From a virus (taxonomy: Duplodnaviria > Caudoviricetes): a DNA stretch of 47,704 bases. The translations under genes were made by a program, and so were the position numbers. The notes under the pieces are model-generated. The model saw nothing but the letters and a program-made list of their open reading frames with translations. It was not told the origin of the DNA and ran no database searches. This document shows positions 1 to 47,704 of this stretch, piece after piece. The stretch is taken from the IMG/VR virus record IMGVR_UViG_3300031965_000049, positions 1 through 47,704 of that record, one strand, 5' to 3'. Numbering within the stretch: the stretch's first letter is position 1; each line of letters starts with the position of its first letter.

Positions 1-38
1 GGTTCGGCTTTCAGTTCATAGCCAAACCGTTATGCCCA
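1..38 (+). mobile_element. Right half of attC-like site (R' GTT at 29)
   Basis: ttcagttcatagccaaaccGTTATGCCCA resembles the right arms at 297..312 and 46777..46803. Confidence 0.7.
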
Positions 39-126
39 ATAGTGGTTTGAGCATTTACCATCATGTTTATCATTTCTTCTGCGTTTATTAAGCAATCGTT
101 TTATTTTCTTCTTTAGCTTTCTATTT
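27..126. repeat. 100-bp terminal direct repeat (copy 1); circular overlap
   Basis: Identical to 47605..47704; identity begins at CCGTTATGCCC, the cassette crossover. Confidence 0.95.
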
Positions 127-248
127 TTGCGTTTATTTTTAACATACCTACATTGTTCGCAATGGCAGCTTTTAATAACTACTGGGCATAACAAAGGCTC
201 ATATTGCATAGCCTTGTCGGTTATTAAAGTGTCGTTTTTTATTGTCAT
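30..248 (-). CDS. Small basic Cys-containing hypothetical protein (cassette cargo)
   Basis: 72-aa ORF; stop lies in the R' GTTA; start lies in the loop of the attC-like hairpin; CHCEQC motif. Confidence 0.6.
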   Translation of the reverse strand: MTIKNDTLITDKAMQYEPLLCPVVIKSCHCEQCRYVKNKRKNRKLKKKIKRLLNKRRRNDKHDGKCSNHYWA

Positions 249-318
249 TTTGCAAGTATTTTAAAGTGAGTAATTCTAATCTAAAAGGTTACGCAACATA
301 GCCAAACCATTATGCAAC
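183..318 (+). mobile_element. attC-like hairpin A1
   Basis: R'' TGGGCATAAC; arms ggctcatattgcatagcctt / aaggttacgcaacatagcc; R' mutated to ATT at 309. Confidence 0.8.
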
Positions 319-321
319 AGA

Positions 322-642
322 TTAAAGAAGCCGCAGCGACCTGAACCAATTTAAAATTCTGTCTTCCTTTGTGTGCGGATAATACCAGCTACCAGTTATT
401 AAAAAAACAAATGGCAATCCGATTAGCATTAAAAGCATCAATGCGATGGCAAATGGTAACGTAAATCTCATTATTGGTTTTACTGTATTTTTCTTTTCGG
501 TATAAAAATCAATACCTAATGAAATCCATCTATCACACATTTCCTCGCTTGAAACTTTATTTAACTCTGGAAATGTTTCTCTGAATTTTGGTATGTAATT
601 CATATCATTATGAGACCATACCCGTTTTAATTTTCTGTACAT
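322..642 (-). CDS. Hypothetical membrane protein (cassette cargo)
   Basis: 106 aa with one hydrophobic segment; lies between two hairpins. Confidence 0.7.
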   Translation of the reverse strand: MYRKLKRVWSHNDMNYIPKFRETFPELNKVSSEEMCDRWISLGIDFYTEKKNTVKPIMRFTLPFAIALMLLMLIGLPFVFLITGSWYYPHTKEDRILNWFRSLRLL

Positions 643-685
643 TTTATTTAAGTTTTTAAGTGAATAATTAAATTAAAAAAGCCGA

Positions 686-785
686 TTGCATAACACGCAA
701 TAAAGCCCATTTGGCTAAATAGTTCGGTGATAACTTGACAAGTTCGTACAAGCCAAACGTGCTTATTGCACCAGTATAAAACAGT
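686..785 (+). mobile_element. attC-like hairpin A2 (degenerate R')
   Basis: TTGCATAAC; arms gcaataaagcccatttggct / agccaaacgtgcttattgc; R' reads ccagtataaaac. Confidence 0.75.
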
Positions 786-788
786 TTG

Positions 789-1010
789 CTATTCAAACTT
801 ATCGCTCCAACATTTAATACTGCAACAGGGAGAGTATTTGCTACTAATCGGTTTACCGCAATCGCAAACCGATTTTATAACATGGGCTAAACCCAATGCT
901 TGCATTATGCTTTCATAGTAAAATCCTAAATTACATTCTTCATTTTGCACACCTTTGTCGTAAACTTCAAATAGTAGTTTTTCTATTTGCTTTCGTTTTT
1001 GTTTTGCCAT
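789..1010 (-). CDS. Small Cys-rich hypothetical protein, largely encoded inside hairpin A3
   Basis: 73-aa ORF with CDCG..CCSIKC; start at 1010 in the loop. Confidence 0.6.
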   Translation of the reverse strand: MAKQKRKQIEKLLFEVYDKGVQNEECNLGFYYESIMQALGLAHVIKSVCDCGKPISSKYSPCCSIKCWSDKFE

Positions 1011-1069
1011 TTCAATTATATTTTGTCGTTAAATAATCGCACTGTGTTTAGCCCCGAAACGTTAACTGC
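873..1069 (+). mobile_element. attC-like hairpin A3
   Basis: TTTTATAAC; arms gggctaaacccaatgc / gcactgtgtttagccc; R' GTTAACTGC at 1061. Confidence 0.8.
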
Positions 1070-1073
1070 AAGG

Positions 1074-1301
1074 CTAATCTGCGTCCGTGCATTTTGAAAA
1101 AGTCAGATTTAAAGCGTTCATTATCGCTTCGTCTGCTAAGGCAGCCGTTTGAATTTCAGTCTGCCATGTTTCGATATGCTTAACAAGGCTTGTAATTTCT
1201 ACCTTGTATTTTTCAGGTATTCGGTTTTTCCGAATGTTCATCCGAGAACCGGAAAGGAGCCTTGAAAGCTCCCCCCAGTTGATTAAGTCTTGTGCGCTCA
1301 T
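1074..1301 (-). CDS. Small putative DNA-binding regulator
   Basis: 75 aa; similar to 46813..47001 (DLINWGELSRLLSG vs DIFKWRQVSTALSG); palindromic operators upstream of its operon. Confidence 0.55.
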   Translation of the reverse strand: MSAQDLINWGELSRLLSGSRMNIRKNRIPEKYKVEITSLVKHIETWQTEIQTAALADEAIMNALNLTFSKCTDAD

Positions 1302-1594
1302 TAGTTGTTGAATTGTTCGTAATACTCAATTCTCTCATCGATGTCTTCATTTGAAAATGGTGCATTCAAATCTTCATTCAACCATTCAACAAATTCATCA
1401 TCGCAATCATCTCTTTGTACTTTGTGATTTTCATCAACGTAATCTTCAAATTCACCACTTCTTTCAACTAATACTGCAAAGCTACTGTTGTCTGCTCTGT
1501 CGTTGTCTTCCATAAGGCAAATTTCAGTATCTGAATATACTCTAACTGTGAAGTTTGTGCCTTTTGCTGCGTTTAAAATCTCTGTTGCTTTCAT
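1301..1594 (-). CDS. Acidic hypothetical protein
   Basis: 97-aa ORF, TAATG-coupled to the next gene, preceded by a promoter-like box. Confidence 0.75.
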   Translation of the reverse strand: MKATEILNAAKGTNFTVRVYSDTEICLMEDNDRADNSSFAVLVERSGEFEDYVDENHKVQRDDCDDEFVEWLNEDLNAPFSNEDIDERIEYYEQFNN

Positions 1595-1632
1595 CTTTTT
1601 AAATTTTTATTTGTTTTGTATCTTATTGATGA

Positions 1633-1700
1633 AGTAAAGATAACCACATTTGTGGTAACCACCAAATGTTTTTATAATTATTTTCCACATTTGTGGTTAT
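1633..1700 (-). promoter_or_regulatory. Promoter with two CCACATTTGTGG operators
   Basis: -7-like TATCTTTA next to taaCCACATTTGTGGtaa (1641..1658) and ttCCACATTTGTGGttat (1683..1700). Confidence 0.65.
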
Positions 1701-1737
1701 TTATTTCAATTCTAAATAAGAACAGAGAAAGCCAACC

Positions 1738-2004
1738 CTAAAAAAATAAAAACAGGGAACGGCAGTCGAGACCTCTTTTGACTTTTTGCCACTCCGTTTT
1801 AAATCCGTAAAGTGGGAGTATTTCTACATTTTCATTGTTAGGATCAACGAAAGATTGTAGTTTTTCAATTACCTGTTGAGCCTGTTCTTTATTGAGAAAT
1901 ATACATTCAAATTTTTTTTCGCTTCTAATGTTTATTTCAATCAACTGGTGCATTTCTCTGACACCAAGCGTTTGGGTTAAATCGGCTTTAATGTTTAATT
2001 CCAT
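1738..2004 (-). CDS. Hypothetical protein; C-terminus probably chimeric across a deletion at ~1766
   Basis: 88-aa ORF runs through the truncated R'' GCAGT of the neighbouring cassette. Confidence 0.55.
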   Translation of the reverse strand: MELNIKADLTQTLGVREMHQLIEINIRSEKKFECIFLNKEQAQQVIEKLQSFVDPNNENVEILPLYGFKTEWQKVKRGLDCRSLFLFF

Positions 2005-2048
2005 ATATTTATATTTTAGTGATAATTAATTACTTAAAAAGAACACGA

Positions 2049-2184
2049 AACCATAACAAAAACTATATATCAATTGGTTTTTCGGTGCTGACAACTCACT
2101 TCGTAGCCCGCAACAGCGGCGGTGCGGCTCGACAGAAATGAAGCCCGCAATCCCCAACTGTATATAGTTCCGGCCGTTATCGGC
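2049..2184 (+). mobile_element. attC-like hairpin A4
   Basis: AACCATAAC; arms aactatatatcaattgg / ccaactgtatatagtt; R' GTTATCGGC at 2176. Confidence 0.8.
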
Positions 2185-2188
2185 AACC

Positions 2189-2584
2189 TTAAAGAGCTGC
2201 ACGTTTCTTTAGCACAATAAATGCAGAATTATCCTTTAGGCTATGTAAACCATCTTCGGTTTGATAATTACAAAATTCTAACTGGTCAACAATTTTCTGC
2301 AAAGTATCGTACTTTTCTTCTTCAATTTCTTCACGGGTTTTCGGTATTACAACTGGTATGGGTTCAGCAATAAAAAATAATTTACCTTTTGAACTCCCTT
2401 CAACTGTCATGGGTTTAAATCCATATTTATTTCCCAAAATTTCCCAGTATTGGTTTATTTGTTCTTGCAAAGAACTTCCCATCGGAGTTCCACCACTTAA
2501 AAACATTACAGGGTCTCCACCGCCTTTATTGATAGCGATAATGTCGTCCATTTCTTCCTGTGTCATTTCAAATTCTTGTCTCAT
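2189..2584 (-). CDS. Hypothetical protein (cassette cargo)
   Basis: 131-aa ORF with an AT-rich leader. Confidence 0.8.
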   Translation of the reverse strand: MRQEFEMTQEEMDDIIAINKGGGDPVMFLSGGTPMGSSLQEQINQYWEILGNKYGFKPMTVEGSSKGKLFFIAEPIPVVIPKTREEIEEEKYDTLQKIVDQLEFCNYQTEDGLHSLKDNSAFIVLKKRAAL

Positions 2585-2784
2585 TTTGTTTATTTTTAAA
2601 TTGTTAATAATTAGTTTGATAAAAAAGGAAGCCGATTTCTAAAGTTGCCATGATGTGTTGTTTTATTGTTTTTGTATACACCAAAGATAAGCATTTACTT
2701 AATACGGGGCAATAGGCAAATGAAAATAAATGAAAATAATTTAAGTATTTGCTTAGTTTATATTGATTCTAAATAAAACAACCC

Positions 2785-2919
2785 ATACCAACAAAATAGC
2801 GGTCAAGTCGGGCAGTAATGGTTTGCAATCTGTATCTTTTCGCCCGTAAATAGTGGTTGACAATAACGGACACCGCCCGTAATCCTGCCCTGCCGCTATT
2901 TGCGGGAGCGTTAGGGTGC
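2785..2919 (+). mobile_element. attC-like hairpin A5
   Basis: ATACCAAC; arms aaatagcggtcaagtcgggcag / ctgccctgccgctattt; R' GTTAGGGTGC at 2910. Confidence 0.75.
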
Positions 2920-2921
2920 AT

Positions 2922-3167
2922 TTAAGAAAGTCGCTCACGTAATCTTGTGATAAACTTGTCAGCCTCAATACCTGCTTTTGACATTGAAAATTCGCCTCTA
3001 TCTTTATGACGAGCGACTAAAATAATATCGTCAATTAATGCCTCTGTAACATCAATAGTGTCTTGTAAGTTTTGAAATCTTACTTCATCAATATTACTTT
3101 CTCCTCGTGGTTCAATCATTCCACATAATCTTTGAGTTACCTCGTAAATGTTTTCTATTCTTTTCAT
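2922..3167 (-). CDS. Hypothetical protein (cassette cargo)
   Basis: ORF 2922..3209; ATG at 3167 after an AT-rich leader is the more likely start. Confidence 0.75.
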   Translation of the reverse strand: MKRIENIYEVTQRLCGMIEPRGESNIDEVRFQNLQDTIDVTEALIDDIILVARHKDRGEFSMSKAGIEADKFITRLRERLS

Positions 3168-3185
3168 TTTGAATTTAATAAAAAC

Positions 3186-3323
3186 GCACCCTGACAATGT
3201 ATATATCAAATTGGGGGTGTCGTTACAATTTGTATATTTGTGCTGTTAATTTACTTTGTCGTGGCTCGATAGGGTAGCACATTTTAATCCCCAACTTGCC
3301 ATATATTTAACGCTAGTTACCAA
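3186..3323 (+). mobile_element. attC-like hairpin A6 (last of array 1)
   Basis: GCACCCTGAC (9/10 complement of GTTAGGGTGC at 2910); arms tatatatcaaattgggg / ccccaacttgccatatat; GTT at 3316. Confidence 0.7.
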
Positions 3324-3327
3324 CATT

Positions 3328-3549
3328 TCAACCCACACCATCTATATCAATCTTCCTGATCCGATCAAATTTTTCATCGATGAAAGATACACCATTCCCG
3401 TATTCATAAGTGTTAATGTACATGCAAGCGGCATCGATAAAATCGGCTCTAGTCTCAGGTTTCGCTAGCTTATCAACCTTGTAAATTCGATCGTATTCCA
3501 TTTGCTCAAGAAACGAAACAACTCTTAATATGTATTCACGATCTGGCAT
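3328..3549 (-). CDS. Hypothetical protein
   Basis: 73-aa ORF in an operon with 3552..3764. Confidence 0.7.
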   Translation of the reverse strand: MPDREYILRVVSFLEQMEYDRIYKVDKLAKPETRADFIDAACMYINTYEYGNGVSFIDEKFDRIRKIDIDGVG

Positions 3550-3551
3550 TA

Positions 3552-3764
3552 TCAGCTGATGAACTGTCCTTTTGAATTACGCCGCCGAATATACTTCATT
3601 ACTTCCCTTACAGCCATCTGATTGAATTTATCAAGATTGTCATTGTCTCGCTTGAGCCTCCGGATCAATAGTTTCTGATCGTAAATTACGACTCCCTGCC
3701 ATGCTAACATTATTATTGCTGAAAAAATTGCAACTCCGATTATAAGGTCTTCAATTTTAATCAT
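3552..3764 (-). CDS. Small membrane-anchored protein
   Basis: N-terminal TM segment, coiled coil, C-terminal RNSKGQF motif. Confidence 0.7.
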   Translation of the reverse strand: MIKIEDLIIGVAIFSAIIMLAWQGVVIYDQKLLIRRLKRDNDNLDKFNQMAVREVMKYIRRRNSKGQFIS

Positions 3765-3781
3765 GTGTTTGTTTGTTTTTG

Positions 3782-3826
3782 TAAATTTATAACTACTTTT
3801 CTACTTGAAATATGACTTTTGTCATG
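3782..3826 (-). promoter_or_regulatory. Palindrome-class promoter (copy 1 of 5)
   Basis: ATGAC-tttt-GTCAT palindrome 21 bp from a -7-like box. Confidence 0.7.
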
Positions 3827-3828
3827 TA

Positions 3829-4008
3829 TTAAGATTTGTCTGGTGTTGTTTTCTGATGTTGTCTTACATGTTCGTAAAACTTACACAGCGCATTTTCATA
3901 CCTAGGTTTTGCGCTACTGTTTGCGTAGGCGCCCGTAGTCAGTTCGAAGAACCCGGCTATTTTTTTATTGGTTAGCAGGAGTTCTTTTTTTAGTTGGTGG
4001 ATTGTCAT
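3829..4008 (-). CDS. 59-aa hypothetical protein (possibly DNA-binding), below the ORF-track cutoff
   Basis: Hand translation: MTIHQLKKELLLTNKKIAGFFELTTGAYANSSAKPRYENALCKFYEHVRQHQKTTPDKS. Confidence 0.6.
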   Translation of the reverse strand: MTIHQLKKELLLTNKKIAGFFELTTGAYANSSAKPRYENALCKFYEHVRQHQKTTPDKS

Positions 4009-4014
4009 GATTGT

Positions 4015-4209
4015 TTAATTTAAAATAGTGTGTTTAGTGAGAATTATTTCAATAAAAGACCCATCGTTATCAGTAGTGACTTTTTGTAAATTAAAAACGT
4101 AAGCATCCATTTTAATCATAAAAGGATAAAACTTACTCATAAAAGATATTGCTTCCTTTTTTGTTTGAAAATAGTCAACTGAGCTCTTTAATCCTTGGCC
4201 TTCTGTCAC
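4015..4209 (-). CDS. Hypothetical protein
   Basis: 64-aa ORF downstream of a TATCTTTG promoter; start uncertain. Confidence 0.5.
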   Translation of the reverse strand: MTEGQGLKSSVDYFQTKKEAISFMSKFYPFMIKMDAYVFNLQKVTTDNDGSFIEIILTKHTILN

Positions 4210-4242
4210 TACTTGATATTTTACTGTTGCTTTAATCTTTGT

Positions 4243-4330
4243 TTTGTTTTAATTTATACTTCAAAGATAAGCATTTACTTAATACAAACCAAGTGTTTTT
4301 GAAAATAATTCCGTTTTTACTTAGTTTTTT
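4243..4330. repeat. 88-bp direct repeat containing a promoter (copy 1)
   Basis: Identical to 7696..7783; contains TATCTTTG on the minus strand; 24 bp also recur at 2682..2705. Confidence 0.9.
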
Positions 4331-4331
4331 T

Positions 4332-6767
4332 TCAAAACGGTGCTTCTTCCTTACCCTTTTCATAGTCTGAAAACTCAATACGTTCACCAGGCTTTGAAAA
4401 TTCAATCTCATTCCCGCCCGGGCCACACCGTGCATCAAACTCCCATCCTTTGTATTCCGCCCAAGTCTTGCACCATGATGTGAATCTGCGTTGTCCCAGA
4501 TTATTGCTGTAGTACTTATCATCTGTGTCTATCCTAAATTGCTGTATCAAATTAGGCTTACTATACCTGCCCGGGTACTTCAATTCATCTTCTGCAAATA
4601 GGACAAAATCTTCATTTGTCTGAGCTTTCAGCTTGTTATATCCTAATGCGACATATTCCGGTTTTACAAGTCCTGTATTCAGATAATGAACGATGCAATT
4701 AACCATCCAGTTATCGAAGCTGGTCCATTCTTCGCAATCCCACTCTGCAAATGGTTCGCGTTTGAATTCATCCTCGGGGGTATGATCAGGGGAAAAGTAT
4801 CTGTATAGTTCGATTTCAAATAACCGCCTGTCGTATGCCGCTCCTTTTGACTTTAAGGCATAATTAGTTGTTATCGTAATTTTGGGCGACATCGAAAAAG
4901 GAAGAAATACCTCTCCTGTGTACAGTTTTCGGATTGTAAACCCTGTTGTAATCATTGAAAATAGTTGCTCGAACTTAAAGCCTTTTACGATGTCATCAAG
5001 GAATAATATATTTGTATCCTGCCCGACTTGTTGCATTGAGAATTGGTTCTTGCTATCAAAATTCTTTCCATCTAAAGTGACCGTAGTTCTTAGTCTCTTT
5101 ACAAATTCGACGCTTAACCCCTTACCCGTCCCGCCGTTTGGCTCATTTGTCATATTTTCATCATTAAACACGATAACAGGGCAGAAGCTCGCTTTCTTAA
5201 ATGTGTGCATAAGAAATCCCAAGCTTGCACGGTAGGCGCTTATCCGGTCGCCCTGTGCATTTGATACGAGTTTTGCGAATTTAGCAACATCACAATGCCG
5301 ATAATCTTCTTTTTTCAACTGAATAAAGTCCCGCTTGATTATCTGTGTTGACCAAACAACGCCATTGAACTCCCCGTAATCATGTGTTTTTATTCCTGAG
5401 TTATCAGCTTCAACAATGCAATTTTGAAAGAATAGAAAAGCCCGGTCCTTCTTGTCCCGAATCCATTCAACCTGAGCGGGTGATACAATTGATAAACTGT
5501 TTTGATTGAATTTTGACGAATCCATGAACTCGTTGAAAATCTCTTTACGGTCTGACTCTTCGAGATATGAAAGGATAAAATCCCGAATTTCCATGAAATT
5601 GGTTTCAGTTGCTATGTTTTTTTCAATCTTCAGAAACATGAACTTGTCCTTATTTATTTCGTATCTGAAATATCCGTTCTTTTGCAGGAAATTTCTGAGG
5701 GCGAAAAAATCAATCTTAAAAGCTCCTTTTTTGCCGTAACCCCAAAATTCGGATAGGTAACCGGTTTTAGTTTTGGATCGGGGCGGCTCCGGAGTGGCTT
5801 CGGCGCTGGCCAGTGCTTGTTTATTACCGTTTAGTTTTTTCGTCGGTGTTTTGGGCATTTCAAAACGTTCGGCCAGTTCTTTTGCAGCGGACGAAAAATC
5901 GCCGTTGTGTTCTAACATTGTCAGGATCTGGAATGGATGATAACAACGCCGACTTTCGAAAGGTTCTGAATTGGCCGAAAATGGATAAAACACATCTTCT
6001 GCGATATGTCCAAATGTTGCAGACACGCCTTTCTGTTTGCCGGGCCTTCGCCAGTACTTTCCTCCTAAATGCTCCCATCCTGACCGCTGTAATAACTGTT
6101 TTGATTCTTCAACACATTCGCGATTATACCGGTCACCTGGTCGTTCTTCGTCCGGCCTTATTTCGCGGCGATCTGGTGTGTAGTCAGGTAGCGGCTCCGA
6201 TTGTTCTGACTTATCAAAACTACGGCAATAAGACAATAATGTGTCCCGATCTTCCTCTGAAATAACCGGGATATCCGTAATGCTTCCGGCTTGTAGGTCG
6301 TAACCCTTTGACGGTGCGCAAACAATTAACCCTCCTTCTCCACGCGTTTCAATCACTGTTATTTTATCGTCTATTGCAAGCTTCTGATTCCCTTCAATCT
6401 TTTCACACTTATAAAATAAGTGATACCCGCCAGAAGGGGTACGCTCGATTGGTATATCATTTTGTGATATAATTTCAGAAACTTCATCAATGCTAATCAA
6501 AGCCGTAAATACATGCTCTGCATTGCCTAAATGATTATCGATGTCGACGACCTCCAGGTTGCCGGACACTGCCCCACATATGATACATACACCAAACGTA
6601 TTGCCATCCTTATAGTTTCGAAATGTTGATAGGTCGTATTCCGTCGGCCGCTCTTTCATAAAGTTGCGCCACGTCTTTAGCATTGACGGATATTTGTCTA
6701 CAAGCTTGCAGGGGAGTGCCGATAATCCTGCTTTATTGTATAGGAATAGAGCTTTTATATGTTCCAT
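4332..6767 (-). CDS. Bifunctional primase-polymerase fused to a P-loop helicase
   Basis: Prim-pol motifs VVDID, TPSGGYHLFY, ETRGEGGLIVCAPS; Walker A GGTGKG; Walker B LFLDD; ITTN. Confidence 0.9.
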   Translation of the reverse strand: MEHIKALFLYNKAGLSALPCKLVDKYPSMLKTWRNFMKERPTEYDLSTFRNYKDGNTFGVCIICGAVSGNLEVVDIDNHLGNAEHVFTALISIDEVSEIISQNDIPIERTPSGGYHLFYKCEKIEGNQKLAIDDKITVIETRGEGGLIVCAPSKGYDLQAGSITDIPVISEEDRDTLLSYCRSFDKSEQSEPLPDYTPDRREIRPDEERPGDRYNRECVEESKQLLQRSGWEHLGGKYWRRPGKQKGVSATFGHIAEDVFYPFSANSEPFESRRCYHPFQILTMLEHNGDFSSAAKELAERFEMPKTPTKKLNGNKQALASAEATPEPPRSKTKTGYLSEFWGYGKKGAFKIDFFALRNFLQKNGYFRYEINKDKFMFLKIEKNIATETNFMEIRDFILSYLEESDRKEIFNEFMDSSKFNQNSLSIVSPAQVEWIRDKKDRAFLFFQNCIVEADNSGIKTHDYGEFNGVVWSTQIIKRDFIQLKKEDYRHCDVAKFAKLVSNAQGDRISAYRASLGFLMHTFKKASFCPVIVFNDENMTNEPNGGTGKGLSVEFVKRLRTTVTLDGKNFDSKNQFSMQQVGQDTNILFLDDIVKGFKFEQLFSMITTGFTIRKLYTGEVFLPFSMSPKITITTNYALKSKGAAYDRRLFEIELYRYFSPDHTPEDEFKREPFAEWDCEEWTSFDNWMVNCIVHYLNTGLVKPEYVALGYNKLKAQTNEDFVLFAEDELKYPGRYSKPNLIQQFRIDTDDKYYSNNLGQRRFTSWCKTWAEYKGWEFDARCGPGGNEIEFSKPGERIEFSDYEKGKEEAPF

Positions 6768-7118
6768 ATAGTTGAGGTGTTTTGTTAGACTTATTCAAAG
6801 CCGGACTACTAAGTTAGATTATTTGTTTTTTAAGTGCTATAGGACTGTATTTGTAATCGACTATTAACCCACGCTTCCAATTATTGTGATATTCAAGTAC
6901 TTTAACCGCTTTTTTTATTGCCATTTCTTCGGATATTTATGTGATTGTTCATGCCGTGTTTGTGAACTCATTTCGGAATTTGTTTTTTCCTCAAACTCGC
7001 TGCCTCGTGTCGAACTGCTTTTAAGAATTTTAAATACGACAAGCATCATGGCTAGGCTACGTATGATAGGATTGCTAATGTTATTTCTGCCATTTTTTTT
7101 GTTTAAGTTTAAGTTTCA

Positions 7119-7165
7119 CAATAGTACATTTCAATTTTCGATTTAAACATGACTTTTGTCATGTT
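7119..7165 (-). promoter_or_regulatory. Palindrome-class promoter (copy 2 of 5)
   Basis: AACATGAC-tttt-GTCATGTT at 7146..7165; core 21 bp from a -7-like box. Confidence 0.7.
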
Positions 7166-7187
7166 GTAGTGTTTTTTTGCAGATTCA

Positions 7188-7436
7188 TTAGTATTCAAAT
7201 TCTGAAATGTCGTAATCAAAGTTTTCTCTAAGCATTGTATAAACTTCTTCGCCAAGTTCATTCCATTTTGCAGGATTGCCGTTCATTTCTTCAATCTCTT
7301 CATCGGTTAAATAATGATAAAAATTGTTATCATTAAAATCAACTTCTTGAATCATGTATTCTGCAACATTGCCGATTATGTACTGCTTGTTGTCGTTAAC
7401 GATTGCTTTTGCAATTTGTAATGCTGAATTTTTCAT
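7188..7436 (-). CDS. Acidic hypothetical protein
   Basis: 82-aa ORF. Confidence 0.75.
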   Translation of the reverse strand: MKNSALQIAKAIVNDNKQYIIGNVAEYMIQEVDFNDNNFYHYLTDEEIEEMNGNPAKWNELGEEVYTMLRENFDYDISEFEY

Positions 7437-7450
7437 TGTGTCAGTTTTTA

Positions 7451-7681
7451 TTAAAATAAGTTTTTGTAGCTGTTTTCAATGTATGCAAAATCTTCTTCTA
7501 CAACAACAATGTTTTGTCCTTTAGAATCGTATGGATGTCCGTTTTCTGAAACAAAGTCAAAAATAAAAGCAACTGCACCTCTTAATTGTTTTTCGGCAAT
7601 CAAAGTACATTTCTGATTTTGCTGTCTTTCAAGGCCTGTCCAATCTGCAACTTGTGGTAATTGTTCTTTTAAAGTTTTCAT
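7451..7681 (-). CDS. Hypothetical protein
   Basis: ORF 7451..7717; ATG at 7681 lies downstream of the promoter box at 7715..7722. Confidence 0.7.
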   Translation of the reverse strand: MKTLKEQLPQVADWTGLERQQNQKCTLIAEKQLRGAVAFIFDFVSENGHPYDSKGQNIVVVEEDFAYIENSYKNLF

Positions 7682-7695
7682 TTTAAGTTCCTCCG

Positions 7696-7783
7696 TTTGT
7701 TTTAATTTATACTTCAAAGATAAGCATTTACTTAATACAAACCAAGTGTTTTTGAAAATAATTCCGTTTTTACTTAGTTTTTT
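7696..7783. repeat. 88-bp direct repeat containing a promoter (copy 2)
   Basis: Identical to 4243..4330; includes the last codons and stop of the helicase gene. Confidence 0.9.
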
Positions 7784-9467
7784 CTATCACTACCTGCTTC
7801 CGCTCAAATTCCTCAATCTGTGCAGCACATGTTTTTTCCATCCGCCAGACCCATCCTTGCGAGTGTCGTTTTTCTTTGGCGTAATCTTCCAATCCTTCTA
7901 CGCCATATTTTAGAGCAATCTGCCGCGTAATCCATCCTGCCTTATACCCTCTATTTGATGCGACTTTTTCGAGTTCTTCAAACTTAGATGGCTCTTTATA
8001 TAGGCTGCCATGATCCGGGATGATATCGTAGTCGATCAACTTCAATTCAGCCATTATTAATTCACGTTCACTATCATAAGTGTAGCCGCAATAGGGGCAA
8101 ATCATCACAGATGGGGCGATGTACGCACCGCATCCTAGTCGGCCTTTTTTATCCGGTGTATAGCCTGTAGATTGGTCTTTCTGCACTCCTGGTCTGGATT
8201 GTTTGCCGCATTCTTTTACAGGAGGTGCGCCGCCGCCCGTTGGTTGTTCGTGAATAAGGCTATAGATTCGTTTGTCCCTGTAATTGCCCAACCTGCCACC
8301 TAAATGTCCTCCATGTCCTCCGAAGTCCAAGATGTTAAAGTACTTTTTGCCAGGGAATGGCCGGCTCCCCCTTCCAATCATTTGGAGCCAAAGATTATCG
8401 GATAGTGTCGCCCGGTTAATTATCACTGTCTGGATAGGCTTGAAGTTAAATCCAGTTGTTAATATACCGGCATTCACTAAGATATCGAACTTTCTATCTT
8501 TCCACTGTTGTATAACATCTTTTCTCTCTCCTGACATTTCAGAATAAGCGGCCATATAATTATCATATGCCGCTTTTTTCGCTTCATAGACAGTTTTTTG
8601 CCCTTCCTTTTGATTGTCCGGTAGTTTTGGCTTACTGACCGCAGATGTTACAAATTTTGCTTTTATTCCGCGATTGTTGAATTCCCGGCAGGTTTCAATG
8701 ACATGTTGTATATTTACACAAAAGCAAATTGTAATTGTATTAGGTGTATGCTTGAGCCATTGATCGACAACTCCGGCGTAAAGCTCAGGACGGTTAAACT
8801 TTGCAAATATTTGATTTTCGTCATAATCTCCTGTCTTTCGGTCGATCTTGACGCCTTCTGTTGATACGGATTCAACGCCATAATAGCGATCTGACACTAG
8901 TTTCCCTTTTGCAATTAGTTCAGTAACAGTTGGGCCGGTTACTAATGCGCTGTAGTCTTCTACAAGTTGTCTTTGTTTCCCGGCGCGTTGCGGAGTGGCA
9001 GTGAAGCCTAACACGTATGCGCCGTTAAATACGTTCAGCCCATCTTCAAAAAACGGATTAAATTCTTGTTTATGACACTCGTCTACTATAATAAGATCAA
9101 ATGATGCAAAAAAGCTTTGCCAGTCTTTCAGGTATTGTTTTGCATTAATCCGATTTTTTAAGGTCTGAGCCATCGCAATATAACAACTGTAATATTTCGG
9201 GGGTGGTGACATCTGCCCCGCTGTAATCTTGTAGGCATTTATCCCGAATTCTTCAAGTGTTCCACCGGTCTCTGTGAGCAATTCGATACGATCAGTAAGG
9301 ATTAAAACGCGGTTTTTTTTAGCCTGCATTTGTTTAGCTATGTAGCTGAACATGACCGTCTTCCCAGAGCCGGTTGGACTTTGAATAACGATATGTTTAT
9401 GTCTTTCAGCCATCTTTTTGCGCGTCCGATTGATTACATCTTGCTGATAATCGTATAGTTGAATCAT
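7770..9467 (-). CDS. Superfamily 2 DExH helicase with C-terminal Zn-finger
   Basis: SPTGSGKT, IVDECH, GFTATP, LTTGFN, QMIGRGSR; CPYCG. Confidence 0.92.
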   Translation of the reverse strand: MIQLYDYQQDVINRTRKKMAERHKHIVIQSPTGSGKTVMFSYIAKQMQAKKNRVLILTDRIELLTETGGTLEEFGINAYKITAGQMSPPPKYYSCYIAMAQTLKNRINAKQYLKDWQSFFASFDLIIVDECHKQEFNPFFEDGLNVFNGAYVLGFTATPQRAGKQRQLVEDYSALVTGPTVTELIAKGKLVSDRYYGVESVSTEGVKIDRKTGDYDENQIFAKFNRPELYAGVVDQWLKHTPNTITICFCVNIQHVIETCREFNNRGIKAKFVTSAVSKPKLPDNQKEGQKTVYEAKKAAYDNYMAAYSEMSGERKDVIQQWKDRKFDILVNAGILTTGFNFKPIQTVIINRATLSDNLWLQMIGRGSRPFPGKKYFNILDFGGHGGHLGGRLGNYRDKRIYSLIHEQPTGGGAPPVKECGKQSRPGVQKDQSTGYTPDKKGRLGCGAYIAPSVMICPYCGYTYDSERELIMAELKLIDYDIIPDHGSLYKEPSKFEELEKVASNRGYKAGWITRQIALKYGVEGLEDYAKEKRHSQGWVWRMEKTCAAQIEEFERKQVVIEKTK

Positions 9468-9480
9468 GTGATTTTTGTTA

Positions 9481-9515
9481 GGTTCAATTTATTGAACTGT
9501 ATATATTTGGTAGTT
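9481..9515 (+). mobile_element. attI-like site heading array 2
   Basis: GGTTCAATTTATTGAACTGTATATATTTGGTAGTT, identical to 44233..44267; its GTT (9513) starts a cassette matched by TGTGGCTAAC at 10262. Confidence 0.7.
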
Positions 9516-10313
9516 AGCCACAATACGAAGAAAGCCTCCGAACTGCAACATCATAATATTGTTTTTCCTTTTCAATTCCAATTGATTTTCGATTTAATTT
9601 TAAACAAGCAAGGTTTGTTGTTCCTGAACCCATTGTATTATCTAAAACCACATCATTTTTATTGGTGTAAGTCAATATTAACCATTCTAAAAGTATTAAT
9701 GGTTTTAAAGTTGGATGATGAAATTTCCCTGTTTCGTGTTCTTTTGAAATTGAAATAATTGAAGTTGGGAATTTTTCATCACTTATAATAGTAGGCGTTT
9801 CAATAAAAGTACCATAACAACTATTCTTTTGTGGTTGTTTCATATTACCCTTACTGTGATTTCTTTTATGTGGTTCGCATTTTACCATTTGTGGGTTATA
9901 TGTTGGTAATTGCTTGTAAAATATAATAATATCCTCGTGTTGTCTTAATGGCATCCTACTTGCATTTAAAAAGCCTGTTTTGGCTACCTATCCCAACATA
10001 AATTATACCTCCAAAGTTTCTTATTGCTAATCATTAATTCTGCGGTAAATAAACCCTGCCCAAACAATATTATAATACCATTATCTTTTATAACTCGCTC
10101 ATACTGCTCCCAAAGTAAATTAAACGGTAACACACTATCCCATTTTGCACTTTTGTTTCCTTTGTTTAAAACGCCATAAGGTAAATCGCAAATAATAGCA
10201 TCTATACTCTTATCTTCAATGAAAGGAAAAACATCAAAGCAATCAGCATTAACCAACGTACTGTGGCTAACATGTGCTATATCCCATTTGGGGTTTTGTG
10301 GTAAATTCAACAT
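9514..10313 (-). pseudogene. N6A/N4C DNA methyltransferase (beta class), frameshifted near 9988
   Basis: DLPY in 9984..10313; HPTLKP and LDNTMGSGTT in 9514..9954; one extra base restores ..WD(K)VAKTGFLNASRMP.. Confidence 0.85.
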
Positions 10314-10398
10314 TCGTTCTCGTATTAAAAGTTATTGTAAATTTATAGTTTGGTGCTTCGTAGTCCCAAACGGTACATAGCACCAAACGTTATGCACA
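10262..10398 (+). mobile_element. attC-like hairpin B1
   Basis: TGTGGCTAAC; arms gtgctatatcccatttgggg / cccaaacggtacatagcac; R' GTTATGCACA at 10389. Confidence 0.85.
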
Positions 10399-10401
10399 AC
10401 C

Positions 10402-11402
10402 TTAAAACAGGCTCGGTGCATCTTTGAAAGTTTTAATTCGTTTGTTCGACATATCTACATATTTCTTTTCAATATCGTACCCGATTGCTTTTCTGCCCTC
10501 TTTTACACTCATTGCCATTTCTGTGCCACTTCCTGCAAACGGTACAACTACAAGGTCGTTTTTCGGCTACAAGTGTTTATTAATATCCTTGTGAGCTTTT
10601 CGGGCTTTATTGTATCATGGTCATAGGTTCCAGTTTCGTAGTTTGGTAATCTTATCACATCTCCATAAAACCATTCATTGTTAAATGGTCTGCGTAAGTC
10701 CTCATATTCCTTGCGTAAGTCCTCATATTCCTTGCGTAAGTGTGGGTAGCACCAGTTTTGCAACTTTTCATACATTTCTTTTGTAAACATTGCAGGTTCA
10801 GTTTTATCTAAACTTAAACAAGCAGAAGCAACCCCGCCACCATTTATAGCAGTTCCAAGTGCTGTATTAATATCTTTCAATACTATTTTACCCTTTGCCT
10901 TTCCAATTTCGCAACGTATGTAATCTCTAATATGGTAAACGCATTGCGTTGAATTATAGGTTTCATTGCTATACATTAGCAATCTTTCAGTAAGCGGTGC
11001 AAATGTTCTTAAATCGGGGTTGAATCTAATCTGTTGCTTATGGTCGTGTGTGTTTTCCCATACAAAACTATTCAGCAGGTTAAAATACTTATCAAATATT
11101 ACTTGTGTGTATGCTATTCGTCTTGCATCTCCGTACCAAATTATTGTACCATTATCTGCAAGTATTCTTTTGCACTCAATAGCCCATTTTTCAACGTCTT
11201 TTAAATAATCATCAAAGCTATTCCAAACAAAATCAAACGCCCCTTTTACCTCAAAATACGGAGGGTCTGCAATTATTAAGTTTGCACATTTATCGGGTAG
11301 TTCATTTTTTAAAAAATCGGAATGGAAAACACAATCAAAAGGCTGTGCATAACACGTGGTATGGTTAATTGGGGCTGTATCTGTACTCATAATTTTCTGC
11401 AT
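10402..11402 (-). pseudogene. N6A/N4C DNA methyltransferase, frameshifted in an A5 run at 10559..10563
   Basis: IADPPY and HDTIKP; the SAM motif VVPFAGSGTE..RKAIGYDIE continues in another frame to a stop at 10402. Confidence 0.85.
10691..10741. repeat. 21-bp tandem repeat (about 2.4 units) encoding LRKEYED
   Basis: tgcgtaagtcctcatattcct x2 followed by tgcgtaagt. Confidence 0.9.
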
Positions 11403-11474
11403 TTTATTAAGTTTCTACTAGGTGGATAGGTTGTCGGTATCTAATCCCCAACTAACCATACCACAACACGCTAT
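11344..11474 (+). mobile_element. attC-like hairpin B2 (R' core deleted)
   Basis: TGTGCATAAC; arms gtggtatggttaattgggg / cccaactaaccataccac; the expected GTTATGC is missing before gctattt. Confidence 0.8.
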
Positions 11475-12092
11475 TTAAAAAAGCTCTCGTTGTTGTAAAA
11501 GCATTTTTGCATGATTTGCGCTTTTCAAATTTAGCTCAAAGCCTATTATTTTTCTTTTCAATATTCTCGCTGCTAATAAAGATTTTCCACTACCGCAAAA
11601 AGGGTCTAAAATTAAATCCCCTTCTTTTGTGAAATGATTAAAGAAAAAAGCAAACAATGAAGTTTGTTTATCAAAATTTTGAGAATACTGTTTTATCATT
11701 CTTATTTTTTTTGCTTCAATCAAATTTGAAAAACATTCGTGATTGTTCTCGAATCTCGTCTTTCCAAACCTGAACTCACTCACAAAGTCGGCTAATTGCA
11801 TTGGAGCTTTATTGCTTATCAAGTTTGGAATTACTGTGTTAATTGCGTACATTCGTACAAAATAGTCTAAAAATTTATTTGAAAAAGGAATTAATACTCG
11901 TTCGTTAGTCATTAAAAAAGTGTGACCTGAGCATTTTCTCATCAGTATATTTTCAAACTCATCTAAATTCATCCCAAATGGCGGGTCTGCGAAAACTAAA
12001 TCAACGGTTCTATTGTCAATTTCAAATAATTTAGAATCGCAATTGTACAATTCAACATATTCATCTATGTAAATTAAGTGTTCTTTTAGCAT
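11475..12092 (-). CDS. N6A/N4C DNA methyltransferase (compact, apparently intact)
   Basis: FADPPF; LILDPFCGSGKS; IIGFELN. Confidence 0.88.
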   Translation of the reverse strand: MLKEHLIYIDEYVELYNCDSKLFEIDNRTVDLVFADPPFGMNLDEFENILMRKCSGHTFLMTNERVLIPFSNKFLDYFVRMYAINTVIPNLISNKAPMQLADFVSEFRFGKTRFENNHECFSNLIEAKKIRMIKQYSQNFDKQTSLFAFFFNHFTKEGDLILDPFCGSGKSLLAARILKRKIIGFELNLKSANHAKMLLQQRELF

Positions 12093-12334
12093 AAAGCATT
12101 ACTTAAATTAATAACGGTTTCAACGTATCCTTTATTATTTAAAATAAAGTCAAACAATGCCGTCTTAATGTCATTTTTTTGCTTTGTTTTTTTCATACTT
12201 AATGTATAATATTTTGCTATTTTTTCAAGTCCTTGCAATGCTTCTCTTTTATGAAAATCATTCCCTGTCTCAATAAATTTTAAAACATCGTAGATTATCT
12301 TATCCTTGCACTTATATTTATTAAATTCTCTCAT
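12086..12334 (-). CDS. Hypothetical protein co-cassetted with the methyltransferase
   Basis: ORF 12086..12364; likely ATG at 12334; overlaps the MTase start. Confidence 0.65.
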   Translation of the reverse strand: MREFNKYKCKDKIIYDVLKFIETGNDFHKREALQGLEKIAKYYTLSMKKTKQKNDIKTALFDFILNNKGYVETVINLSNALC

Positions 12335-12353
12335 TGTTAAAATATAAAAAACA

Positions 12354-12488
12354 GCGCATAACACACAATGTAAAATATACGGGTGTTTGTTGCAAATTGA
12401 ACGGTCCTACCTTTAATTGTCATTCGTGTATCGGGATAGGATACCGCTTTTAATCCCGTACATTTCATATTGTCAAACGTTATGCCTC
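12354..12488 (+). mobile_element. attC-like hairpin B3
   Basis: GCGCATAAC; arms acaatgtaaaatatacggg / cccgtacatttcatattgt; R' GTTATGCCTC at 12479. Confidence 0.85.
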
Positions 12489-12674
12489 ATTGTGGAGGAC
12501 ACAACAAAACGTGCTTTTCGTTTCGATACTATCTACGTATCCACCATCCCAACCTGTTTTTAGTTCTATTGTTATTTCACTGCCTATTTCATTACAAAAA
12601 CCATCGTTTTCAGCACCTTCATAATCATAAAAGGTATTTTGTTTCCAATGCTTACAAGTAGAACAATGAGGCAT
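12480..12674 (-). CDS. Small Cys-rich hypothetical protein (cassette cargo)
   Basis: CSTCKHW..GFC..FCCVLH; stop in the R' GTTA; an upstream ATG at 12735 in the loop is out of frame by 1 nt. Confidence 0.7.
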   Translation of the reverse strand: MPHCSTCKHWKQNTFYDYEGAENDGFCNEIGSEITIELKTGWDGGYVDSIETKSTFCCVLHNEA

Positions 12675-12803
12675 AACGGCAAAGTATATTTAATGCCTGT
12701 GTTTCTGCGTTATTCAAGTTCTGTTCTTTTTTCATATTTATCTGTATTTTGAAAATTTGTAATTCTAAATCAGGCACTAAACATACCTGCGACCGTTGTG
12801 TAT
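12663..12803 (+). mobile_element. attC-like hairpin B4
   Basis: ACAATGAGGCATAAC is the 15/15 complement of 12479..12493; arms gtatatttaatgcctg / caggcactaaacatac; GTT at 12795. Confidence 0.85.
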
Positions 12804-12807
12804 AAGG

Positions 12808-13038
12808 CTAAACGCTTTTTTCAGCCTTATCTGTAATTTGAACTTCAAGATTGAGCGGAATCATGAACTCATTCAGAAAATTGAACTGGTTTTGGACAAT
12901 TCTTAGCTTCTTAGCGAAGTTCTTATAGTCGTAACCAATCTTTGAGCAAAAGGCTTCTTTTGTTCCAAATTGGGCTTTGATTTGTAATTCAATAGTGCCG
13001 ATTATATCGGCACTATTTTTAATTTCCTTTTCGTCCAT
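12808..13038 (-). CDS. Small HTH-like regulator
   Basis: 76 aa; TKEAFCSKIGYDYKNF resembles an XRE-type helix-turn-helix. Confidence 0.55.
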   Translation of the reverse strand: MDEKEIKNSADIIGTIELQIKAQFGTKEAFCSKIGYDYKNFAKKLRIVQNQFNFLNEFMIPLNLEVQITDKAEKSV

Positions 13039-13039
13039 C

Positions 13040-13333
13040 TTATTCGCTTAATGCAGAAACTAAACTATTAATAAAATCATCAAAATTAGATTCGTTACCT
13101 AATCCAGATTCAACCATCCAATCACCTGTTGAATCTTCTGTATTTGTTCTGTAACAAATTGTTTCATCATCAAGTCTTACAAAATCAATTCCATTTGATC
13201 CACCACCGAACCCACCGCCATGTTGTGGATACATTTCGGGAAAATCAACTAATGATACATAACCCCTTGTTGTTTCTGAATTTTCATCAAAACCTAATTC
13301 AACCATTTCGTTTTTTAAATCTGCTAATTTCAT
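13040..13333 (-). CDS. Acidic hypothetical protein
   Basis: 97-aa ORF after a promoter-like region. Confidence 0.75.
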   Translation of the reverse strand: MKLADLKNEMVELGFDENSETTRGYVSLVDFPEMYPQHGGGFGGGSNGIDFVRLDDETICYRTNTEDSTGDWMVESGLGNESNFDDFINSLVSALSE

Positions 13334-13519
13334 GATGTTTAGTTTTTATGTCTTAGCATCGTTGCTTTGACTGATACAAATATCGTATTAATTATACGAA
13401 CCACCAAATAAAAACGTATTTATTTTTTTTCTCCCCTCTTTCGGTTTTTCAAACCGATTTGGATTAAATCACGAATTTCACGGTTAACATTACCTTCGTT
13501 GTTTTTCTTAGAATTACTA

Positions 13520-13921
13520 TTAAAACGGCAGGGCATCCCCCTCCTGTACAAATCCGACAGACTGATTTTGCGGCTCAATGCCTCCTTGTTGTACCTGATC
13601 CCACACCGTAAGACTCCCTAGAGTGGCCGGATAGCGCGGAGGATTTTCAGACTTTAAGGCTTCGCGGATCTCTTTGCCAGGGTCGTGATTTAGGATGTGG
13701 GTTGACTTGTCGTTTTCGAATTTACTAGGTTGTGTCCGCGGATTACCGAAGCCGTACACGTTTACATGAGGTTTTCCGTTATTGTCAGTTGATAATTTCA
13801 GATTGTTTGCCTCAATCGGGATGACGATACAGTCTACTTGCTGCCCTGCCTGATTTTTCTTTTTTTCAATTACGCTTTTGAAAGCGCATAGGTCAATACT
13901 TATCCCTATATTATTTGCCAT
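13520..13921 (-). CDS. Putative single-stranded DNA-binding protein
   Basis: Beta-rich N-terminus, Q/G-rich linker, C-terminal GDALPF; follows the annealase and exonuclease. Confidence 0.6.
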   Translation of the reverse strand: MANNIGISIDLCAFKSVIEKKKNQAGQQVDCIVIPIEANNLKLSTDNNGKPHVNVYGFGNPRTQPSKFENDKSTHILNHDPGKEIREALKSENPPRYPATLGSLTVWDQVQQGGIEPQNQSVGFVQEGDALPF

Positions 13922-13982
13922 AATTTACTCCCGTCCGTCCGTACATGCGCCGCCGGGGTGCTGCGTTTTAGTGTTTGTTTTA

Positions 13983-14027
13983 CAATTCTACAACTTATTA
14001 TTTTCCAAAACCATGACTTTTATCATG
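13983..14027 (-). promoter_or_regulatory. Palindrome-class promoter (copy 3 of 5)
   Basis: CATGAC-tttt-ATCATG at 14012..14027, 21 bp from a -7-like box. Confidence 0.65.
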
Positions 14028-14796
14028 CTTTTGTTTTTTTACCATTTAATGTTTCATAGACCGTAATGCCTTCGAAGATATTTGCGGTTACTGCTTTTTC
14101 AGCAATCATTAGGCGTTCTTCCAATTCGGAAATATATTCGTCATCTCGGTCAACTTTGATCACTGCCAGTTTCATTGCCGATTCACGGCGCGGGTCATAA
14201 CTTACAAACCAACAATATGGAGAGTTGAAGTTCATAATGTGCGCCTGAATTTGTGCATAATAGGTGTGCGATTTGTCGATTCCTGTAAGTTGTAAATCCA
14301 AGTTTGACTGATGTACCATGACGTTGTATGGGCACTTGATTTCACCAGGGATGCCAAGATTTTCAAAATCCGCACTTCCGCCAAAGAAGTTGTATTTACC
14401 TTTGCGGAATGTGACTTTGTTAACTTTTTTACCAAGCCATTTTTCAAACTCCGCGCGGGCTTCCGGTTCATACTTAATGCCCCATCTTGTTTGTTTAAAA
14501 TCGGAGGTCATTTGCTGTTCGATATACTCGTCAACTTTATCCGGGGCGAGTGTTCGCTCAATTATCAACAGTCGTACATAATTCACTGCTTTGGCCCCAA
14601 ATAACTCACCCCGCCCGCGCCCCATCAAATCGGGCATACGAGAGGCGGTAAATTTTCCTAACCTTACTGCGAACCAGTCTTTAGATTGTTGTTCAACCTG
14701 CTTTTTTTCTTGCACGTATGCGGGGTCTGAACTGCCCGATATTGCTTCGGATAATTCGGCCCATGTGCTGCTATAGGTTGCTTGTTGTTCGCTCAT
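14023..14796 (-). CDS. YqaJ/lambda-exonuclease family nuclease
   Basis: QQSKDWFAVRLGKFTAS, WGIKYEPEAR, GGSAD, EIKCP, YYAQIQ, FVSYDPR. Confidence 0.9.
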   Translation of the reverse strand: MSEQQATYSSTWAELSEAISGSSDPAYVQEKKQVEQQSKDWFAVRLGKFTASRMPDLMGRGRGELFGAKAVNYVRLLIIERTLAPDKVDEYIEQQMTSDFKQTRWGIKYEPEARAEFEKWLGKKVNKVTFRKGKYNFFGGSADFENLGIPGEIKCPYNVMVHQSNLDLQLTGIDKSHTYYAQIQAHIMNFNSPYCWFVSYDPRRESAMKLAVIKVDRDDEYISELEERLMIAEKAVTANIFEGITVYETLNGKKTKA

Positions 14797-14999
14797 TTTG
14801 AGCCTCCTTCCAGATCTGATTCATCAACTTTTTTCCACACAACCGAATAAGTCCCAGTTTCATCTGTAACCCCATGAATACACGCAGGGCCAGCGAGATG
14901 ACATAATACAGAATCGAGATCGACAAGATCACATCCTTCACATTCGTACGTGTTTGTTTTTACAAGTTCATATGTTACTCCTCTAATTTCTTTCATCAT
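14793..14999 (-). CDS. Small Cys-rich hypothetical protein
   Basis: CEGCDL..C..C; overlaps both neighbours by 4 nt. Confidence 0.7.
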   Translation of the reverse strand: MMKEIRGVTYELVKTNTYECEGCDLVDLDSVLCHLAGPACIHGVTDETGTYSVVWKKVDESDLEGGSK

Positions 15000-15643
15000 T
15001 TCGCGCCTCCTTCCAACAATTGCCGCATTTCAGTTAATACCGACTTCGCGCGGTCGTTTGTTTCAAACATTTCTTTATTCATCGTGTACACGGCTACCAG
15101 GTGAGAGATTGCAGGACTTGCTTTGTTGCACCAGGCTGAAATCGCTGCTGGGCCTTCAAGAAATTCACCCTTAGGGGTTTGGAATTTACCCTGACCTGCG
15201 TTTTTAAGTTGGATTTTGGGTAGTAGTGATAAATGACGCCCAATACCCCATTTTGCAGCGGCCCGCACGAATGCACCAGATGCGGCTGTCTTTGCCTCAA
15301 ATGTCGCTTTATCAACGTCGGCTATTGATTTTTTACGGCTTGCTTTTGCGCCGCCTGCATCTGATTTCTCAATCAATCCTTCAGATGTGATAATTGAAAT
15401 TGAACAAAACAACATTCTGGCAATTCCCCGATATTCACAACCCCATCCACCAATTCCGCAAACAGTATCAAGTATTTCCTCGCACTGATCAGCGTCATAA
15501 TACGGGTATATTTCATTGTTTGCGCCGACAACATCGCCAACCCGCCATTTCGGGTATATACCTATTTCAGCATGAAAATTCGGGTCTGATAGTTTGAATA
15601 GCTCAATTGATTTTTGAGTAATAACTCCGTTTTTGTTTTCCAT
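14996..15643 (-). CDS. Rad52/22-like single-strand annealing protein
   Basis: YYDA..EILDTVCGIGGW, CSISI, KSDAG, SGAFVRAAAKWGIGRHL. Confidence 0.85.
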   Translation of the reverse strand: MENKNGVITQKSIELFKLSDPNFHAEIGIYPKWRVGDVVGANNEIYPYYDADQCEEILDTVCGIGGWGCEYRGIARMLFCSISIITSEGLIEKSDAGGAKASRKKSIADVDKATFEAKTAASGAFVRAAAKWGIGRHLSLLPKIQLKNAGQGKFQTPKGEFLEGPAAISAWCNKASPAISHLVAVYTMNKEMFETNDRAKSVLTEMRQLLEGGAK

Positions 15644-15675
15644 TTTTATTGATTTTTGTGCCAGTAGGCGGTTAA

Positions 15676-16029
15676 TTACTTTACTAAATAATCATTAACA
15701 GTTGTGATCCTGTTAGATTCTACGCCCTCAATGTATTCCGAATTTGCGGGTACATAGACAATCGTGGTAGTGCCTTTATGATTGTAATGGCCTTTTACTT
15801 TCATTATGCTTTTAGAAGTAAGTTCGCGAAGCTCTAACACCTCTTTATGATTAAGGTCACGGTGCGCGTACTTTTGGCGCGTTTTACGACTCGAATGATT
15901 GCCGTGTGCATTTATGCGGTCAGCGTTGCACTCATTCACTACAAGGCAATATACGCCTTTCTCTTCTCCTGAATCTCCTGCGATTATCGCAAATTGAATC
16001 TGATTCTGTATTAAGTCTTTAATTATCAT
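15676..16029 (-). CDS. Hypothetical protein
   Basis: 117-aa first gene of the leftward operon. Confidence 0.75.
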   Translation of the reverse strand: MIIKDLIQNQIQFAIIAGDSGEEKGVYCLVVNECNADRINAHGNHSSRKTRQKYAHRDLNHKEVLELRELTSKSIMKVKGHYNHKGTTTIVYVPANSEYIEGVESNRITTVNDYLVK

Positions 16030-16098
16030 GTGTGTTTTTGTTTCTGTGATATCCGGTATTTAAGTGCCGGATCTCCGTTTTTTAACTTTTCAATACTC

Positions 16099-16143
16099 CA
16101 AAGATACAACGCCGAAATTTCAAAAAACCTGACTTTTGTCATG
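16099..16143 (-). promoter_or_regulatory. Palindrome-class promoter (copy 4 of 5)
   Basis: TATCTTTG box at 16099..16106 plus CCTGAC-tttt-GTCATG 21 bp away. Confidence 0.7.
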
Positions 16144-16648
16144 TTTCGCAAAATTCTTTGAAAAATTCTTTCCATGGGATCGTCTGGTCCGGTGATTATA
16201 ACATTATGTCTTGTGCACTATGTGTAAAGTACAATAAGGGTGTTTTTCAGTGCGCATTTTGTATATATTGTTAAGTAAGAAAAATAAGTGCACTGTGCTA
16301 ACCCTCTTATTATTATATATTTATGTATTCTTTTTTATATAGTGAATAGTAAATAGTAAAAAGTGTATAAAATAGATAGATAAAAAAAAGAGAGTAAAAA
16401 GTATAAAAAAAAGATAGAAAAATGATAGAAAAAATAGGTCGTATAAATAAGAAAGAGGATAGTGTTTTATTTTCATTATAATAATCAATAACCTTAATTA
16501 ACTGAAATACATGCACGTAAATTAGTGCAGTTATTTTTCATTAAAAACAGATTGTATAGAAATAATCTCGCACACACATGTAATCAACGCATTATATAGT
16601 GCAGTTATAATATTTGCTGATTATTTTGTTTTTAAATTTTAGAATTAA

Positions 16649-16656
16649 TATCTTTG
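16649..16656 (+). promoter_or_regulatory. Bacteroidota-type -7 box for the rightward arm
   Basis: TATCTTTG about 26 bp upstream of the ATG at 16683. Confidence 0.6.
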
Positions 16657-16682
16657 AAGAAACAAATTAAAAATAAAACAGG

Positions 16683-17204
16683 ATGAAAGACTTCACCTAT
16701 AACGGTAAATTCAAGCTTTGTAAGCTTTGCGCAAATGAATCGTGCAATATCCCATGCGAAACTATTAAAAACGGAATATCGCTAAGGGAATCAGGGCAAT
16801 TGGAATTTGAACAATTGAAAAAACGTGAGGCTGAAAAAGCAGAACGCAGACGCATGAAAATTGAGGCAAAGAAAAAACTAGGCCTTATCCCGGAAAATGA
16901 AGATGTTGAAATAATCAGAAAGGAAAAAGAAAAAGCAGAACGCAAACAAAAAAGGTATCTTGCAAAGATTGAACTAGGACTTGTAGACTTGTCGAAAAAA
17001 TTGATTTTGACAAAAATTGAACGTGAATTATTTCGTGTACGTGAAACGGAAAATGAACTTATAGACGTAGTGTTAATGGACTTTGGTAGTGGTGAAAGGG
17101 AATATTTCAGGGTATATGATAGTCGTGAAGATGGCCGCTTTGATGTACTCATGCATAGAGCACAAATGAATGTAATCAAAAAAAACAACCATGAGGAAGG
17201 ATGA
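16683..17204 (+). CDS. Hypothetical basic protein with an N-terminal Cys cluster
   Basis: 173-aa ORF; CKLC..C..C. Confidence 0.75.
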   Translation: MKDFTYNGKFKLCKLCANESCNIPCETIKNGISLRESGQLEFEQLKKREAEKAERRRMKIEAKKKLGLIPENEDVEIIRKEKEKAERKQKRYLAKIELGLVDLSKKLILTKIERELFRVRETENELIDVVLMDFGSGEREYFRVYDSREDGRFDVLMHRAQMNVIKKNNHEEG

Positions 17205-17790
17205 AAAAAAACTAACACATACAGAGAGAATTGAAAGAGCGAAACTATTTTCAAAGCTTTTTGTTGATAAAATTCATTTTAGGCGTAACCCAAAAACAAA
17301 CGAGATAAAGGCTGTATTTCAATTTTTCGATAAAACAATTCAGCTATCGACTGGTGATTTTTGCGAAAGTGGTGATAAATATGCGATTAGTAAGCGCGGA
17401 AAACAGGTAAGATCAAAAATCAAAGATATAACAAGTAAAATTATTACTTCAGAGGGTAATCCAGCGAATTTGTATACTTACTTCTCATTGTGGAAAAAAG
17501 GCAAAGAATACAGAAAGAAAGGCCGTGTGATCGAAAAGAAAGCTAGCGTTTCAATCACATTCCGAAATAAAGGGACTCTGTATTTCCGGTATTATTTCAA
17601 CGGCGTGCAAACTATCTTTAATCCGCGTCTTGGTGTTTGTGAATCTGATTTAATGTCAAGTTCTGAGGTACGAAAAGAAGTAACTGACATCCTCCACCAT
17701 TGCCGCACTATAGCCGAGCAAAAGCCGACGCCAGAAGATTTTAAGGATCAGGTATTGACTTATGTGGAAAGAATGCCTATTTTTGTCTAA
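17191..17790 (+). CDS. Basic hypothetical protein, possibly with tandem arm-type DNA-binding domains
   Basis: 199 aa; two beta-strand-like segments (AVFQFFDKTIQLSTG; LYFRYYFNGVQTIFNPRLGV). Confidence 0.6.
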   Translation: MRKDEKKLTHTERIERAKLFSKLFVDKIHFRRNPKTNEIKAVFQFFDKTIQLSTGDFCESGDKYAISKRGKQVRSKIKDITSKIITSEGNPANLYTYFSLWKKGKEYRKKGRVIEKKASVSITFRNKGTLYFRYYFNGVQTIFNPRLGVCESDLMSSSEVRKEVTDILHHCRTIAEQKPTPEDFKDQVLTYVERMPIFV

Positions 17791-17865
17791 AATAAACCCC
17801 AGATGGAACAAAATTTCAGAAGTCAGAATAAAGAAATATGAGATTTTTAAAAACTTTGATTTGTA

Positions 17866-18324
17866 ATGCCCGGAGGAAACAAAAATATAAAACCAAGTGA
17901 TGGCGTACAATTTGGCAAAAGAAACAAGGCCGCCGAAAAATGGACAGAAGATGCCGCTATAATGTTAGGTGATGATTTATTGAATTGGATGCTTGCGGCA
18001 GACGGAAATATTTTTTTTGATGAATTCTTATTCATTGCGTGTGATGAATCAAAATATCCGGGGAAAATTTATCGTGATTTGCTCCGGTATTTATCAAATA
18101 AATTCTCCTCGTTTTCCGAGCGCCTTGAAAAAGCTAAGGAAATTGAAAAATTAAGGCTTAAAAAATTTGGAGCATTTGACAAATTAAACGCAGGAATTGT
18201 GAAGTTTTTGCTTTCGGCTGAATATGGGTTATCTGAGAAAAAAGAAACAGAACACATAGGAAACGTAAGTATAAACATAATTTCAAAATCCGATAAGCTC
18301 AAAGAAAACATAGATAAGATCTAA
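17866..18324 (+). CDS. terS: Terminase small subunit
   Basis: Directly precedes TerL; GKRNKAAEKWT start; KLNAGIVKFLLSAEYGLSEK end. Confidence 0.75.
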   Translation: MPGGNKNIKPSDGVQFGKRNKAAEKWTEDAAIMLGDDLLNWMLAADGNIFFDEFLFIACDESKYPGKIYRDLLRYLSNKFSSFSERLEKAKEIEKLRLKKFGAFDKLNAGIVKFLLSAEYGLSEKKETEHIGNVSINIISKSDKLKENIDKI

Positions 18325-18334
18325 TTAACCTGAG

Positions 18335-19591
18335 ATGGGTTCTACATCACTCGAAATTGAATTCACTGAAAGGCAGGAATCGGCAATAGAGCTAATTGCC
18401 AACAGGCGATTCTCACTATTAAGGGGAGGTAGCCGGAGCGGGAAGACATTCCTAATTGTTGCTGTAATTTTACTCAGGGCTAAGAAGAAAAAATCAAGAC
18501 ATGCAATCCTACGATTCCGGTTTTCACACGTTAAACAATCAGTATGGTATGACACTTTCCCAAAGGTTGCAACGCTATTTGGTATTAAGTACAAAGAGAA
18601 TAAATCAGATTGGTTCATAACGTTAGAAAATGGATCGGAAATTTGGTTCGGAGGTCTTGATGACAAGGATCGGGTTGATAAAATACTCGGGAATGAATAC
18701 TCCACACTTTTTCTTAACGAAGCATCGCAAATCAGCTATGACGCATATACGACAGTTGTATCGCGTCTCGCTGAAAATTCAGGGCTTGAAAACCGGATGA
18801 TTATTGATGAAAACCCACCGACTAAAGCGCATTGGACATATAAGATATTTATTGAAGGGATAGAGCCAGAAACAAAGACACCGCTTCGAAATAAAGAGCA
18901 TTACGGCACAATGCAGGTCAACCCGACTGATAACGTAGATAACTTACCTGACAACTACCTGGAGCTTCTTGAAAACCTTCCGACCGCAAAACGAAGGCGG
19001 TTTTTGAAAGGTGAATTTGCTGATATAGTTGAGGGCGCATATTGGTCAGAAGAAATAATTAATAAATTTAGGGTATTACAGGCACCGCAAATGCAATCAG
19101 TTGTTGTATCAATTGACCCCGCGATATCATCAAATGAAGATTCAGACGAGACGGGCATAACAGTTGAGGGCAAGGGTACAGATGGGCGCGGCTACTTACT
19201 TGAGGATAAATCAGGTGTTTATTCGCCACTTGAATGGGCCATGCTCGCTTGTTCACTGTATCAAAAATGGGATGCCGATATTATTGTTGCTGAAAAAAAT
19301 CAGGGCGGAGAGATGGTTAAACATACGATTAAGGTTTACAATGGAAATATACCGGTAAAGCTTGTCCATGCGAGCAAAGGCAAACTGGCACGCGCTGAAC
19401 CTATATCTGCCTTATACGACGAGGGCAAGATATCGCACGTCGGAGTTTATTCGGACGCAGAAGAGGAGTTGACAACATATACAGGATCGGTCGGTGATAA
19501 GTCACCTAACAGGCTAGACTCGATAGTGTGGGGGTTTACTCATTTATTCCCATCACGGGGAACCCCAGGTGCCCCAATCATATTTAGTTGA
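18335..19591 (+). CDS. terL: Terminase large subunit
   Basis: GGSRSGKT, FLNEASQ, DENPP; nuclease motifs SIDPA, DETGI, EKNQGG, PNRLDS. Confidence 0.95.
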   Translation: MGSTSLEIEFTERQESAIELIANRRFSLLRGGSRSGKTFLIVAVILLRAKKKKSRHAILRFRFSHVKQSVWYDTFPKVATLFGIKYKENKSDWFITLENGSEIWFGGLDDKDRVDKILGNEYSTLFLNEASQISYDAYTTVVSRLAENSGLENRMIIDENPPTKAHWTYKIFIEGIEPETKTPLRNKEHYGTMQVNPTDNVDNLPDNYLELLENLPTAKRRRFLKGEFADIVEGAYWSEEIINKFRVLQAPQMQSVVVSIDPAISSNEDSDETGITVEGKGTDGRGYLLEDKSGVYSPLEWAMLACSLYQKWDADIIVAEKNQGGEMVKHTIKVYNGNIPVKLVHASKGKLARAEPISALYDEGKISHVGVYSDAEEELTTYTGSVGDKSPNRLDSIVWGFTHLFPSRGTPGAPIIFS

Positions 19592-19649
19592 AACATATCT
19601 ATTTGCTTATTGATAATTTATTCATATTTTTGATAAAAATAAAATAAAC

Positions 19650-21320
19650 ATGAAGTTCTCAGGATCGGAAGAAGTCATTGAACTAATCAAAAAAAATCAA
19701 CAAGTCCCGAAATGGGTCCAATCTGCGCGTGAATATCACAAAGAACTAAAAGGTCTTGTGTATGGCGAAGATTTTAAGGATTTACTATTAAAAATTGAAC
19801 ACATTGAGACTGAGAAGCGCGCCAAAGCCCGCCGCAATTTTGCACGACCTATAAAGGATATCAATTCAAAAATTCTTGAACCAATATCAAACGTGTATTC
19901 CGCAACAGGTGGCGGCCGTGAATATAACATAAAATCAAAAGCGATTCTGAATGAGTTTATGCGCAGCATCTCAAATATACGAGGTGGTTTGTCGCTTGAA
20001 AAATGGTTGAATGAATACTGGGCGAAAGACTTACAGATCGTTGACCCATCTGGAATTATATTCATGGAATACACGACAGGGGAAAACTCTAAAACTTATC
20101 CGACCTATAAATCTATTGATTCGATACGGAATTACGAGGCCGATGGTCAGAACCTTGAATGGGTCATATTCGAGCCAAAGCAGGTCATCGGGGGAACCGA
20201 TCGAATATGGCGGGTAGTTGACAAGGACCGTGACTATACAGTCATCCAGCAAGGAGATCACTTTACTGAGGATAAGATAAAAAGCTTTGATCACCCATTT
20301 GGATATGTGCCAGCCCGCATCAATTCAGAAAAAAATAGGTTAGGCGATAAATGCCGATTATCCCTACTTGATGACATCATTGATGCTGAAAAAGAATTCT
20401 TGAGAGATCGATCTATTCTGACTATTCACAAATTTCTCAACGGCTTTGCGACCCCATACCGACCGGCTCTTGTGTGCCCGGACTGTCACGGCACAAAAAA
20501 GAACGGTGATAAAAAATGTGATACGTGTGATGGGAAAGGTTTTTTGCAAAAAGGTGATGTAGTTGATGAGATCATTATCCCTATCGATTTGACAGCTGAA
20601 AATCCGGTAAGTTTACCTACCAATTTTGCTGGATTCATTTCGCCAGACCTTGAGATTTGGAACCAATACAGACAAGAGCAAAAAGCCATTTTTAACGAAA
20701 TGTTTGAGGCTATTTGGGGAACCAGGGAATCAAATGAGGTGAAGGATCAGACGGCAATGGGGCAGATGTTGAATCTTCAACCGCTTGAGGCGAGGTTAAA
20801 CAAAATATCTGACACCGCAGAGAGTCAGGAGCATTTCTTTACTGAGATGGTAGCAAACTTTATGATGCTTGAAAAAAACAAACAAGAATCCATCTCCATT
20901 GTCACATATGGACGAAATTACATTATTCAACCGCCATCCTATTTGCTCAAGCAATATCAGGAGTCGTCAGCCGCAAAAGATAGTTTAACAATCCTTGATC
21001 GAAAGATGAAGGAATATCTGACATCAAAATTTAAAAACGATCCGTCAACTTTAAAGACTGAACTAATTAAAAAACAACTGGAACCGTATATTCATTACGA
21101 CATAGAGCTTGTATCTAAAATATACGGATCTACTGAAGCAATGCGAAAAGGGTTATTTGTTGATTGGTGGGATACACTTACGAGTCCGGATAAACAAAAG
21201 ACTATTCAGCAGCTTGAGGAAATGCAAGATACATGGATGACAGAGAAAATCGAGATCATCAATAATAGGAAGCAGGTGCTACCTATGCCAATCCCAAATC
21301 AGGAAGACCAAACACTATAA
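19650..21320 (+). CDS. Portal protein with a DnaJ-like Zn-finger insertion
   Basis: 556 aa after TerL; HPFGYVPA; CPDCHGT..CDTCDGKG. Confidence 0.8.
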   Translation: MKFSGSEEVIELIKKNQQVPKWVQSAREYHKELKGLVYGEDFKDLLLKIEHIETEKRAKARRNFARPIKDINSKILEPISNVYSATGGGREYNIKSKAILNEFMRSISNIRGGLSLEKWLNEYWAKDLQIVDPSGIIFMEYTTGENSKTYPTYKSIDSIRNYEADGQNLEWVIFEPKQVIGGTDRIWRVVDKDRDYTVIQQGDHFTEDKIKSFDHPFGYVPARINSEKNRLGDKCRLSLLDDIIDAEKEFLRDRSILTIHKFLNGFATPYRPALVCPDCHGTKKNGDKKCDTCDGKGFLQKGDVVDEIIIPIDLTAENPVSLPTNFAGFISPDLEIWNQYRQEQKAIFNEMFEAIWGTRESNEVKDQTAMGQMLNLQPLEARLNKISDTAESQEHFFTEMVANFMMLEKNKQESISIVTYGRNYIIQPPSYLLKQYQESSAAKDSLTILDRKMKEYLTSKFKNDPSTLKTELIKKQLEPYIHYDIELVSKIYGSTEAMRKGLFVDWWDTLTSPDKQKTIQQLEEMQDTWMTEKIEIINNRKQVLPMPIPNQEDQTL

Positions 21321-21353
21321 AAACATATTTAACAATAACTAATAATTAACAAC

Positions 21354-21704
21354 ATGATTGTAGTAGCGAAATTGATTCGATTAGGGAAAAACGGCGATAA
21401 ATTTGACAAAAAACTTATTGCTGAAGAAATGCGCTCAAATGCAAAAATCGAGCGCGATTACGTGGAGCAGTTCAACAAGAATTGGCAGTCACGGGGACAG
21501 ATGTATGTTATTAATGAAGAAGCAACAGCAAAACGCGATGCTGAATTGTCAAAGAAACAATCCGATCCTGAAACACCTGAAAACAACGAGCGCGAGCAGG
21601 TTAAACAACTTGCTGACGATCTTGGTATTGAATATCCTAAAAACATGCCAACTTCACGGTTAAAAGAATTGATTGAGGAAAAATCAAAAGAGACCGAACA
21701 GTAA
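21354..21704 (+). CDS. Hypothetical head-module protein
   Basis: 116 aa; C-terminal ADDLGIEYPKNMPTSRLKELIE helix-extension-helix-like motif. Confidence 0.7.
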   Translation: MIVVAKLIRLGKNGDKFDKKLIAEEMRSNAKIERDYVEQFNKNWQSRGQMYVINEEATAKRDAELSKKQSDPETPENNEREQVKQLADDLGIEYPKNMPTSRLKELIEEKSKETEQ

Positions 21705-21769
21705 ATTTGCATTAAGAGGATATAATAGTAGCAGTTGCATAAAAATAACACAGCAATAAACTTGTAATT

Positions 21770-22594
21770 ATGTCAAAAATTAAATTCAATATCGGCGGGG
21801 TAACAGTCGAGATGGAAAAAGAGCAAGTCTCACAGGCAATTGAGGCGGGAAGCGAAATTAAAATCGAAAATGAAGATCTGGTCATATACAAAAAAGATCA
21901 GCTCGAATCGTTCAAAACAAACCTTTCAGGTGAAGAGTACAAGAAAGGGAAAGCCGCCGGCCTCGAAATGGCGATTAAAGACGGCAAGGAAAAATACGGC
22001 CTTGAATTTGAGGGCAAGACAATTGACAACTTCGCAGAGGCACTTAAAAAGAAGGTGATGGACGATGCTAAGATTGAACCTTCAAAAAAGATTGAAGAAC
22101 TGACAAAAGAGCGTGACGGACTTAAGAAAAACTATCACGAACTGGAGGACAATTTCTCTCAATTCAAAACACAGGTCACAGAAAAAGAGACCCGGGCCAA
22201 AAAAGATACAACCCTTATGGGATTCATTCCGCAAACCGGGTTAAGAGTGAATAAAAACATTACCTTACTCGCTTTAAAAAATCAAGCGGGTATTGATATT
22301 GATTTTGATGAATCAGGCAAAACAGTTATCGTCGAAAATGGGCAGGTGATTAAAGATCCGAAAACTTTTGATCCCGTTGATCCTTCCGCTTTTATCACTG
22401 AGAAATTGAGGTCTATGGAGCTAATTGAGAAACCCGAGGGTGGAAAAGGCGGAAGTGATGAACCAGGTGGCGGAAAGGCGACTGGCTATGAAAAGTTCGT
22501 TAAGGAGATGGAGTCTAAAGGAGTTTCAGAAGGATCAAAAGATTTTCAGCAGGAAATGAACAAACGAGTTTCTGAAAAAACATTGGAAGTGTAA
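21770..22594 (+). CDS. Putative capsid scaffolding protein
   Basis: Charged coiled coil with a Gly-rich linker, upstream of the capsid gene. Confidence 0.7.
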   Translation: MSKIKFNIGGVTVEMEKEQVSQAIEAGSEIKIENEDLVIYKKDQLESFKTNLSGEEYKKGKAAGLEMAIKDGKEKYGLEFEGKTIDNFAEALKKKVMDDAKIEPSKKIEELTKERDGLKKNYHELEDNFSQFKTQVTEKETRAKKDTTLMGFIPQTGLRVNKNITLLALKNQAGIDIDFDESGKTVIVENGQVIKDPKTFDPVDPSAFITEKLRSMELIEKPEGGKGGSDEPGGGKATGYEKFVKEMESKGVSEGSKDFQQEMNKRVSEKTLEV

Positions 22595-22600
22595 TAAACT

Positions 22601-22822
22601 ATGTGCTGGACAGCAGATAAAATAGCACATTACCGAATCGGTTACAAATTTGGCCAATATGGATCAATTGTAGGGTTCCTGATTATTGCATTGATTCTGG
22701 CACTAGGCAAAGAAATCTATGACGCACTAGGTAACGGCACACCGGAATTGAATGACTATAAAGCTGGGGTAATCGGCGCATGGGATGGGATGTGGTTCAA
22801 GACACATGAATTCAAAAAATAA
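22601..22822 (+). CDS. Small membrane protein
   Basis: DKIAH..TM..GKEIYD..D pattern. Confidence 0.65.
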   Translation: MCWTADKIAHYRIGYKFGQYGSIVGFLIIALILALGKEIYDALGNGTPELNDYKAGVIGAWDGMWFKTHEFKK

Positions 22823-22840
22823 TTAAGCAATATAAAATTG

Positions 22841-22873
22841 AAAGGGTAGAAAAATTTTCTACTCTTTTTTTTT
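22841..22873 (+). terminator. Intrinsic terminator
   Basis: aaagggtagaaa-aa-ttttctactcttt followed by a T run. Confidence 0.65.
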
Positions 22874-23040
22874 ATCAATCATTTGTATTTGATATAAAAA
22901 ATGCTATATTCGTGTCGTGCAAGGTATCGCACTATTCTGAAAATACTTTCCGTTAGAGCCCTAAGGTATTTGTGGCGAGGTTGGAAAAGTCATAACGCTG
23001 GTGACAGCATTAAATAAAACCAATTTTTAAACAAATAATA

Positions 23041-24087
23041 ATGGCAAATTTTACCGCAGCAAATTTAGCAAAGTATCAGGCTCGGATCACACAGATGTTC
23101 CAGGCCGGCGAATTGCGTTTTCGCGACGCTGCCGTATTTAATTCATTACGAAGAAGTACGGAGATTATGATCCCTAGCCATCAGGCTATTAAGGATGCCG
23201 CGAAGCGCACGGATGGTGAAGTAAACTACTTCAACCGCAAATCAAGATCCCTCGGAACTTCCGGCGAAACTTACAACCACACCGGAACAAAGGGTGATTC
23301 AAGTGTATTGGTTCCGTCATGGACTCCGTACGATGACAAGTTCTATTATTCATTGAAGCAGGCCAACAAATCTGTTTTTAGCTTGGATGAAGAAATTATG
23401 TCTGAATTGCAGAATGTGAATATTAACTTCGCGGAAGGTCTTGAATCGGCCGCGGCCGCTTTTATTCACGCGAACAGATCGGGTGTGAATGGTTATGCTC
23501 GTCAGGGAACTTTCAATTCGACAAACGATGTATTTGAAATTACCGAAGATGTGACCAACATCCTTGGAACAGGGTATCGTGCCGTCCAAATCATCAAATC
23601 CACTATGGACGCGAACAAATGGCGCGGGATGCAATTAGTTGCTTATTGCGATACCGTTATGTTCGACAAATTACAGGCTCTTGCCGTAAATGGAGCAGGT
23701 AACCAGATCAATTTGAGCTTCCAATTCTCAGGAGTTGAGTTCATTAAATCTGTTGAAATGGATGCGTTGGCCGTTGCACTGGGTTACACTAACGGGTATG
23801 TTGTCGTTGCACCGGAGGGGACATTGGCAACATTGGACTGGATTCCTGAACAAAACCGTCAAGGTATTACCACATCTGTGAACAAATACGGCACATTAAT
23901 CCATCCGTCAACAGGGATTTTGATGGCCACTCACTCATATGAGGATCGTGCTAATGAATCTTCGAACAACTCGGAGAACCAGGATGTGAAAGTTGAAAAT
24001 CAGATTTTCACTTACATTTCCTTCAACCATGCGCCGCTGACTACAGCCGACGAAACCCCGCTATTGGCCTTTGCCTTTGTAGCTTAA
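23041..24087 (+). CDS. Major capsid protein
   Basis: 348 aa; position after the scaffold; composition fits a major structural protein. Confidence 0.75.
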   Translation: MANFTAANLAKYQARITQMFQAGELRFRDAAVFNSLRRSTEIMIPSHQAIKDAAKRTDGEVNYFNRKSRSLGTSGETYNHTGTKGDSSVLVPSWTPYDDKFYYSLKQANKSVFSLDEEIMSELQNVNINFAEGLESAAAAFIHANRSGVNGYARQGTFNSTNDVFEITEDVTNILGTGYRAVQIIKSTMDANKWRGMQLVAYCDTVMFDKLQALAVNGAGNQINLSFQFSGVEFIKSVEMDALAVALGYTNGYVVVAPEGTLATLDWIPEQNRQGITTSVNKYGTLIHPSTGILMATHSYEDRANESSNNSENQDVKVENQIFTYISFNHAPLTTADETPLLAFAFVA

Positions 24088-24097
24088 TTGTATCGAT

Positions 24098-24517
24098 ATG
24101 AAGAAGTATTTAATTATGTTGGGTATGGTGATTGCAGCAATCGCCGCTAACGCGCAAAGGAATAGTGTTATTTCTCTTACTGTCGATACATTACAGGGAG
24201 CCGAAACAGTAAACTTCGATCAAATCACATTCAACGCCGGATATCAGTCACTTGTTATTCAGGCTTTGTGTACTGAATTGGGTGGTACTGCGGATGGTAA
24301 CTTGTGGCTAAATGCCTCAGTCGATGGCACATCGTGGGTAACTGTAAGCGACGCAGCTGGATTGATTAAAGGCTTCCCGAACGATACGCTAACAATCACC
24401 GATGGAGCGGTTTGGGATGTCGTTATTCAGGATGTACCGTTTAAGTATTACAAAGTCGTTGGTAACGGGACTGCATCAGATACGACTAAGGTAACTATCA
24501 AATACATTTACAAGTAG
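24098..24517 (+). CDS. Beta-rich virion-module protein with a signal-peptide-like N-terminus
   Basis: MKKYLIMLGMVIAAIAANA-Q; NASVDGTSW. Confidence 0.7.
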   Translation: MKKYLIMLGMVIAAIAANAQRNSVISLTVDTLQGAETVNFDQITFNAGYQSLVIQALCTELGGTADGNLWLNASVDGTSWVTVSDAAGLIKGFPNDTLTITDGAVWDVVIQDVPFKYYKVVGNGTASDTTKVTIKYIYK

Positions 24518-24545
24518 TTTTCTGAACAAATAATGCTTTGTTAAA

Positions 24546-25610
24546 ATGTTCAATAAAACAAAAGTTATATCGTCTCTAAATGGCTTAGTCGGGTGGACTC
24601 AACCGTTCGACCCGGCTTTGCCTACCTTATCAGCAGCTAATCTGGCCGCAACGTCTGGATATCATTTTAATGAAAATCCCTTTGTGAAGCTTGACATGAT
24701 CAAGGACACACAAGATTTCCCTGGTATCAGTGAGGCTAATTTTAACGTACTTCTGACAAATATTCAGAATAACGCAATCAGTAACATACTGAATAGCGTA
24801 TTCAACGAGTCAGATTACATTGACAGGCAGGTTCTATATCGCCTTGCTAATAACAAAGTCGATTTGGAAGTGTTGCCGGATGGGTTCGTTGGGTATCAGA
24901 TAGAGGTGAATAGAGAAAAAGATTTAGCTTTTGAAATTTCACGGGTCATTTTGGAATTTGCAGGGACAGGCACGATCAAACTTATGCTGTTTAATTCAGC
25001 GAAATCAGGCCCGATTCAAAGTAAGGAGATAACAATAACAAGCTCTTTGCAGGAAGAAGTTTTGAACTGGCGAGTCGATAACACGGAGACATTTTACAAA
25101 GGGAAGTTTTTCCTTGGGTATCTAACTGCTGGCTTGACGGTTACACCATATTTGCGGAATTATCAAGGTGCTAATGTGTTTTCAGATATTGAAGGCATTG
25201 AGATTGATGCAGTAAGCGTATCTGGTCATTCTACAGAAATGATATTCGATCTGACAACATTTGACTATTCGCCGTTATGCTTCGGGCTTAACCCTGACAT
25301 TACCGTTTTTGATGACTTTACGGACCTTATAATTCAGAATAAGTTTTTGTTTTCAAGAGCTATTCAGATGCAGGGGCAAATTGAAGTTCTCAAAGGATAT
25401 ATGGCTTCAAATGTATCGAGTCGGAATGAGCGCATTAGCAAAGAACTGCTGAACAAGATCATCGTTGAATTAGACGGGATCGATGCGGACGTTAAGGTAA
25501 CAGGGCTGAAGCAAAAGCTGTATGGCGAAATTTCGAGAATCAGAAAGGAAGTGAAAAGGTTAAAAGCCGGGTACTTTCCAATGGGCTTCATGGTAAATCA
25601 AAGAGGATGA
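24546..25610 (+). CDS. Putative head-tail connector/structural protein
   Basis: 354 aa; synteny only. Confidence 0.55.
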   Translation: MFNKTKVISSLNGLVGWTQPFDPALPTLSAANLAATSGYHFNENPFVKLDMIKDTQDFPGISEANFNVLLTNIQNNAISNILNSVFNESDYIDRQVLYRLANNKVDLEVLPDGFVGYQIEVNREKDLAFEISRVILEFAGTGTIKLMLFNSAKSGPIQSKEITITSSLQEEVLNWRVDNTETFYKGKFFLGYLTAGLTVTPYLRNYQGANVFSDIEGIEIDAVSVSGHSTEMIFDLTTFDYSPLCFGLNPDITVFDDFTDLIIQNKFLFSRAIQMQGQIEVLKGYMASNVSSRNERISKELLNKIIVELDGIDADVKVTGLKQKLYGEISRIRKEVKRLKAGYFPMGFMVNQRG

Positions 25611-26110
25611 GCAGAGGAATAGACAGACCAATCGACGCGCTGGTTAGCGTTTTTACATCGCATTTATGGGATGGAAAAACTAATGCGTTTTACGGTCGAG
25701 TATTCCGCAATGAAAGAGGGGATAACAACCTTATTTCGCCTGAGATTTGGCAAACAGATGGTAATTACATCGAAGTGCTGAAAGACTACTCGAAAGATGG
25801 TCAATGCTTCTTTGATGTTCAACCAAATATTCCAATTGCTGCTGGCGTAGGTTCGGCTACAATTTGGATTTGTTTCATGTTGAATTTAGACACTGTTTAT
25901 CCAGCATTAACAAGAACTGAGGCAACAGAGCAGGCGCATTATGATACGAAGCGTTTAATCGAAAGCTCACAGTTTGACATTAATGAGCTGATAACTGGGA
26001 TAACCGGATTTGCGGCATATGACTTTGGGGAGATTCCCCAGGCAAAAGCAGACATGTCACCGCATTATTTGTTTCGATACACAACTACAATTGATTACGT
26101 TAACTGTTAA
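25607..26110 (+). CDS. Putative tail completion protein
   Basis: 167 aa before the tail tube candidate; synteny only. Confidence 0.5.
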   Translation: MSRGIDRPIDALVSVFTSHLWDGKTNAFYGRVFRNERGDNNLISPEIWQTDGNYIEVLKDYSKDGQCFFDVQPNIPIAAGVGSATIWICFMLNLDTVYPALTRTEATEQAHYDTKRLIESSQFDINELITGITGFAAYDFGEIPQAKADMSPHYLFRYTTTIDYVNC

Positions 26111-26126
26111 AAAAAAAGAATAAATT

Positions 26127-27017
26127 ATGACTTGTACACCATTTTATAAAAGCGGCCTTTCTGATTGCGATGAGATTGCAAAAAGGGCCAAGGCGTGGTT
26201 GATACTTGACAAAGGGCAAACCTTTACCGATACGCAGATGAAAGCTGTTGCGACGTGGTCTGCCATTATCGCCGGTACTGCGTCGCAGACTGGCATGTAT
26301 CTCCCTTGTACCCGGGGCTATCAGAATAACACCCCGGAACCAACCCGCACGACTTCCAACTTGGGTTATGTTGAAAAGACATTTGACCCTCCGATTCAAC
26401 TTGTTTCAATGCTGAAAGCTTCCTATTGTGACTATCGTACTTTATACGATGCGGATCAAAAGGATTTTGATGCAATCGCGGTTTTGGAAGATGGCAAATT
26501 GTGGCACTCGAAGAACGCCACAGGGGCAAATATCGGATTCCGTGTAAACTTCACAGTTCGTAAAAATGCGGCTTTGACAGACAACAACGCGGAGGCACTG
26601 CCGATTTATCTGGACTTCAATTACATGGAGCAGGTTGACAATGCGTATATCACAACTCCAGAATTCACGGCTATTGACCTTGACAATGCAGTGCCGGTAG
26701 GTCTTAACATCTCGGTAGTTACGGCCTATGCTGCCGGCGATGTTGTTATTAAGGCTACAAAACGTTGTTCAACAGAGCCGTACAATGACCTTGATGCAAC
26801 GACAAACTTTGCTGTCTTAAGTACAGTTACCGATCTTGATGTAGCCGTTACCGCTGTCGATTCAACAAGCAAATCGCTAGGTATTTACACCCTTACAATT
26901 AAAAAGGATGCGTCCGGTACTCCGGCAAACCTGACTGATGATGTTGTGATCCGTGCAATCAACGATGATGGGTCCAACCTTACTCATGTTTCGCAACCGC
27001 TTAATATCACTGTATAA
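26127..27017 (+). CDS. Putative major tail tube protein
   Basis: 296 aa, T/A-rich, beta-rich C-terminus; synteny. Confidence 0.6.
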   Translation: MTCTPFYKSGLSDCDEIAKRAKAWLILDKGQTFTDTQMKAVATWSAIIAGTASQTGMYLPCTRGYQNNTPEPTRTTSNLGYVEKTFDPPIQLVSMLKASYCDYRTLYDADQKDFDAIAVLEDGKLWHSKNATGANIGFRVNFTVRKNAALTDNNAEALPIYLDFNYMEQVDNAYITTPEFTAIDLDNAVPVGLNISVVTAYAAGDVVIKATKRCSTEPYNDLDATTNFAVLSTVTDLDVAVTAVDSTSKSLGIYTLTIKKDASGTPANLTDDVVIRAINDDGSNLTHVSQPLNITV

Positions 27018-27184
27018 TGAAGATAGGAAAGATTGATTTTAGCGACAAACTAAAATCCCTCTCCTGGACTTCATTTAAAAAGTACTATAAGGATGGGGGG
27101 TTTGAAGTAAAAACAGGAAAGACAGCCGAACAAGCTGCGATCCTGTTAGAAATCAAGACCCCGAAAAAATCAAAAGGGGATTAA
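27017..27184 (+). CDS. 55-aa hypothetical protein, below the ORF-track cutoff
   Basis: TAATG-coupled; MKIGKIDFSDKLKSLSW..KKSKGD. Confidence 0.6.
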   Translation: MKIGKIDFSDKLKSLSWTSFKKYYKDGGFEVKTGKTAEQAAILLEIKTPKKSKGD

Positions 27185-27197
27185 TTCCCCTTTTTTT
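27173..27197 (+). terminator. Intrinsic terminator
   Basis: aaagggga-ttaat-tcccctttt followed by a T run. Confidence 0.65.
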
Positions 27198-27204
27198 ATA
27201 CCTT

Positions 27205-27651
27205 ATGAACAGGATTGTAGAAATAGCAAAGAGGTCACAGGCTTACGTTGATAACTACGAAGCGAACGTCGTCAAGATCGTTGAATCAGATCCGGTCAGC
27301 AATCCTATTATTGATCTAAACAGGGAACAACTCATATCGCATAAGGATGCAAATGGTAAGGCATTAACACACGCGGAAACTGGAAAGACAACATTATCAG
27401 CCGCATATGGTAAACGAAAGGGTAAATCAAAACCTGATCTTTTAGATACAGGCGAATTTCAGGATAAAATGTTTCTAACAATGCCCGGAATTGATGAGTA
27501 TTTCATTTCATCAAAAGATTACAAAACTGGATTTCTTGCTAAAAATTACGGTGATATCTTCGGGCTTGCACTAAATTCACAGAAAAAAACACAGCCTAAA
27601 GTTGACAAGGCTATTGTAGATGACTGGAAAAATAAAGTGATAATCAAATGA
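27205..27651 (+). CDS. Putative neck/tail morphogenesis protein
   Basis: PDLLDTGEF..KNYGDIFGL resembles virion morphogenesis proteins. Confidence 0.55.
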   Translation: MNRIVEIAKRSQAYVDNYEANVVKIVESDPVSNPIIDLNREQLISHKDANGKALTHAETGKTTLSAAYGKRKGKSKPDLLDTGEFQDKMFLTMPGIDEYFISSKDYKTGFLAKNYGDIFGLALNSQKKTQPKVDKAIVDDWKNKVIIK

Positions 27652-28265
27652 TAAAACGTATACATGAAATAACGCTAAGGGACATTCTCCTACTTGAGGA
27701 AACAAAATCGGCTGATCACTTCAAGCGGTTTTCATTCGTCCCGTTTTGGATTATTTCAAAACGCGTTGATCAGTTAGTAAGTGATATATTCAACAGAATC
27801 GGTGAAGATACAACAGATCAATTAATGGATAAGTTTGAGGAATTATTTGAGTACCGCAAATTGCAGATATTGGAAGCTCTTTATAACGCTGCATATTCCG
27901 CATTTTTCATGCAAGGTAACATAAACGTATTCAAAACATTAATAGATAAAGAGATAGTCGAAAACAAAGCATTGTCTACAATTGTCGAAAAAGTAAAGCA
28001 ATACACAGGAATCGAAATAAAAGAACCTGTCGATTTTGAGCGATTTTCAAAGAAGATAAATTTTCTAAAAGATAAATTTGAAGAACGGTATTCAAAAGCT
28101 CAAAAAAAAGAACAAAAGAAGCTGGATATTACAGAAATAATCTATTCGTATTTTCATTTCCTCAGTGAGCCTTTCAATGAAAAAATGCGATTCCTGACAT
28201 TCGTAACGATGAAAAAGCTCGCAGATCAGAAAATAAAGGACGAAAAAAATAAAGACAATGGCTAA
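27648..28265 (+). CDS. Hypothetical protein (possible tail assembly chaperone)
   Basis: 205 aa immediately before the tape measure gene. Confidence 0.55.
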   Translation: MIKRIHEITLRDILLLEETKSADHFKRFSFVPFWIISKRVDQLVSDIFNRIGEDTTDQLMDKFEELFEYRKLQILEALYNAAYSAFFMQGNINVFKTLIDKEIVENKALSTIVEKVKQYTGIEIKEPVDFERFSKKINFLKDKFEERYSKAQKKEQKKLDITEIIYSYFHFLSEPFNEKMRFLTFVTMKKLADQKIKDEKNKDNG

Positions 28266-30765
28266 TAGTAATGAAATAGGGCAAATCAAGCAGATTGATT
28301 CTGAATTAAACAAACTCAATGCGACGATTCAGAAAACAAGTGAGAACTATTTGACTGTTGTCAAGAGTATCGAAGATGGCAATAAGCGCATTAAAGATGC
28401 CGGCATTTCATTTCAAGTATTGAACACAGCGCAGAAGGAAACGACAAAGACAACTCAACAACTTGATGCGGTTGGAAAGCAACTGGCATCAAGCGAAGAG
28501 AAATTAAAACAAATACAGGATAAGCGGACCGAATCTATAGTTAAAAATCGGATTGAGACTCGGAATTCAACAAGGGAAATAAATCAAAAGATAAGAGCGC
28601 AACAGGCTGAAAAAGGAAGTATAGAACAGCTATCCGCGGTCAATTCAATACTTGAATCCCGACTTCGGAAAGTCAACTTATCAACAGAAGAAGGGCGTAA
28701 GAGAGCAGAACTATATCGATCTGCAATTAACCGGAATAATAAAACGATAAAGGACAATTCCAGCGCATTAGGCGCACAGCGGGTAAACGTAGGTAACTAC
28801 ACTGAATCGATAAAAGAAGCTTTTGCGCAGACCGGACTATTTGGGAAGCAGTTGCAAATATTGTCCAGTATTCAGCGGACAGTATCTAAACTTACAATTG
28901 CGCAGGCAACAGCGCAGGAAGCTGCTACGACTGCCACACTTGCAAGTTCTAAAGCCTTACAGATATTAAAAGTCGCCTTGATATCAACCGGGATTGGCGC
29001 CTTATTAGTTGCTCTGGGGTCATTGGTTGCTTTCTTTAAGGCGTCTGAAGAAGGGGCTACTGCACTGGCAAAGGTGCTTTCACCTTTTAAAATCCTATTT
29101 GGCAATTTAAAAGACCTGTTTATCGGCTTCGGCAAGTCATTGTATGATGCTTTTTCGGATCCGAAGCAGGCCGTATCAGATTTGTGGGAAGCGATAAAAA
29201 CCAATATTGTAAACCGTATAACCGGACTTATAAACACATTTGGTTTTTTGGGAAAGGCGATAAAGTCAGCGCTTGATTTAGATTTTGAGGGCGTAGAAGA
29301 AAACACAATAAAAGCCGGAGATGCAATAATACAAATAGTCACAGGAGTAGAGGATGCTTGGGGTAAGGCATCAAAGGCAGTTGGTGAGTTCATCGATGAA
29401 ACTAAAAAAGAAAATGAACAAAATATACAGTTGCAGGATAGCAAACTGGCACTTATTAAGAGGGAGCGAGAAGCAAAAATTGAACTTGCAAGGTTAGAAG
29501 TTGAAATACGAGATGCAAGATTAAAAGCATATGACGAGGAAAATCTTACAAATGAACAACGGCTTAAATTTGCAGAACAAGCACAGGAAGGAGTAAAAAG
29601 ACAGGTTGCTCTAGAAGATGAATTGGCGCAAAAAAGGTTTGAACATCAACAATTAGAAAACTCATTTTCTACAAGCTCACAGGATGATTTGGACAAAGAG
29701 GTTGAATTACAAGTCAACCTTATTAACGTGCAAGCAGAAGGAGCAAAGAAGCTAACCACTATCGAATCTTTCAAGCAAGGAATCTTACGTAAGATAGATT
29801 CTGAAAGACAGGCAGAAATTAAAGCGCATTCGGATGAAAGGATAGCTATTGCGGAGGGAGAAGATGAGATCCTAAAGGTTATGGCTAAAGAGTTCGACAA
29901 TTATCTTAAAGAATTAGGGGACAAAGAATTTGAGGACTTCAAGAAAAAAGAAAAGAAAAAACTTGAAGCTGCAAAAGAAAGAGCTGAAGCGGAGAAGGAG
30001 CTAGAACGAGATTTGCAGCGGGCAAAAGAGGAATTACTTGATATAGGTGTATCTACACTTTTCGATATAAACAGATCCGCTAATGAAGAGAAGATAGATC
30101 AATTGAATGAACAGAAAGAAAAAGAACTTGATAATAAAAATTTAACGGAAGAGCAAAAAGCAGCTATTGAAAAAAAATATGCAGATCAAGAAGAAAATTT
30201 ACGCAAAAAGCAAAAAACAGCAGATAAATTACAATCTGCAATTGAGGTAGGGATAAATGCAGCTAAGTCATTATTCCAGATTAAAGCAACTGCCGCGGTA
30301 CTGTTAGCAAACCCGATTACAGCCGCATTAGCGCCTCTGGCATTGGCTCAAATTCCATTTGTATTAGCATCTGCCGGAGTGGCATTAGCTGGAATAGCTG
30401 CTTATTCAAAAGGAACAAAGAATGCTGAAAAAAGATTCGTAGCTGGAGAGGATGGACGAGAGCTCTTAATGCTAAAATCTGGTGAAATGATCATGGCGGA
30501 TAAACCTACATATTTTGAAGGGAACAAATTCAAGGGCGCCCGGGTGTTTTCGAATGCTGAAACTGAAAAGATAATTGCATCAAATGATAGAAGTAGAACA
30601 GACATAAGCGTATACGCAGATGGGCAATTGTTAACAGAGATTAGAGGGCTTCGGAAAGATATGAAACGGCCTCGATACATTGTTTTAAATAAGCAAAAAG
30701 AAGCAGGAACATACCAATTTGCAGCTGAAAAAGAACGCATACTAAACAAAATGATAAATGGCTAA
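28258..30765 (+). CDS. Tail tape measure protein
   Basis: Long coiled coils; NVGNY; ALISTGIGALLVALGSLVAFF; Ala-rich hydrophobic C-terminal segment. Confidence 0.88.
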   Translation: MANSNEIGQIKQIDSELNKLNATIQKTSENYLTVVKSIEDGNKRIKDAGISFQVLNTAQKETTKTTQQLDAVGKQLASSEEKLKQIQDKRTESIVKNRIETRNSTREINQKIRAQQAEKGSIEQLSAVNSILESRLRKVNLSTEEGRKRAELYRSAINRNNKTIKDNSSALGAQRVNVGNYTESIKEAFAQTGLFGKQLQILSSIQRTVSKLTIAQATAQEAATTATLASSKALQILKVALISTGIGALLVALGSLVAFFKASEEGATALAKVLSPFKILFGNLKDLFIGFGKSLYDAFSDPKQAVSDLWEAIKTNIVNRITGLINTFGFLGKAIKSALDLDFEGVEENTIKAGDAIIQIVTGVEDAWGKASKAVGEFIDETKKENEQNIQLQDSKLALIKREREAKIELARLEVEIRDARLKAYDEENLTNEQRLKFAEQAQEGVKRQVALEDELAQKRFEHQQLENSFSTSSQDDLDKEVELQVNLINVQAEGAKKLTTIESFKQGILRKIDSERQAEIKAHSDERIAIAEGEDEILKVMAKEFDNYLKELGDKEFEDFKKKEKKKLEAAKERAEAEKELERDLQRAKEELLDIGVSTLFDINRSANEEKIDQLNEQKEKELDNKNLTEEQKAAIEKKYADQEENLRKKQKTADKLQSAIEVGINAAKSLFQIKATAAVLLANPITAALAPLALAQIPFVLASAGVALAGIAAYSKGTKNAEKRFVAGEDGRELLMLKSGEMIMADKPTYFEGNKFKGARVFSNAETEKIIASNDRSRTDISVYADGQLLTEIRGLRKDMKRPRYIVLNKQKEAGTYQFAAEKERILNKMING

Positions 30766-32974
30766 AGATTTTACAAAAATATCAAATACACCGCCACGAT
30801 ATCGGTTCAAACTATCGTCTATCGACGGCGGTGATGGTCGGGAGTTGGTGTTAAATAATTCGCCACTTGAATGGGAAAGCTCGAAATTGGAGATAGAAAG
30901 GCGGATGGATGTAGGCGGCGTCTTTGTCAATTACAACATCACAAGCCTGACATTCATTAAGGAAGGGTTTCAGTTTATCAAAAGTCTGTTTGATCAATAC
31001 GAATTGAATGCAAAGTGTGATTTGTACGTTTATGAATTTGATTTTAGCACACGATTGTACAACCAATTCCCCGCCGCATTTGCGCTAAATTTTAGCACGT
31101 ACAAATTAGTAAAATCATCAAGAACTGACATACAATCAGCGGTCAATATAAAAGCTGTAAATAGCTCCGAAATGTCTAAATTTGATAATCGGAAGGATAT
31201 AGATGTTGATTTAACAAAGCTTGTTTCGGTCGGGGGGTTTGACCTTATCGACTGGACTGATTTAAAATCAAACATAAATACACCTGAGGTTTCGATTATT
31301 AATTTTGGAAAAATCTCAACTCAGCCTTTTTATTATAGCCCTTTTAGTGACTTTTTTTTCAAAAATACATGGTATAAATTGTCAAAGGTTAGGAATCGCT
31401 ATTCATTTGTGACTATACCTACCAATACAATTTCATCCGATTTTGTTGAAATGAAAAACATGGTCTATCAGACCGGAATAGCAGTTCGAGAATATGAAAC
31501 AGATCCGTTATCTGTGCCTATTGATGCCTCTGCTGTTCCCTTTTTTGACAATGCATTGTTTAACTATGTTGACATAAAAATAGATATAAACATTGCCGTA
31601 ATGGTAACTGACAAGCATAGTTTTAACGTGTATTATCCTTCACTTATAAGGACTGATTCCGATAGAAATATGCTTGAAAAAATTGAGCTGATAGGCTTTG
31701 GTAGTGAAAAGACAGAATTCACATCTACATTTAGCAACACAATATCAATAGATATTGGCGAAAAGCTTTTTTTTATGACTCAAGTTAATGGTACAGATGA
31801 CATTGAAGCTTTCATGGCTGTGCCATTTGTCCAAATTACTCAAGAGATAGTAACAACTGAATCAAGAACTATTCAGTCGCTGCCAATTTATGAGGCGTTA
31901 GAGCGGAATTTGCAACTTATCCTTGATAAACAATTCCCATTTTATTCTGAATATCTAGGACGGTTAGACACTCCATACAATCTGGCAGGATCGACATATC
32001 TAAGTGAGGATTCTACTAGATTTCTGAATGTCATGTCTGGACTTAATATAAGGGGCGGGCTATTGCATGATGACAATGTCCCAGTGCCTTCAAATTTCAA
32101 AGACCTATTCCATGCCGCTAATTCAATTTACAATCTTGGTTATACATTTGAAGAAATTGAATCAGTAATGCGGCTTAGAATCGAGAATTATAGCTATTTC
32201 TTTCAGGATGAAATAATTTTAGATATTTCAACTCAAATATCTCAATTAGATATTCAAAGTGAGGTATTGCCTGAACTTGCATACCTTGACATCCAGACCG
32301 GTTATAAAAAGTACGAATATGAGGAAATAAATGGAAGAGGCGAGTTTAACACAACAAACAAGCGTACGTCAATCATAAATACAGATACAAAGTTTGACAA
32401 TGTGAGCAAGGTTAGAGCCGATTCTAAAGGGATTTTTGTTCTTCTTGACAGCCCGATTGAAACTACAGGCAGTACGGATGTGAGCGGTGACAATGAGCTG
32501 TTTTTTATTAAAACACAACGGGATTCATCAGCATGGAAACCGGAGAAAGAAGAGATAATACAAATCATTGATAATAGTTCGATATTTGGTTCCGACACGT
32601 TTAACCTGTATATCACACCAACCAGGAATCTATTGCGGCACGGGAGTAAGCTAAAAACCTCGCTTGTAAAATACGATAGTAGTTATCTACGCTTTCAGAC
32701 TTCTGACAAATTGCAGACTTTAGAAACGACAGGTGAGGGGTATCAGATCCGTGAAAATGCGGATATATTGGTTGCACAATTGACTGATCCGATTTATAAA
32801 CCGATCGCACATACGGTAAGTTTGAAATTATCATTCGATCAGCGGAATACATTACTTTCAAATCCGCTAAAAAGAATTAAATTTACTGAAACAATATCCG
32901 GATGGATTTTGAAGTATTCCAGGAAAAACAATGAGGATAAAGTTGAAATAACAATAATTGAGAAGTATGTATAA
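30758..32974 (+). CDS. Tail structural protein
   Basis: 738 aa after the tape measure gene. Confidence 0.7.
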   Translation: MAKDFTKISNTPPRYRFKLSSIDGGDGRELVLNNSPLEWESSKLEIERRMDVGGVFVNYNITSLTFIKEGFQFIKSLFDQYELNAKCDLYVYEFDFSTRLYNQFPAAFALNFSTYKLVKSSRTDIQSAVNIKAVNSSEMSKFDNRKDIDVDLTKLVSVGGFDLIDWTDLKSNINTPEVSIINFGKISTQPFYYSPFSDFFFKNTWYKLSKVRNRYSFVTIPTNTISSDFVEMKNMVYQTGIAVREYETDPLSVPIDASAVPFFDNALFNYVDIKIDINIAVMVTDKHSFNVYYPSLIRTDSDRNMLEKIELIGFGSEKTEFTSTFSNTISIDIGEKLFFMTQVNGTDDIEAFMAVPFVQITQEIVTTESRTIQSLPIYEALERNLQLILDKQFPFYSEYLGRLDTPYNLAGSTYLSEDSTRFLNVMSGLNIRGGLLHDDNVPVPSNFKDLFHAANSIYNLGYTFEEIESVMRLRIENYSYFFQDEIILDISTQISQLDIQSEVLPELAYLDIQTGYKKYEYEEINGRGEFNTTNKRTSIINTDTKFDNVSKVRADSKGIFVLLDSPIETTGSTDVSGDNELFFIKTQRDSSAWKPEKEEIIQIIDNSSIFGSDTFNLYITPTRNLLRHGSKLKTSLVKYDSSYLRFQTSDKLQTLETTGEGYQIRENADILVAQLTDPIYKPIAHTVSLKLSFDQRNTLLSNPLKRIKFTETISGWILKYSRKNNEDKVEITIIEKYV

Positions 32975-33164
32975 ATTTGAGCCTTTATTCAAAATCGGTG
33001 ATCATGTATTTCATGCTACGAAAGAAAGCGATGAAGGGATAATCATAAACATTACTTACAATGTCCGTCAACGTGCTATTCAGTATGAGGTGATGTTTGG
33101 CCGGATGGACGCGGATGATGTATGGTGCTATGAAGAAGAATTAAGCGATACTAAAAGATACTGA
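32967..33164 (+). CDS. Small beta-barrel-like hypothetical protein
   Basis: FKIGDHVFH..G.I..YEV..W..EEEL pattern. Confidence 0.65.
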   Translation: MYKFEPLFKIGDHVFHATKESDEGIIINITYNVRQRAIQYEVMFGRMDADDVWCYEEELSDTKRY

Positions 33165-33166
33165 CT

Positions 33167-34345
33167 ATGTTAGTTAGCTCAATTTTAAATACAGTTTCTT
33201 TTAAAGACATATCGGGCAGCTTTCCGAACAGGCATAACACGCTGTACAATGATCGTAAAATAGGCGGGTTGACATTGAAGAAATATTTTCAAAAATTCAA
33301 TAATGCCGATTCGATTTATCTTCAATTTAGTTCAGATGTTGCAACAGTTCCAACTTTACGAAGTTATTTATATGAAACAACGATTCAAAATACAGCAATA
33401 GCCGGGTCCCTTGTTAGTTCATACTCAGGGGTTGATGATCGCTATTATTTCAATTTCGAGATTAGTCTTGATTCTAACTACAACAACAAAACGTTGTATT
33501 TCAAATGCTTTCAGGGGTCAGATACATTAACAAGTGAGCCTATGTGCGTTTCTGATTATTCAGATGAAATATCAAGAGGTGATTTGAAAAAAATTCAGTA
33601 TGCTAATCTTGATATCAATTCATTTTCAGATTCATATTTTATTGACTGGACTGCCCTTGATTACATGTATTTCTATGTTGAGGCAATCGATGAATATAAG
33701 TCGGATGGATCGCTTGATAATTTTGAGGATGTAGATCAGAAGATAAATATTGCATCAAAATTATTCGGGGGATTGACACTCAAAACTGGCGGCATACCTG
33801 ACTATTTAGCAGAAAAGATAATTGCCGCGTCAATGCTCGATTTATTTACGATAAATGATATTCAGTACATCGCGAATAAAGTTGGTGAACCTGAAATTTA
33901 CGGCAATAGCACTTTATTTCAACTTTCTCTTGATTTGACGGAGACCCACACAGTCGGTCTTAATTCAGATGATTTAGGTATTATAGTAACTACAAATACA
34001 GAAGATGTGATACAAGTTAAGAAAAATTCAAACGTAACCGGTGGTGGATGGCAGGTTGAAAACCCAGAAGGTTTCATGCTTCATTCTGTGCAGATAAAAC
34101 ACAATGTTGCAAGTGCCGCAGCAATCGCTACAGTCAAATGCGGCACAAGCATTGCCGGAGATGACATAATTGATGAAATACAAGGGGAGGTTGCAAAAGC
34201 CGATTATCAGAATAAATTTAAAAATTATTCGATCCATTTCCTAAAAACAGATACGACCGCTTATAACCTGTATTTCACAGTATCAGGAGCCGGAGCCGAC
34301 TTAACTATTATATGTAATTTTGACACGATAACACCTAATAACTAA
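33167..34345 (+). CDS. Tail structural protein
   Basis: 392 aa in the tail module. Confidence 0.65.
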   Translation: MLVSSILNTVSFKDISGSFPNRHNTLYNDRKIGGLTLKKYFQKFNNADSIYLQFSSDVATVPTLRSYLYETTIQNTAIAGSLVSSYSGVDDRYYFNFEISLDSNYNNKTLYFKCFQGSDTLTSEPMCVSDYSDEISRGDLKKIQYANLDINSFSDSYFIDWTALDYMYFYVEAIDEYKSDGSLDNFEDVDQKINIASKLFGGLTLKTGGIPDYLAEKIIAASMLDLFTINDIQYIANKVGEPEIYGNSTLFQLSLDLTETHTVGLNSDDLGIIVTTNTEDVIQVKKNSNVTGGGWQVENPEGFMLHSVQIKHNVASAAAIATVKCGTSIAGDDIIDEIQGEVAKADYQNKFKNYSIHFLKTDTTAYNLYFTVSGAGADLTIICNFDTITPNN

Positions 34346-34349
34346 TACA

Positions 34350-37300
34350 ATGAAAAGGATATTAATATCTATAATTTTAGCTTCTGTATCAATTTTGGGA
34401 TATTCTCAAGCGACAGACATAAATGTCAGGAATATGAAGCTTGAAAATCGAATTTATTCGAATAAATCAGGCAGCATTGATACATTAATCGCACCAGGGG
34501 CAATCGCGGGGGAATATGAATTCAAAAATCTTGCTGATCCTATTGATTCACTTGATGCAGTTAATTTGAGATATTTCAATCAACATGCCCTTGGCAGCCC
34601 TACCGATTCAGTCGTTTTCAATCCTATCTATCCTGATCAGGTAACCGCTCGTGAGGGTAAAATATACTACGACACTTTAAAACATGCGTTAACATATTTC
34701 ACAGAAAGTCCTACCCTTAACTTAAATTTAGGGCAGGAGGGCGTAAAGCGAGCATTAAATAATACAGGGCAAATAATTCCTAATAATACGCCTGTTTACC
34801 TGTCATCCGGAATGTTTGAAATTGCGGATTGTACGACTTATGAGACATCCAGATTAATAGGCATAACAACAGAAGAAATTGGAATCGGAGAATATGGTTA
34901 TGCGACACTGTGGGGTGATCAAACCGGTGATTTTGTTTCGTTAGGATTTGCGGAAGGTGATGACATTTATTTAGGCGTTGGCGAGCTGGTGAATGTGCCA
35001 CCTTCGAATGGGCAATATGTGGTTTATATCGGTGAGATTCAAAATGACACGACGCTATTTGTAGACCCTAACGTGAATCAATACACCGCGGAAACAATAA
35101 GCATTACAGGATTTAATAGTTCGTCTGATTTATATACGATAATAACATGGGATAACGCTAATCGGCGGGTGAAAATTGAGCCTACAACAGGAAGTGATTT
35201 TTATTATTACGAGAAAGGCATTAAATACATAACAGGACCGGATAGCTTACAGATTTCAGATGTTGAAGGCGTTCACTTTATTCACTTTGATGGTGATCAG
35301 ATGACCGAAATAGTTAATCCAACAAATGACGAGACAATCCACATTTACGAAAATCACGCATCGATCTGTAAAATTTACTGGTCAGTATCAGCGGCTCAAG
35401 CCATATACATAGGGAATCAGCGGCATACAATTAAGTCGCCACCCAGATTCATCGCATATACTTACGACACTGACGGATGTAGAATTTCTGACGGATGCGC
35501 TTTAACTTCGATTATTTCAGACGGGAATGGATCGTTAGATTCGCATGCGCAATTTGGTGTTGCATCTGGGTCGCTTTGGAATCAGGATATAAAAACTTCT
35601 ACATCTACGATTGTATCTACTGCCGGACTTGACGCATATTACAAAACAGGCGTTGACGGCAACTGGTTATTATCACGAACCACATTCCCCCTGATTACTA
35701 CAGGTACAGGGCGAATGGCGTATAATCAATACGCAGGGGGGGCATGGCAACTGACAGAGGCAGTTAATAACAGTTATGTATTAATGCACGTTATTGCGTC
35801 AAATAATATAGATACAGGTACAGGAGAAGAATACGCTGTAATTTTAGGTCAAAATAATTATACAACTTTAACCTCAGCACAAGCGGCTGCAGAACAAGAG
35901 GCTTTTGATATTTTGTACGGTCAAATCCCGGTTAAGGATGTTGCGTTAATTGGTACTGTAATTTTCAATACGGCTGACGTTCTTACCAATTCGGTTAATG
36001 CAAAAATTATAGCAACTTCTGACGGTGATGATTACATAGATTTGCGGTTTTCAACAGGCGTTGGCGGTGGTACTTCAACATCATCGATTGCTTTTCTTGA
36101 TCTGAATGATACGCCATCTTCGTACGCAAGTCAGGCGTTAAAGCTTGCTCGAGTAAATGCGGGGGAGAGTGCACTTGAATTTACGGCAACATCTGCAATC
36201 AATGTTGGTGATTTCAATGATGACGGGACATATATGGATAATGCAAGTCATAACCCTCTAGGGCTTACAGGACAGTATGTTGATGCAACGTCTGCTCAAA
36301 CACTTATCAACAAAACTATTGACAGCCCGGCTATTACTGATTTTAGTTTGTCGCAACATGATCACAGTTCGACAAACGAGGGCGGTTTGATAAATTCCGA
36401 TGACATTACAGAAGGATCGAGCAACCTATTTTCACAGTGGACAGAATCATCAGGCAACATATACAGAATGACTGGCAATGTTGGAGTCGGTGGAATACCT
36501 TCGACGAAGCTTGACGTTGTAGGCGGAACGAAAACACAGACGTTAAATGTAACTAACTCGATTTCATTCGACGGACTTACACTGACGGATATAACAACAG
36601 GAGCTAGCGATAACGGTATGCTTGTGACAAAAGGATATGTTGATGATGCTATTACGTCGGCGGGAGGTTACACAAATGAAGATGCACAGGATGCAGTTGG
36701 GACGATCCTAGATAATGGACTGGTCGGTGATATTGTTTTCACGTATGATGATGCGACACCGGCAATCTCAGGGGATGTCGAAGATGATTCTCATAATCAC
36801 ACAGGTGCGACCATTTCAGGGCTTGGTGTATCTGATTTCTCAAGTTCGAACATATCGCAGTGGACAAATGATTCAGGGTATATTACAAGTAGTTTTTCAT
36901 TAACAGGTGATTTATCGGGGACATTAGCTTCTCCAGCTGTTGTTGATGATTCACATAATCATGTGATTTCAAATGTTGATGGATTACAAGACTCACTTAC
37001 TGCCAAACAAGCGACATTATCCGGCACAGGGCTGGTGAAATCAACTGCTGGGACGATCAGTTACGTTGGAGACAATTCGGGGGATTGGAATACAGCTTAT
37101 TCAGACCGGTTAAAGTGGGATGGGGGAGCTACTGGATTAGTTGCTGCGACAGGACGTACAAGTTTAGGAGCAACAACAGTAGGGAGTAATGTATTCACTT
37201 CAACTAATCCATCTGCGGTCCGTTACTTACGTGCGAATGCTGATAATACAGTTAGTTGGTTAGATTCGGCAACATTTAAGAACGCAATAGGCGCAGACTT

Positions 37301-38189
37301 CACCGCCAGTAATGGGGTTGAAATAGTCGATAATGTAATTAAACCAGGCGGCACGGTCTCCACATCGTGGGACATTGAGTTTAGCGGGACTGGATTTGAT
37401 TTTCATAACCCAACATGGGATAATTATCTATTATATGACCCATCTATCGGGCAACTTCAGAGCTACCAATATAGTGACGGTGACTATTCAGTTGAATTTG
37501 AGTCAAGTAAGGATTATGTAACTTTGTTTTCAAATGATCTTGCTAAGAGCACTTATACAGGGCTATCAGGAGCTTTAACTTCGGCTAGATATCCGCATAC
37601 CTCTGTATATTCGGGATGGGCGAGTGAGGATAATGACATTAGAGTAAGGGCATCTTTAAAGGTAAATGTAGACACTATTTATGATGATCCTGCGAAAAAC
37701 GTCCCCTACGAAAACGGCACTTCATTGGAATTTTACAAGTGGAATTACGGTGATTCTGCGAATGTTTCACAAGTGCATCTGAATTCAGATACCATAAAAC
37801 TATATGTATACACTAGGACTCACCCGACAATGGGTACGATTACTAGTTCGCGCAAAGTATTATTTGAGAAAAACAAACTCTTACAATATGAATCTTGGCT
37901 TCACTCTCAGTTGGGTGACAACACCCTAGTTCCAAGAAACTATGTAGACAACCTAAACAAATACGGCATATCAGTCAACGAAACGCCTGATGGCATAATT
38001 ACAAATTTTACGCTCCCTTGGGAAATCTACTCATCGGAAACGGTTCGGGTATATGTCAGCGGTTTGCGCATGAAGATGGATGTTGATTATGCGGTTAGCC
38101 TGGAAAATAATCAAATCATTTTCACAGATCCTCCGGTTGTGGGCGAATCAATCGTAATCGATCTAATGACAACAGGTAATACATTTTAG
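34350..38189 (+). CDS. Mosaic tail-fibre-like protein with a signal-peptide-like N-terminus
   Basis: 1279 aa; fibre motifs DPIDSLDAVNLRY, QTLINKTI, GNVGVG, VTKGYVD, DDSHNH x2, RTSLGA. Confidence 0.8.
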   Translation: MKRILISIILASVSILGYSQATDINVRNMKLENRIYSNKSGSIDTLIAPGAIAGEYEFKNLADPIDSLDAVNLRYFNQHALGSPTDSVVFNPIYPDQVTAREGKIYYDTLKHALTYFTESPTLNLNLGQEGVKRALNNTGQIIPNNTPVYLSSGMFEIADCTTYETSRLIGITTEEIGIGEYGYATLWGDQTGDFVSLGFAEGDDIYLGVGELVNVPPSNGQYVVYIGEIQNDTTLFVDPNVNQYTAETISITGFNSSSDLYTIITWDNANRRVKIEPTTGSDFYYYEKGIKYITGPDSLQISDVEGVHFIHFDGDQMTEIVNPTNDETIHIYENHASICKIYWSVSAAQAIYIGNQRHTIKSPPRFIAYTYDTDGCRISDGCALTSIISDGNGSLDSHAQFGVASGSLWNQDIKTSTSTIVSTAGLDAYYKTGVDGNWLLSRTTFPLITTGTGRMAYNQYAGGAWQLTEAVNNSYVLMHVIASNNIDTGTGEEYAVILGQNNYTTLTSAQAAAEQEAFDILYGQIPVKDVALIGTVIFNTADVLTNSVNAKIIATSDGDDYIDLRFSTGVGGGTSTSSIAFLDLNDTPSSYASQALKLARVNAGESALEFTATSAINVGDFNDDGTYMDNASHNPLGLTGQYVDATSAQTLINKTIDSPAITDFSLSQHDHSSTNEGGLINSDDITEGSSNLFSQWTESSGNIYRMTGNVGVGGIPSTKLDVVGGTKTQTLNVTNSISFDGLTLTDITTGASDNGMLVTKGYVDDAITSAGGYTNEDAQDAVGTILDNGLVGDIVFTYDDATPAISGDVEDDSHNHTGATISGLGVSDFSSSNISQWTNDSGYITSSFSLTGDLSGTLASPAVVDDSHNHVISNVDGLQDSLTAKQATLSGTGLVKSTAGTISYVGDNSGDWNTAYSDRLKWDGGATGLVAATGRTSLGATTVGSNVFTSTNPSAVRYLRANADNTVSWLDSATFKNAIGADFTASNGVEIVDNVIKPGGTVSTSWDIEFSGTGFDFHNPTWDNYLLYDPSIGQLQSYQYSDGDYSVEFESSKDYVTLFSNDLAKSTYTGLSGALTSARYPHTSVYSGWASEDNDIRVRASLKVNVDTIYDDPAKNVPYENGTSLEFYKWNYGDSANVSQVHLNSDTIKLYVYTRTHPTMGTITSSRKVLFEKNKLLQYESWLHSQLGDNTLVPRNYVDNLNKYGISVNETPDGIITNFTLPWEIYSSETVRVYVSGLRMKMDVDYAVSLENNQIIFTDPPVVGESIVIDLMTTGNTF

Positions 38190-38238
38190 TATATGACAAC
38201 AAAAATTAAAGTTTAGTATATGACAACAAAAATTAAAG
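38185..38238. repeat. 27-bp perfect tandem duplication
   Basis: tttagtatatgacaacaaaaattaaag x2. Confidence 0.95.
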
Positions 38239-39518
38239 GCAACCGCATCGATGTTGATTCGGTGAAAAATGCGCTTAACTATAGTGCTGAAGAAATTGGA
38301 GCAACCCCCACCGGTGGCTACGCCGGAACAGCGCAGGATCTGTATCAGCTCACCCAAAACAATTACAGCGGCGTAATCCTCCCTACCGATGGAACGACCG
38401 CTATGACTCGCGTTGGGTTAAGCGACATTGAATGGTACAAAAAGGGGCTCAAGATCGTCCTGTTAGCCGACGATCTGACCGAAAACGTGGTAATTGCGGA
38501 TTATGCAAACCCCGAGATTGTAGCCGGCGCAGACCTGACCGGCGCCTCCGGGCAAGTAATGGTGAAGATACCGCGCATCTACTATCGCGAGGTGCTCGAC
38601 GGAAGCGGGGTGTTAATACGGGTTGAAATCTCGCCAATACGCCTGGTTGGCTTCGAATGCCATCCTAAGTTTGTGCGACCTGATGGCACAGAGCGTGAGT
38701 TCATCTACATCGGAGCATACGAAGCAAGCAACTCAGGAAGCAACGTTTTGCAATCCGTATCAGGGGTTGCACCGCTAACTTCACAGACACTTGCTACATT
38801 CAGAAGCCGTGCATTTGCAAGAGGTGAGGGGTGGTATCCTTACGATTTCTGGACTCAGCACCTAATTCAGTTGCTTTTTTATGTGAATCATGCAACATTC
38901 AACTCGCAGACCGCATTGCCCGGCTACACAGAAAGAACAGCGTGGAATGACGCCTACAAGCGCAATACGGGACGGTCGAACATATTGACAAGCATGAGCG
39001 GAACCATAGCTGCCGACCTCGGGGGGCTGGACATTGGTCTGGACGACGCGAACTGGCGAATTGCCGAAAAGAATATTGCAAATCGCTTTCTGTTCATTGA
39101 AAACCTGTTCGGGCATATCTGGAAATTCATGGACGGCTGCGCATTCGACGGACGTGTCGGACAGAGCAATCTGGCATACGTAACAAACGACCCAGCTCTA
39201 TTCACGTCGGTTGACGCTGAAATAACAACAAAATACAAAGCCTATGGCGCAGCCTTACCGGCAGCCACAAACGAGAACTACATACAAAGCATGCAATCCG
39301 GCTTTCTACCGAAAGCCCACGGAGGCGCATCGACTACGTATGTTACCGACTACTTCTGGTCACATCTCGACGATGCTTCTCGTGATTATTTCCGTGCCGT
39401 CCGCGCGGGTGGCGCTCTGAATAATGGCGGTCCGGCGGGTGTCGCGGCGCGTTATTCGACTAACGGTCTCGGTGCTGCGTTTTCGGATGTCGGGTCGCGG
39501 CTCTGCGCAGCGCCGTAG
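38220..39518 (+). CDS. DGR target protein; putative receptor-binding protein with a C-type-lectin-like C-terminal domain
   Basis: GQVMVKIP, YIGAYEA, IENLFGHIWKFMDG, C-terminal RAGG..NNG..AG..VGSRLC; VR matches the downstream TR. Confidence 0.9.
   Translation: MTTKIKGNRIDVDSVKNALNYSAEEIGATPTGGYAGTAQDLYQLTQNNYSGVILPTDGTTAMTRVGLSDIEWYKKGLKIVLLADDLTENVVIADYANPEIVAGADLTGASGQVMVKIPRIYYREVLDGSGVLIRVEISPIRLVGFECHPKFVRPDGTEREFIYIGAYEASNSGSNVLQSVSGVAPLTSQTLATFRSRAFARGEGWYPYDFWTQHLIQLLFYVNHATFNSQTALPGYTERTAWNDAYKRNTGRSNILTSMSGTIAADLGGLDIGLDDANWRIAEKNIANRFLFIENLFGHIWKFMDGCAFDGRVGQSNLAYVTNDPALFTSVDAEITTKYKAYGAALPAATNENYIQSMQSGFLPKAHGGASTTYVTDYFWSHLDDASRDYFRAVRAGGALNNGGPAGVAARYSTNGLGAAFSDVGSRLCAAP
39390..39503 (+). 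repeat. DGR variable repeat (VR)
   Basis: 12 of 13 mismatches to the TR fall on TR adenines. Confidence 0.92.
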
Positions 39519-39559
39519 TCGCCGGAAAATTTTTCACAGGTTACCGGTTCCACTGCGCT

Positions 39560-39646
39560 TTCCGTGTCGTCCACGCAGGTGGCAATCTGAATAATGGCAG
39601 TCAAGCGGGTGTCGCAGCGCGTAATTCGAATAACGGGTCGCAGCTA
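39560..39646 (+). repeat. DGR template repeat (TR) lacking 27 nt relative to the VR
   Basis: AAT/AAC-rich copy of the VR; nine VR codons have no counterpart. Confidence 0.9.
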
Positions 39647-39662
39647 AGCTATACAAAACGGC

Positions 39663-39815
39663 TGGATCCGCAAGCGGATAGTTAAGGAAATGAAGCGAAA
39701 GCTAAACCAGCCCGCCAGTCTGGCCAGTTATTGGGGTTGGTTGAAACACGACGATTCTTATCGTTTAACCAAAAAATATTTTAATAATGAAAGGAAATTC
39801 AAACACACAGCCTGA
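39663..39815 (+). pseudogene. C-terminal remnant of a DGR reverse transcriptase
   Basis: Hand translation WIRKRIVKEMKRKLNQPASLASYWGWLKHDDSYRLTKKYF..; in-frame stop at 39645 upstream; no YxDD core present. Confidence 0.8.
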
Positions 39816-40344
39816 GCGAATTGAGCGCATCGGGAAACAATATCAAGTAAGGTGGAATGTCGTTCGAAACGACCGCACAAACGAAGATGAACAGCCGATT
39901 GAAAGCTGGGATTACGATTACGCAAATTGCGCTACCGGCGACTACTCGGCGCTGGTTGAAGGAATCATCCGCAGCCGATATGCAGCCTCGCAGATCGAAG
40001 CAATCTTAGCTAATTACAGTAACGGGCACAATGTTGAAGAATGGTTGCGCCTGCAAGCCTGGCGCGAACTGGCCAAAGAAGTTGCAAAAGGTGAATTGAT
40101 TACAGAAAAGCTACGGGCGAAAGCTACCCTTCCGCTCGATTTCGTGCTCGCAGGTGGCAGATACGAAGCCCTTGCAGATCGTATTCTCAAAATTGGCAGC
40201 CCTTACGAGTTGTCGAAAGATGCCGCCGGCACTGAGTTTGTGACCGTGTACCTGGAAGAGATCAAGCCGGAGCATGCGGCAGTAATAGTCGCCGATCCGG
40301 ATGTAGTCATTTACCAAATCAACCTGCTCGATGAAGCGCTTTAG
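39787..40344 (+). CDS. Hypothetical protein of the DGR island
   Basis: 185 aa; LVEGIIRSRY..IEAILANY; overlaps the end of the RT remnant. Confidence 0.8.
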   Translation: MKGNSNTQPERIERIGKQYQVRWNVVRNDRTNEDEQPIESWDYDYANCATGDYSALVEGIIRSRYAASQIEAILANYSNGHNVEEWLRLQAWRELAKEVAKGELITEKLRAKATLPLDFVLAGGRYEALADRILKIGSPYELSKDAAGTEFVTVYLEEIKPEHAAVIVADPDVVIYQINLLDEAL

Positions 40345-40603
40345 CGACTTTGCGTCGGAGGAGGCACAGCTCGACGGCGTAAAAGTGAAGCTGGATGACC
40401 TGCTAAACCGCGATATCATCCTGTTGGCCTACCGGGTGTCTGAATCGAAGTACAGCAAAAATAAGAGCGGCAAATACGCAACAGTTCAGTTCAAGCAACA
40501 AGAAAGCTGTCCGCCGCAGGTGTTTTTCACCGGCTCCGACATCCTGATCGAGCAACTCGAGAAATACAAGGACGAACTGCCATTTGTGGCAATTGTATTA
40601 TAA
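40331..40603 (+). CDS. Small hypothetical protein of the DGR island; C-terminus possibly clipped
   Basis: MKRFSDF..LLNRDI..FFTGSDILIEQL..LPF. Confidence 0.75.
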   Translation: MKRFSDFASEEAQLDGVKVKLDDLLNRDIILLAYRVSESKYSKNKSGKYATVQFKQQESCPPQVFFTGSDILIEQLEKYKDELPFVAIVL

Positions 40604-40895
40604 TTCAGACAATTTTGATTCACCAGGTTATCAATTTAAGAAATACGGATTTCCTGTTAGAATTGTAAAAGATGTTACTGAATTGTTAGATGGAGAATTT
40701 GGGACATACACAGGCAATGACGGTACGATATATGAAACTATTTGCATCGGAACTATTGAGATAACTTCTAGAAATATAACTGAAACAATGTATCGGAATG
40801 GCACAGTAATTCCCAAAGTCGCCTCTAACACGGAATGGGCCAATTTAACAACAGGAGCAAGAAGCGTATATGAAAATAATGAAAATAACAAATAA
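40584..40895 (+). pseudogene. Fragment resembling a Fibrobacter succinogenes major paralogous (FISUMP) domain
   Basis: YGFPVRIVKD then NDGTIYETICIG..YRNGTVIP..W..LTTGA; weak GTG start at a GC/AT junction. Confidence 0.6.
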
Positions 40896-40944
40896 TAGTA
40901 CAAGAAATTGGCTATAATTACAACGACGGAAACGGGAGGGCATT

Positions 40945-41220
40945 ATGAGCAACATCTACAAATATCTAGCAATCTTATTGACAGGCATCATCATAGGCAT
41001 TATCTTTATGCTCAAAAAGGTTAAGCCTGTTATCAATGCTGGCACCTATATTGACAATATGGAGCAAAAAGTAAACAAACTAAAACAAAGAGGACATGAA
41101 AACACGCAAACAACAGAGGGTAGAATTACTATTCCCGGACACGGTGAAGATAAAGCCATTTCAAAGAAAGAAATACGTAAGTCGAAAAGAGAGGCACGGC
41201 GAGAAAAACGATCACGTTAG
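40945..41220 (+). CDS. Membrane-anchored lysis-module protein
   Basis: N-terminal TM segment and a basic tail. Confidence 0.65.
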   Translation: MSNIYKYLAILLTGIIIGIIFMLKKVKPVINAGTYIDNMEQKVNKLKQRGHENTQTTEGRITIPGHGEDKAISKKEIRKSKREARREKRSR

Positions 41221-41287
41221 CTAAGTAAATAACCGCTCGAAAGAGCACAAATAAACAGATCGGAAACCCGGTCATAAAATAAGTAAA

Positions 41288-41563
41288 ATGAAAGAATTAT
41301 TATTAAATTTAGATTGGGCTGAGATTGCCAGTGCGGGGCTAGCAATTGTGGTCTATTTTTTTGGTAAATTTTGGGTTAAAGCAAAGCCACTGATTATAGC
41401 CTTTGCGAATGCTATTGAAGATGACAAGATTGACGCAAACGAGCGTAAAGACCTTGTTGCTCTTGCAAAGGCGTTATTAGGCAATAAAGCTATTTCGGTA
41501 GCCGTGGCAGGGCCTACAGACGATGAGCCAAACGGCCCCGATCTTCCACCAAAGCAGGCGTAG
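41288..41563 (+). CDS. Holin-like small membrane protein
   Basis: One TM segment followed by AIEDDKIDANE. Confidence 0.55.
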   Translation: MKELLLNLDWAEIASAGLAIVVYFFGKFWVKAKPLIIAFANAIEDDKIDANERKDLVALAKALLGNKAISVAVAGPTDDEPNGPDLPPKQA

Positions 41564-41564
41564 C

Positions 41565-41945
41565 ATGGGAGCAAAGGATTTAAAAATTAAAGGCATAGTA
41601 GGGGCGGCTTCGGCTGCCCTTGCTTTATTATCGTATGTCGGTTACTATTTCGCATTCTACAACTACAATACACGGCTTGATGAGCTTTTTTTTATTGGTA
41701 CTGGCGTATCGATTTCGCTGAGTTTCGGGTTACTTTTCACATTCTTTCAGAATAAAGCTGTAAGAGCTTTAACTTTGTTTTGCTCAGTTTTTTATTTTAT
41801 ATTAGTCAATATTTATGTTGTATGCGGTTTGATAACTGGAAATTACTATGCGCACATAAAACTAAGTCTAACCATCGGCCTTGCAGCCGGATTATTATAT
41901 CTTGCTTATGACACCCTTGACAATCGACGGCGAAATGGCGTATAA
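41565..41945 (+). CDS. Four-TM membrane protein
   Basis: ORF 41523..41945; likely ATG at 41565. Confidence 0.7.
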   Translation: MGAKDLKIKGIVGAASAALALLSYVGYYFAFYNYNTRLDELFFIGTGVSISLSFGLLFTFFQNKAVRALTLFCSVFYFILVNIYVVCGLITGNYYAHIKLSLTIGLAAGLLYLAYDTLDNRRRNGV

Positions 41946-42171
41946 TGGAATAATAGCAATTATTTCACTAGTAACATTTGTAATCATGTATAACAAGGCC
42001 GTTAGAAATAGGGCGGATAAATTGGACTTAGACGATCTCAGGAAATACGTTGATCAACAAGATAGGGCGTTACATCACAGGGTAACAGGTGTAGAAAAGA
42101 GAGTAGATGACGGAATTTCGGAGTTGAATAAAGATGTAAAGGAAATATTAAAGCTGCTAACAAAGAAATAA
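41908..42171 (+). CDS. Holin-like protein (TM plus coiled coil)
   Basis: Directly precedes the endolysin candidate. Confidence 0.55.
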   Translation: MTPLTIDGEMAYNGIIAIISLVTFVIMYNKAVRNRADKLDLDDLRKYVDQQDRALHHRVTGVEKRVDDGISELNKDVKEILKLLTKK

Positions 42172-42172
42172 T

Positions 42173-42646
42173 ATGACACCCACATTATGCCTAAACATTC
42201 AAACTGTATTGCACGACCTTAATAGTGTGATCCCTTATTCCGATGAGGCACATATGTTGTTGTGTGGCACGTGTGCGCAGGAGTCCGCATTTGGAAAGTA
42301 TCGCAGGCAAATTGGTGGCGGTCCGGCTCTTGGGATCTTCCAGATGGAACCGGGGACGTTTGATGACATTGTAATTAATTTTATGGAATATAAGCCACAA
42401 CTGGCAGACTGCATCATGGATCTGGCAGATGTGTATGACTTTGATTCAAAACTACTTGAGGTAAACGATATACTTTCTACGTGCTTTGCCCGGGTACATT
42501 ATTTTAGAGTTAAAGAAAAGATACCATCTGATTTGCCGGGGCAAGCTGAATATTGGAAGAAGCATTATAACACATATCAAGGGAAAGGGAAAGTCGAGGA
42601 TTACATTGCTAATTATAAGCGGTATGTATTAAGTGCTAGAGGATAG
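42173..42646 (+). CDS. Putative endolysin (lysozyme-like fold)
   Basis: GTCAQES, GGGPALGIFQMEP, ARVHY, YWKKHYNT. Confidence 0.75.
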   Translation: MTPTLCLNIQTVLHDLNSVIPYSDEAHMLLCGTCAQESAFGKYRRQIGGGPALGIFQMEPGTFDDIVINFMEYKPQLADCIMDLADVYDFDSKLLEVNDILSTCFARVHYFRVKEKIPSDLPGQAEYWKKHYNTYQGKGKVEDYIANYKRYVLSARG

Positions 42647-42839
42647 TACGTACTGTATTGTTAATATCGGTCGGCATTTAGTATGTGATAGAGTATAGTA
42701 CATACCGTGGTTTATAAAATGCAACAGACTATTTCGTAATTAATTAAAAAGGTGTACATTTGATTACTTTGAATAATGATTGTTAATACTTGTTTTCATT
42801 TTGGAGTTGATTTTGCTTTAAGGTTAGGTTAGGTTAGTA

Positions 42840-42868
42840 AAAAGCCCGGATAGTTGTCCGGGCTTTCT
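42840..42868. terminator. Probable bidirectional terminator between the converging arms
   Basis: aaagcccgga-tagttg-tccgggcttt. Confidence 0.8.
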
Positions 42869-42872
42869 TGTA

Positions 42873-43037
42873 TTAAAAAATTACTGCTTCATCTTCATCA
42901 TCGGGATAATGCACGACTTTTTTCTCAGTATGATTAAGCGCTGCATCTTTCTGAACTATCCGGATCAACCAGATAGCGGAATACACGACATAGAATAACA
43001 ATACAATTGTTGCAGGAATCAGGATTACTTTGTACAT
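42873..43037 (-). CDS. 54-aa membrane peptide, below the ORF-track cutoff
   Basis: MYKVILIPATIVLLFYVVYSAIWLIRIVQK..DDEDEAVIF. Confidence 0.55.
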   Translation of the reverse strand: MYKVILIPATIVLLFYVVYSAIWLIRIVQKDAALNHTEKKVVHYPDDEDEAVIF

Positions 43038-43420
43038 AGCTGCTCGATTTTGAATGTAAATTCATCTCGCGGATATTCATCTTTAGATGTTGTGTAAGTA
43101 AAGTCTAATTCACATCCGGAATTGCCGTCCCACAATGCAACATCTAGATCATAAATTGCGACTCCAATAAGTTCCGACGTCTCTGGCAATTCATGCGTAC
43201 AGGGTATAATTGAATATTCTTCGACTTTCCGGTACTGGATATCCATTTCATATACTGCAACCTTGATATGTATCGTATCAGATACTTCGAAATAGCCATC
43301 GCCCATGTCTTTCTCCACCGGCTTTTCACGTATTTCCTGACAGATGTATTCAAGGATTTCGCAATCAACATCAACTATGTTAATCGATTTTTTTTCAATA
43401 GTTGGGTTAAATTCTTTCAT
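43025..43420 (-). CDS. Acidic hypothetical protein
   Basis: 131-aa ORF. Confidence 0.75.
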   Translation of the reverse strand: MKEFNPTIEKKSINIVDVDCEILEYICQEIREKPVEKDMGDGYFEVSDTIHIKVAVYEMDIQYRKVEEYSIIPCTHELPETSELIGVAIYDLDVALWDGNSGCELDFTYTTSKDEYPRDEFTFKIEQLCTK

Positions 43421-43452
43421 TTTGTTTTGTTTTTAAGTGGTTAAAATTTTTA

Positions 43453-43487
43453 GGTTCAATTTATTGAAGTGGGTATATTTGGTAGTT
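43453..43487 (+). mobile_element. attI-like site, apparently empty
   Basis: 32/35 identical to 9481..9515; no attC-like hairpin follows before the next copy. Confidence 0.6.
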
Positions 43488-43512
43488 ATTTATCTTTTCA
43501 AAGTCTATACTC

Positions 43513-43557
43513 CAAATATACCCTAGTTTTTTTATTCAAAACATGACTAAAATCATG
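43513..43557 (-). promoter_or_regulatory. Palindrome-class promoter (copy 5 of 5)
   Basis: TATATTTG box plus CATGAC-taaa-ATCATG 21 bp away. Confidence 0.65.
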
Positions 43558-43999
43558 TTTCCAAAATATCTTCAATTAGTCCCTGAAATTGCTCAAGACT
43601 TCTTATAATATAATAATCAAATCCAGCCTTTTCAACAAACAATTGCCAATGCACCTGATCGGGTGACTGTCGCCCTGTTTCGGTCTTAAATTCAATTAGG
43701 TGTGCTACACCTTCCCAAAGAAAGATAGTGTCTGAAACGCCAGGTATTATTCCCATAGCCTTTGCAATAGCTCCAGAAATACCATTGCCTCGCTTGCATT
43801 GAGATATTACTTCATTCACTTTTTCTAAAACTAGCCTTTTATCATTTATGTTTTCAATTACGAAAAGCATAGCATTGATTATTACTTTTACTGATAGTCT
43901 TGCGCCCTCATTTTGTACCGCAAAAAACAGTCCTCTTGTCTCAGGGTAATTATTCCAAAGCCATTTTACGCATTCGGCTTGTATTTGTGATTCTTTCAT
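43553..43999 (-). CDS. VRR-NUC domain nuclease
   Basis: ESQIQAECVKW, MGIIPGVSD, IEFKTETGRQSPDQ, YYIIRS. Confidence 0.9.
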   Translation of the reverse strand: MKESQIQAECVKWLWNNYPETRGLFFAVQNEGARLSVKVIINAMLFVIENINDKRLVLEKVNEVISQCKRGNGISGAIAKAMGIIPGVSDTIFLWEGVAHLIEFKTETGRQSPDQVHWQLFVEKAGFDYYIIRSLEQFQGLIEDILET

Positions 44000-44232
44000 A
44001 AGTTATCGATTACAAATTTTACATTGTGTATTTTTCTTATTGTTCGGGACTTCTTAACTCCGTTATAACTCAAATTATTCGATTTCGCATAATCCGGAAT
44101 AGTTTGAAGATTTAGAAAATCACCCGCCAGTTCAATTAATTGAACCAATCCGTCGCTACTCCATTTGCCTCTTTGAATAGATTCACCTAGTTTATTAAGT
44201 GAAAGTTTCTCGTATTCAGATATTTGTGTCAT
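43996..44232 (-). CDS. Small putative DNA-binding protein abutting the attI-like site
   Basis: TIPDYAKSNNLSYNGVKK is HTH-like; its ATG is adjacent to 44233. Confidence 0.7.
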   Translation of the reverse strand: MTQISEYEKLSLNKLGESIQRGKWSSDGLVQLIELAGDFLNLQTIPDYAKSNNLSYNGVKKSRTIRKIHNVKFVIDNL

Positions 44233-44267
44233 GGTTCAATTTATTGAACTGTATATATTTGGTAGTT
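44233..44267 (+). mobile_element. attI-like site heading array 1
   Basis: Identical to 9481..9515; GTTAACGCCT at 44265 is matched by AGGCGTTAAC at 45009. Confidence 0.7.
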
Positions 44268-44272
44268 AACGC

Positions 44273-44443
44273 CTATTTAAAAGGTACTCGGTAGATAACG
44301 CAATCTGGGAGGACAATTGGGAATTTCAAAGCTTTGAGAGAATGATAAGGAAGATTAAACTCGTCGCAAAGCTTTTTAAAATTACCCCGACAAATTGGTT
44401 CTTTATCGGGGTAAATTAGGATGATTACTGATTGACGTTGCAT
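44273..44443 (-). CDS. Small hypothetical protein (possibly DNA-binding)
   Basis: ORF 44273..44458; TAATG-coupled ATG at 44443; GNFKKLCDEFNLPYHSL. Confidence 0.65.
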   Translation of the reverse strand: MQRQSVIILIYPDKEPICRGNFKKLCDEFNLPYHSLKALKFPIVLPDCVIYRVPFK

Positions 44444-44607
44444 TAGTTTTCTTTCCAATAAATTAACAATTCAGCTTCTCTTTCTGCATTATTGCAGCTA
44501 AATGTTGCAAACCAAAACTCGCTCATTTTGCTTTCAATGTTTTCAATGTCAGTTCCTAAAAAATCTGAAAATTGAGCTGCTAATTTTTTTAATTCTGAAT
44601 TTTCCAT
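44443..44607 (-). CDS. 54-aa hypothetical protein, below the ORF-track cutoff
   Basis: MENSELKKLAAQFSDFLG..YWKEN. Confidence 0.6.
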   Translation of the reverse strand: MENSELKKLAAQFSDFLGTDIENIESKMSEFWFATFSCNNAEREAELLIYWKEN

Positions 44608-44626
44608 TTTGTGTTTTTTTTAATGA

Positions 44627-44890
44627 TTAAAAATATACTGCATCTGTATTTGTATCTTCCGGGAAAATGTCTTCTTTTTTAGAAGCCTTAACATTCTTTG
44701 CAAATTCAATAACTTCATCAATATTATTAAAAGTTCCTTTTTTTGCAGTTAAGGCATCTTTAACAATACGATAGTTTTCAAACTCATACTTATTCAAATC
44801 ATTCATTAATTGAGAAACTTCAGGATGATTCTTTTGTCTTCCGCTTGTAGCTTCAAATTCGATTCCGGTAATGTTACAATTTGCTTTCAT
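44627..44890 (-). CDS. Hypothetical protein
   Basis: ORF 44627..44932; ATG at 44890 lies downstream of a -7-like box. Confidence 0.75.
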   Translation of the reverse strand: MKANCNITGIEFEATSGRQKNHPEVSQLMNDLNKYEFENYRIVKDALTAKKGTFNNIDEVIEFAKNVKASKKEDIFPEDTNTDAVYF

Positions 44891-45008
44891 CTTGTTTTGT
44901 ATTTGTGATTGTTTGATGAAGTAAAGATACAACGTATTTTTCTATTGTACAAGTATTTTTGTAATTATTTTTAACATATTTCTATGTTTTTTGACATGAA
45001 TTGAAAAC

Positions 45009-45143
45009 AGGCGTTAACACGTGCTATATGTCAAGTCTGGCAGTATCAGTTATTCAAGTTCAGTTCTCGCATTAGCACCGTAGCGGCTCGATATTGTTTC
45101 TTTCCGTATCCATCCCTGCATATAGCACCAACCGTTATGTGCA
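45009..45143 (+). mobile_element. attC-like hairpin C1
   Basis: AGGCGTTAAC; arms gtgctatatg / catatagcac; R' GTTATGTGCA at 45134. Confidence 0.8.
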
Positions 45144-45190
45144 ATAGCCTTTCTTCGTAGCAAGGTTAGTGCTTAATAAGTCTTTTTGTT

Positions 45191-45352
45191 TTATTTTTTC
45201 CCTACCCGCTTCTGGTTTTTCAAACCAGTTAAGTAAGTGCTAAGTAAATATTGTACTAAAGAACTAAAAGAACGGCTTTCGGATTTTGCTTGCTTTTGTC
45301 CGTCATTTAAAGTTTCTTCGTCAATGGTTACGCTTGTATTTTTCGTTGCCAT
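45191..45352 (-). CDS. 53-aa ribbon-helix-helix-like protein, below the ORF-track cutoff
   Basis: MATKNTSVTIDEETLNDGQKQAKSESRSFSSLVQYLL. Confidence 0.7.
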   Translation of the reverse strand: MATKNTSVTIDEETLNDGQKQAKSESRSFSSLVQYLLSTYLTGLKNQKRVGKK

Positions 45353-45353
45353 A

Positions 45354-46547
45354 TTAAATACTTTCAATTTGTGTTTTTGCCCATTTTTTGAATGCAGAAA
45401 ATTTCATGGTAATATCTAAAGCAATATCCTGTGATTCTTTAGAAGTAAATACAGGCATTGGCACAAATCTAATATCATTAATCCATGCGTTTAGCTTTTC
45501 TTTGTCCGGGGCTTTATTTGCTTTATTTTCAGCTTCAATTCTTGCTTTTTCTTCTTTATCGGCTTTCTCTTTCGCTTCAATTTCTGCTTTTTGTTTTGCC
45601 TGTAATTCAGCTTGCAGTCTATCTTTTTCAGCCTTATCTCTTTTCTCTTTTGCTTCGGCTTCCTTAGCTTTTTGGGCTTCAAATTCATAATGCTGTTTTG
45701 CTCCTATTTTAATTTCAGAAAGTTCTTTTTGATATTCTTTTTCAGGAGAATTTAAAAGTTTTCCATAATCACGAATAAAAATAATGTACGGTTTAAGCTC
45801 TTCATTTCTTTTTTTATCCTGCAAATCTTTTCTATCCTTTTCATCTTTTTGCTTTTTACGCTCAATTTCTAAAGCCTTTTCTTTTGCTTCGGCTTCCTTT
45901 TTCAATCGTTCATTTTCAACCTTAATTCTTTCACGTTCGGCAGCTTCTTCTTTTTCTTTTTGGATTCTGGCTTCTTCGGCTTTCTTTTCAGCTTCAATTT
46001 TATCATTAAAAGCCTTTTCAATCCCTGTAAAAAACATTTCAAAAGTTTCGTCACTCATGTGTTCAAATTCAGAGCGTAACATTTCGGGAGCTACTTTTGC
46101 AACTTTAAGTATTCGTTGTTGTGTTTTCAACTCTTTTTGTTCAGCTTCAAAACGTTCTTTAGTTTCTTCTTTCCAACGTGCATTTTCTTCAATTTCTTTT
46201 GTTAAAATTTGCATCGTTTGCTTTGCCTTTAACCAAAGTGAATCTTCTGTTTTGTAGCTTAACATTTGTTGTTGAACATCAGCTCTTTTTGCATCAAATG
46301 TTTTTTCAGCTTCCAAACGTTTTTGTTTTACACCAAGTCGTATTGTGGCGCAAAGTTTCATATTTACTTTGTCGTTTTCATCGGAAACAACTATACTGTC
46401 AAGTTGCTCGCGCATTTTTGAAACTCCATTAAAGACATGGTTTAAAACCGTTTGCACTTCGTTTCTTTTTTCAAGTGAAACGTTTTTTGCTATTTCAGCA
46501 ACCTCATTCGGTAATACTACTGTTAATTGATTTTCCATAAAATACAT
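45354..46547 (-). CDS. Long E/K/A-rich coiled-coil phage protein
   Basis: 397 aa; C-terminal KAPDKEKL. Confidence 0.85.
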   Translation of the reverse strand: MYFMENQLTVVLPNEVAEIAKNVSLEKRNEVQTVLNHVFNGVSKMREQLDSIVVSDENDKVNMKLCATIRLGVKQKRLEAEKTFDAKRADVQQQMLSYKTEDSLWLKAKQTMQILTKEIEENARWKEETKERFEAEQKELKTQQRILKVAKVAPEMLRSEFEHMSDETFEMFFTGIEKAFNDKIEAEKKAEEARIQKEKEEAAERERIKVENERLKKEAEAKEKALEIERKKQKDEKDRKDLQDKKRNEELKPYIIFIRDYGKLLNSPEKEYQKELSEIKIGAKQHYEFEAQKAKEAEAKEKRDKAEKDRLQAELQAKQKAEIEAKEKADKEEKARIEAENKANKAPDKEKLNAWINDIRFVPMPVFTSKESQDIALDITMKFSAFKKWAKTQIESI

Positions 46548-46674
46548 GTTTTAATTTGTTGCTAAGTTAGTATTATTTTATAATATATCCTAATATAAAA
46601 ATAAATAAAAATTGCCTCCCTAAAAAAATAAAACAAAAAGGGTCACAGCTTTGAATGAACGGATAAAAGCTACA

Positions 46675-46808
46675 TGCACACAACACACGGTATAAGCAAA
46701 AACCGTTGCAGTGCGTAAGTCAAAGTATGTAGTTCTAATTAAGTTCATATCGTGTTGATTGTGTTGTGTTTCAAATCGGTTTCAGCTCATACCGTCACCG
46801 TTATGGCT
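46675..46808 (+). mobile_element. attC-like hairpin C2
   Basis: TGCACACAAC (9/10 complement of 45134); arms acggtataagcaaaaaccg / cggtttcagctcataccgt; R' GTTATGGCT at 46800. Confidence 0.85.
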
Positions 46809-46812
46809 CAGT

Positions 46813-47001
46813 TTAAAGCTCTTTTGAAGCGTCAGTGTTTTGATTTTTAAAATGCTTTTTTAGCCAACTTTCGGCAAAGTCGATTAGCTCTTGATAAGCT
46901 TCGTTGTACTTATCGCCCTTGTAGTCAGAACGAACACTTTCCGTATTTCCAGAAAGTGCTGTTGAAACTTGTCGCCATTTGAAAATATCAGATGCTTTCA
47001 T
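46813..47001 (-). CDS. Small putative DNA-binding regulator (paralogue of 1074..1301)
   Basis: ORF 46813..47064; likely start MKASDIFKW at 47001. Confidence 0.6.
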   Translation of the reverse strand: MKASDIFKWRQVSTALSGNTESVRSDYKGDKYNEAYQELIDFAESWLKKHFKNQNTDASKEL

Positions 47002-47146
47002 CGCTATCTCTTTCTTCTGCTGAATAGTATCCATAATAATAGTGTCCAAATTCATCAACATCATTTTCCCAATTTTCGGGAACTGCTTTTAAGAATTGAT
47101 CTTTTGGAATTGGTTGCCCGTTGTAGAAGTAATTGTAAGTTTTCAT
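46988..47146 (-). CDS. 52-aa Tyr-rich hypothetical protein, below the ORF-track cutoff
   Basis: MKTYNYFYNGQPIPKDQFLKAVPENWENDVDEFGHYYYGYYSAEERDSDESI. Confidence 0.65.
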   Translation of the reverse strand: MKTYNYFYNGQPIPKDQFLKAVPENWENDVDEFGHYYYGYYSAEERDSDESI

Positions 47147-47167
47147 CTTGTTTTTATTTTAAGTTAA

Positions 47168-47467
47168 TTAAACCATTGCCATAAATGAAGTGCCGTCGTA
47201 TTTTGCTTTTAAAGCTTCTGTTTTTTTGTCGCTACCTGTTACTTTTGAATTGTTGAAGTAAACATTGCCAATCAAAAAAGGCAACATTGAAGCAGCTCTA
47301 TTTGCGCTTTTAATGTTTTGCATTTGCATACTTTTAAGAACTTGAACCATAAAGTCTTTTAATGAAATTCCGTTAAAAAATTTTTCGGTTGTAAGGTTGT
47401 TGTATTTACTGATAACTTGTTCTCTGTTTTCGCTTAACCAGGTTGTGAGTTCGAATGTTGCTTTCAT
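47168..47467 (-). CDS. Hypothetical protein
   Basis: 99-aa ORF after a promoter with operator repeats. Confidence 0.8.
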   Translation of the reverse strand: MKATFELTTWLSENREQVISKYNNLTTEKFFNGISLKDFMVQVLKSMQMQNIKSANRAASMLPFLIGNVYFNNSKVTGSDKKTEALKAKYDGTSFMAMV

Positions 47468-47489
47468 TTTCTTTTTTTTTGATTACTCT

Positions 47490-47553
47490 GTAAAGATACG
47501 TATTTACGTGCAATTGAATGTTAAGCGAATGTTAAGTTTTACGTATTTACGTA
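47490..47553 (-). promoter_or_regulatory. Promoter with two TACGTATTTACGT operators
   Basis: TATCTTTA box; repeats start at 47497 and 47540. Confidence 0.65.
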
Positions 47554-47604
47554 TAAATCGAAAAATAAACAAAGAAAACCGAAGCCATTGACTGTTATTT
47601 GTAG

Positions 47605-47704
47605 CCGTTATGCCCAATAGTGGTTTGAGCATTTACCATCATGTTTATCATTTCTTCTGCGTTTATTAAGCAATCGTTTTATTTTCTTCTTTAGCTTTCT
47701 ATTT
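47605..47704. repeat. 100-bp terminal direct repeat (copy 2)
   Basis: Identical to 27..126. Confidence 0.95.

Follow-up and report, generated by a model that had tools for sequence, protein, structure and literature searches.

The 47,704-nt window analysed here, i.e. the whole stretch of phage DNA under study, raises the question of whether the imperfect hairpins between its early genes delimit mobile, integron-like cassettes and, if so, which enzyme moves them. Eleven full AAC...GTT hairpins divide 9.9 kb of early genes (∼21% of the genome) into units, and each of the 11 sites has the form expected of an integron site, an imperfect palindrome bearing the AAC core of R'' and the GTT core of R'. 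The distance from AAC to GTT is 118–121 nt in ten hairpins and 82 nt in one. Hairpins A1 (186..315), A3 (2051..2182), A4 (2786..2916), A5 (3189..3318, the distal end of array C/A), B1 (10265..10395), B2 (11347..11476), B3 (12356..12485), C1 (45012..45140) and C2 (46678..46806) were delineated by pairwise alignment and a covariance model, and B4 (12671..12801) by the model; all are assigned to the minus strand, given as the folded one. Ten window hairpins served to build the model and match it by construction. The short hairpin A2 (688..779, minus strand; 18 bits, E 0.015), which has an 89% homologue in L035/L041, was found by the model independently, and nothing further rose above noise on the same strand of the window. 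In addition to the 11 full sites, a 3' half-site (1–31) and a collapsed site (47579–47609) are present, so that the total comes near the 12 hairpins of 100–200 bp noted originally.

Stem covariation of the window hairpins reached 0.58, compared with 0.21 in shuffled controls (0/500). Several R' boxes (hairpins A2, A5 and B2) are degenerate, and one extra left-arm base occurs in 5 of the 11 sites in an independent pairwise alignment. G.T mismatches in the stems number 36 on the minus strand and 8 on the plus strand (strand-neutral aligner, p 2.5e-5), in agreement with the earlier observation that most of the stem mismatches checked are G-T on the bottom strand. Folding of both strands, which had been proposed as a check, was less clear-cut: the wobbles favour the minus strand, but the difference in energy is weak, the minus strand being lower in 10 of 11 hairpins, often by <1 kcal/mol, with z-scores from +0.4 to −3.6. 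An unguided scan for AAC...GTT folds was discarded; since it was crowded with chance hairpins and overlooked the majority of the true sites, energy alone fails to separate the sites.

The R'' box of a unit tends to complement the start of that same unit. In a cognate test over the 9 bases after GTT, 66 matches to the own start were counted versus 39 to the next GTT, a score reached by 1 of 200,000 permutations, and the own start was preferred in 8 of 11 units. All seven pairs reported originally, namely 29/183 (10/10), 2910/3186 (9/10), 9513/10262 (10/10), 10389/11344 (10/10), 12479/12663 (15/15), 44265/45009 (10/10) and 45134/46675 (9/10), proved exact in place and score, and an eighth, 309/692, was added.

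All units have plus polarity. Array C/A includes cassettes C1 (44265..45018; ends 10/10; minus-strand ORFs 44273–44443, 44443–44607 and 44627–44890) and C2 (45134..46684; ends 9/10), the latter with a 397-aa gene (45354–46547, minus) and a ribbon-helix-helix gene (45191–45352, minus; PF07878 E 8e-5, below cut-off). Unit C3 (46800..47609; ORFs 46813–47064 and 47168–47467) ends in the collapsed site, whose G|TT at 47607 is the start of cassette A1 (29..192; ends 10/10; ORF 30–248 starting inside hairpin A1). Cassette A2 (309..694; 7/9 cognate) holds gene 322–642 (phrog_36118), whose homologues are cassettes in other phages (only 3 of 10 clearly so). One or more composite units (780..2057; ORFs 789–1010, 1074–1301, 1301–1594 and 1738–2004) have non-cognate ends and a leftover GTT at 1061, while cassette A4 (2176..2639; gene 2189–2584) retains an R'' stub (2628–2639) and has lost its hairpin; cassette A5 (2910..3195; gene 2922–3167) has ends matching 9/10. 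Array B carries an N6/N4 DNA methyltransferase in cassette B1 (9513..10271; ends 10/10; PF01555, phrog_67), frameshifted into ORFs 9984–10313 and 9514–9954 and starting inside hairpin B1, and a further DNA methyltransferase (10548–11402) in cassette B2 (10389..11353; ends 10/10), with a frameshift near its end and a start inside hairpin B2. These are followed by unit B3 (11470..12362; methyltransferase 11475–12092 and ORF 12086–12334; ends not cognate) and cassette B4 (12479..12677; ends 15/15), whose 64-aa ORF (12480–12674) has its ATG within the R'' box. Altogether, four window ORFs start inside a hairpin, and the window cargo runs without exception antisense to the polarity of its cassettes, opposite to what classical integrons show, a point absent from the original note. 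The three non-matching units have R'' at 2055, 2790 and 12360, one of them because its site was lost; with 3 of 11 units non-cognate, degeneracy in several R' boxes and frameshifts in two methyltransferases, parts of the arrays are decayed.

A 35-nt attI-like site is present in three copies, two of which head arrays (0 in 100 shuffles). Head H2 of array C/A (44233..44267, plus strand) comprises a 16-nt palindrome, a TATA box and G|TT at 44265, and abuts the start codon of gene 43996–44232. Head H1 of array B (9481..9515, plus; G|TT at 9513) lies 14 nt before a helicase start codon (9467, minus). The third copy, H3 (43453..43487, plus; 3 mismatches), is situated 33 nt before the start of gene 43025–43420; no cognate R'' was found near it, and this head is apparently without a cassette. 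Loose ends at 9481 and 9516, considered as new cassettes, fit the window's other two head copies by eye and were dropped. The exact 34-nt head motif had no match in viral contigs and, in metagenomes, matched this contig only; it being absent from other contigs, no close strain was available for comparison. At 8 mismatches, the motif had no match in the compared phage and host loci.

The claim that the window encodes no tyrosine recombinase was borne out, PF00589 giving 0 matches at E≤10 and a custom HMM a best E of 0.7. The genome cannot, however, be regarded as apparently complete, as had been thought: the record is classed as linear with CheckV 82%, and its 100-nt terminal repeat is a cassette start (that of A1) with two different left neighbours. 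The second of these (1..31, plus) is what remains of one more hairpin site, namely its 3' arm, and the two part two bases before G|TT. The read data were contigs of two runs (X1 and X2), a possible source of the DNA, and no circular cassette was seen in them; stretches that neither or only one of these runs covers, as well as the joint 1619–3152 (side 20, depth 2.5), were left out. In run X2, unitig 27–288 has a depth of 50 against 12–16 for the backbone, and in run X1 the G|TT at 12795 (hairpin B4) has another left neighbour, with a loose end at 12794. The gene order across the contig join agrees with that of the closest relative, L001, which has neither array B nor a head copy. Given the CheckV value, this phage may still possess an unassembled recombinase.

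The covariance-model search of Bacteroidota that had been suggested revealed the site family in 51 of 101 genomes, versus 2 of 101 Bacillota genomes. Among 104 outside sites, 96% of positions are paired and covariation is 0.71 vs 0.15 (model-fitted values); two A-T core pairs are present in 104/104 and the C-G pair in 103/104, and G.T pairs are near-invariant (100/104) at two positions. An extra base is absent from the 5' arm in 86/104 and from the 3' arm in 98/104 sites, in an alignment fitted to a model without such bases. The own start beats the next GTT in 31/34 chromosomal and 24/28 phage units. Wobble bias is 184:10 in chromosomes (non-coding strand) and 148:31 in phages, and these computed counts, like the 36:8 of the window, favour the bottom strand for folding. 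Cassette genes are sense in 27/30 chromosomal units vs 0/28 phage units. Group II-type introns are inserted at some sites.

In Bacteroidota hosts and some phages, a tyrosine recombinase adjoins the arrays. Four genomes were chosen for their hairpin pattern and queried with the phage recombinase; in all four, the best match lay 0.6–2.5 kb from the first site of an array, i.e. similar sites near a host tyrosine recombinase do exist. Short versions of the enzyme, adjoining the same site family, are encoded by other phages. Putative heads with G|TT stand beside the recombinase at 8 phage and 5 chromosomal loci, ∼45–60 nt before its start in 8 distinct phage loci, and the layout of H2 is that of these heads. 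The gene order in L060 and L061 is head–recombinase–helicase; in this window it is head–helicase.

The best solved-structure match of the recombinase is IntI4 (2A3V), and its catalytic residues are intact; however, its I2 region is 22 residues long vs 65 in IntI4 (∼43 residues fewer, including the I2 insertion). It scores 169.9 bits against TIGR02249 (cut-off 265; 0/5 records above it), no match above this cut-off was found in the four array-bearing genomes, and it forms a separate family that falls far below the XerC/XerD cut-offs. An integrase with an I2 insertion was found neither in the window nor linked to the arrays, and the enzyme probably at work here falls, by its sequence, outside a strict definition of integron integrases. 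Host recombinases have long N-terminal extensions (HARP match in 1/3) and are co-oriented with, and upstream of, the array. Sites and recombinase occur together in 27 of 101 Bacteroidota genomes (odds ratio 6.9, p 5e-5; kinship not controlled), sites without a recombinase match in 24 and the recombinase without sites in 7; in this search, unrelated plasmid integrases score as high as the recombinase. The cultured phage collection contains only distant integrases (30–37%), and no paper on this family was found in the literature. The host-supplied integron-like integrase of the original prediction is thus modified: an IntI-related enzyme does occur in hosts, but it lacks I2, stays below the TIGR02249 cut-off and, being encoded by other phages as well, need not be supplied by the host.

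That related genes elsewhere end exactly at such sites makes it likely that units are swapped like integron cassettes. Cassette A4 shares a 461-bp block (89.8% identity, from G 2176 to 2636) with L089, which retains the R'' and hairpin lost in the window, and a homologue of cassette A5 with its own R'' and hairpin is found in L087. A homologue of a window unit moves between two phages, L025 and L030, whose only shared block of at least 100 nt (477 bp, 95%) ends at the core on both sides. The G is the first base of the blocks shared with L089 and L025, and what lies to its left is unrelated. L003 and L004 (97–99% alike) diverge directly after AAC at two array junctions, and first cassettes are duplicated G|TT to G|TT in host arrays (852 bp, 100%, in G021; 642 bp, 90%, in G023). 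In these cases, breakpoints of relatives fall at GTT, but many other L003/L004 breakpoints do not. In the cultured phage collection, neither gene 322–642 nor the DNA of site B1 has a counterpart. Array A DNA gave 2 matches in 401 Bacteroidota genomes, both to a hairpin and none to cargo; no capture of host cassettes can therefore be claimed there.

These sequence comparisons make it probable that an I2-less, IntI-related recombinase acting in trans cleaves and rejoins hairpin-bounded cassettes at G|TT, one folded DNA strand being its substrate; wobble bias, cognate ends and breakpoints all lend good support to the earlier reading that cassettes are captured at G|TT with one strand preferentially folded. 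A cassette would leave as a circle, its R'' pairing with its own start, and the circle would re-enter at an attI-like head or a bare GTT. Rather than extrahelical bases, it is likely the fixed G.T wobbles, together with an asymmetric spacer of 3 nt, that determine the strand. Since the phage cargo is reversed, cassettes would be read with the early transcript, some start codons being in the hairpin. The phage seems to keep three heads before resident genes, recombinase-bearing phages keeping one before the recombinase. It probably descends from a phage that had the enzyme and, since losing it, would depend on a copy supplied by its host or by another phage in a co-infection. However, as the helicase of L060 shows no more than 30% identity, this loss is drawn by analogy rather than traced. 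Cargo such as the methyltransferases would shield the phage from restriction by its host.

If the hairpins were dispersed repeats only, modules could be swapped by the phage's homologous recombination with no site-specific enzyme. The phage does encode a YqaJ exonuclease and an Erf-like annealing protein, column identity among the sites is 54–59%, and the non-GTT breakpoints between L003 and L004 fit this as well; the explanation is nevertheless improbable, as it does not account for an R'' mirroring its own start, for blocks starting at the G beside an unrelated left flank (L089, L025), or for G|TT-to-G|TT duplicates and the recombinase at array heads. It is very improbable that the hairpins are merely RNA elements (terminators, RNase III processing sites or small RNAs) whose G.U pairs cause the strand bias. 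The coding strand of this phage does fold better than its complement, and the four ORFs mentioned above start inside a hairpin. Chromosomal cassette genes, however, face the opposite way in 27/30 units with the same bias (184:10, non-coding strand), which excludes RNA folding as its cause and leaves the hairpins as more than terminators or ncRNAs. An Rfam search of the window gave 4 chance-level matches, none on a site and none near the gathering score, and cognate ends and breakpoints would be left unexplained. A secondary RNA role of the hairpins in phages may nonetheless exist.

The sites could also form an ordinary integrase-less cluster of attC sites (CALIN) on which a canonical host integron integrase acts. 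The AAC/GTT cores are the same, as is the strand bias, and 5 of 6 phage attC sites tested by Qi et al. recombined with IntI1 (PMC9892861). The sole failure was P12002L_attC1, which by eye has the shape of the present family and a 9/9 cognate start, being a single case unscored by the covariance model. Considering also that no TIGR02249 match exceeds the cut-off in the four array-bearing genomes, that no extrahelical base is conserved and that, according to PMC9024848, Bacteroidetes rarely carry integrons, as against sites in 51/101 genomes, a canonical integrase is very improbable.

Phage CALINs as such are already published. Qi et al. 2023 (PMC9892861), in the sections consulted, describe integrase-less attC clusters in phages (17 CALINs in 10,705 genomes), including one Bacteroidota phage with methyltransferase cassettes, and call two divergent sites in P12002L. 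This Polaribacter phage, which is of similar size, resembles the window in its integrase-less site cluster, methyltransferase cargo and unit layout. In those sections, however, the phage sites are treated as ordinary attC, and neither a recombinase dedicated to them nor a head site or a reversal of the cargo is named. With integrons (class 1, Vibrio cholerae), the present system shares AAC/GTT cores, a probable G|TT crossover, ends that match in each cassette specifically, a folding preference for one strand, a putative head beside a tyrosine recombinase, first-cassette duplicates and group II-type introns at sites. It differs in its array-linked enzyme without the I2 region, near-invariant G.T pairs instead of conserved extrahelical bases, a 10-bp end match, N-terminally extended host enzymes co-oriented upstream of the array, and phage cargo that is antisense (28/28 and all window units), chromosomal cargo being sense in 27/30. 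Xer-exploiting elements (IMEX, CTX phage) likewise use a folded single strand and an I2-less enzyme that is not phage-encoded (PMC7790495, as far as consulted). IMEX, however, mimic dif and integrate as a whole genome via XerCD, whereas here many gene-sized units with GTT cores are involved, linked to an enzyme of a separate family that scores far under the XerC/XerD cut-offs.

It appears plausible, on balance, that Bacteroidota and their phages share a second integron system, with an I2-less recombinase, G.T-wobble hairpins, sites in about half of the genomes, a reversed phage pool and enzyme-less phages that borrow the enzyme at several docking sites, and that this recombinase is a living counterpart of the missing Xer–IntI step. 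According to the consulted part of PMC7790495, cassette capture requires I2, and intermediates linking Xer with IntI are missing; if an I2-less enzyme does shuffle hairpin-bounded cassettes, the origin of integrons would become directly testable. A gene-capture system would also be present in a phylum that is reported to contain few integrons (PMC9024848, as far as consulted), and part of phage mosaicism, here ∼21% of the genome and including methyltransferases that would counter restriction, would have a site-specific mechanism. As the sites make few demands on sequence, they might also serve as DNA assembly tools.

The cassette arrays of the window, C/A (44233-47604 joined to 27-3323) and B (starting at 9481), span 9,921 bases in total. 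Their units are separated by hairpin sites with an AAC-side box (R'') and a GTT-side box (R'), the putative crossover being G|TT. All seven pairs of R'' and unit start cited in the original prediction are exact. The preference of R'' for the start of its own unit over the next GTT was likewise confirmed in 8 of 11 units (66 vs 39 matches), and the own-start score of 66 was reached in 1 of 200,000 permutations. A covariance model built from ten aligned window hairpins revealed an eleventh at 688-779, beyond which the same strand of the window gave nothing above noise. The stems of the ten modelled hairpins are 88% paired, with a covariation score of 0.58 vs 0.21 after shuffling. The suggested bias of stem mismatches towards G-T on the bottom strand persisted with a strand-neutral aligner, since 36 become G.T on the minus and 8 on the plus strand. 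Four window ORFs have their start within a hairpin or the R'' box belonging to it. Partial decay of the arrays is evident from degenerate R' boxes, three units whose R'' does not complement their own start and two frameshifted methyltransferases. Positions 13419-13455, where array B ends distally, copy at 84% the 3' end (45190-45226) of the ribbon-helix-helix gene and are probably a remnant.

It was also proposed that gene gain and loss among related phages should end at G|TT. The window and phage locus L089 share a 461 bp block (89.8%) which starts at the G of 2176, has unrelated left flanks and terminates at the R'' of the unit. L089 has kept R'' and the hairpin while the window is reduced to the R'' stub, which accounts for one of the non-cognate window pairs. 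Homologues of window gene 322-642 are clearly cassettes in 3 of 10 cases in phages, and two of these three (L025 and L030) share one 477-bp block (95%) with the core at both ends. In the case of L003 and L004, which are 97-99% alike, divergence begins directly 3' of AAC at two array junctions, whereas several other breakpoints lie away from GTT. Two host genomes contain a second copy of their first cassette further along the array, G|TT to G|TT (852 bp, 100%; 642 bp, 90%). Cassette A1 has two different left neighbours at the window ends, diverging two bases before G|TT. Two DNA runs were compared, which may be the source of the window and are therefore not independent. In one of them, unitigs over cassettes A1 and A4 reach depths of 50 and 82 vs 12-16 for the backbone; in the other, a contig departs from the window at 12794, beside G|TT of site B4, into letters resembling another hairpin arm, assuming that the displayed letters adjoin the junction. 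No match to the cargo of array A was found in 401 Bacteroidota genomes, which fits a cassette pool kept mainly among phages. The array of L004 ends distally in a GTT core located at the 3' end of a resident gene (17140-17170), as though it had been inserted at a secondary site.

The proposed covariance-model search of Bacteroidota detected sites in 51 of 101 genomes; matches were found in 2 of 101 Bacillota genomes. From the spread of this site family we infer a Bacteroidota host for the phage. One Bacillota genome carries four sites on one contig (G218:C64:248-30189, best E 4e-11), which points to a misbinned contig or else to spread of the sites outside Bacteroidota. In 104 outside sites, whose alignment was fitted to the model, pairing amounts to 96%, G.T occupies two stem positions in 100 of the sites, and most have no extra stem bases. 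Units (neighbours <2.6 kb apart) were taken from 103 of these hits, one being cut by a contig end; 34 of the units are chromosomal, with a single genome contributing 25 of them, and 28 come from 11 phage loci. The own start is favoured over the next GTT in 31/34 and 24/28, respectively. Relative to the top strand, 27 of the 30 chromosomal units that contain an ORF have sense genes; all 28 phage units have antisense ones. Wobbles favour the bottom strand in both chromosomes (184:10) and phages (148:31). RNA folding is ruled out as the cause of this bias, because the bottom strand is non-coding in chromosomes.

In line with the original prediction, neither a gene nor a remnant of a tyrosine recombinase was found in the window record; the genome, previously considered apparently complete, is classed as linear with a CheckV completeness of 82%. 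The window is the entire 47.7-kb record; its plus strand carries the terminase, portal and tail genes, its minus strand the early genes. Bases 27-126 recur at 47605-47704, and gene order over this join agrees with that in L001, the closest relative found, whose helicase is 85% identical. At the array C position L001 has a near-empty cassette of ~40 bases (reversed, 3051-3090) with matching ends and no gene.

Among 21 related phage records, most of them incomplete, one contains a PF00589 gene, which encodes a 275-aa recombinase between a cassette array and a helicase. In each of four host genomes picked by hairpin pattern alone, the best match to this recombinase is separated by 0.6-2.5 kb from the site that opens an array. 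Similar sites near a host tyrosine recombinase were thus found, but the enzyme is not an integron integrase in the strict sense: the region of I2, the insertion typical of integron integrases, is missing (22 residues vs 65 at the corresponding stretch of IntI4), and TIGR02249 scores of the array-linked recombinase are below the cut-off. Its catalytic residues are conserved and its best solved-structure match is IntI4. In a sample of 101 genomes, 27 have sites and enzyme, 24 sites only, 7 enzyme only, and 43 lack both (odds ratio 6.9, p 5e-5, kinship ignored; unrelated plasmid integrases score similarly). Among the matches listed, at least 18 of the 27 genomes have a site and the enzyme on one contig, no more than 22 kb apart; the array follows a co-oriented enzyme gene in at least 12 of these and lies upstream of it, phage-like, in at least 6. 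Of 11 additional phage loci encoding the enzyme, 6 have sites close by, two pairs being duplicates and four loci having <850 nt upstream.

A 35-nt attI-like motif ending in G|TT occurs in three copies in the window, and in none of 100 shuffles. The copies at 9481 and 44233 head arrays B and C/A, that at 43453 has no cassette, and each precedes a resident minus-strand gene, with 0-33 nt separating it from the start codon. In eight distinct phage loci a head with G|TT lies ~45-60 nt upstream of the enzyme start codon. Each window head contains a 16-nt palindrome (9481-9497, 43453-43469, 44233-44249), possibly a second binding site or operator; the heads of several phages and of two host genomes have different palindromes at or near the same position. 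Between two head copies, a VRR-NUC gene and a small gene (43485-44264) run G|TT to G|TT, and this segment could act as a single unit with an attI-like site on either side.

Anatomy, strand bias, breakpoints and recombinase linkage are matters of observation; the cassette system is real and likely works like an integron. Canonical integrons have I2 in the integrase, extrahelical bases and the other gene orientation, and on these three points the window and phage system departs from them. By analogy with integrons, as generally known and as described in the accessible portion of PMC7790495, a cassette would excise as a circle and re-enter at a head or a bare GTT, and replicative resolution would explain cassette duplicates. 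Strand choice would be guided by G.T wobbles and an asymmetric spacer, and reversed cargo would let cassettes read along with phage early transcription. The enzyme would reach this phage in trans, from either a host or a helper phage, both of which encode it.

According to the available parts of the literature, Bacteroidota are among the integron-bearing phyla (PMC8618304), with one complete integron recorded in Bacteroidetes by IntegronFinder 2.0 (PMC9024848). Seventeen phage CALINs (attC clusters without an integrase), including that of Polaribacter phage P12002L with methyltransferase cassettes, are reported in the accessible text of Qi et al. 2023 (PMC9892861), where IntI1 recombined 5 of 6 phage attC sites tested. 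The failing site, P12002L_attC1 (60 nt), has by eye the layout of the window's site family, although the covariance model gave it no score. P12002L_attC2, recombined by IntI1 in the same source, coincides with a putative array head read in the opposite direction (L023 29176-29244). In a literature collection largely without subscription journals, no account was found of a cassette system in Bacteroidota whose recombinase lacks I2; one may exist elsewhere.

In Algoriphagus halophilus (L048 first cassette, L052, L080), several sites, among them that of the first cassette of both arrays, are interrupted within R'' by a 1.85-kb element showing features of a group II intron. This element is placed like the group IIC-attC introns of integrons, which enter attC bottom strands (PMC3001079, available part). 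Within the window, an 88-nt perfect repeat (4243-4330 and 7696-7783) and related copies at 2662-2705 and 16099 contain CAAAGATA, which on the minus strand we take to fit the Bacteroidota -7 promoter box. Similar motifs occur inside units C1 and C3; hence a promoter may travel with some cassettes. No intact reverse transcriptase gene was found in the window for the remnant of a diversity-generating retroelement (DGR) at 39389-39466 and 39559-39636, with a stub to about 39780, where a short reading frame after the template repeat resembles the C-terminus of such an enzyme. Tail gene 38220-39518 has the variable repeat at its end, and 10 of the 11 differences between the two repeats fall at template adenines.

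Follow-up and report, generated by a model that had tools for sequence, protein, structure and literature searches.

A gene cassette shared by two unrelated co-occurring phages and the integron-like hairpin sites around it

Classical integrons, especially the sedentary chromosomal ones, are built from IntI, attI, and attC, and the attC site has conserved extrahelical bases on its bottom strand. Clusters of attC sites in phages are commonly taken for fragments of bacterial integrons that were left stranded. Phage mosaicism is known to arise via linker or boundary sequences and Red-like recombinases. In the accessible parts of the respective reports, Qi et al. 2023 (PMC9892861) describe attC clusters without an integrase (CALINs) in virulent phages, Polaribacter phage P12002L among them, and among Bacteroidetes genomes a single one was reported by IntegronFinder 2.0 to hold a complete integron (PMC9024848). 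The literature covered (including the accessible text of PMC8138268, PMC2864571, PMC11054128, and PMC11523902; the scope did not extend to subscription journals or bioRxiv supplements) contained no description of the Bacteroidota system analyzed here or of cross-phage cassette sharing.

The DNA analyzed here is a virus record of 47,704 nt (the window, meaning this whole stretch), which was filed as linear and 82% complete. It encodes a tailed phage, designated phage A, with terminase, portal, primase-polymerase, helicase, an Erf-like protein, YqaJ, and several methyltransferases among the 63 ORFs scanned. A CALIN is defined by at least two close attC sites and no integrase; by our own site model, the window contains 11 sites of one polarity, nine of which are training sequences of that model and two are not. 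The P12002L CALIN is similar in that an integrase-free phage holds hairpin-bounded cassettes with methyltransferase cargo, whereas neither natural phage–phage transfer nor systematic ORF inversion is reported in the accessible part of that study (PMC9892861). Our model found six sites in P12002L at E < 0.001 and overlapped weakly with the published attC1 (22.5 bits, E 0.03). According to the same accessible text, attC1 is the one of six tested sites that IntI1 did not recombine; it resembles the window family, whereas attC2, which IntI1 recombined, was unmatched by our model (PMC9892861).

The sites analyzed here share with classical integrons the AAC/GTT cores, the G|TT crossover, the complementary cassette ends, and a strand-asymmetric folded site; a length of 122–127 nt is frequent among them. 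They differ in that the phage cargo lies on the opposite strand, whereas an integron ORF is usually read toward its own attC; in that many stems are bulge-free with G·T pairs; and in that the host recombinase, which points toward the array, does not reach the score cut-off for integron integrases and is about 43 aa short in the IntI-specific region. As judged from the sequences, the system appears to work like an integron cassette and to depart from it in three features, namely the extrahelical bases, the ORF direction, and the IntI insertion. The likeness to phage mosaicism is that unrelated phages hold a near-identical module between different neighbors, and the difference is that the module here ends at a 3-nt core, within a structured site whose flanks have next to no homology. 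Clusters of attC sites without an integrase in lytic phages were already known; the new element is the evidence of recent cross-phage cassette sharing.

Contig ends and the assembly bubble

The features of the two contig ends are as follows.
1–29, plus strand: tip, probably from phage B; right arm of an 89–90-nt hairpin site that ends cassette X
30–309, plus strand: cassette 1, 280 nt, shared with phage B; its own hairpin follows the body
30–248, minus strand: small ORF of cassette 1, rich in Cys and in Lys/Arg; the stop codon is inside the crossover box
189–311, plus strand: attC-like hairpin belonging to cassette 1 (45.5 bits; among the training sequences of the model)
310–694, plus strand: body of cassette 2, the downstream neighbor in phage A; its ends match with one mismatch
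45135–46800, plus strand: cassette W, with ends common to L008, L024, and L039 and different cargo in each
46681–46802, plus strand: attC-like hairpin of cassette W; the bubble opens here, with divergence after 46794
46801–47607, plus strand: cassette Z, 807 nt, the upstream neighbor in phage A; contained in an 870-nt unitig in run X2
47589–47607, plus strand: putative hairpin remnant of Z, 19 nt where the hairpin of Z is expected
47605–47704, plus strand: assembly overlap, second copy of 27–126; the junction is bridged in run X2

The first-pass annotation proposed that the contig ends record two upstream neighbors of the same cassette, switching at a GTT crossover. The 100-nt end overlap indeed begins at ccGTT: positions 27–126 are identical to 47605–47704, and the match starts two bases before GTT. 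Bases 1–26 were said to differ from 47579–47604, and the two agree at 7 of 26 positions (manual count), which is the chance level. The description of the tip as a hairpin right arm absent elsewhere in the window was correct as to the arm, which is genuine and spans 1–29, but not as to its absence, because the last 12 nt (17–28) recur at 297–308, within the hairpin of cassette 1 itself. The crossover position at the tip lies between G29 and T30. A complementary left arm was found upstream of the tip arm in the loci inspected; exact copies of the 27-mer of the tip occur in three viral loci and of a 24-mer (5–28) in four genome-collection loci. An origin of the tip from an excised circle of cassette 1 was ruled out, as 1–16 differ from 281–296.

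Three public runs, X1, X2, and X3, hold the region, and X1 and X2 may be the source of the window itself. The pieces described here are among the matches listed; because 66–90% of each run was read, uncovered stretches were not counted as evidence. The tip junction (1–26 into cassette 1) is present in all three runs, which are coded as three studies, and the junction of the window's own arm at 47604 is present in X2. The public assemblies show a two-arm bubble (810 versus 284 nt), which agrees with the earlier suggestion that another cassette at this position may explain the assembly break. In X1 and X2, a joint from 46794 to 47605 skips 810 nt of the window and has 284 letters in between. The alternative-arm unitig starts at 46765–46794 and ends in window 1–56 (344 nt, depth 5.85 in X1 and 32.4 in X2; 407 nt at 3.49 in X3), and the tip of the window is the end of the 344-nt unitig. 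The window's own arm in X2 is a unitig of 870 nt (46765–47634) at a depth of 13.8. Since X2 has unitigs for both arms between the same anchors, the contig end is a bubble, and 27–47604 closes by the end overlap into a circle of 47,578 nt. A true direct terminal repeat was not found, as the repeat starts at 27 instead of base 1 and coincides with the graph branch. The genome is probably complete and circular, and it was the foreign tip of 26 nt that led to its filing as linear and 82% complete.

Chimeras of strains or co-assemblies at bubbles of the de Bruijn graph are an established behavior of assemblers. Such a chimera accounts for the lasso shape of the record (tip, circle, and overlap); the difference is that the branch here is due to a real shared cassette and not to an error. 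Shared cassettes of this kind break and cross-join metagenome assemblies. Two further contig ends can be related to the branch. The contig L037, whose name carries k141, ends at window position 167 (27 + 141 − 1), as would be expected if two paths merge at 27, and L008 ends at 240, one base before an A/G difference at 241. For the window, the overlap of 100 nt and the tip of 26 nt would fit a break between presumed assembler steps of k = 99 and k = 127.

The second upstream neighbor was identified in L008, a metagenome contig with exactly 284 nt between the window anchors, followed by window 1–240 without a difference. L037, from a separate assembly, shares 6,956 nt with L008 at 100% identity and joins the array to genes of another phage, designated phage B. 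Window 1–29 matches both contigs exactly upstream of cassette 1, and the alternative neighbor is cassette X (279 nt, with a 57-aa ORF in L008). Both junctions are therefore present in public contigs, as the proposal of two upstream neighbors implied, and the switch falls at G|TT, with another cassette on the alternative side. The array order is W-Z-1-2 in phage A and W-X-1-other in phage B.

Phage B has terminase, GroES, SSB, methyltransferase, and dCMP deaminase genes near the array. When 10 of the 34 kb of L008 were compared with the window, only the common cassette pieces matched at the DNA level, and in addition there was a weak methyltransferase similarity. The terminase of phage B gave no alignment with that of the window (best E 0.99); the two belong to PHROG families 6681 and 979, respectively. 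The best isolates for the former are Flavobacterium elemo and Cellulophaga phages at 24–27% identity, and no close relative was found in viral contigs. A crAss-like assignment of phage B was dropped in view of these best isolates, and the phage is called podovirus-type.

Hairpin sites in phages and host arrays

Our site model was built from 24 sites picked for arm complementarity. Hairpin scans gave 6 calls versus 0–2 in shuffled sequences in the first scan, and 14 versus 0–3 in the second over 1–16,500, false calls included. Inverted core sites (AAC...GTT) bound an imperfect palindrome, and the core pairs hold in 22–23 of 24 rows. Covariation was observed in the inner stem, where 16 of 17 pairs change on both sides, with a score of 0.637 versus 0.09–0.16 for slid controls, a value inflated by the choice of sites for arm complementarity. 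In a manual reading, 14 of 27 sites pair over ~16–19 bp without a gap, mostly with two G·T pairs on the ORF-sense strand, so that the conserved extrahelical bases of attC are missing from these 14; the others are bulged (window 189 and cassette X of L008) or beyond the ungapped test. Rfam covariance models (Flavo-1 and others) gave no match at the gathering score and four weak matches, none of them on hairpin sites.

Cassette ends are complementary and neighbors switch at G|TT, with the exception of one joint inside a hairpin. Five non-redundant loci (L003, L005, L008, L035, and L036) have five different sequences after the tip arm, sharing 0–5 nt, and in three of them the new start has a perfectly complementary end 150–250 nt further on. 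No matching far end was found in L003 or in L035, in the latter within the 193 nt examined. Read from the sequences, this pattern identifies the putative cassette borders at G|TT.

Cargo orientation differs between phages and hosts. The ORF is on the bottom strand at 31 of 36 viral sites and on the top strand at none (five without a call), versus the top strand at all seven recombinase-linked host sites; all 12 host-side sites together comprise eight forward, two inverted, and two without a call. Outside the 36-site tally, a site in P12002L (L118, 14499–14627) is of opposite polarity, and the gene that comes after it is in host-like orientation, contrary to the inversion seen elsewhere in phages.

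On the host side, the model matched 21 of the 31 genomes around G002. In G001 and G002, the site array follows a tyrosine recombinase gene, and 43 further loci of the recombinase family contained 40 site matches of one polarity, 39 of them downstream of the gene, in 21 loci. In loci with a readable frame, the recombinase gene is succeeded, after its stop codon, by a conserved palindrome and GTT. The host recombinase scores 171 and 191 bits versus the 265-bit cut-off of the integron-integrase model TIGR02249, and 28 aa lie between two blocks aligned to 2a3v in the candidate from L059, versus 71 aa. In L059 (3683–4152), the hairpin nearest downstream of the recombinase keeps its stem intact, and its loop contains a 130-aa ORF on the opposite strand. 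G001 contains both L037 and the recombinase-linked array, but the binning may be wrong.

The phages themselves yielded no recombinase. The window has no match to PF00589 or PF13495, no tblastn hit with the host enzyme, and no intI adjacent to its sites; none was found in 10 of the 34 kb of L008 or in any of 10 related viral records, three of which are at least 90% complete. Because phage A encodes no recombinase, we infer an action in trans, with a host enzyme as the presumed actor on the cassettes of both phages. For integron-like chemistry that does without the IntI insertion, the hairpins of X, W, and 1 are concrete substrates and the host recombinases are a candidate family of enzymes.

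Exchange of cassettes between phages A and B

Cassette 1 is at least 98.6% identical in phages A and B, and both of its neighbors differ. Its body (30–192) has complementary ends (29–38 versus 183–192, no mismatches), and a piece in X3 shows four differences over 28–316 (98.6%). The right core of its hairpin in phage A is ATT instead of GTT. Single-sequence folding of this hairpin was no better than that of shuffled sequences (z 0.17 and 0.85), so the evidence for its structure is comparative. The start of the ORF is uncertain, as the in-frame ATG codons fall within the hairpin. The start pattern of the cassette had no match in viral contigs, and GenBank phages gave no match; among its six metagenome matches, those in L006, L007, and L009 were rejected as chance 20-mers in otherwise dissimilar sequence, and L010/L011 are the window's own record.

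Downstream, cassette 2 carries a 106-aa ORF on the minus strand. After 316, the X3 piece and a minor X1 piece enter a different sequence, which begins like the inside of the start of the next cassette in L005. From this resemblance, the loose end at 316, and the mismatch counts, a switch of the downstream neighbor at the crossover is likely as well. Upstream, cassette Z contains 83-aa and 99-aa ORFs (minus strand) and a presumed promoter region. In L040, the same two ends of Z occur with a complete hairpin, and the homology of Z to L040 stops at 47588, exactly where that hairpin begins. The remaining 19 nt in the window are likely the tail of a right arm after a deletion, and the junction in phage A was thus probably a cassette junction of the ordinary kind that later lost its hairpin by deletion. 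An interpretation of 47579–47607 as attI or a secondary site was dropped because L040 has a normal Z end with the full hairpin. Between phages A and B, the W hairpin has diverged by ~7% (8 of 115 positions) and cassette 1 by ~1%, which makes the exchange of cassette 1 more recent than that of W.

Several of these cassettes have copies elsewhere. The same two ends of W (~70 nt each) are found in four phages (window 45135–46800; L008 8784–9722; L024; L039), and its cargo, flanked by an A/T-rich inverted repeat, is 397 aa in the window, 229 aa in L008, and 310 aa in L039. L034 has the two genes of Z and no hairpins; window 46822–47510, comprising these genes and the upstream region, is 85.5% identical in L034, a phage with Mu-like genes (manual ORF reading). 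The ORF of cassette 1 has 70 homologues, with cassette-borne and free-standing copies in viral loci: within L062–L073, the gene is a full cassette in L062, L067, L068, and L071 and lacks hairpins in L063, L064, L069, and L073. Its stop codon contributes to the crossover core, and the start codon is the complementary end in three of the cassette copies. This overlap with the cassette ends is possibly a trace of cassettes arising from phage genes.

Here, we propose that the contig consists of the 47,578-nt circle of phage A and a 26-nt tip from the unrelated, co-occurring phage B, and that the 280-nt cassette moved recently as a single unit by integron-like recombination at G|TT; the two statements together are probably correct. 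The minus (ORF-sense) strand would fold into a hairpin when single-stranded, and a recombinase acting in trans, most likely that of the host, would excise the cassette as a circle, which would then be inserted at another G|TT. The cassette may have passed directly between the phages when both infected one cell, or each may have received it from a common donor. A cassette ~99% identical in two unrelated co-occurring phages, with its neighbors changed, suggests a live site-specific route of gene flow, which would join phage lineages without common core genes. Both phages likely draw on one integron-like gene-swapping system of Bacteroidota. The chances are about even for the wider reading that cohabiting, unrelated Bacteroidota phages trade single genes from a common and currently active pool of inverted cassettes, via a host tyrosine recombinase without the IntI insertion and hairpins without extrahelical bases; the contig end would then be a snapshot of one recent exchange, with a 47.6-kb tailed phage on one side and, on the other, a phage whose terminase is unrelated and podovirus-type.

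The order of the arrays speaks against a move of a single cassette in one respect, namely that W precedes the site in both phages. W and cassette 1 flank a variable interval in A and B, which is one point for a reading in which the tip is that of phage B but Red-like phage proteins moved the cassettes by homologous or microhomology recombination, the hairpins serving as linkers. The window encodes an Erf-like annealing protein and the YqaJ exonuclease, and one joint, from 3285 to 2149, lies inside a hairpin at an overlap of 11 shared letters and not at GTT (among the matches listed), so homology-driven exchange also seems to occur. However, the upstream neighbors in A and B share only 2 nt before GTT, the switches cluster at the crossover in the five loci described above, and the cassette ends are complementary. 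The unequal divergence of the W hairpin and cassette 1 also argues against a single recent block. Homology as the general route is therefore considered unlikely, and site-specific recombination remains the preferred reading. A second shared cassette, at 2149–2610 and 3177–3285, is common to co-occurring genomes (depth 82 in X2) and stands behind the hybrid hairpin joined at that 11-nt overlap.

The first-pass annotation attributed the alternative neighbor to a coexisting variant of the window phage, which would carry cassette X at this position by shuffling within one phage. Both bubble arms leave a common 30-nt node (46765–46794) and rejoin at 47605, so a minority of such a variant would fit the short contigs; the depth of the window-type W hairpin in X2 (24.4) is also above that of the other pieces of A. 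However, phage B alone covers the depth of X: in X2, cassette X is at 32.4, the B-type W hairpin at 31.2, and the upstream unitig of B at 38.5, versus 13.8 for Z and 15.3–15.8 for the other unitigs of A, and cassette 1, at 50.3, is close to the sum of A and B. The variant W hairpin in X2 differs from the window at exactly the eight positions of L008. X3 contains the X junction and B-type pieces, including the hairpin, and no long pieces of phage A among the matches listed. Two assemblies, L008 and L037, place X in phage B. From the depths, the eight variant positions, and X3, the tip is therefore best read as that of phage B, and a phage A variant with X is very unlikely. An origin of 1–26 in an unrelated genome sharing the cassette is what the annotation itself had named as counting against its proposal, and of the recent or ongoing shuffling that it envisaged, mobility between phages stands, but shuffling within the window phage does not.

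A misjoin would move the X–cassette 1 junction into a host array or a third element, with L008 and L037 wrongly connected to phage genes. L037 sits in a Flavobacteriaceae MAG, and the unbranched X2 unitig extends ~2 kb beyond W, so the link from the array to the terminase comes from L008 and L037, possibly from shared reads. However, the identity of these two contigs over their common 6,956 nt, the five phage B genes next to the array, and the phage-type inverted orientation of the cargo make this explanation a remote one. With cassette X assigned to phage B and depths that fit B alone, the record is best described as the circle of phage A with a foreign tip. A meaningless chimeric read as the source of 1–26, suggested by a short tip that partly matches 297–308 of the same cassette, is refuted by the junction in three of three runs and in L008 and L037, and its probability is negligible.

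Other features of the phage A genome

Four consecutive DNA-methyltransferase ORFs or pieces at 9514–12092 lie inside or adjoining hairpin-bounded cassettes, and those at 9514–9954 and 9984–10313 look like one split methyltransferase gene. Of a pair of 78-nt repeats (39389–39466 and 39559–39636; 86% identical), one lies at the 3′ end of a tail gene and the other shortly after it, and several of the differences are at adenines of the second copy. The pair is similar to the template and variable repeats of diversity-generating retroelements; none of the 63 window ORFs scanned is a reverse transcriptase. The primase-polymerase gene and the helicase gene each have at the end a copy of an identical 88-nt repeat (4243–4330 and 7696–7783), which holds a motif, presumably promoter-like, that recurs upstream of several minus-strand genes.

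Follow-up and report, generated by a model that had tools for sequence, protein, structure and literature searches.

How gene cassettes acquire their attC sites is a long-standing open question. In attC sites, the bottom strands have been described as better folding (PMC5027507), and the IntI-specific insertion has been called indispensable to integron function (PMC8138268). In Bacteroidota, the integrons reported by IntegronFinder are very few. CALINs are known from virulent phages, including Polaribacter phage P12002L, whose attC2 was recombined with IntI1 as bottom strand (Qi et al. 2023, PMC9892861). Here, we analysed a stretch of 47,704 nucleotides (the window), a 47.6-kb tailed phage from soil whose host phylum is likely Bacteroidota. 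It belongs to a set of viral loci with hairpin sites of one polarity, genes antisense to them, in-frame ATGs in the hairpin loops and exchange points at both cores. We consider it probable that these are inverted integron-like cassettes, moved between the G and the TT of the core by a host Xer-like recombinase, and that, for genes lacking their own ATG, the loop provides a start codon and a leader of 13-25 residues.

Twelve attC-like hairpins of a single polarity, delimited by hand, form three clusters within the early region (Table 1). Their imperfect inverted repeats are bounded by AAC ... GTT cores, which are conserved; the right cores of S1, S2 and S9 are degenerate. The hairpins are genuine and beyond chance: a stem scan (110-135 bp) found 8 sites in the early region, all on the plus strand, and none in the 26-kb structural region or in 40 dinucleotide shuffles, and sites S1 and S6, held out of model training, scored 33 and 57 bits. 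Rfam gave no match at gathering score in the window, and a blastn search with site S8 matched no GenBank phage. By our own site definitions and model, all three clusters are CALINs, with at least two attC-like sites within 3 kb and no integrase; PHROGs, Pfam and TIGR02249 detected no phage integrase or recombinase in the record, which is rated 82% complete. The cargo lies wholly on the minus strand, as the first-pass annotation had stated. The span it gave (183-12803) comprises two arrays, with some 6 kb between them that is site-free and carries a primase and a helicase, and a third, array C, occupies 44265-46807. The docking pad, present in three copies (9475, 43447, 44227), forms no hairpin and resembles the end of host attI.

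Table 1. Features of the phage arrays in window coordinates.
Feature	Position	Strand
Right arm belonging to another attC-like hairpin, from a co-occurring molecule also carrying C1	1..26	+
C1 gene, 72 aa; start in S1 loop (frame 1); stop is complement of TTA of GTTA at 29	30..248	-
Site S1; right core ATTA	185..316	+
Cassette gene starting at own ATG; stops 13 nt to the right of core	322..642	-
Site S2, short, degenerate	687..780	+
73-aa two-part protein: 44-aa N-half in enlarged S3 loop, C-half past left core	789..1010	-
Site S3, long loop, 187 bp core to core	874..1068	+
Three small genes in S3-S4 interval; promoter-like repeat near 1642	1074..2004	-
Site S4	2050..2183	+
Cassette gene starting at own ATG; +13 stop; repeat resembling a promoter near 2689	2189..2584	-
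Site S5, right arm irregular	2785..2917	+
Cassette gene; own ATG left of hairpin	2922..3209	-
Site S6, end of array A	3188..3323	+
Docking pad ending in GTTA; start of array B; putatively attI-like	9475..9516	+
DNA methyltransferase MT1; start in S8 loop (frame 0); frameshift near 9985; stop codon within GTTA	9514..10313	-
Site S8	10264..10396	+
DNA methyltransferase MT2; start in S9 loop (frame 2); frameshift near 10550	10402..11402	-
Site S9; right core GCTA	11346..11477	+
Methyltransferase MT3 and small gene, own ATG each	11475..12364	-
Site S10	12355..12486	+
Small gene; loop ATG 12735 one base out of frame with body; stop in GTTA	12480..12735	-
Site S11, end of array B	12670..12802	+
Docking pad copy, apparently empty, lacking any hairpin within 1.5 kb	43447..43488	+
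Docking pad copy; array C begins here	44227..44268	+
Site S12; shares 96% identity, as far as GTTA, with another phage's site	45011..45141	+
Site S13, end of array C	46677..46807	+
Array A non-hairpin entry site; closes genome circle onto C1	47579..47610	+

Bases 1-26 come from another, co-occurring molecule, which is a separate contig (depth 32 vs 14 in run X2): they differ from 47579-47604, yet the same 100 bases follow both. Near-identical C1 occurs in two contexts within one sample, with two predecessors joined between CC and GTT and two successors; its right-hand hairpin is kept and its left neighbour changes. Such shuffling could need no site-specific enzyme if a Red-like annealing protein and an exonuclease of the phage worked on the repeated hairpin sequence: an Erf-like protein and an exonuclease are encoded, a recombinase is not, and many near-identical sites recur across phages. 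We consider this improbable, because at the C1 fork a pad and an attC arm that are unrelated are joined with CCGTT alone in common, homology disappears at both cores for 550 of 593 pairs of near-identical sites, and the complementary ends of the cassettes suit a folded circular intermediate. The bases outside the left core complement the start of their own cassette at four of four positions in 121 of 184 viral cassettes, compared with 5 of 184 for the same hairpin; complementarity to the own cassette start was also found in 70 of 91 host cases and in 9 of 12 window cassettes (5-8 bases). In the stretches covered in each run, no convincing read joint for cassette excision was found; one low-depth read skip (1619-3152) ends off the cores. 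A search for expression data listed no RNA data set for the phage. In an empty-site comparison, the flanks of the closest relative, L001, were unalignable, and L001 has at least one site that the scan missed.

The site family is present in 36 of 61 Bacteroidota genomes, and the orientation of ORFs in host arrays, a check proposed in the first-pass annotation, is opposite to that in phages. Host cassette genes are sense to the site in 81 of 91 intervals (10 exceptions); phage genes are antisense in 148 of 169 (21 exceptions), and polarity is single in 57 of 59 multi-site viral loci, the viral loci being chosen by phage-derived patterns and mutually related, so that their counts are not independent. 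The minus strand folds better at 11 of the 12 sites of the window, and likewise at 65 of 70 sites in viruses and 52 of 70 in hosts. If the orientation were instead canonical, the minus strand would be the top strand, crossover would occur at the left core and genes would stop in R'' as in ordinary cassettes. Coding-strand stops do overlap TAAC at 61 of 272 viral sites, as stops do in classical cassettes, and hairpins do swap at the left core. Moreover, HattCI gave attC1 of P12002L in the gene direction (PMC9892861, supplement). However, attC1 failed to recombine in that work, host arrays downstream of the recombinase combine sense genes with the same site asymmetry, and the folding bias favours the minus strand as bottom strand. 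Among the 593 pairs, the left flank alone is shared in 29 and the right flank alone in 4, and C1 retains its right-hand hairpin. A canonical orientation is thus unlikely, and the claim that the cargo is antisense to it is supported by host convention, folding bias, linkage to left-hand DNA and the CC-GTT assembly fork. The system is not the canonical integron that had been assumed: site asymmetry differs, and the IntI insertion is missing from the candidate host enzyme. Since homology is lost at both cores, the left core must count as a breakpoint too, which makes polarity less clear-cut than it is in classical integrons. Phage-type antisense genes were found in host arrays, and PHROGs matched 3 of 6 antisense host cassettes vs 6 of 30 sense ones, which are very small numbers. 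A gene sense in host and antisense in phage was seen in a single distant family (25-33% identity), which gives no evidence that gene bodies were inverted.

The stops at 30, 9514 and 12480 are each the complement of the TTA of GTTA, as first annotated, but the GTTA at 9513 ends a docking pad and is not part of an attC; commoner here than these three are stops that lie 12-13 nt to the right of the core (322, 1074, 2189, 2922, 12808, 46813). Five of the 12 window sites supply a start codon and seven supply none. An ATG is present within the hairpin at each of the proposed starts (248, 1010, 10313, 11402, 12735), although a one-base shift separates that at 12735 from the frame of its body. All three frames are used, with LLCPV, HVIKS/HVSHS and TCYAQ crossing the left core in different frames. 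Three of the five loop-start genes (10313, 11402, 12735) are frameshifted or broken. Sequencing error was set aside as the cause, the contigs of the runs having identical letters and no indel variants, although these contigs are possibly the source of the record and so not independent.

Loop ATGs open an ORF that crosses the core at 101 of 264 viral sites vs 7 of 125 host sites. In other phages, 68 of 74 bodies without an early ATG have a loop ATG in frame (27.7 expected; 0 of 5000 permutations); bodies with their own ATG show no excess (23 of 50 vs 19 expected). The Bacteroidota initiation signature, A at -3, -12 and -13 (PMC6847099), is jointly present in a fraction of 0.40 of in-frame, start-supplying loop ATGs and 0.43 of the phage's genes, compared with 0.12 of other loop ATGs and 0.04 of host loop ATGs. 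Among 64 distinct MT1 relatives, a core lies 23 nt ahead of the first motif in 40, all intact, which carry 27 leaders (36 of the 40 ending in TAAC), and the 17 hairpin-free relatives have their own Met. The question raised earlier of whether methyltransferase homologues lack the leader is thereby answered: they carry their own Met or one of these hairpin leaders. C1 homologues likewise have their own Met or other leaders. In 37 of 39 near-identical leader pairs, the bodies are unrelated.

Translation might instead begin at a GTG or TTG left of the core, the cassettes being genuine and the loop ATGs incidental. Such a codon, a possible start, lies between core and first motif in 32 of the 40 MT1 relatives and in the window MT1, an open loop ATG is also present in 62 of 93 unused viral hairpins, and leader sequences are not conserved. 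Nevertheless, 8 of the 40 relatives have no alternative start and the codon position varies among the rest, the frame match is confined to bodies that need a start and the initiation signature to in-frame ATGs, and a conserved 44-aa protein half is encoded inside the S3 loop. We give incidental ATGs little credence. The homologue, frame and initiation-signal comparisons support the proposal that the site would act as a portable start and N-terminal leader.

We regard as very improbable the view that the hairpins no longer recombine in the phage and serve chiefly as RNA elements for coupling or tuning translation. The start region is more open in predicted mRNA folds (0.55-0.73 unpaired vs 0.42-0.52 on average), the right cores of S1, S2 and S9 are degenerate, and attC hairpins of class 1 integrons affect translation (PMC8876359). 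This view does not accommodate the two contexts of C1 in one sample, the conserved AAC/GTT cores or the phage-type antisense genes of host arrays.

An Xer-like recombinase often adjoins the host sites. It was matched in 18 of 36 site-bearing genomes vs 3 of 25 others, with 12 of 22 matches at most 12 kb from a listed site; the other 18 site-bearing genomes had no match at E 1e-40. The enzyme scores below the TIGR02249 cut-off and lacks the IntI-specific insertion in five of five aligned. No IntI with this insertion was found in the phage.

Taken together, we propose Bacteroidota-type integron-like cassettes whose genes are inverted relative to the hairpin sites. The bottom strand, here the coding strand, would fold and recombine, and the host Xer-like enzyme would work in trans during infection. 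Exchange at the right core may move whole cassettes, and exchange at the left core may pass a hairpin with its leader between gene bodies, so that only same-frame combinations would survive; a body without its own ATG would likely obtain its start and leader from the loop. Because this layout places the hairpin just past the stop of the upstream gene on the early mRNA, insertions at TAAC may spare that gene. More tentatively, and at somewhat less than even odds, Bacteroidota and their phages share an undescribed system in which a simple Xer-like enzyme uses both cores, the right to move cassettes and the left to graft a start-bearing hairpin or an N-terminal half. If so, phages possess a natural gene trap and protein-domain shuffler that shows how new cassettes acquire attC sites. 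The same hairpin joined to unrelated genes exactly at the left core, together with families with and without the hairpin, makes this acquisition step testable. A recombination site would then also be a translation start, phage proteins would be assembled from interchangeable halves, and phage gene mosaicism and methyltransferase swapping would have a new route. The data point to a large cassette system in Bacteroidota with a candidate enzyme devoid of the IntI hallmark, and parts of it are present in one cultured phage and one cultured Flavobacterium.

The sites resemble integron attC sites and cassette arrays in their imperfect hairpin, AAC/GTT cores, better-folding bottom strand, complementary cassette ends and tandem host arrays beside a tyrosine recombinase. 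Unlike attC, which has an extra base near L'', they have a left spacer of 1-2 nt and a right spacer of 4-6 nt (mostly 2/5 or 1/5); an extra left-arm base is found in some sites only, and extrahelical bases near L'' with canonical spacers are not. The candidate host enzyme differs from IntI in lacking its insertion. Whereas integron cassette genes are sense to the site and end before it, the phage genes are antisense and probably often translated through it, and the left core is an exchange point too. Phage CALINs, already known, share the attC-like clusters, the absent integrase and the methyltransferase cargo (PMC9892861); the apparent swapping of hairpins at the left core, by which a single leader or N-terminal half comes to precede unrelated bodies, is new. 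In P12002L itself the sites are of the same type and the genes lie on the strand opposite to them: to the two divergent sites reported, our scan adds eight of this type among minus-strand genes, and its attC2 is a pad-like sequence. Inverted polarity, loop starts and a Bacteroidota host system do not appear in the accessible part of that account, and in the openly searchable literature we found no description of an inverted, translated form. As with attI1 ORF-11 and the short ORFs of attC (reviewed in PMC8876359), a recombination site lends translation signals to a cassette gene; those ORFs lie on the sense strand and mostly encode separate peptides that act by coupling, whereas here an antisense start within the gene's own hairpin is predicted to be fused to the protein. 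Synthetic attC sites placed in proteins (Nivina et al. 2020, PMC7439510) also make a hairpin site coding and protein parts exchangeable; those were engineered for IntI1, and the phage sites appear to be a natural counterpart with another site architecture.

The first-pass annotation held that the cargo genes run antisense to the canonical integron orientation, and the host arrays bear this out. Judged by the longer open frame from one site to the next, 148 of 169 viral intervals are antisense (counted after dropping 11 redundant viral loci) and none is strongly sense; of 91 host intervals, 81 are sense, the opposite of the phage. Folding favours the minus strand at 11 of the 12 sites in the window and, among the first 70 of each kind, at 65 viral and 52 host sites, which is the bottom-strand bias of classical attC sites described in the accessible part of PMC5027507. 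Among 593 near-identical site pairs, the flank is shared on the left only in 29, on the right only in 4, on both sides in 10 and on neither in 550. In one soil-metagenome run (X2) two different sequences precede C1 (depth 50), the first cassette of array A: the pad at the array entry (depth 14) and the arm of a second hairpin (depth 32), each joined at CC|GTT. In another run (X1) C1 has two successors, which diverge past the right core (GTTA). Because interval orientation, folding bias, flank sharing and the C1 junctions agree, the sequence evidence makes the plus strand the top strand, with the genes antisense to it.

In the available part of Qi et al. (PMC9892861), attC1 of the Polaribacter phage P12002L, cloned in gene direction, did not recombine, and attC2 was a substrate for IntI1 solely in its bottom-strand form. 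We found attC2 to be a pad-like sequence, twice repeated, that points against the genes; both outcomes would indirectly fit antisense polarity. An exception is the P12002L site at 14502-14625, which a sense gene adjoins.

All 12 hairpins of the window lie within the minus-strand early region. Ten are 131-136 bp long, one is short and one long. In every one, read along the plus strand, the spacer that follows the left TAAC is short and the spacer that precedes the right GTTA is longer. A stem scan of the window returned 8 sites on the plus strand and 0 on the minus strand; the structural region yielded 0, as did 40 shuffles. The hairpins form three clusters, each starting at a non-hairpin GTTA (see table). 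In two host arrays, the sequence ahead of the first cassette is weakly similar to the pad end. Viral sites fall into length classes of <100 bp (69), 115-135 bp (182) and at least 180 bp (11), and host sites are nearly all 115-135 bp; the long sites examined contain coding sequence. At two loci (L001, ~18560-18700; L156) a hairpin is preceded by tiny cassettes without a gene, 20-40 bp long, whose ends are complementary.

The site had also been proposed as a portable translation start and leader. A hairpin ATG opens the crossing ORF at 101 of 264 viral versus 7 of 125 host sites (viral frames 65/25/11). Of 74 gene bodies, the parts left of the core, that lack an ATG in their first 15 codons, 68 have an in-frame hairpin ATG, against 27.7 expected from swapping; for bodies with their own ATG the figure is 23 of 50 (19.2 expected). 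A at -3, -12 and -13, an initiation signature according to the accessible part of PMC6847099, marks 0.40 of these in-frame loop ATGs and 0.43 of the phage's own genes, and 0.12 of other loop ATGs and 0.04 of host loop ATGs. Methyltransferase homologues lacking leaders do exist: among 64 distinct relatives of MT1 (from 80 loci), 17 are hairpin-free with their own Met, in 40 the core lies 23 nt ahead of the first motif with no Met close by, another 6 have such a leader with the hairpin missed or misplaced by the scan, and 1 is otherwise built. The 40 hairpin-led relatives are all intact, with 27 different leaders, and 36 end in TAAC; GTG or TTG follows the core in 32, which counts against a loop start. 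Among 69 parsed C1 homologues, 20 start directly at the body and the others bear leaders in different frames. We infer translation from loop ATGs, and the hairpin in the mRNA may plausibly also influence expression, by comparison with attC hairpins in integrons (PMC8876359, available part).

Exchange at the left core (TAAC) extends this account. Near-identical leader pairs have unrelated bodies in 37 of 39 cases, always in the same frame, and for hairpins like site S1 on other contigs, identity breaks off 2-3 bases beyond the left core. The protein at 789-1010 is bipartite: among 31 homologues, whose halves were compared as proteins, 5 match it in both halves. Another 24 have the loop-encoded half alone, which continues from the core valine into one of ~12 different tails, and the remaining 2 match in the tail only.

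Antisense stops occur in the right core at 61 of 272 viral versus 1 of 125 host sites, and 13 nt past it at 50 of 272 versus 3 of 125. In the window, three stops fall in a GTTA core and six lie at +12/13. Frameshifts interrupt MT1, MT2 and the gene at 12480; because locus L286 has almost the same MT1 leader with the gene intact, they appear to be lesions that arose in this lineage.

Two patterns built from the window sites picked out 14 and 127 viral stretches; for the looser of the two, ~330 are estimated. A covariance model trained on 38 sites matched in 36 of 61 genomes from the phylum of Flavobacterium aquariorum, and Xer-like recombinases matched in 21 of the 61 (18 of 36 with sites versus 3 of 25 without; p 0.0025). 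Outside F. aquariorum, at least 12 of 22 recombinase matches lie within 12 kb of a site, counted by hand among the 150 of 314 site matches listed. Five aligned Xer-like recombinases lack the insertion of true IntI, and the highest TIGR02249 score is 108 bits, below the cut-off of 265. In the parts available, PMC8138268 describes this insertion as one that integrons need to function, even though its conservation is incomplete, IntegronFinder 2.0 gives one complete integron in Bacteroidetes proper, and PMC8618304 merely names Bacteroidota among integron-bearing phyla. A true IntI with the insertion, its C-terminus apparently out of frame, lies ~4 kb from Bacteroidota-type sites (L250:14233-15333). 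Host arrays L236, L241, L246 and L040 include a few antisense cassettes whose genes are phage-like (RNase H-like, methyltransferase), which suggests gene traffic between phages and host arrays.

The window encodes a tailed-phage gene set (terminase, portal, tape measure, primase, helicase, Erf-like protein, exonuclease); no integrase was found among 52 ORFs (PHROGs), 29 (Pfam) or in a six-frame TIGR02249 search. Its ends are repeated, and therefore the genome is probably circular, with a length of 47,578 bp. The phage is present in both soil-metagenome runs, and its host would be a member of the Bacteroidota, given the site family and initiation signals. The contig of one cassette (2149-2460) has depth 82 in X2 versus ~14 for the genome, which suggests that this cassette is common to other genomes of the sample. 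A repeated TATCTTT(G/A) motif resembles the Bacteroidetes -7 promoter box; three copies lie within cassettes, so not all cassettes would be promoterless. A repeat pair lies at the end of a tail gene, with A in the second copy at 10 of 11 differences, a pattern like that of a diversity-generating retroelement and its variable and template repeats. The repeats are not followed by a reverse transcriptase ORF, but a short stretch nearby looks like the C-terminal remnant of one.

Coordinates of features in the window
Feature	Position	Strand	Remark
End repeat	27-126 = 47605-47704
C1 gene	30..248	minus
MT1, methyltransferase	9514..10313	minus
MT2, methyltransferase	10402..11402	minus
21-bp tandem repeat in MT2	10700-10740		KEYEDLR twice
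Cluster-starting GTTA	47607
Cluster-starting GTTA	9513, 44265		copies of one pad
Third pad copy	43485		no hairpin behind
TATCTTT(G/A)	1642, 2689, 4269, 7722, 16106, 44929, 47498	minus
Tail gene	38220-39518
Tail-gene repeat pair	39389-39466 / 39559-39636
Reverse transcriptase-like stretch	near 39735

Most likely, a host enzyme would recombine the folded coding strand at G|TT; we infer both enzyme and strand. Cassettes would be inserted behind stop codons or at pads, left-core exchange would re-pair hairpins and bodies, and selection would retain in-frame pairs. We found no published account in the literature of the inverted, translated site form or of the Bacteroidota host system; phage CALINs (attC clusters without an integrase) are already known. 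The observation is real, a variant of the integron kind, and its exchange of protein parts at the left core resembles engineered coding attC sites, as described in the accessible part of PMC7439510.
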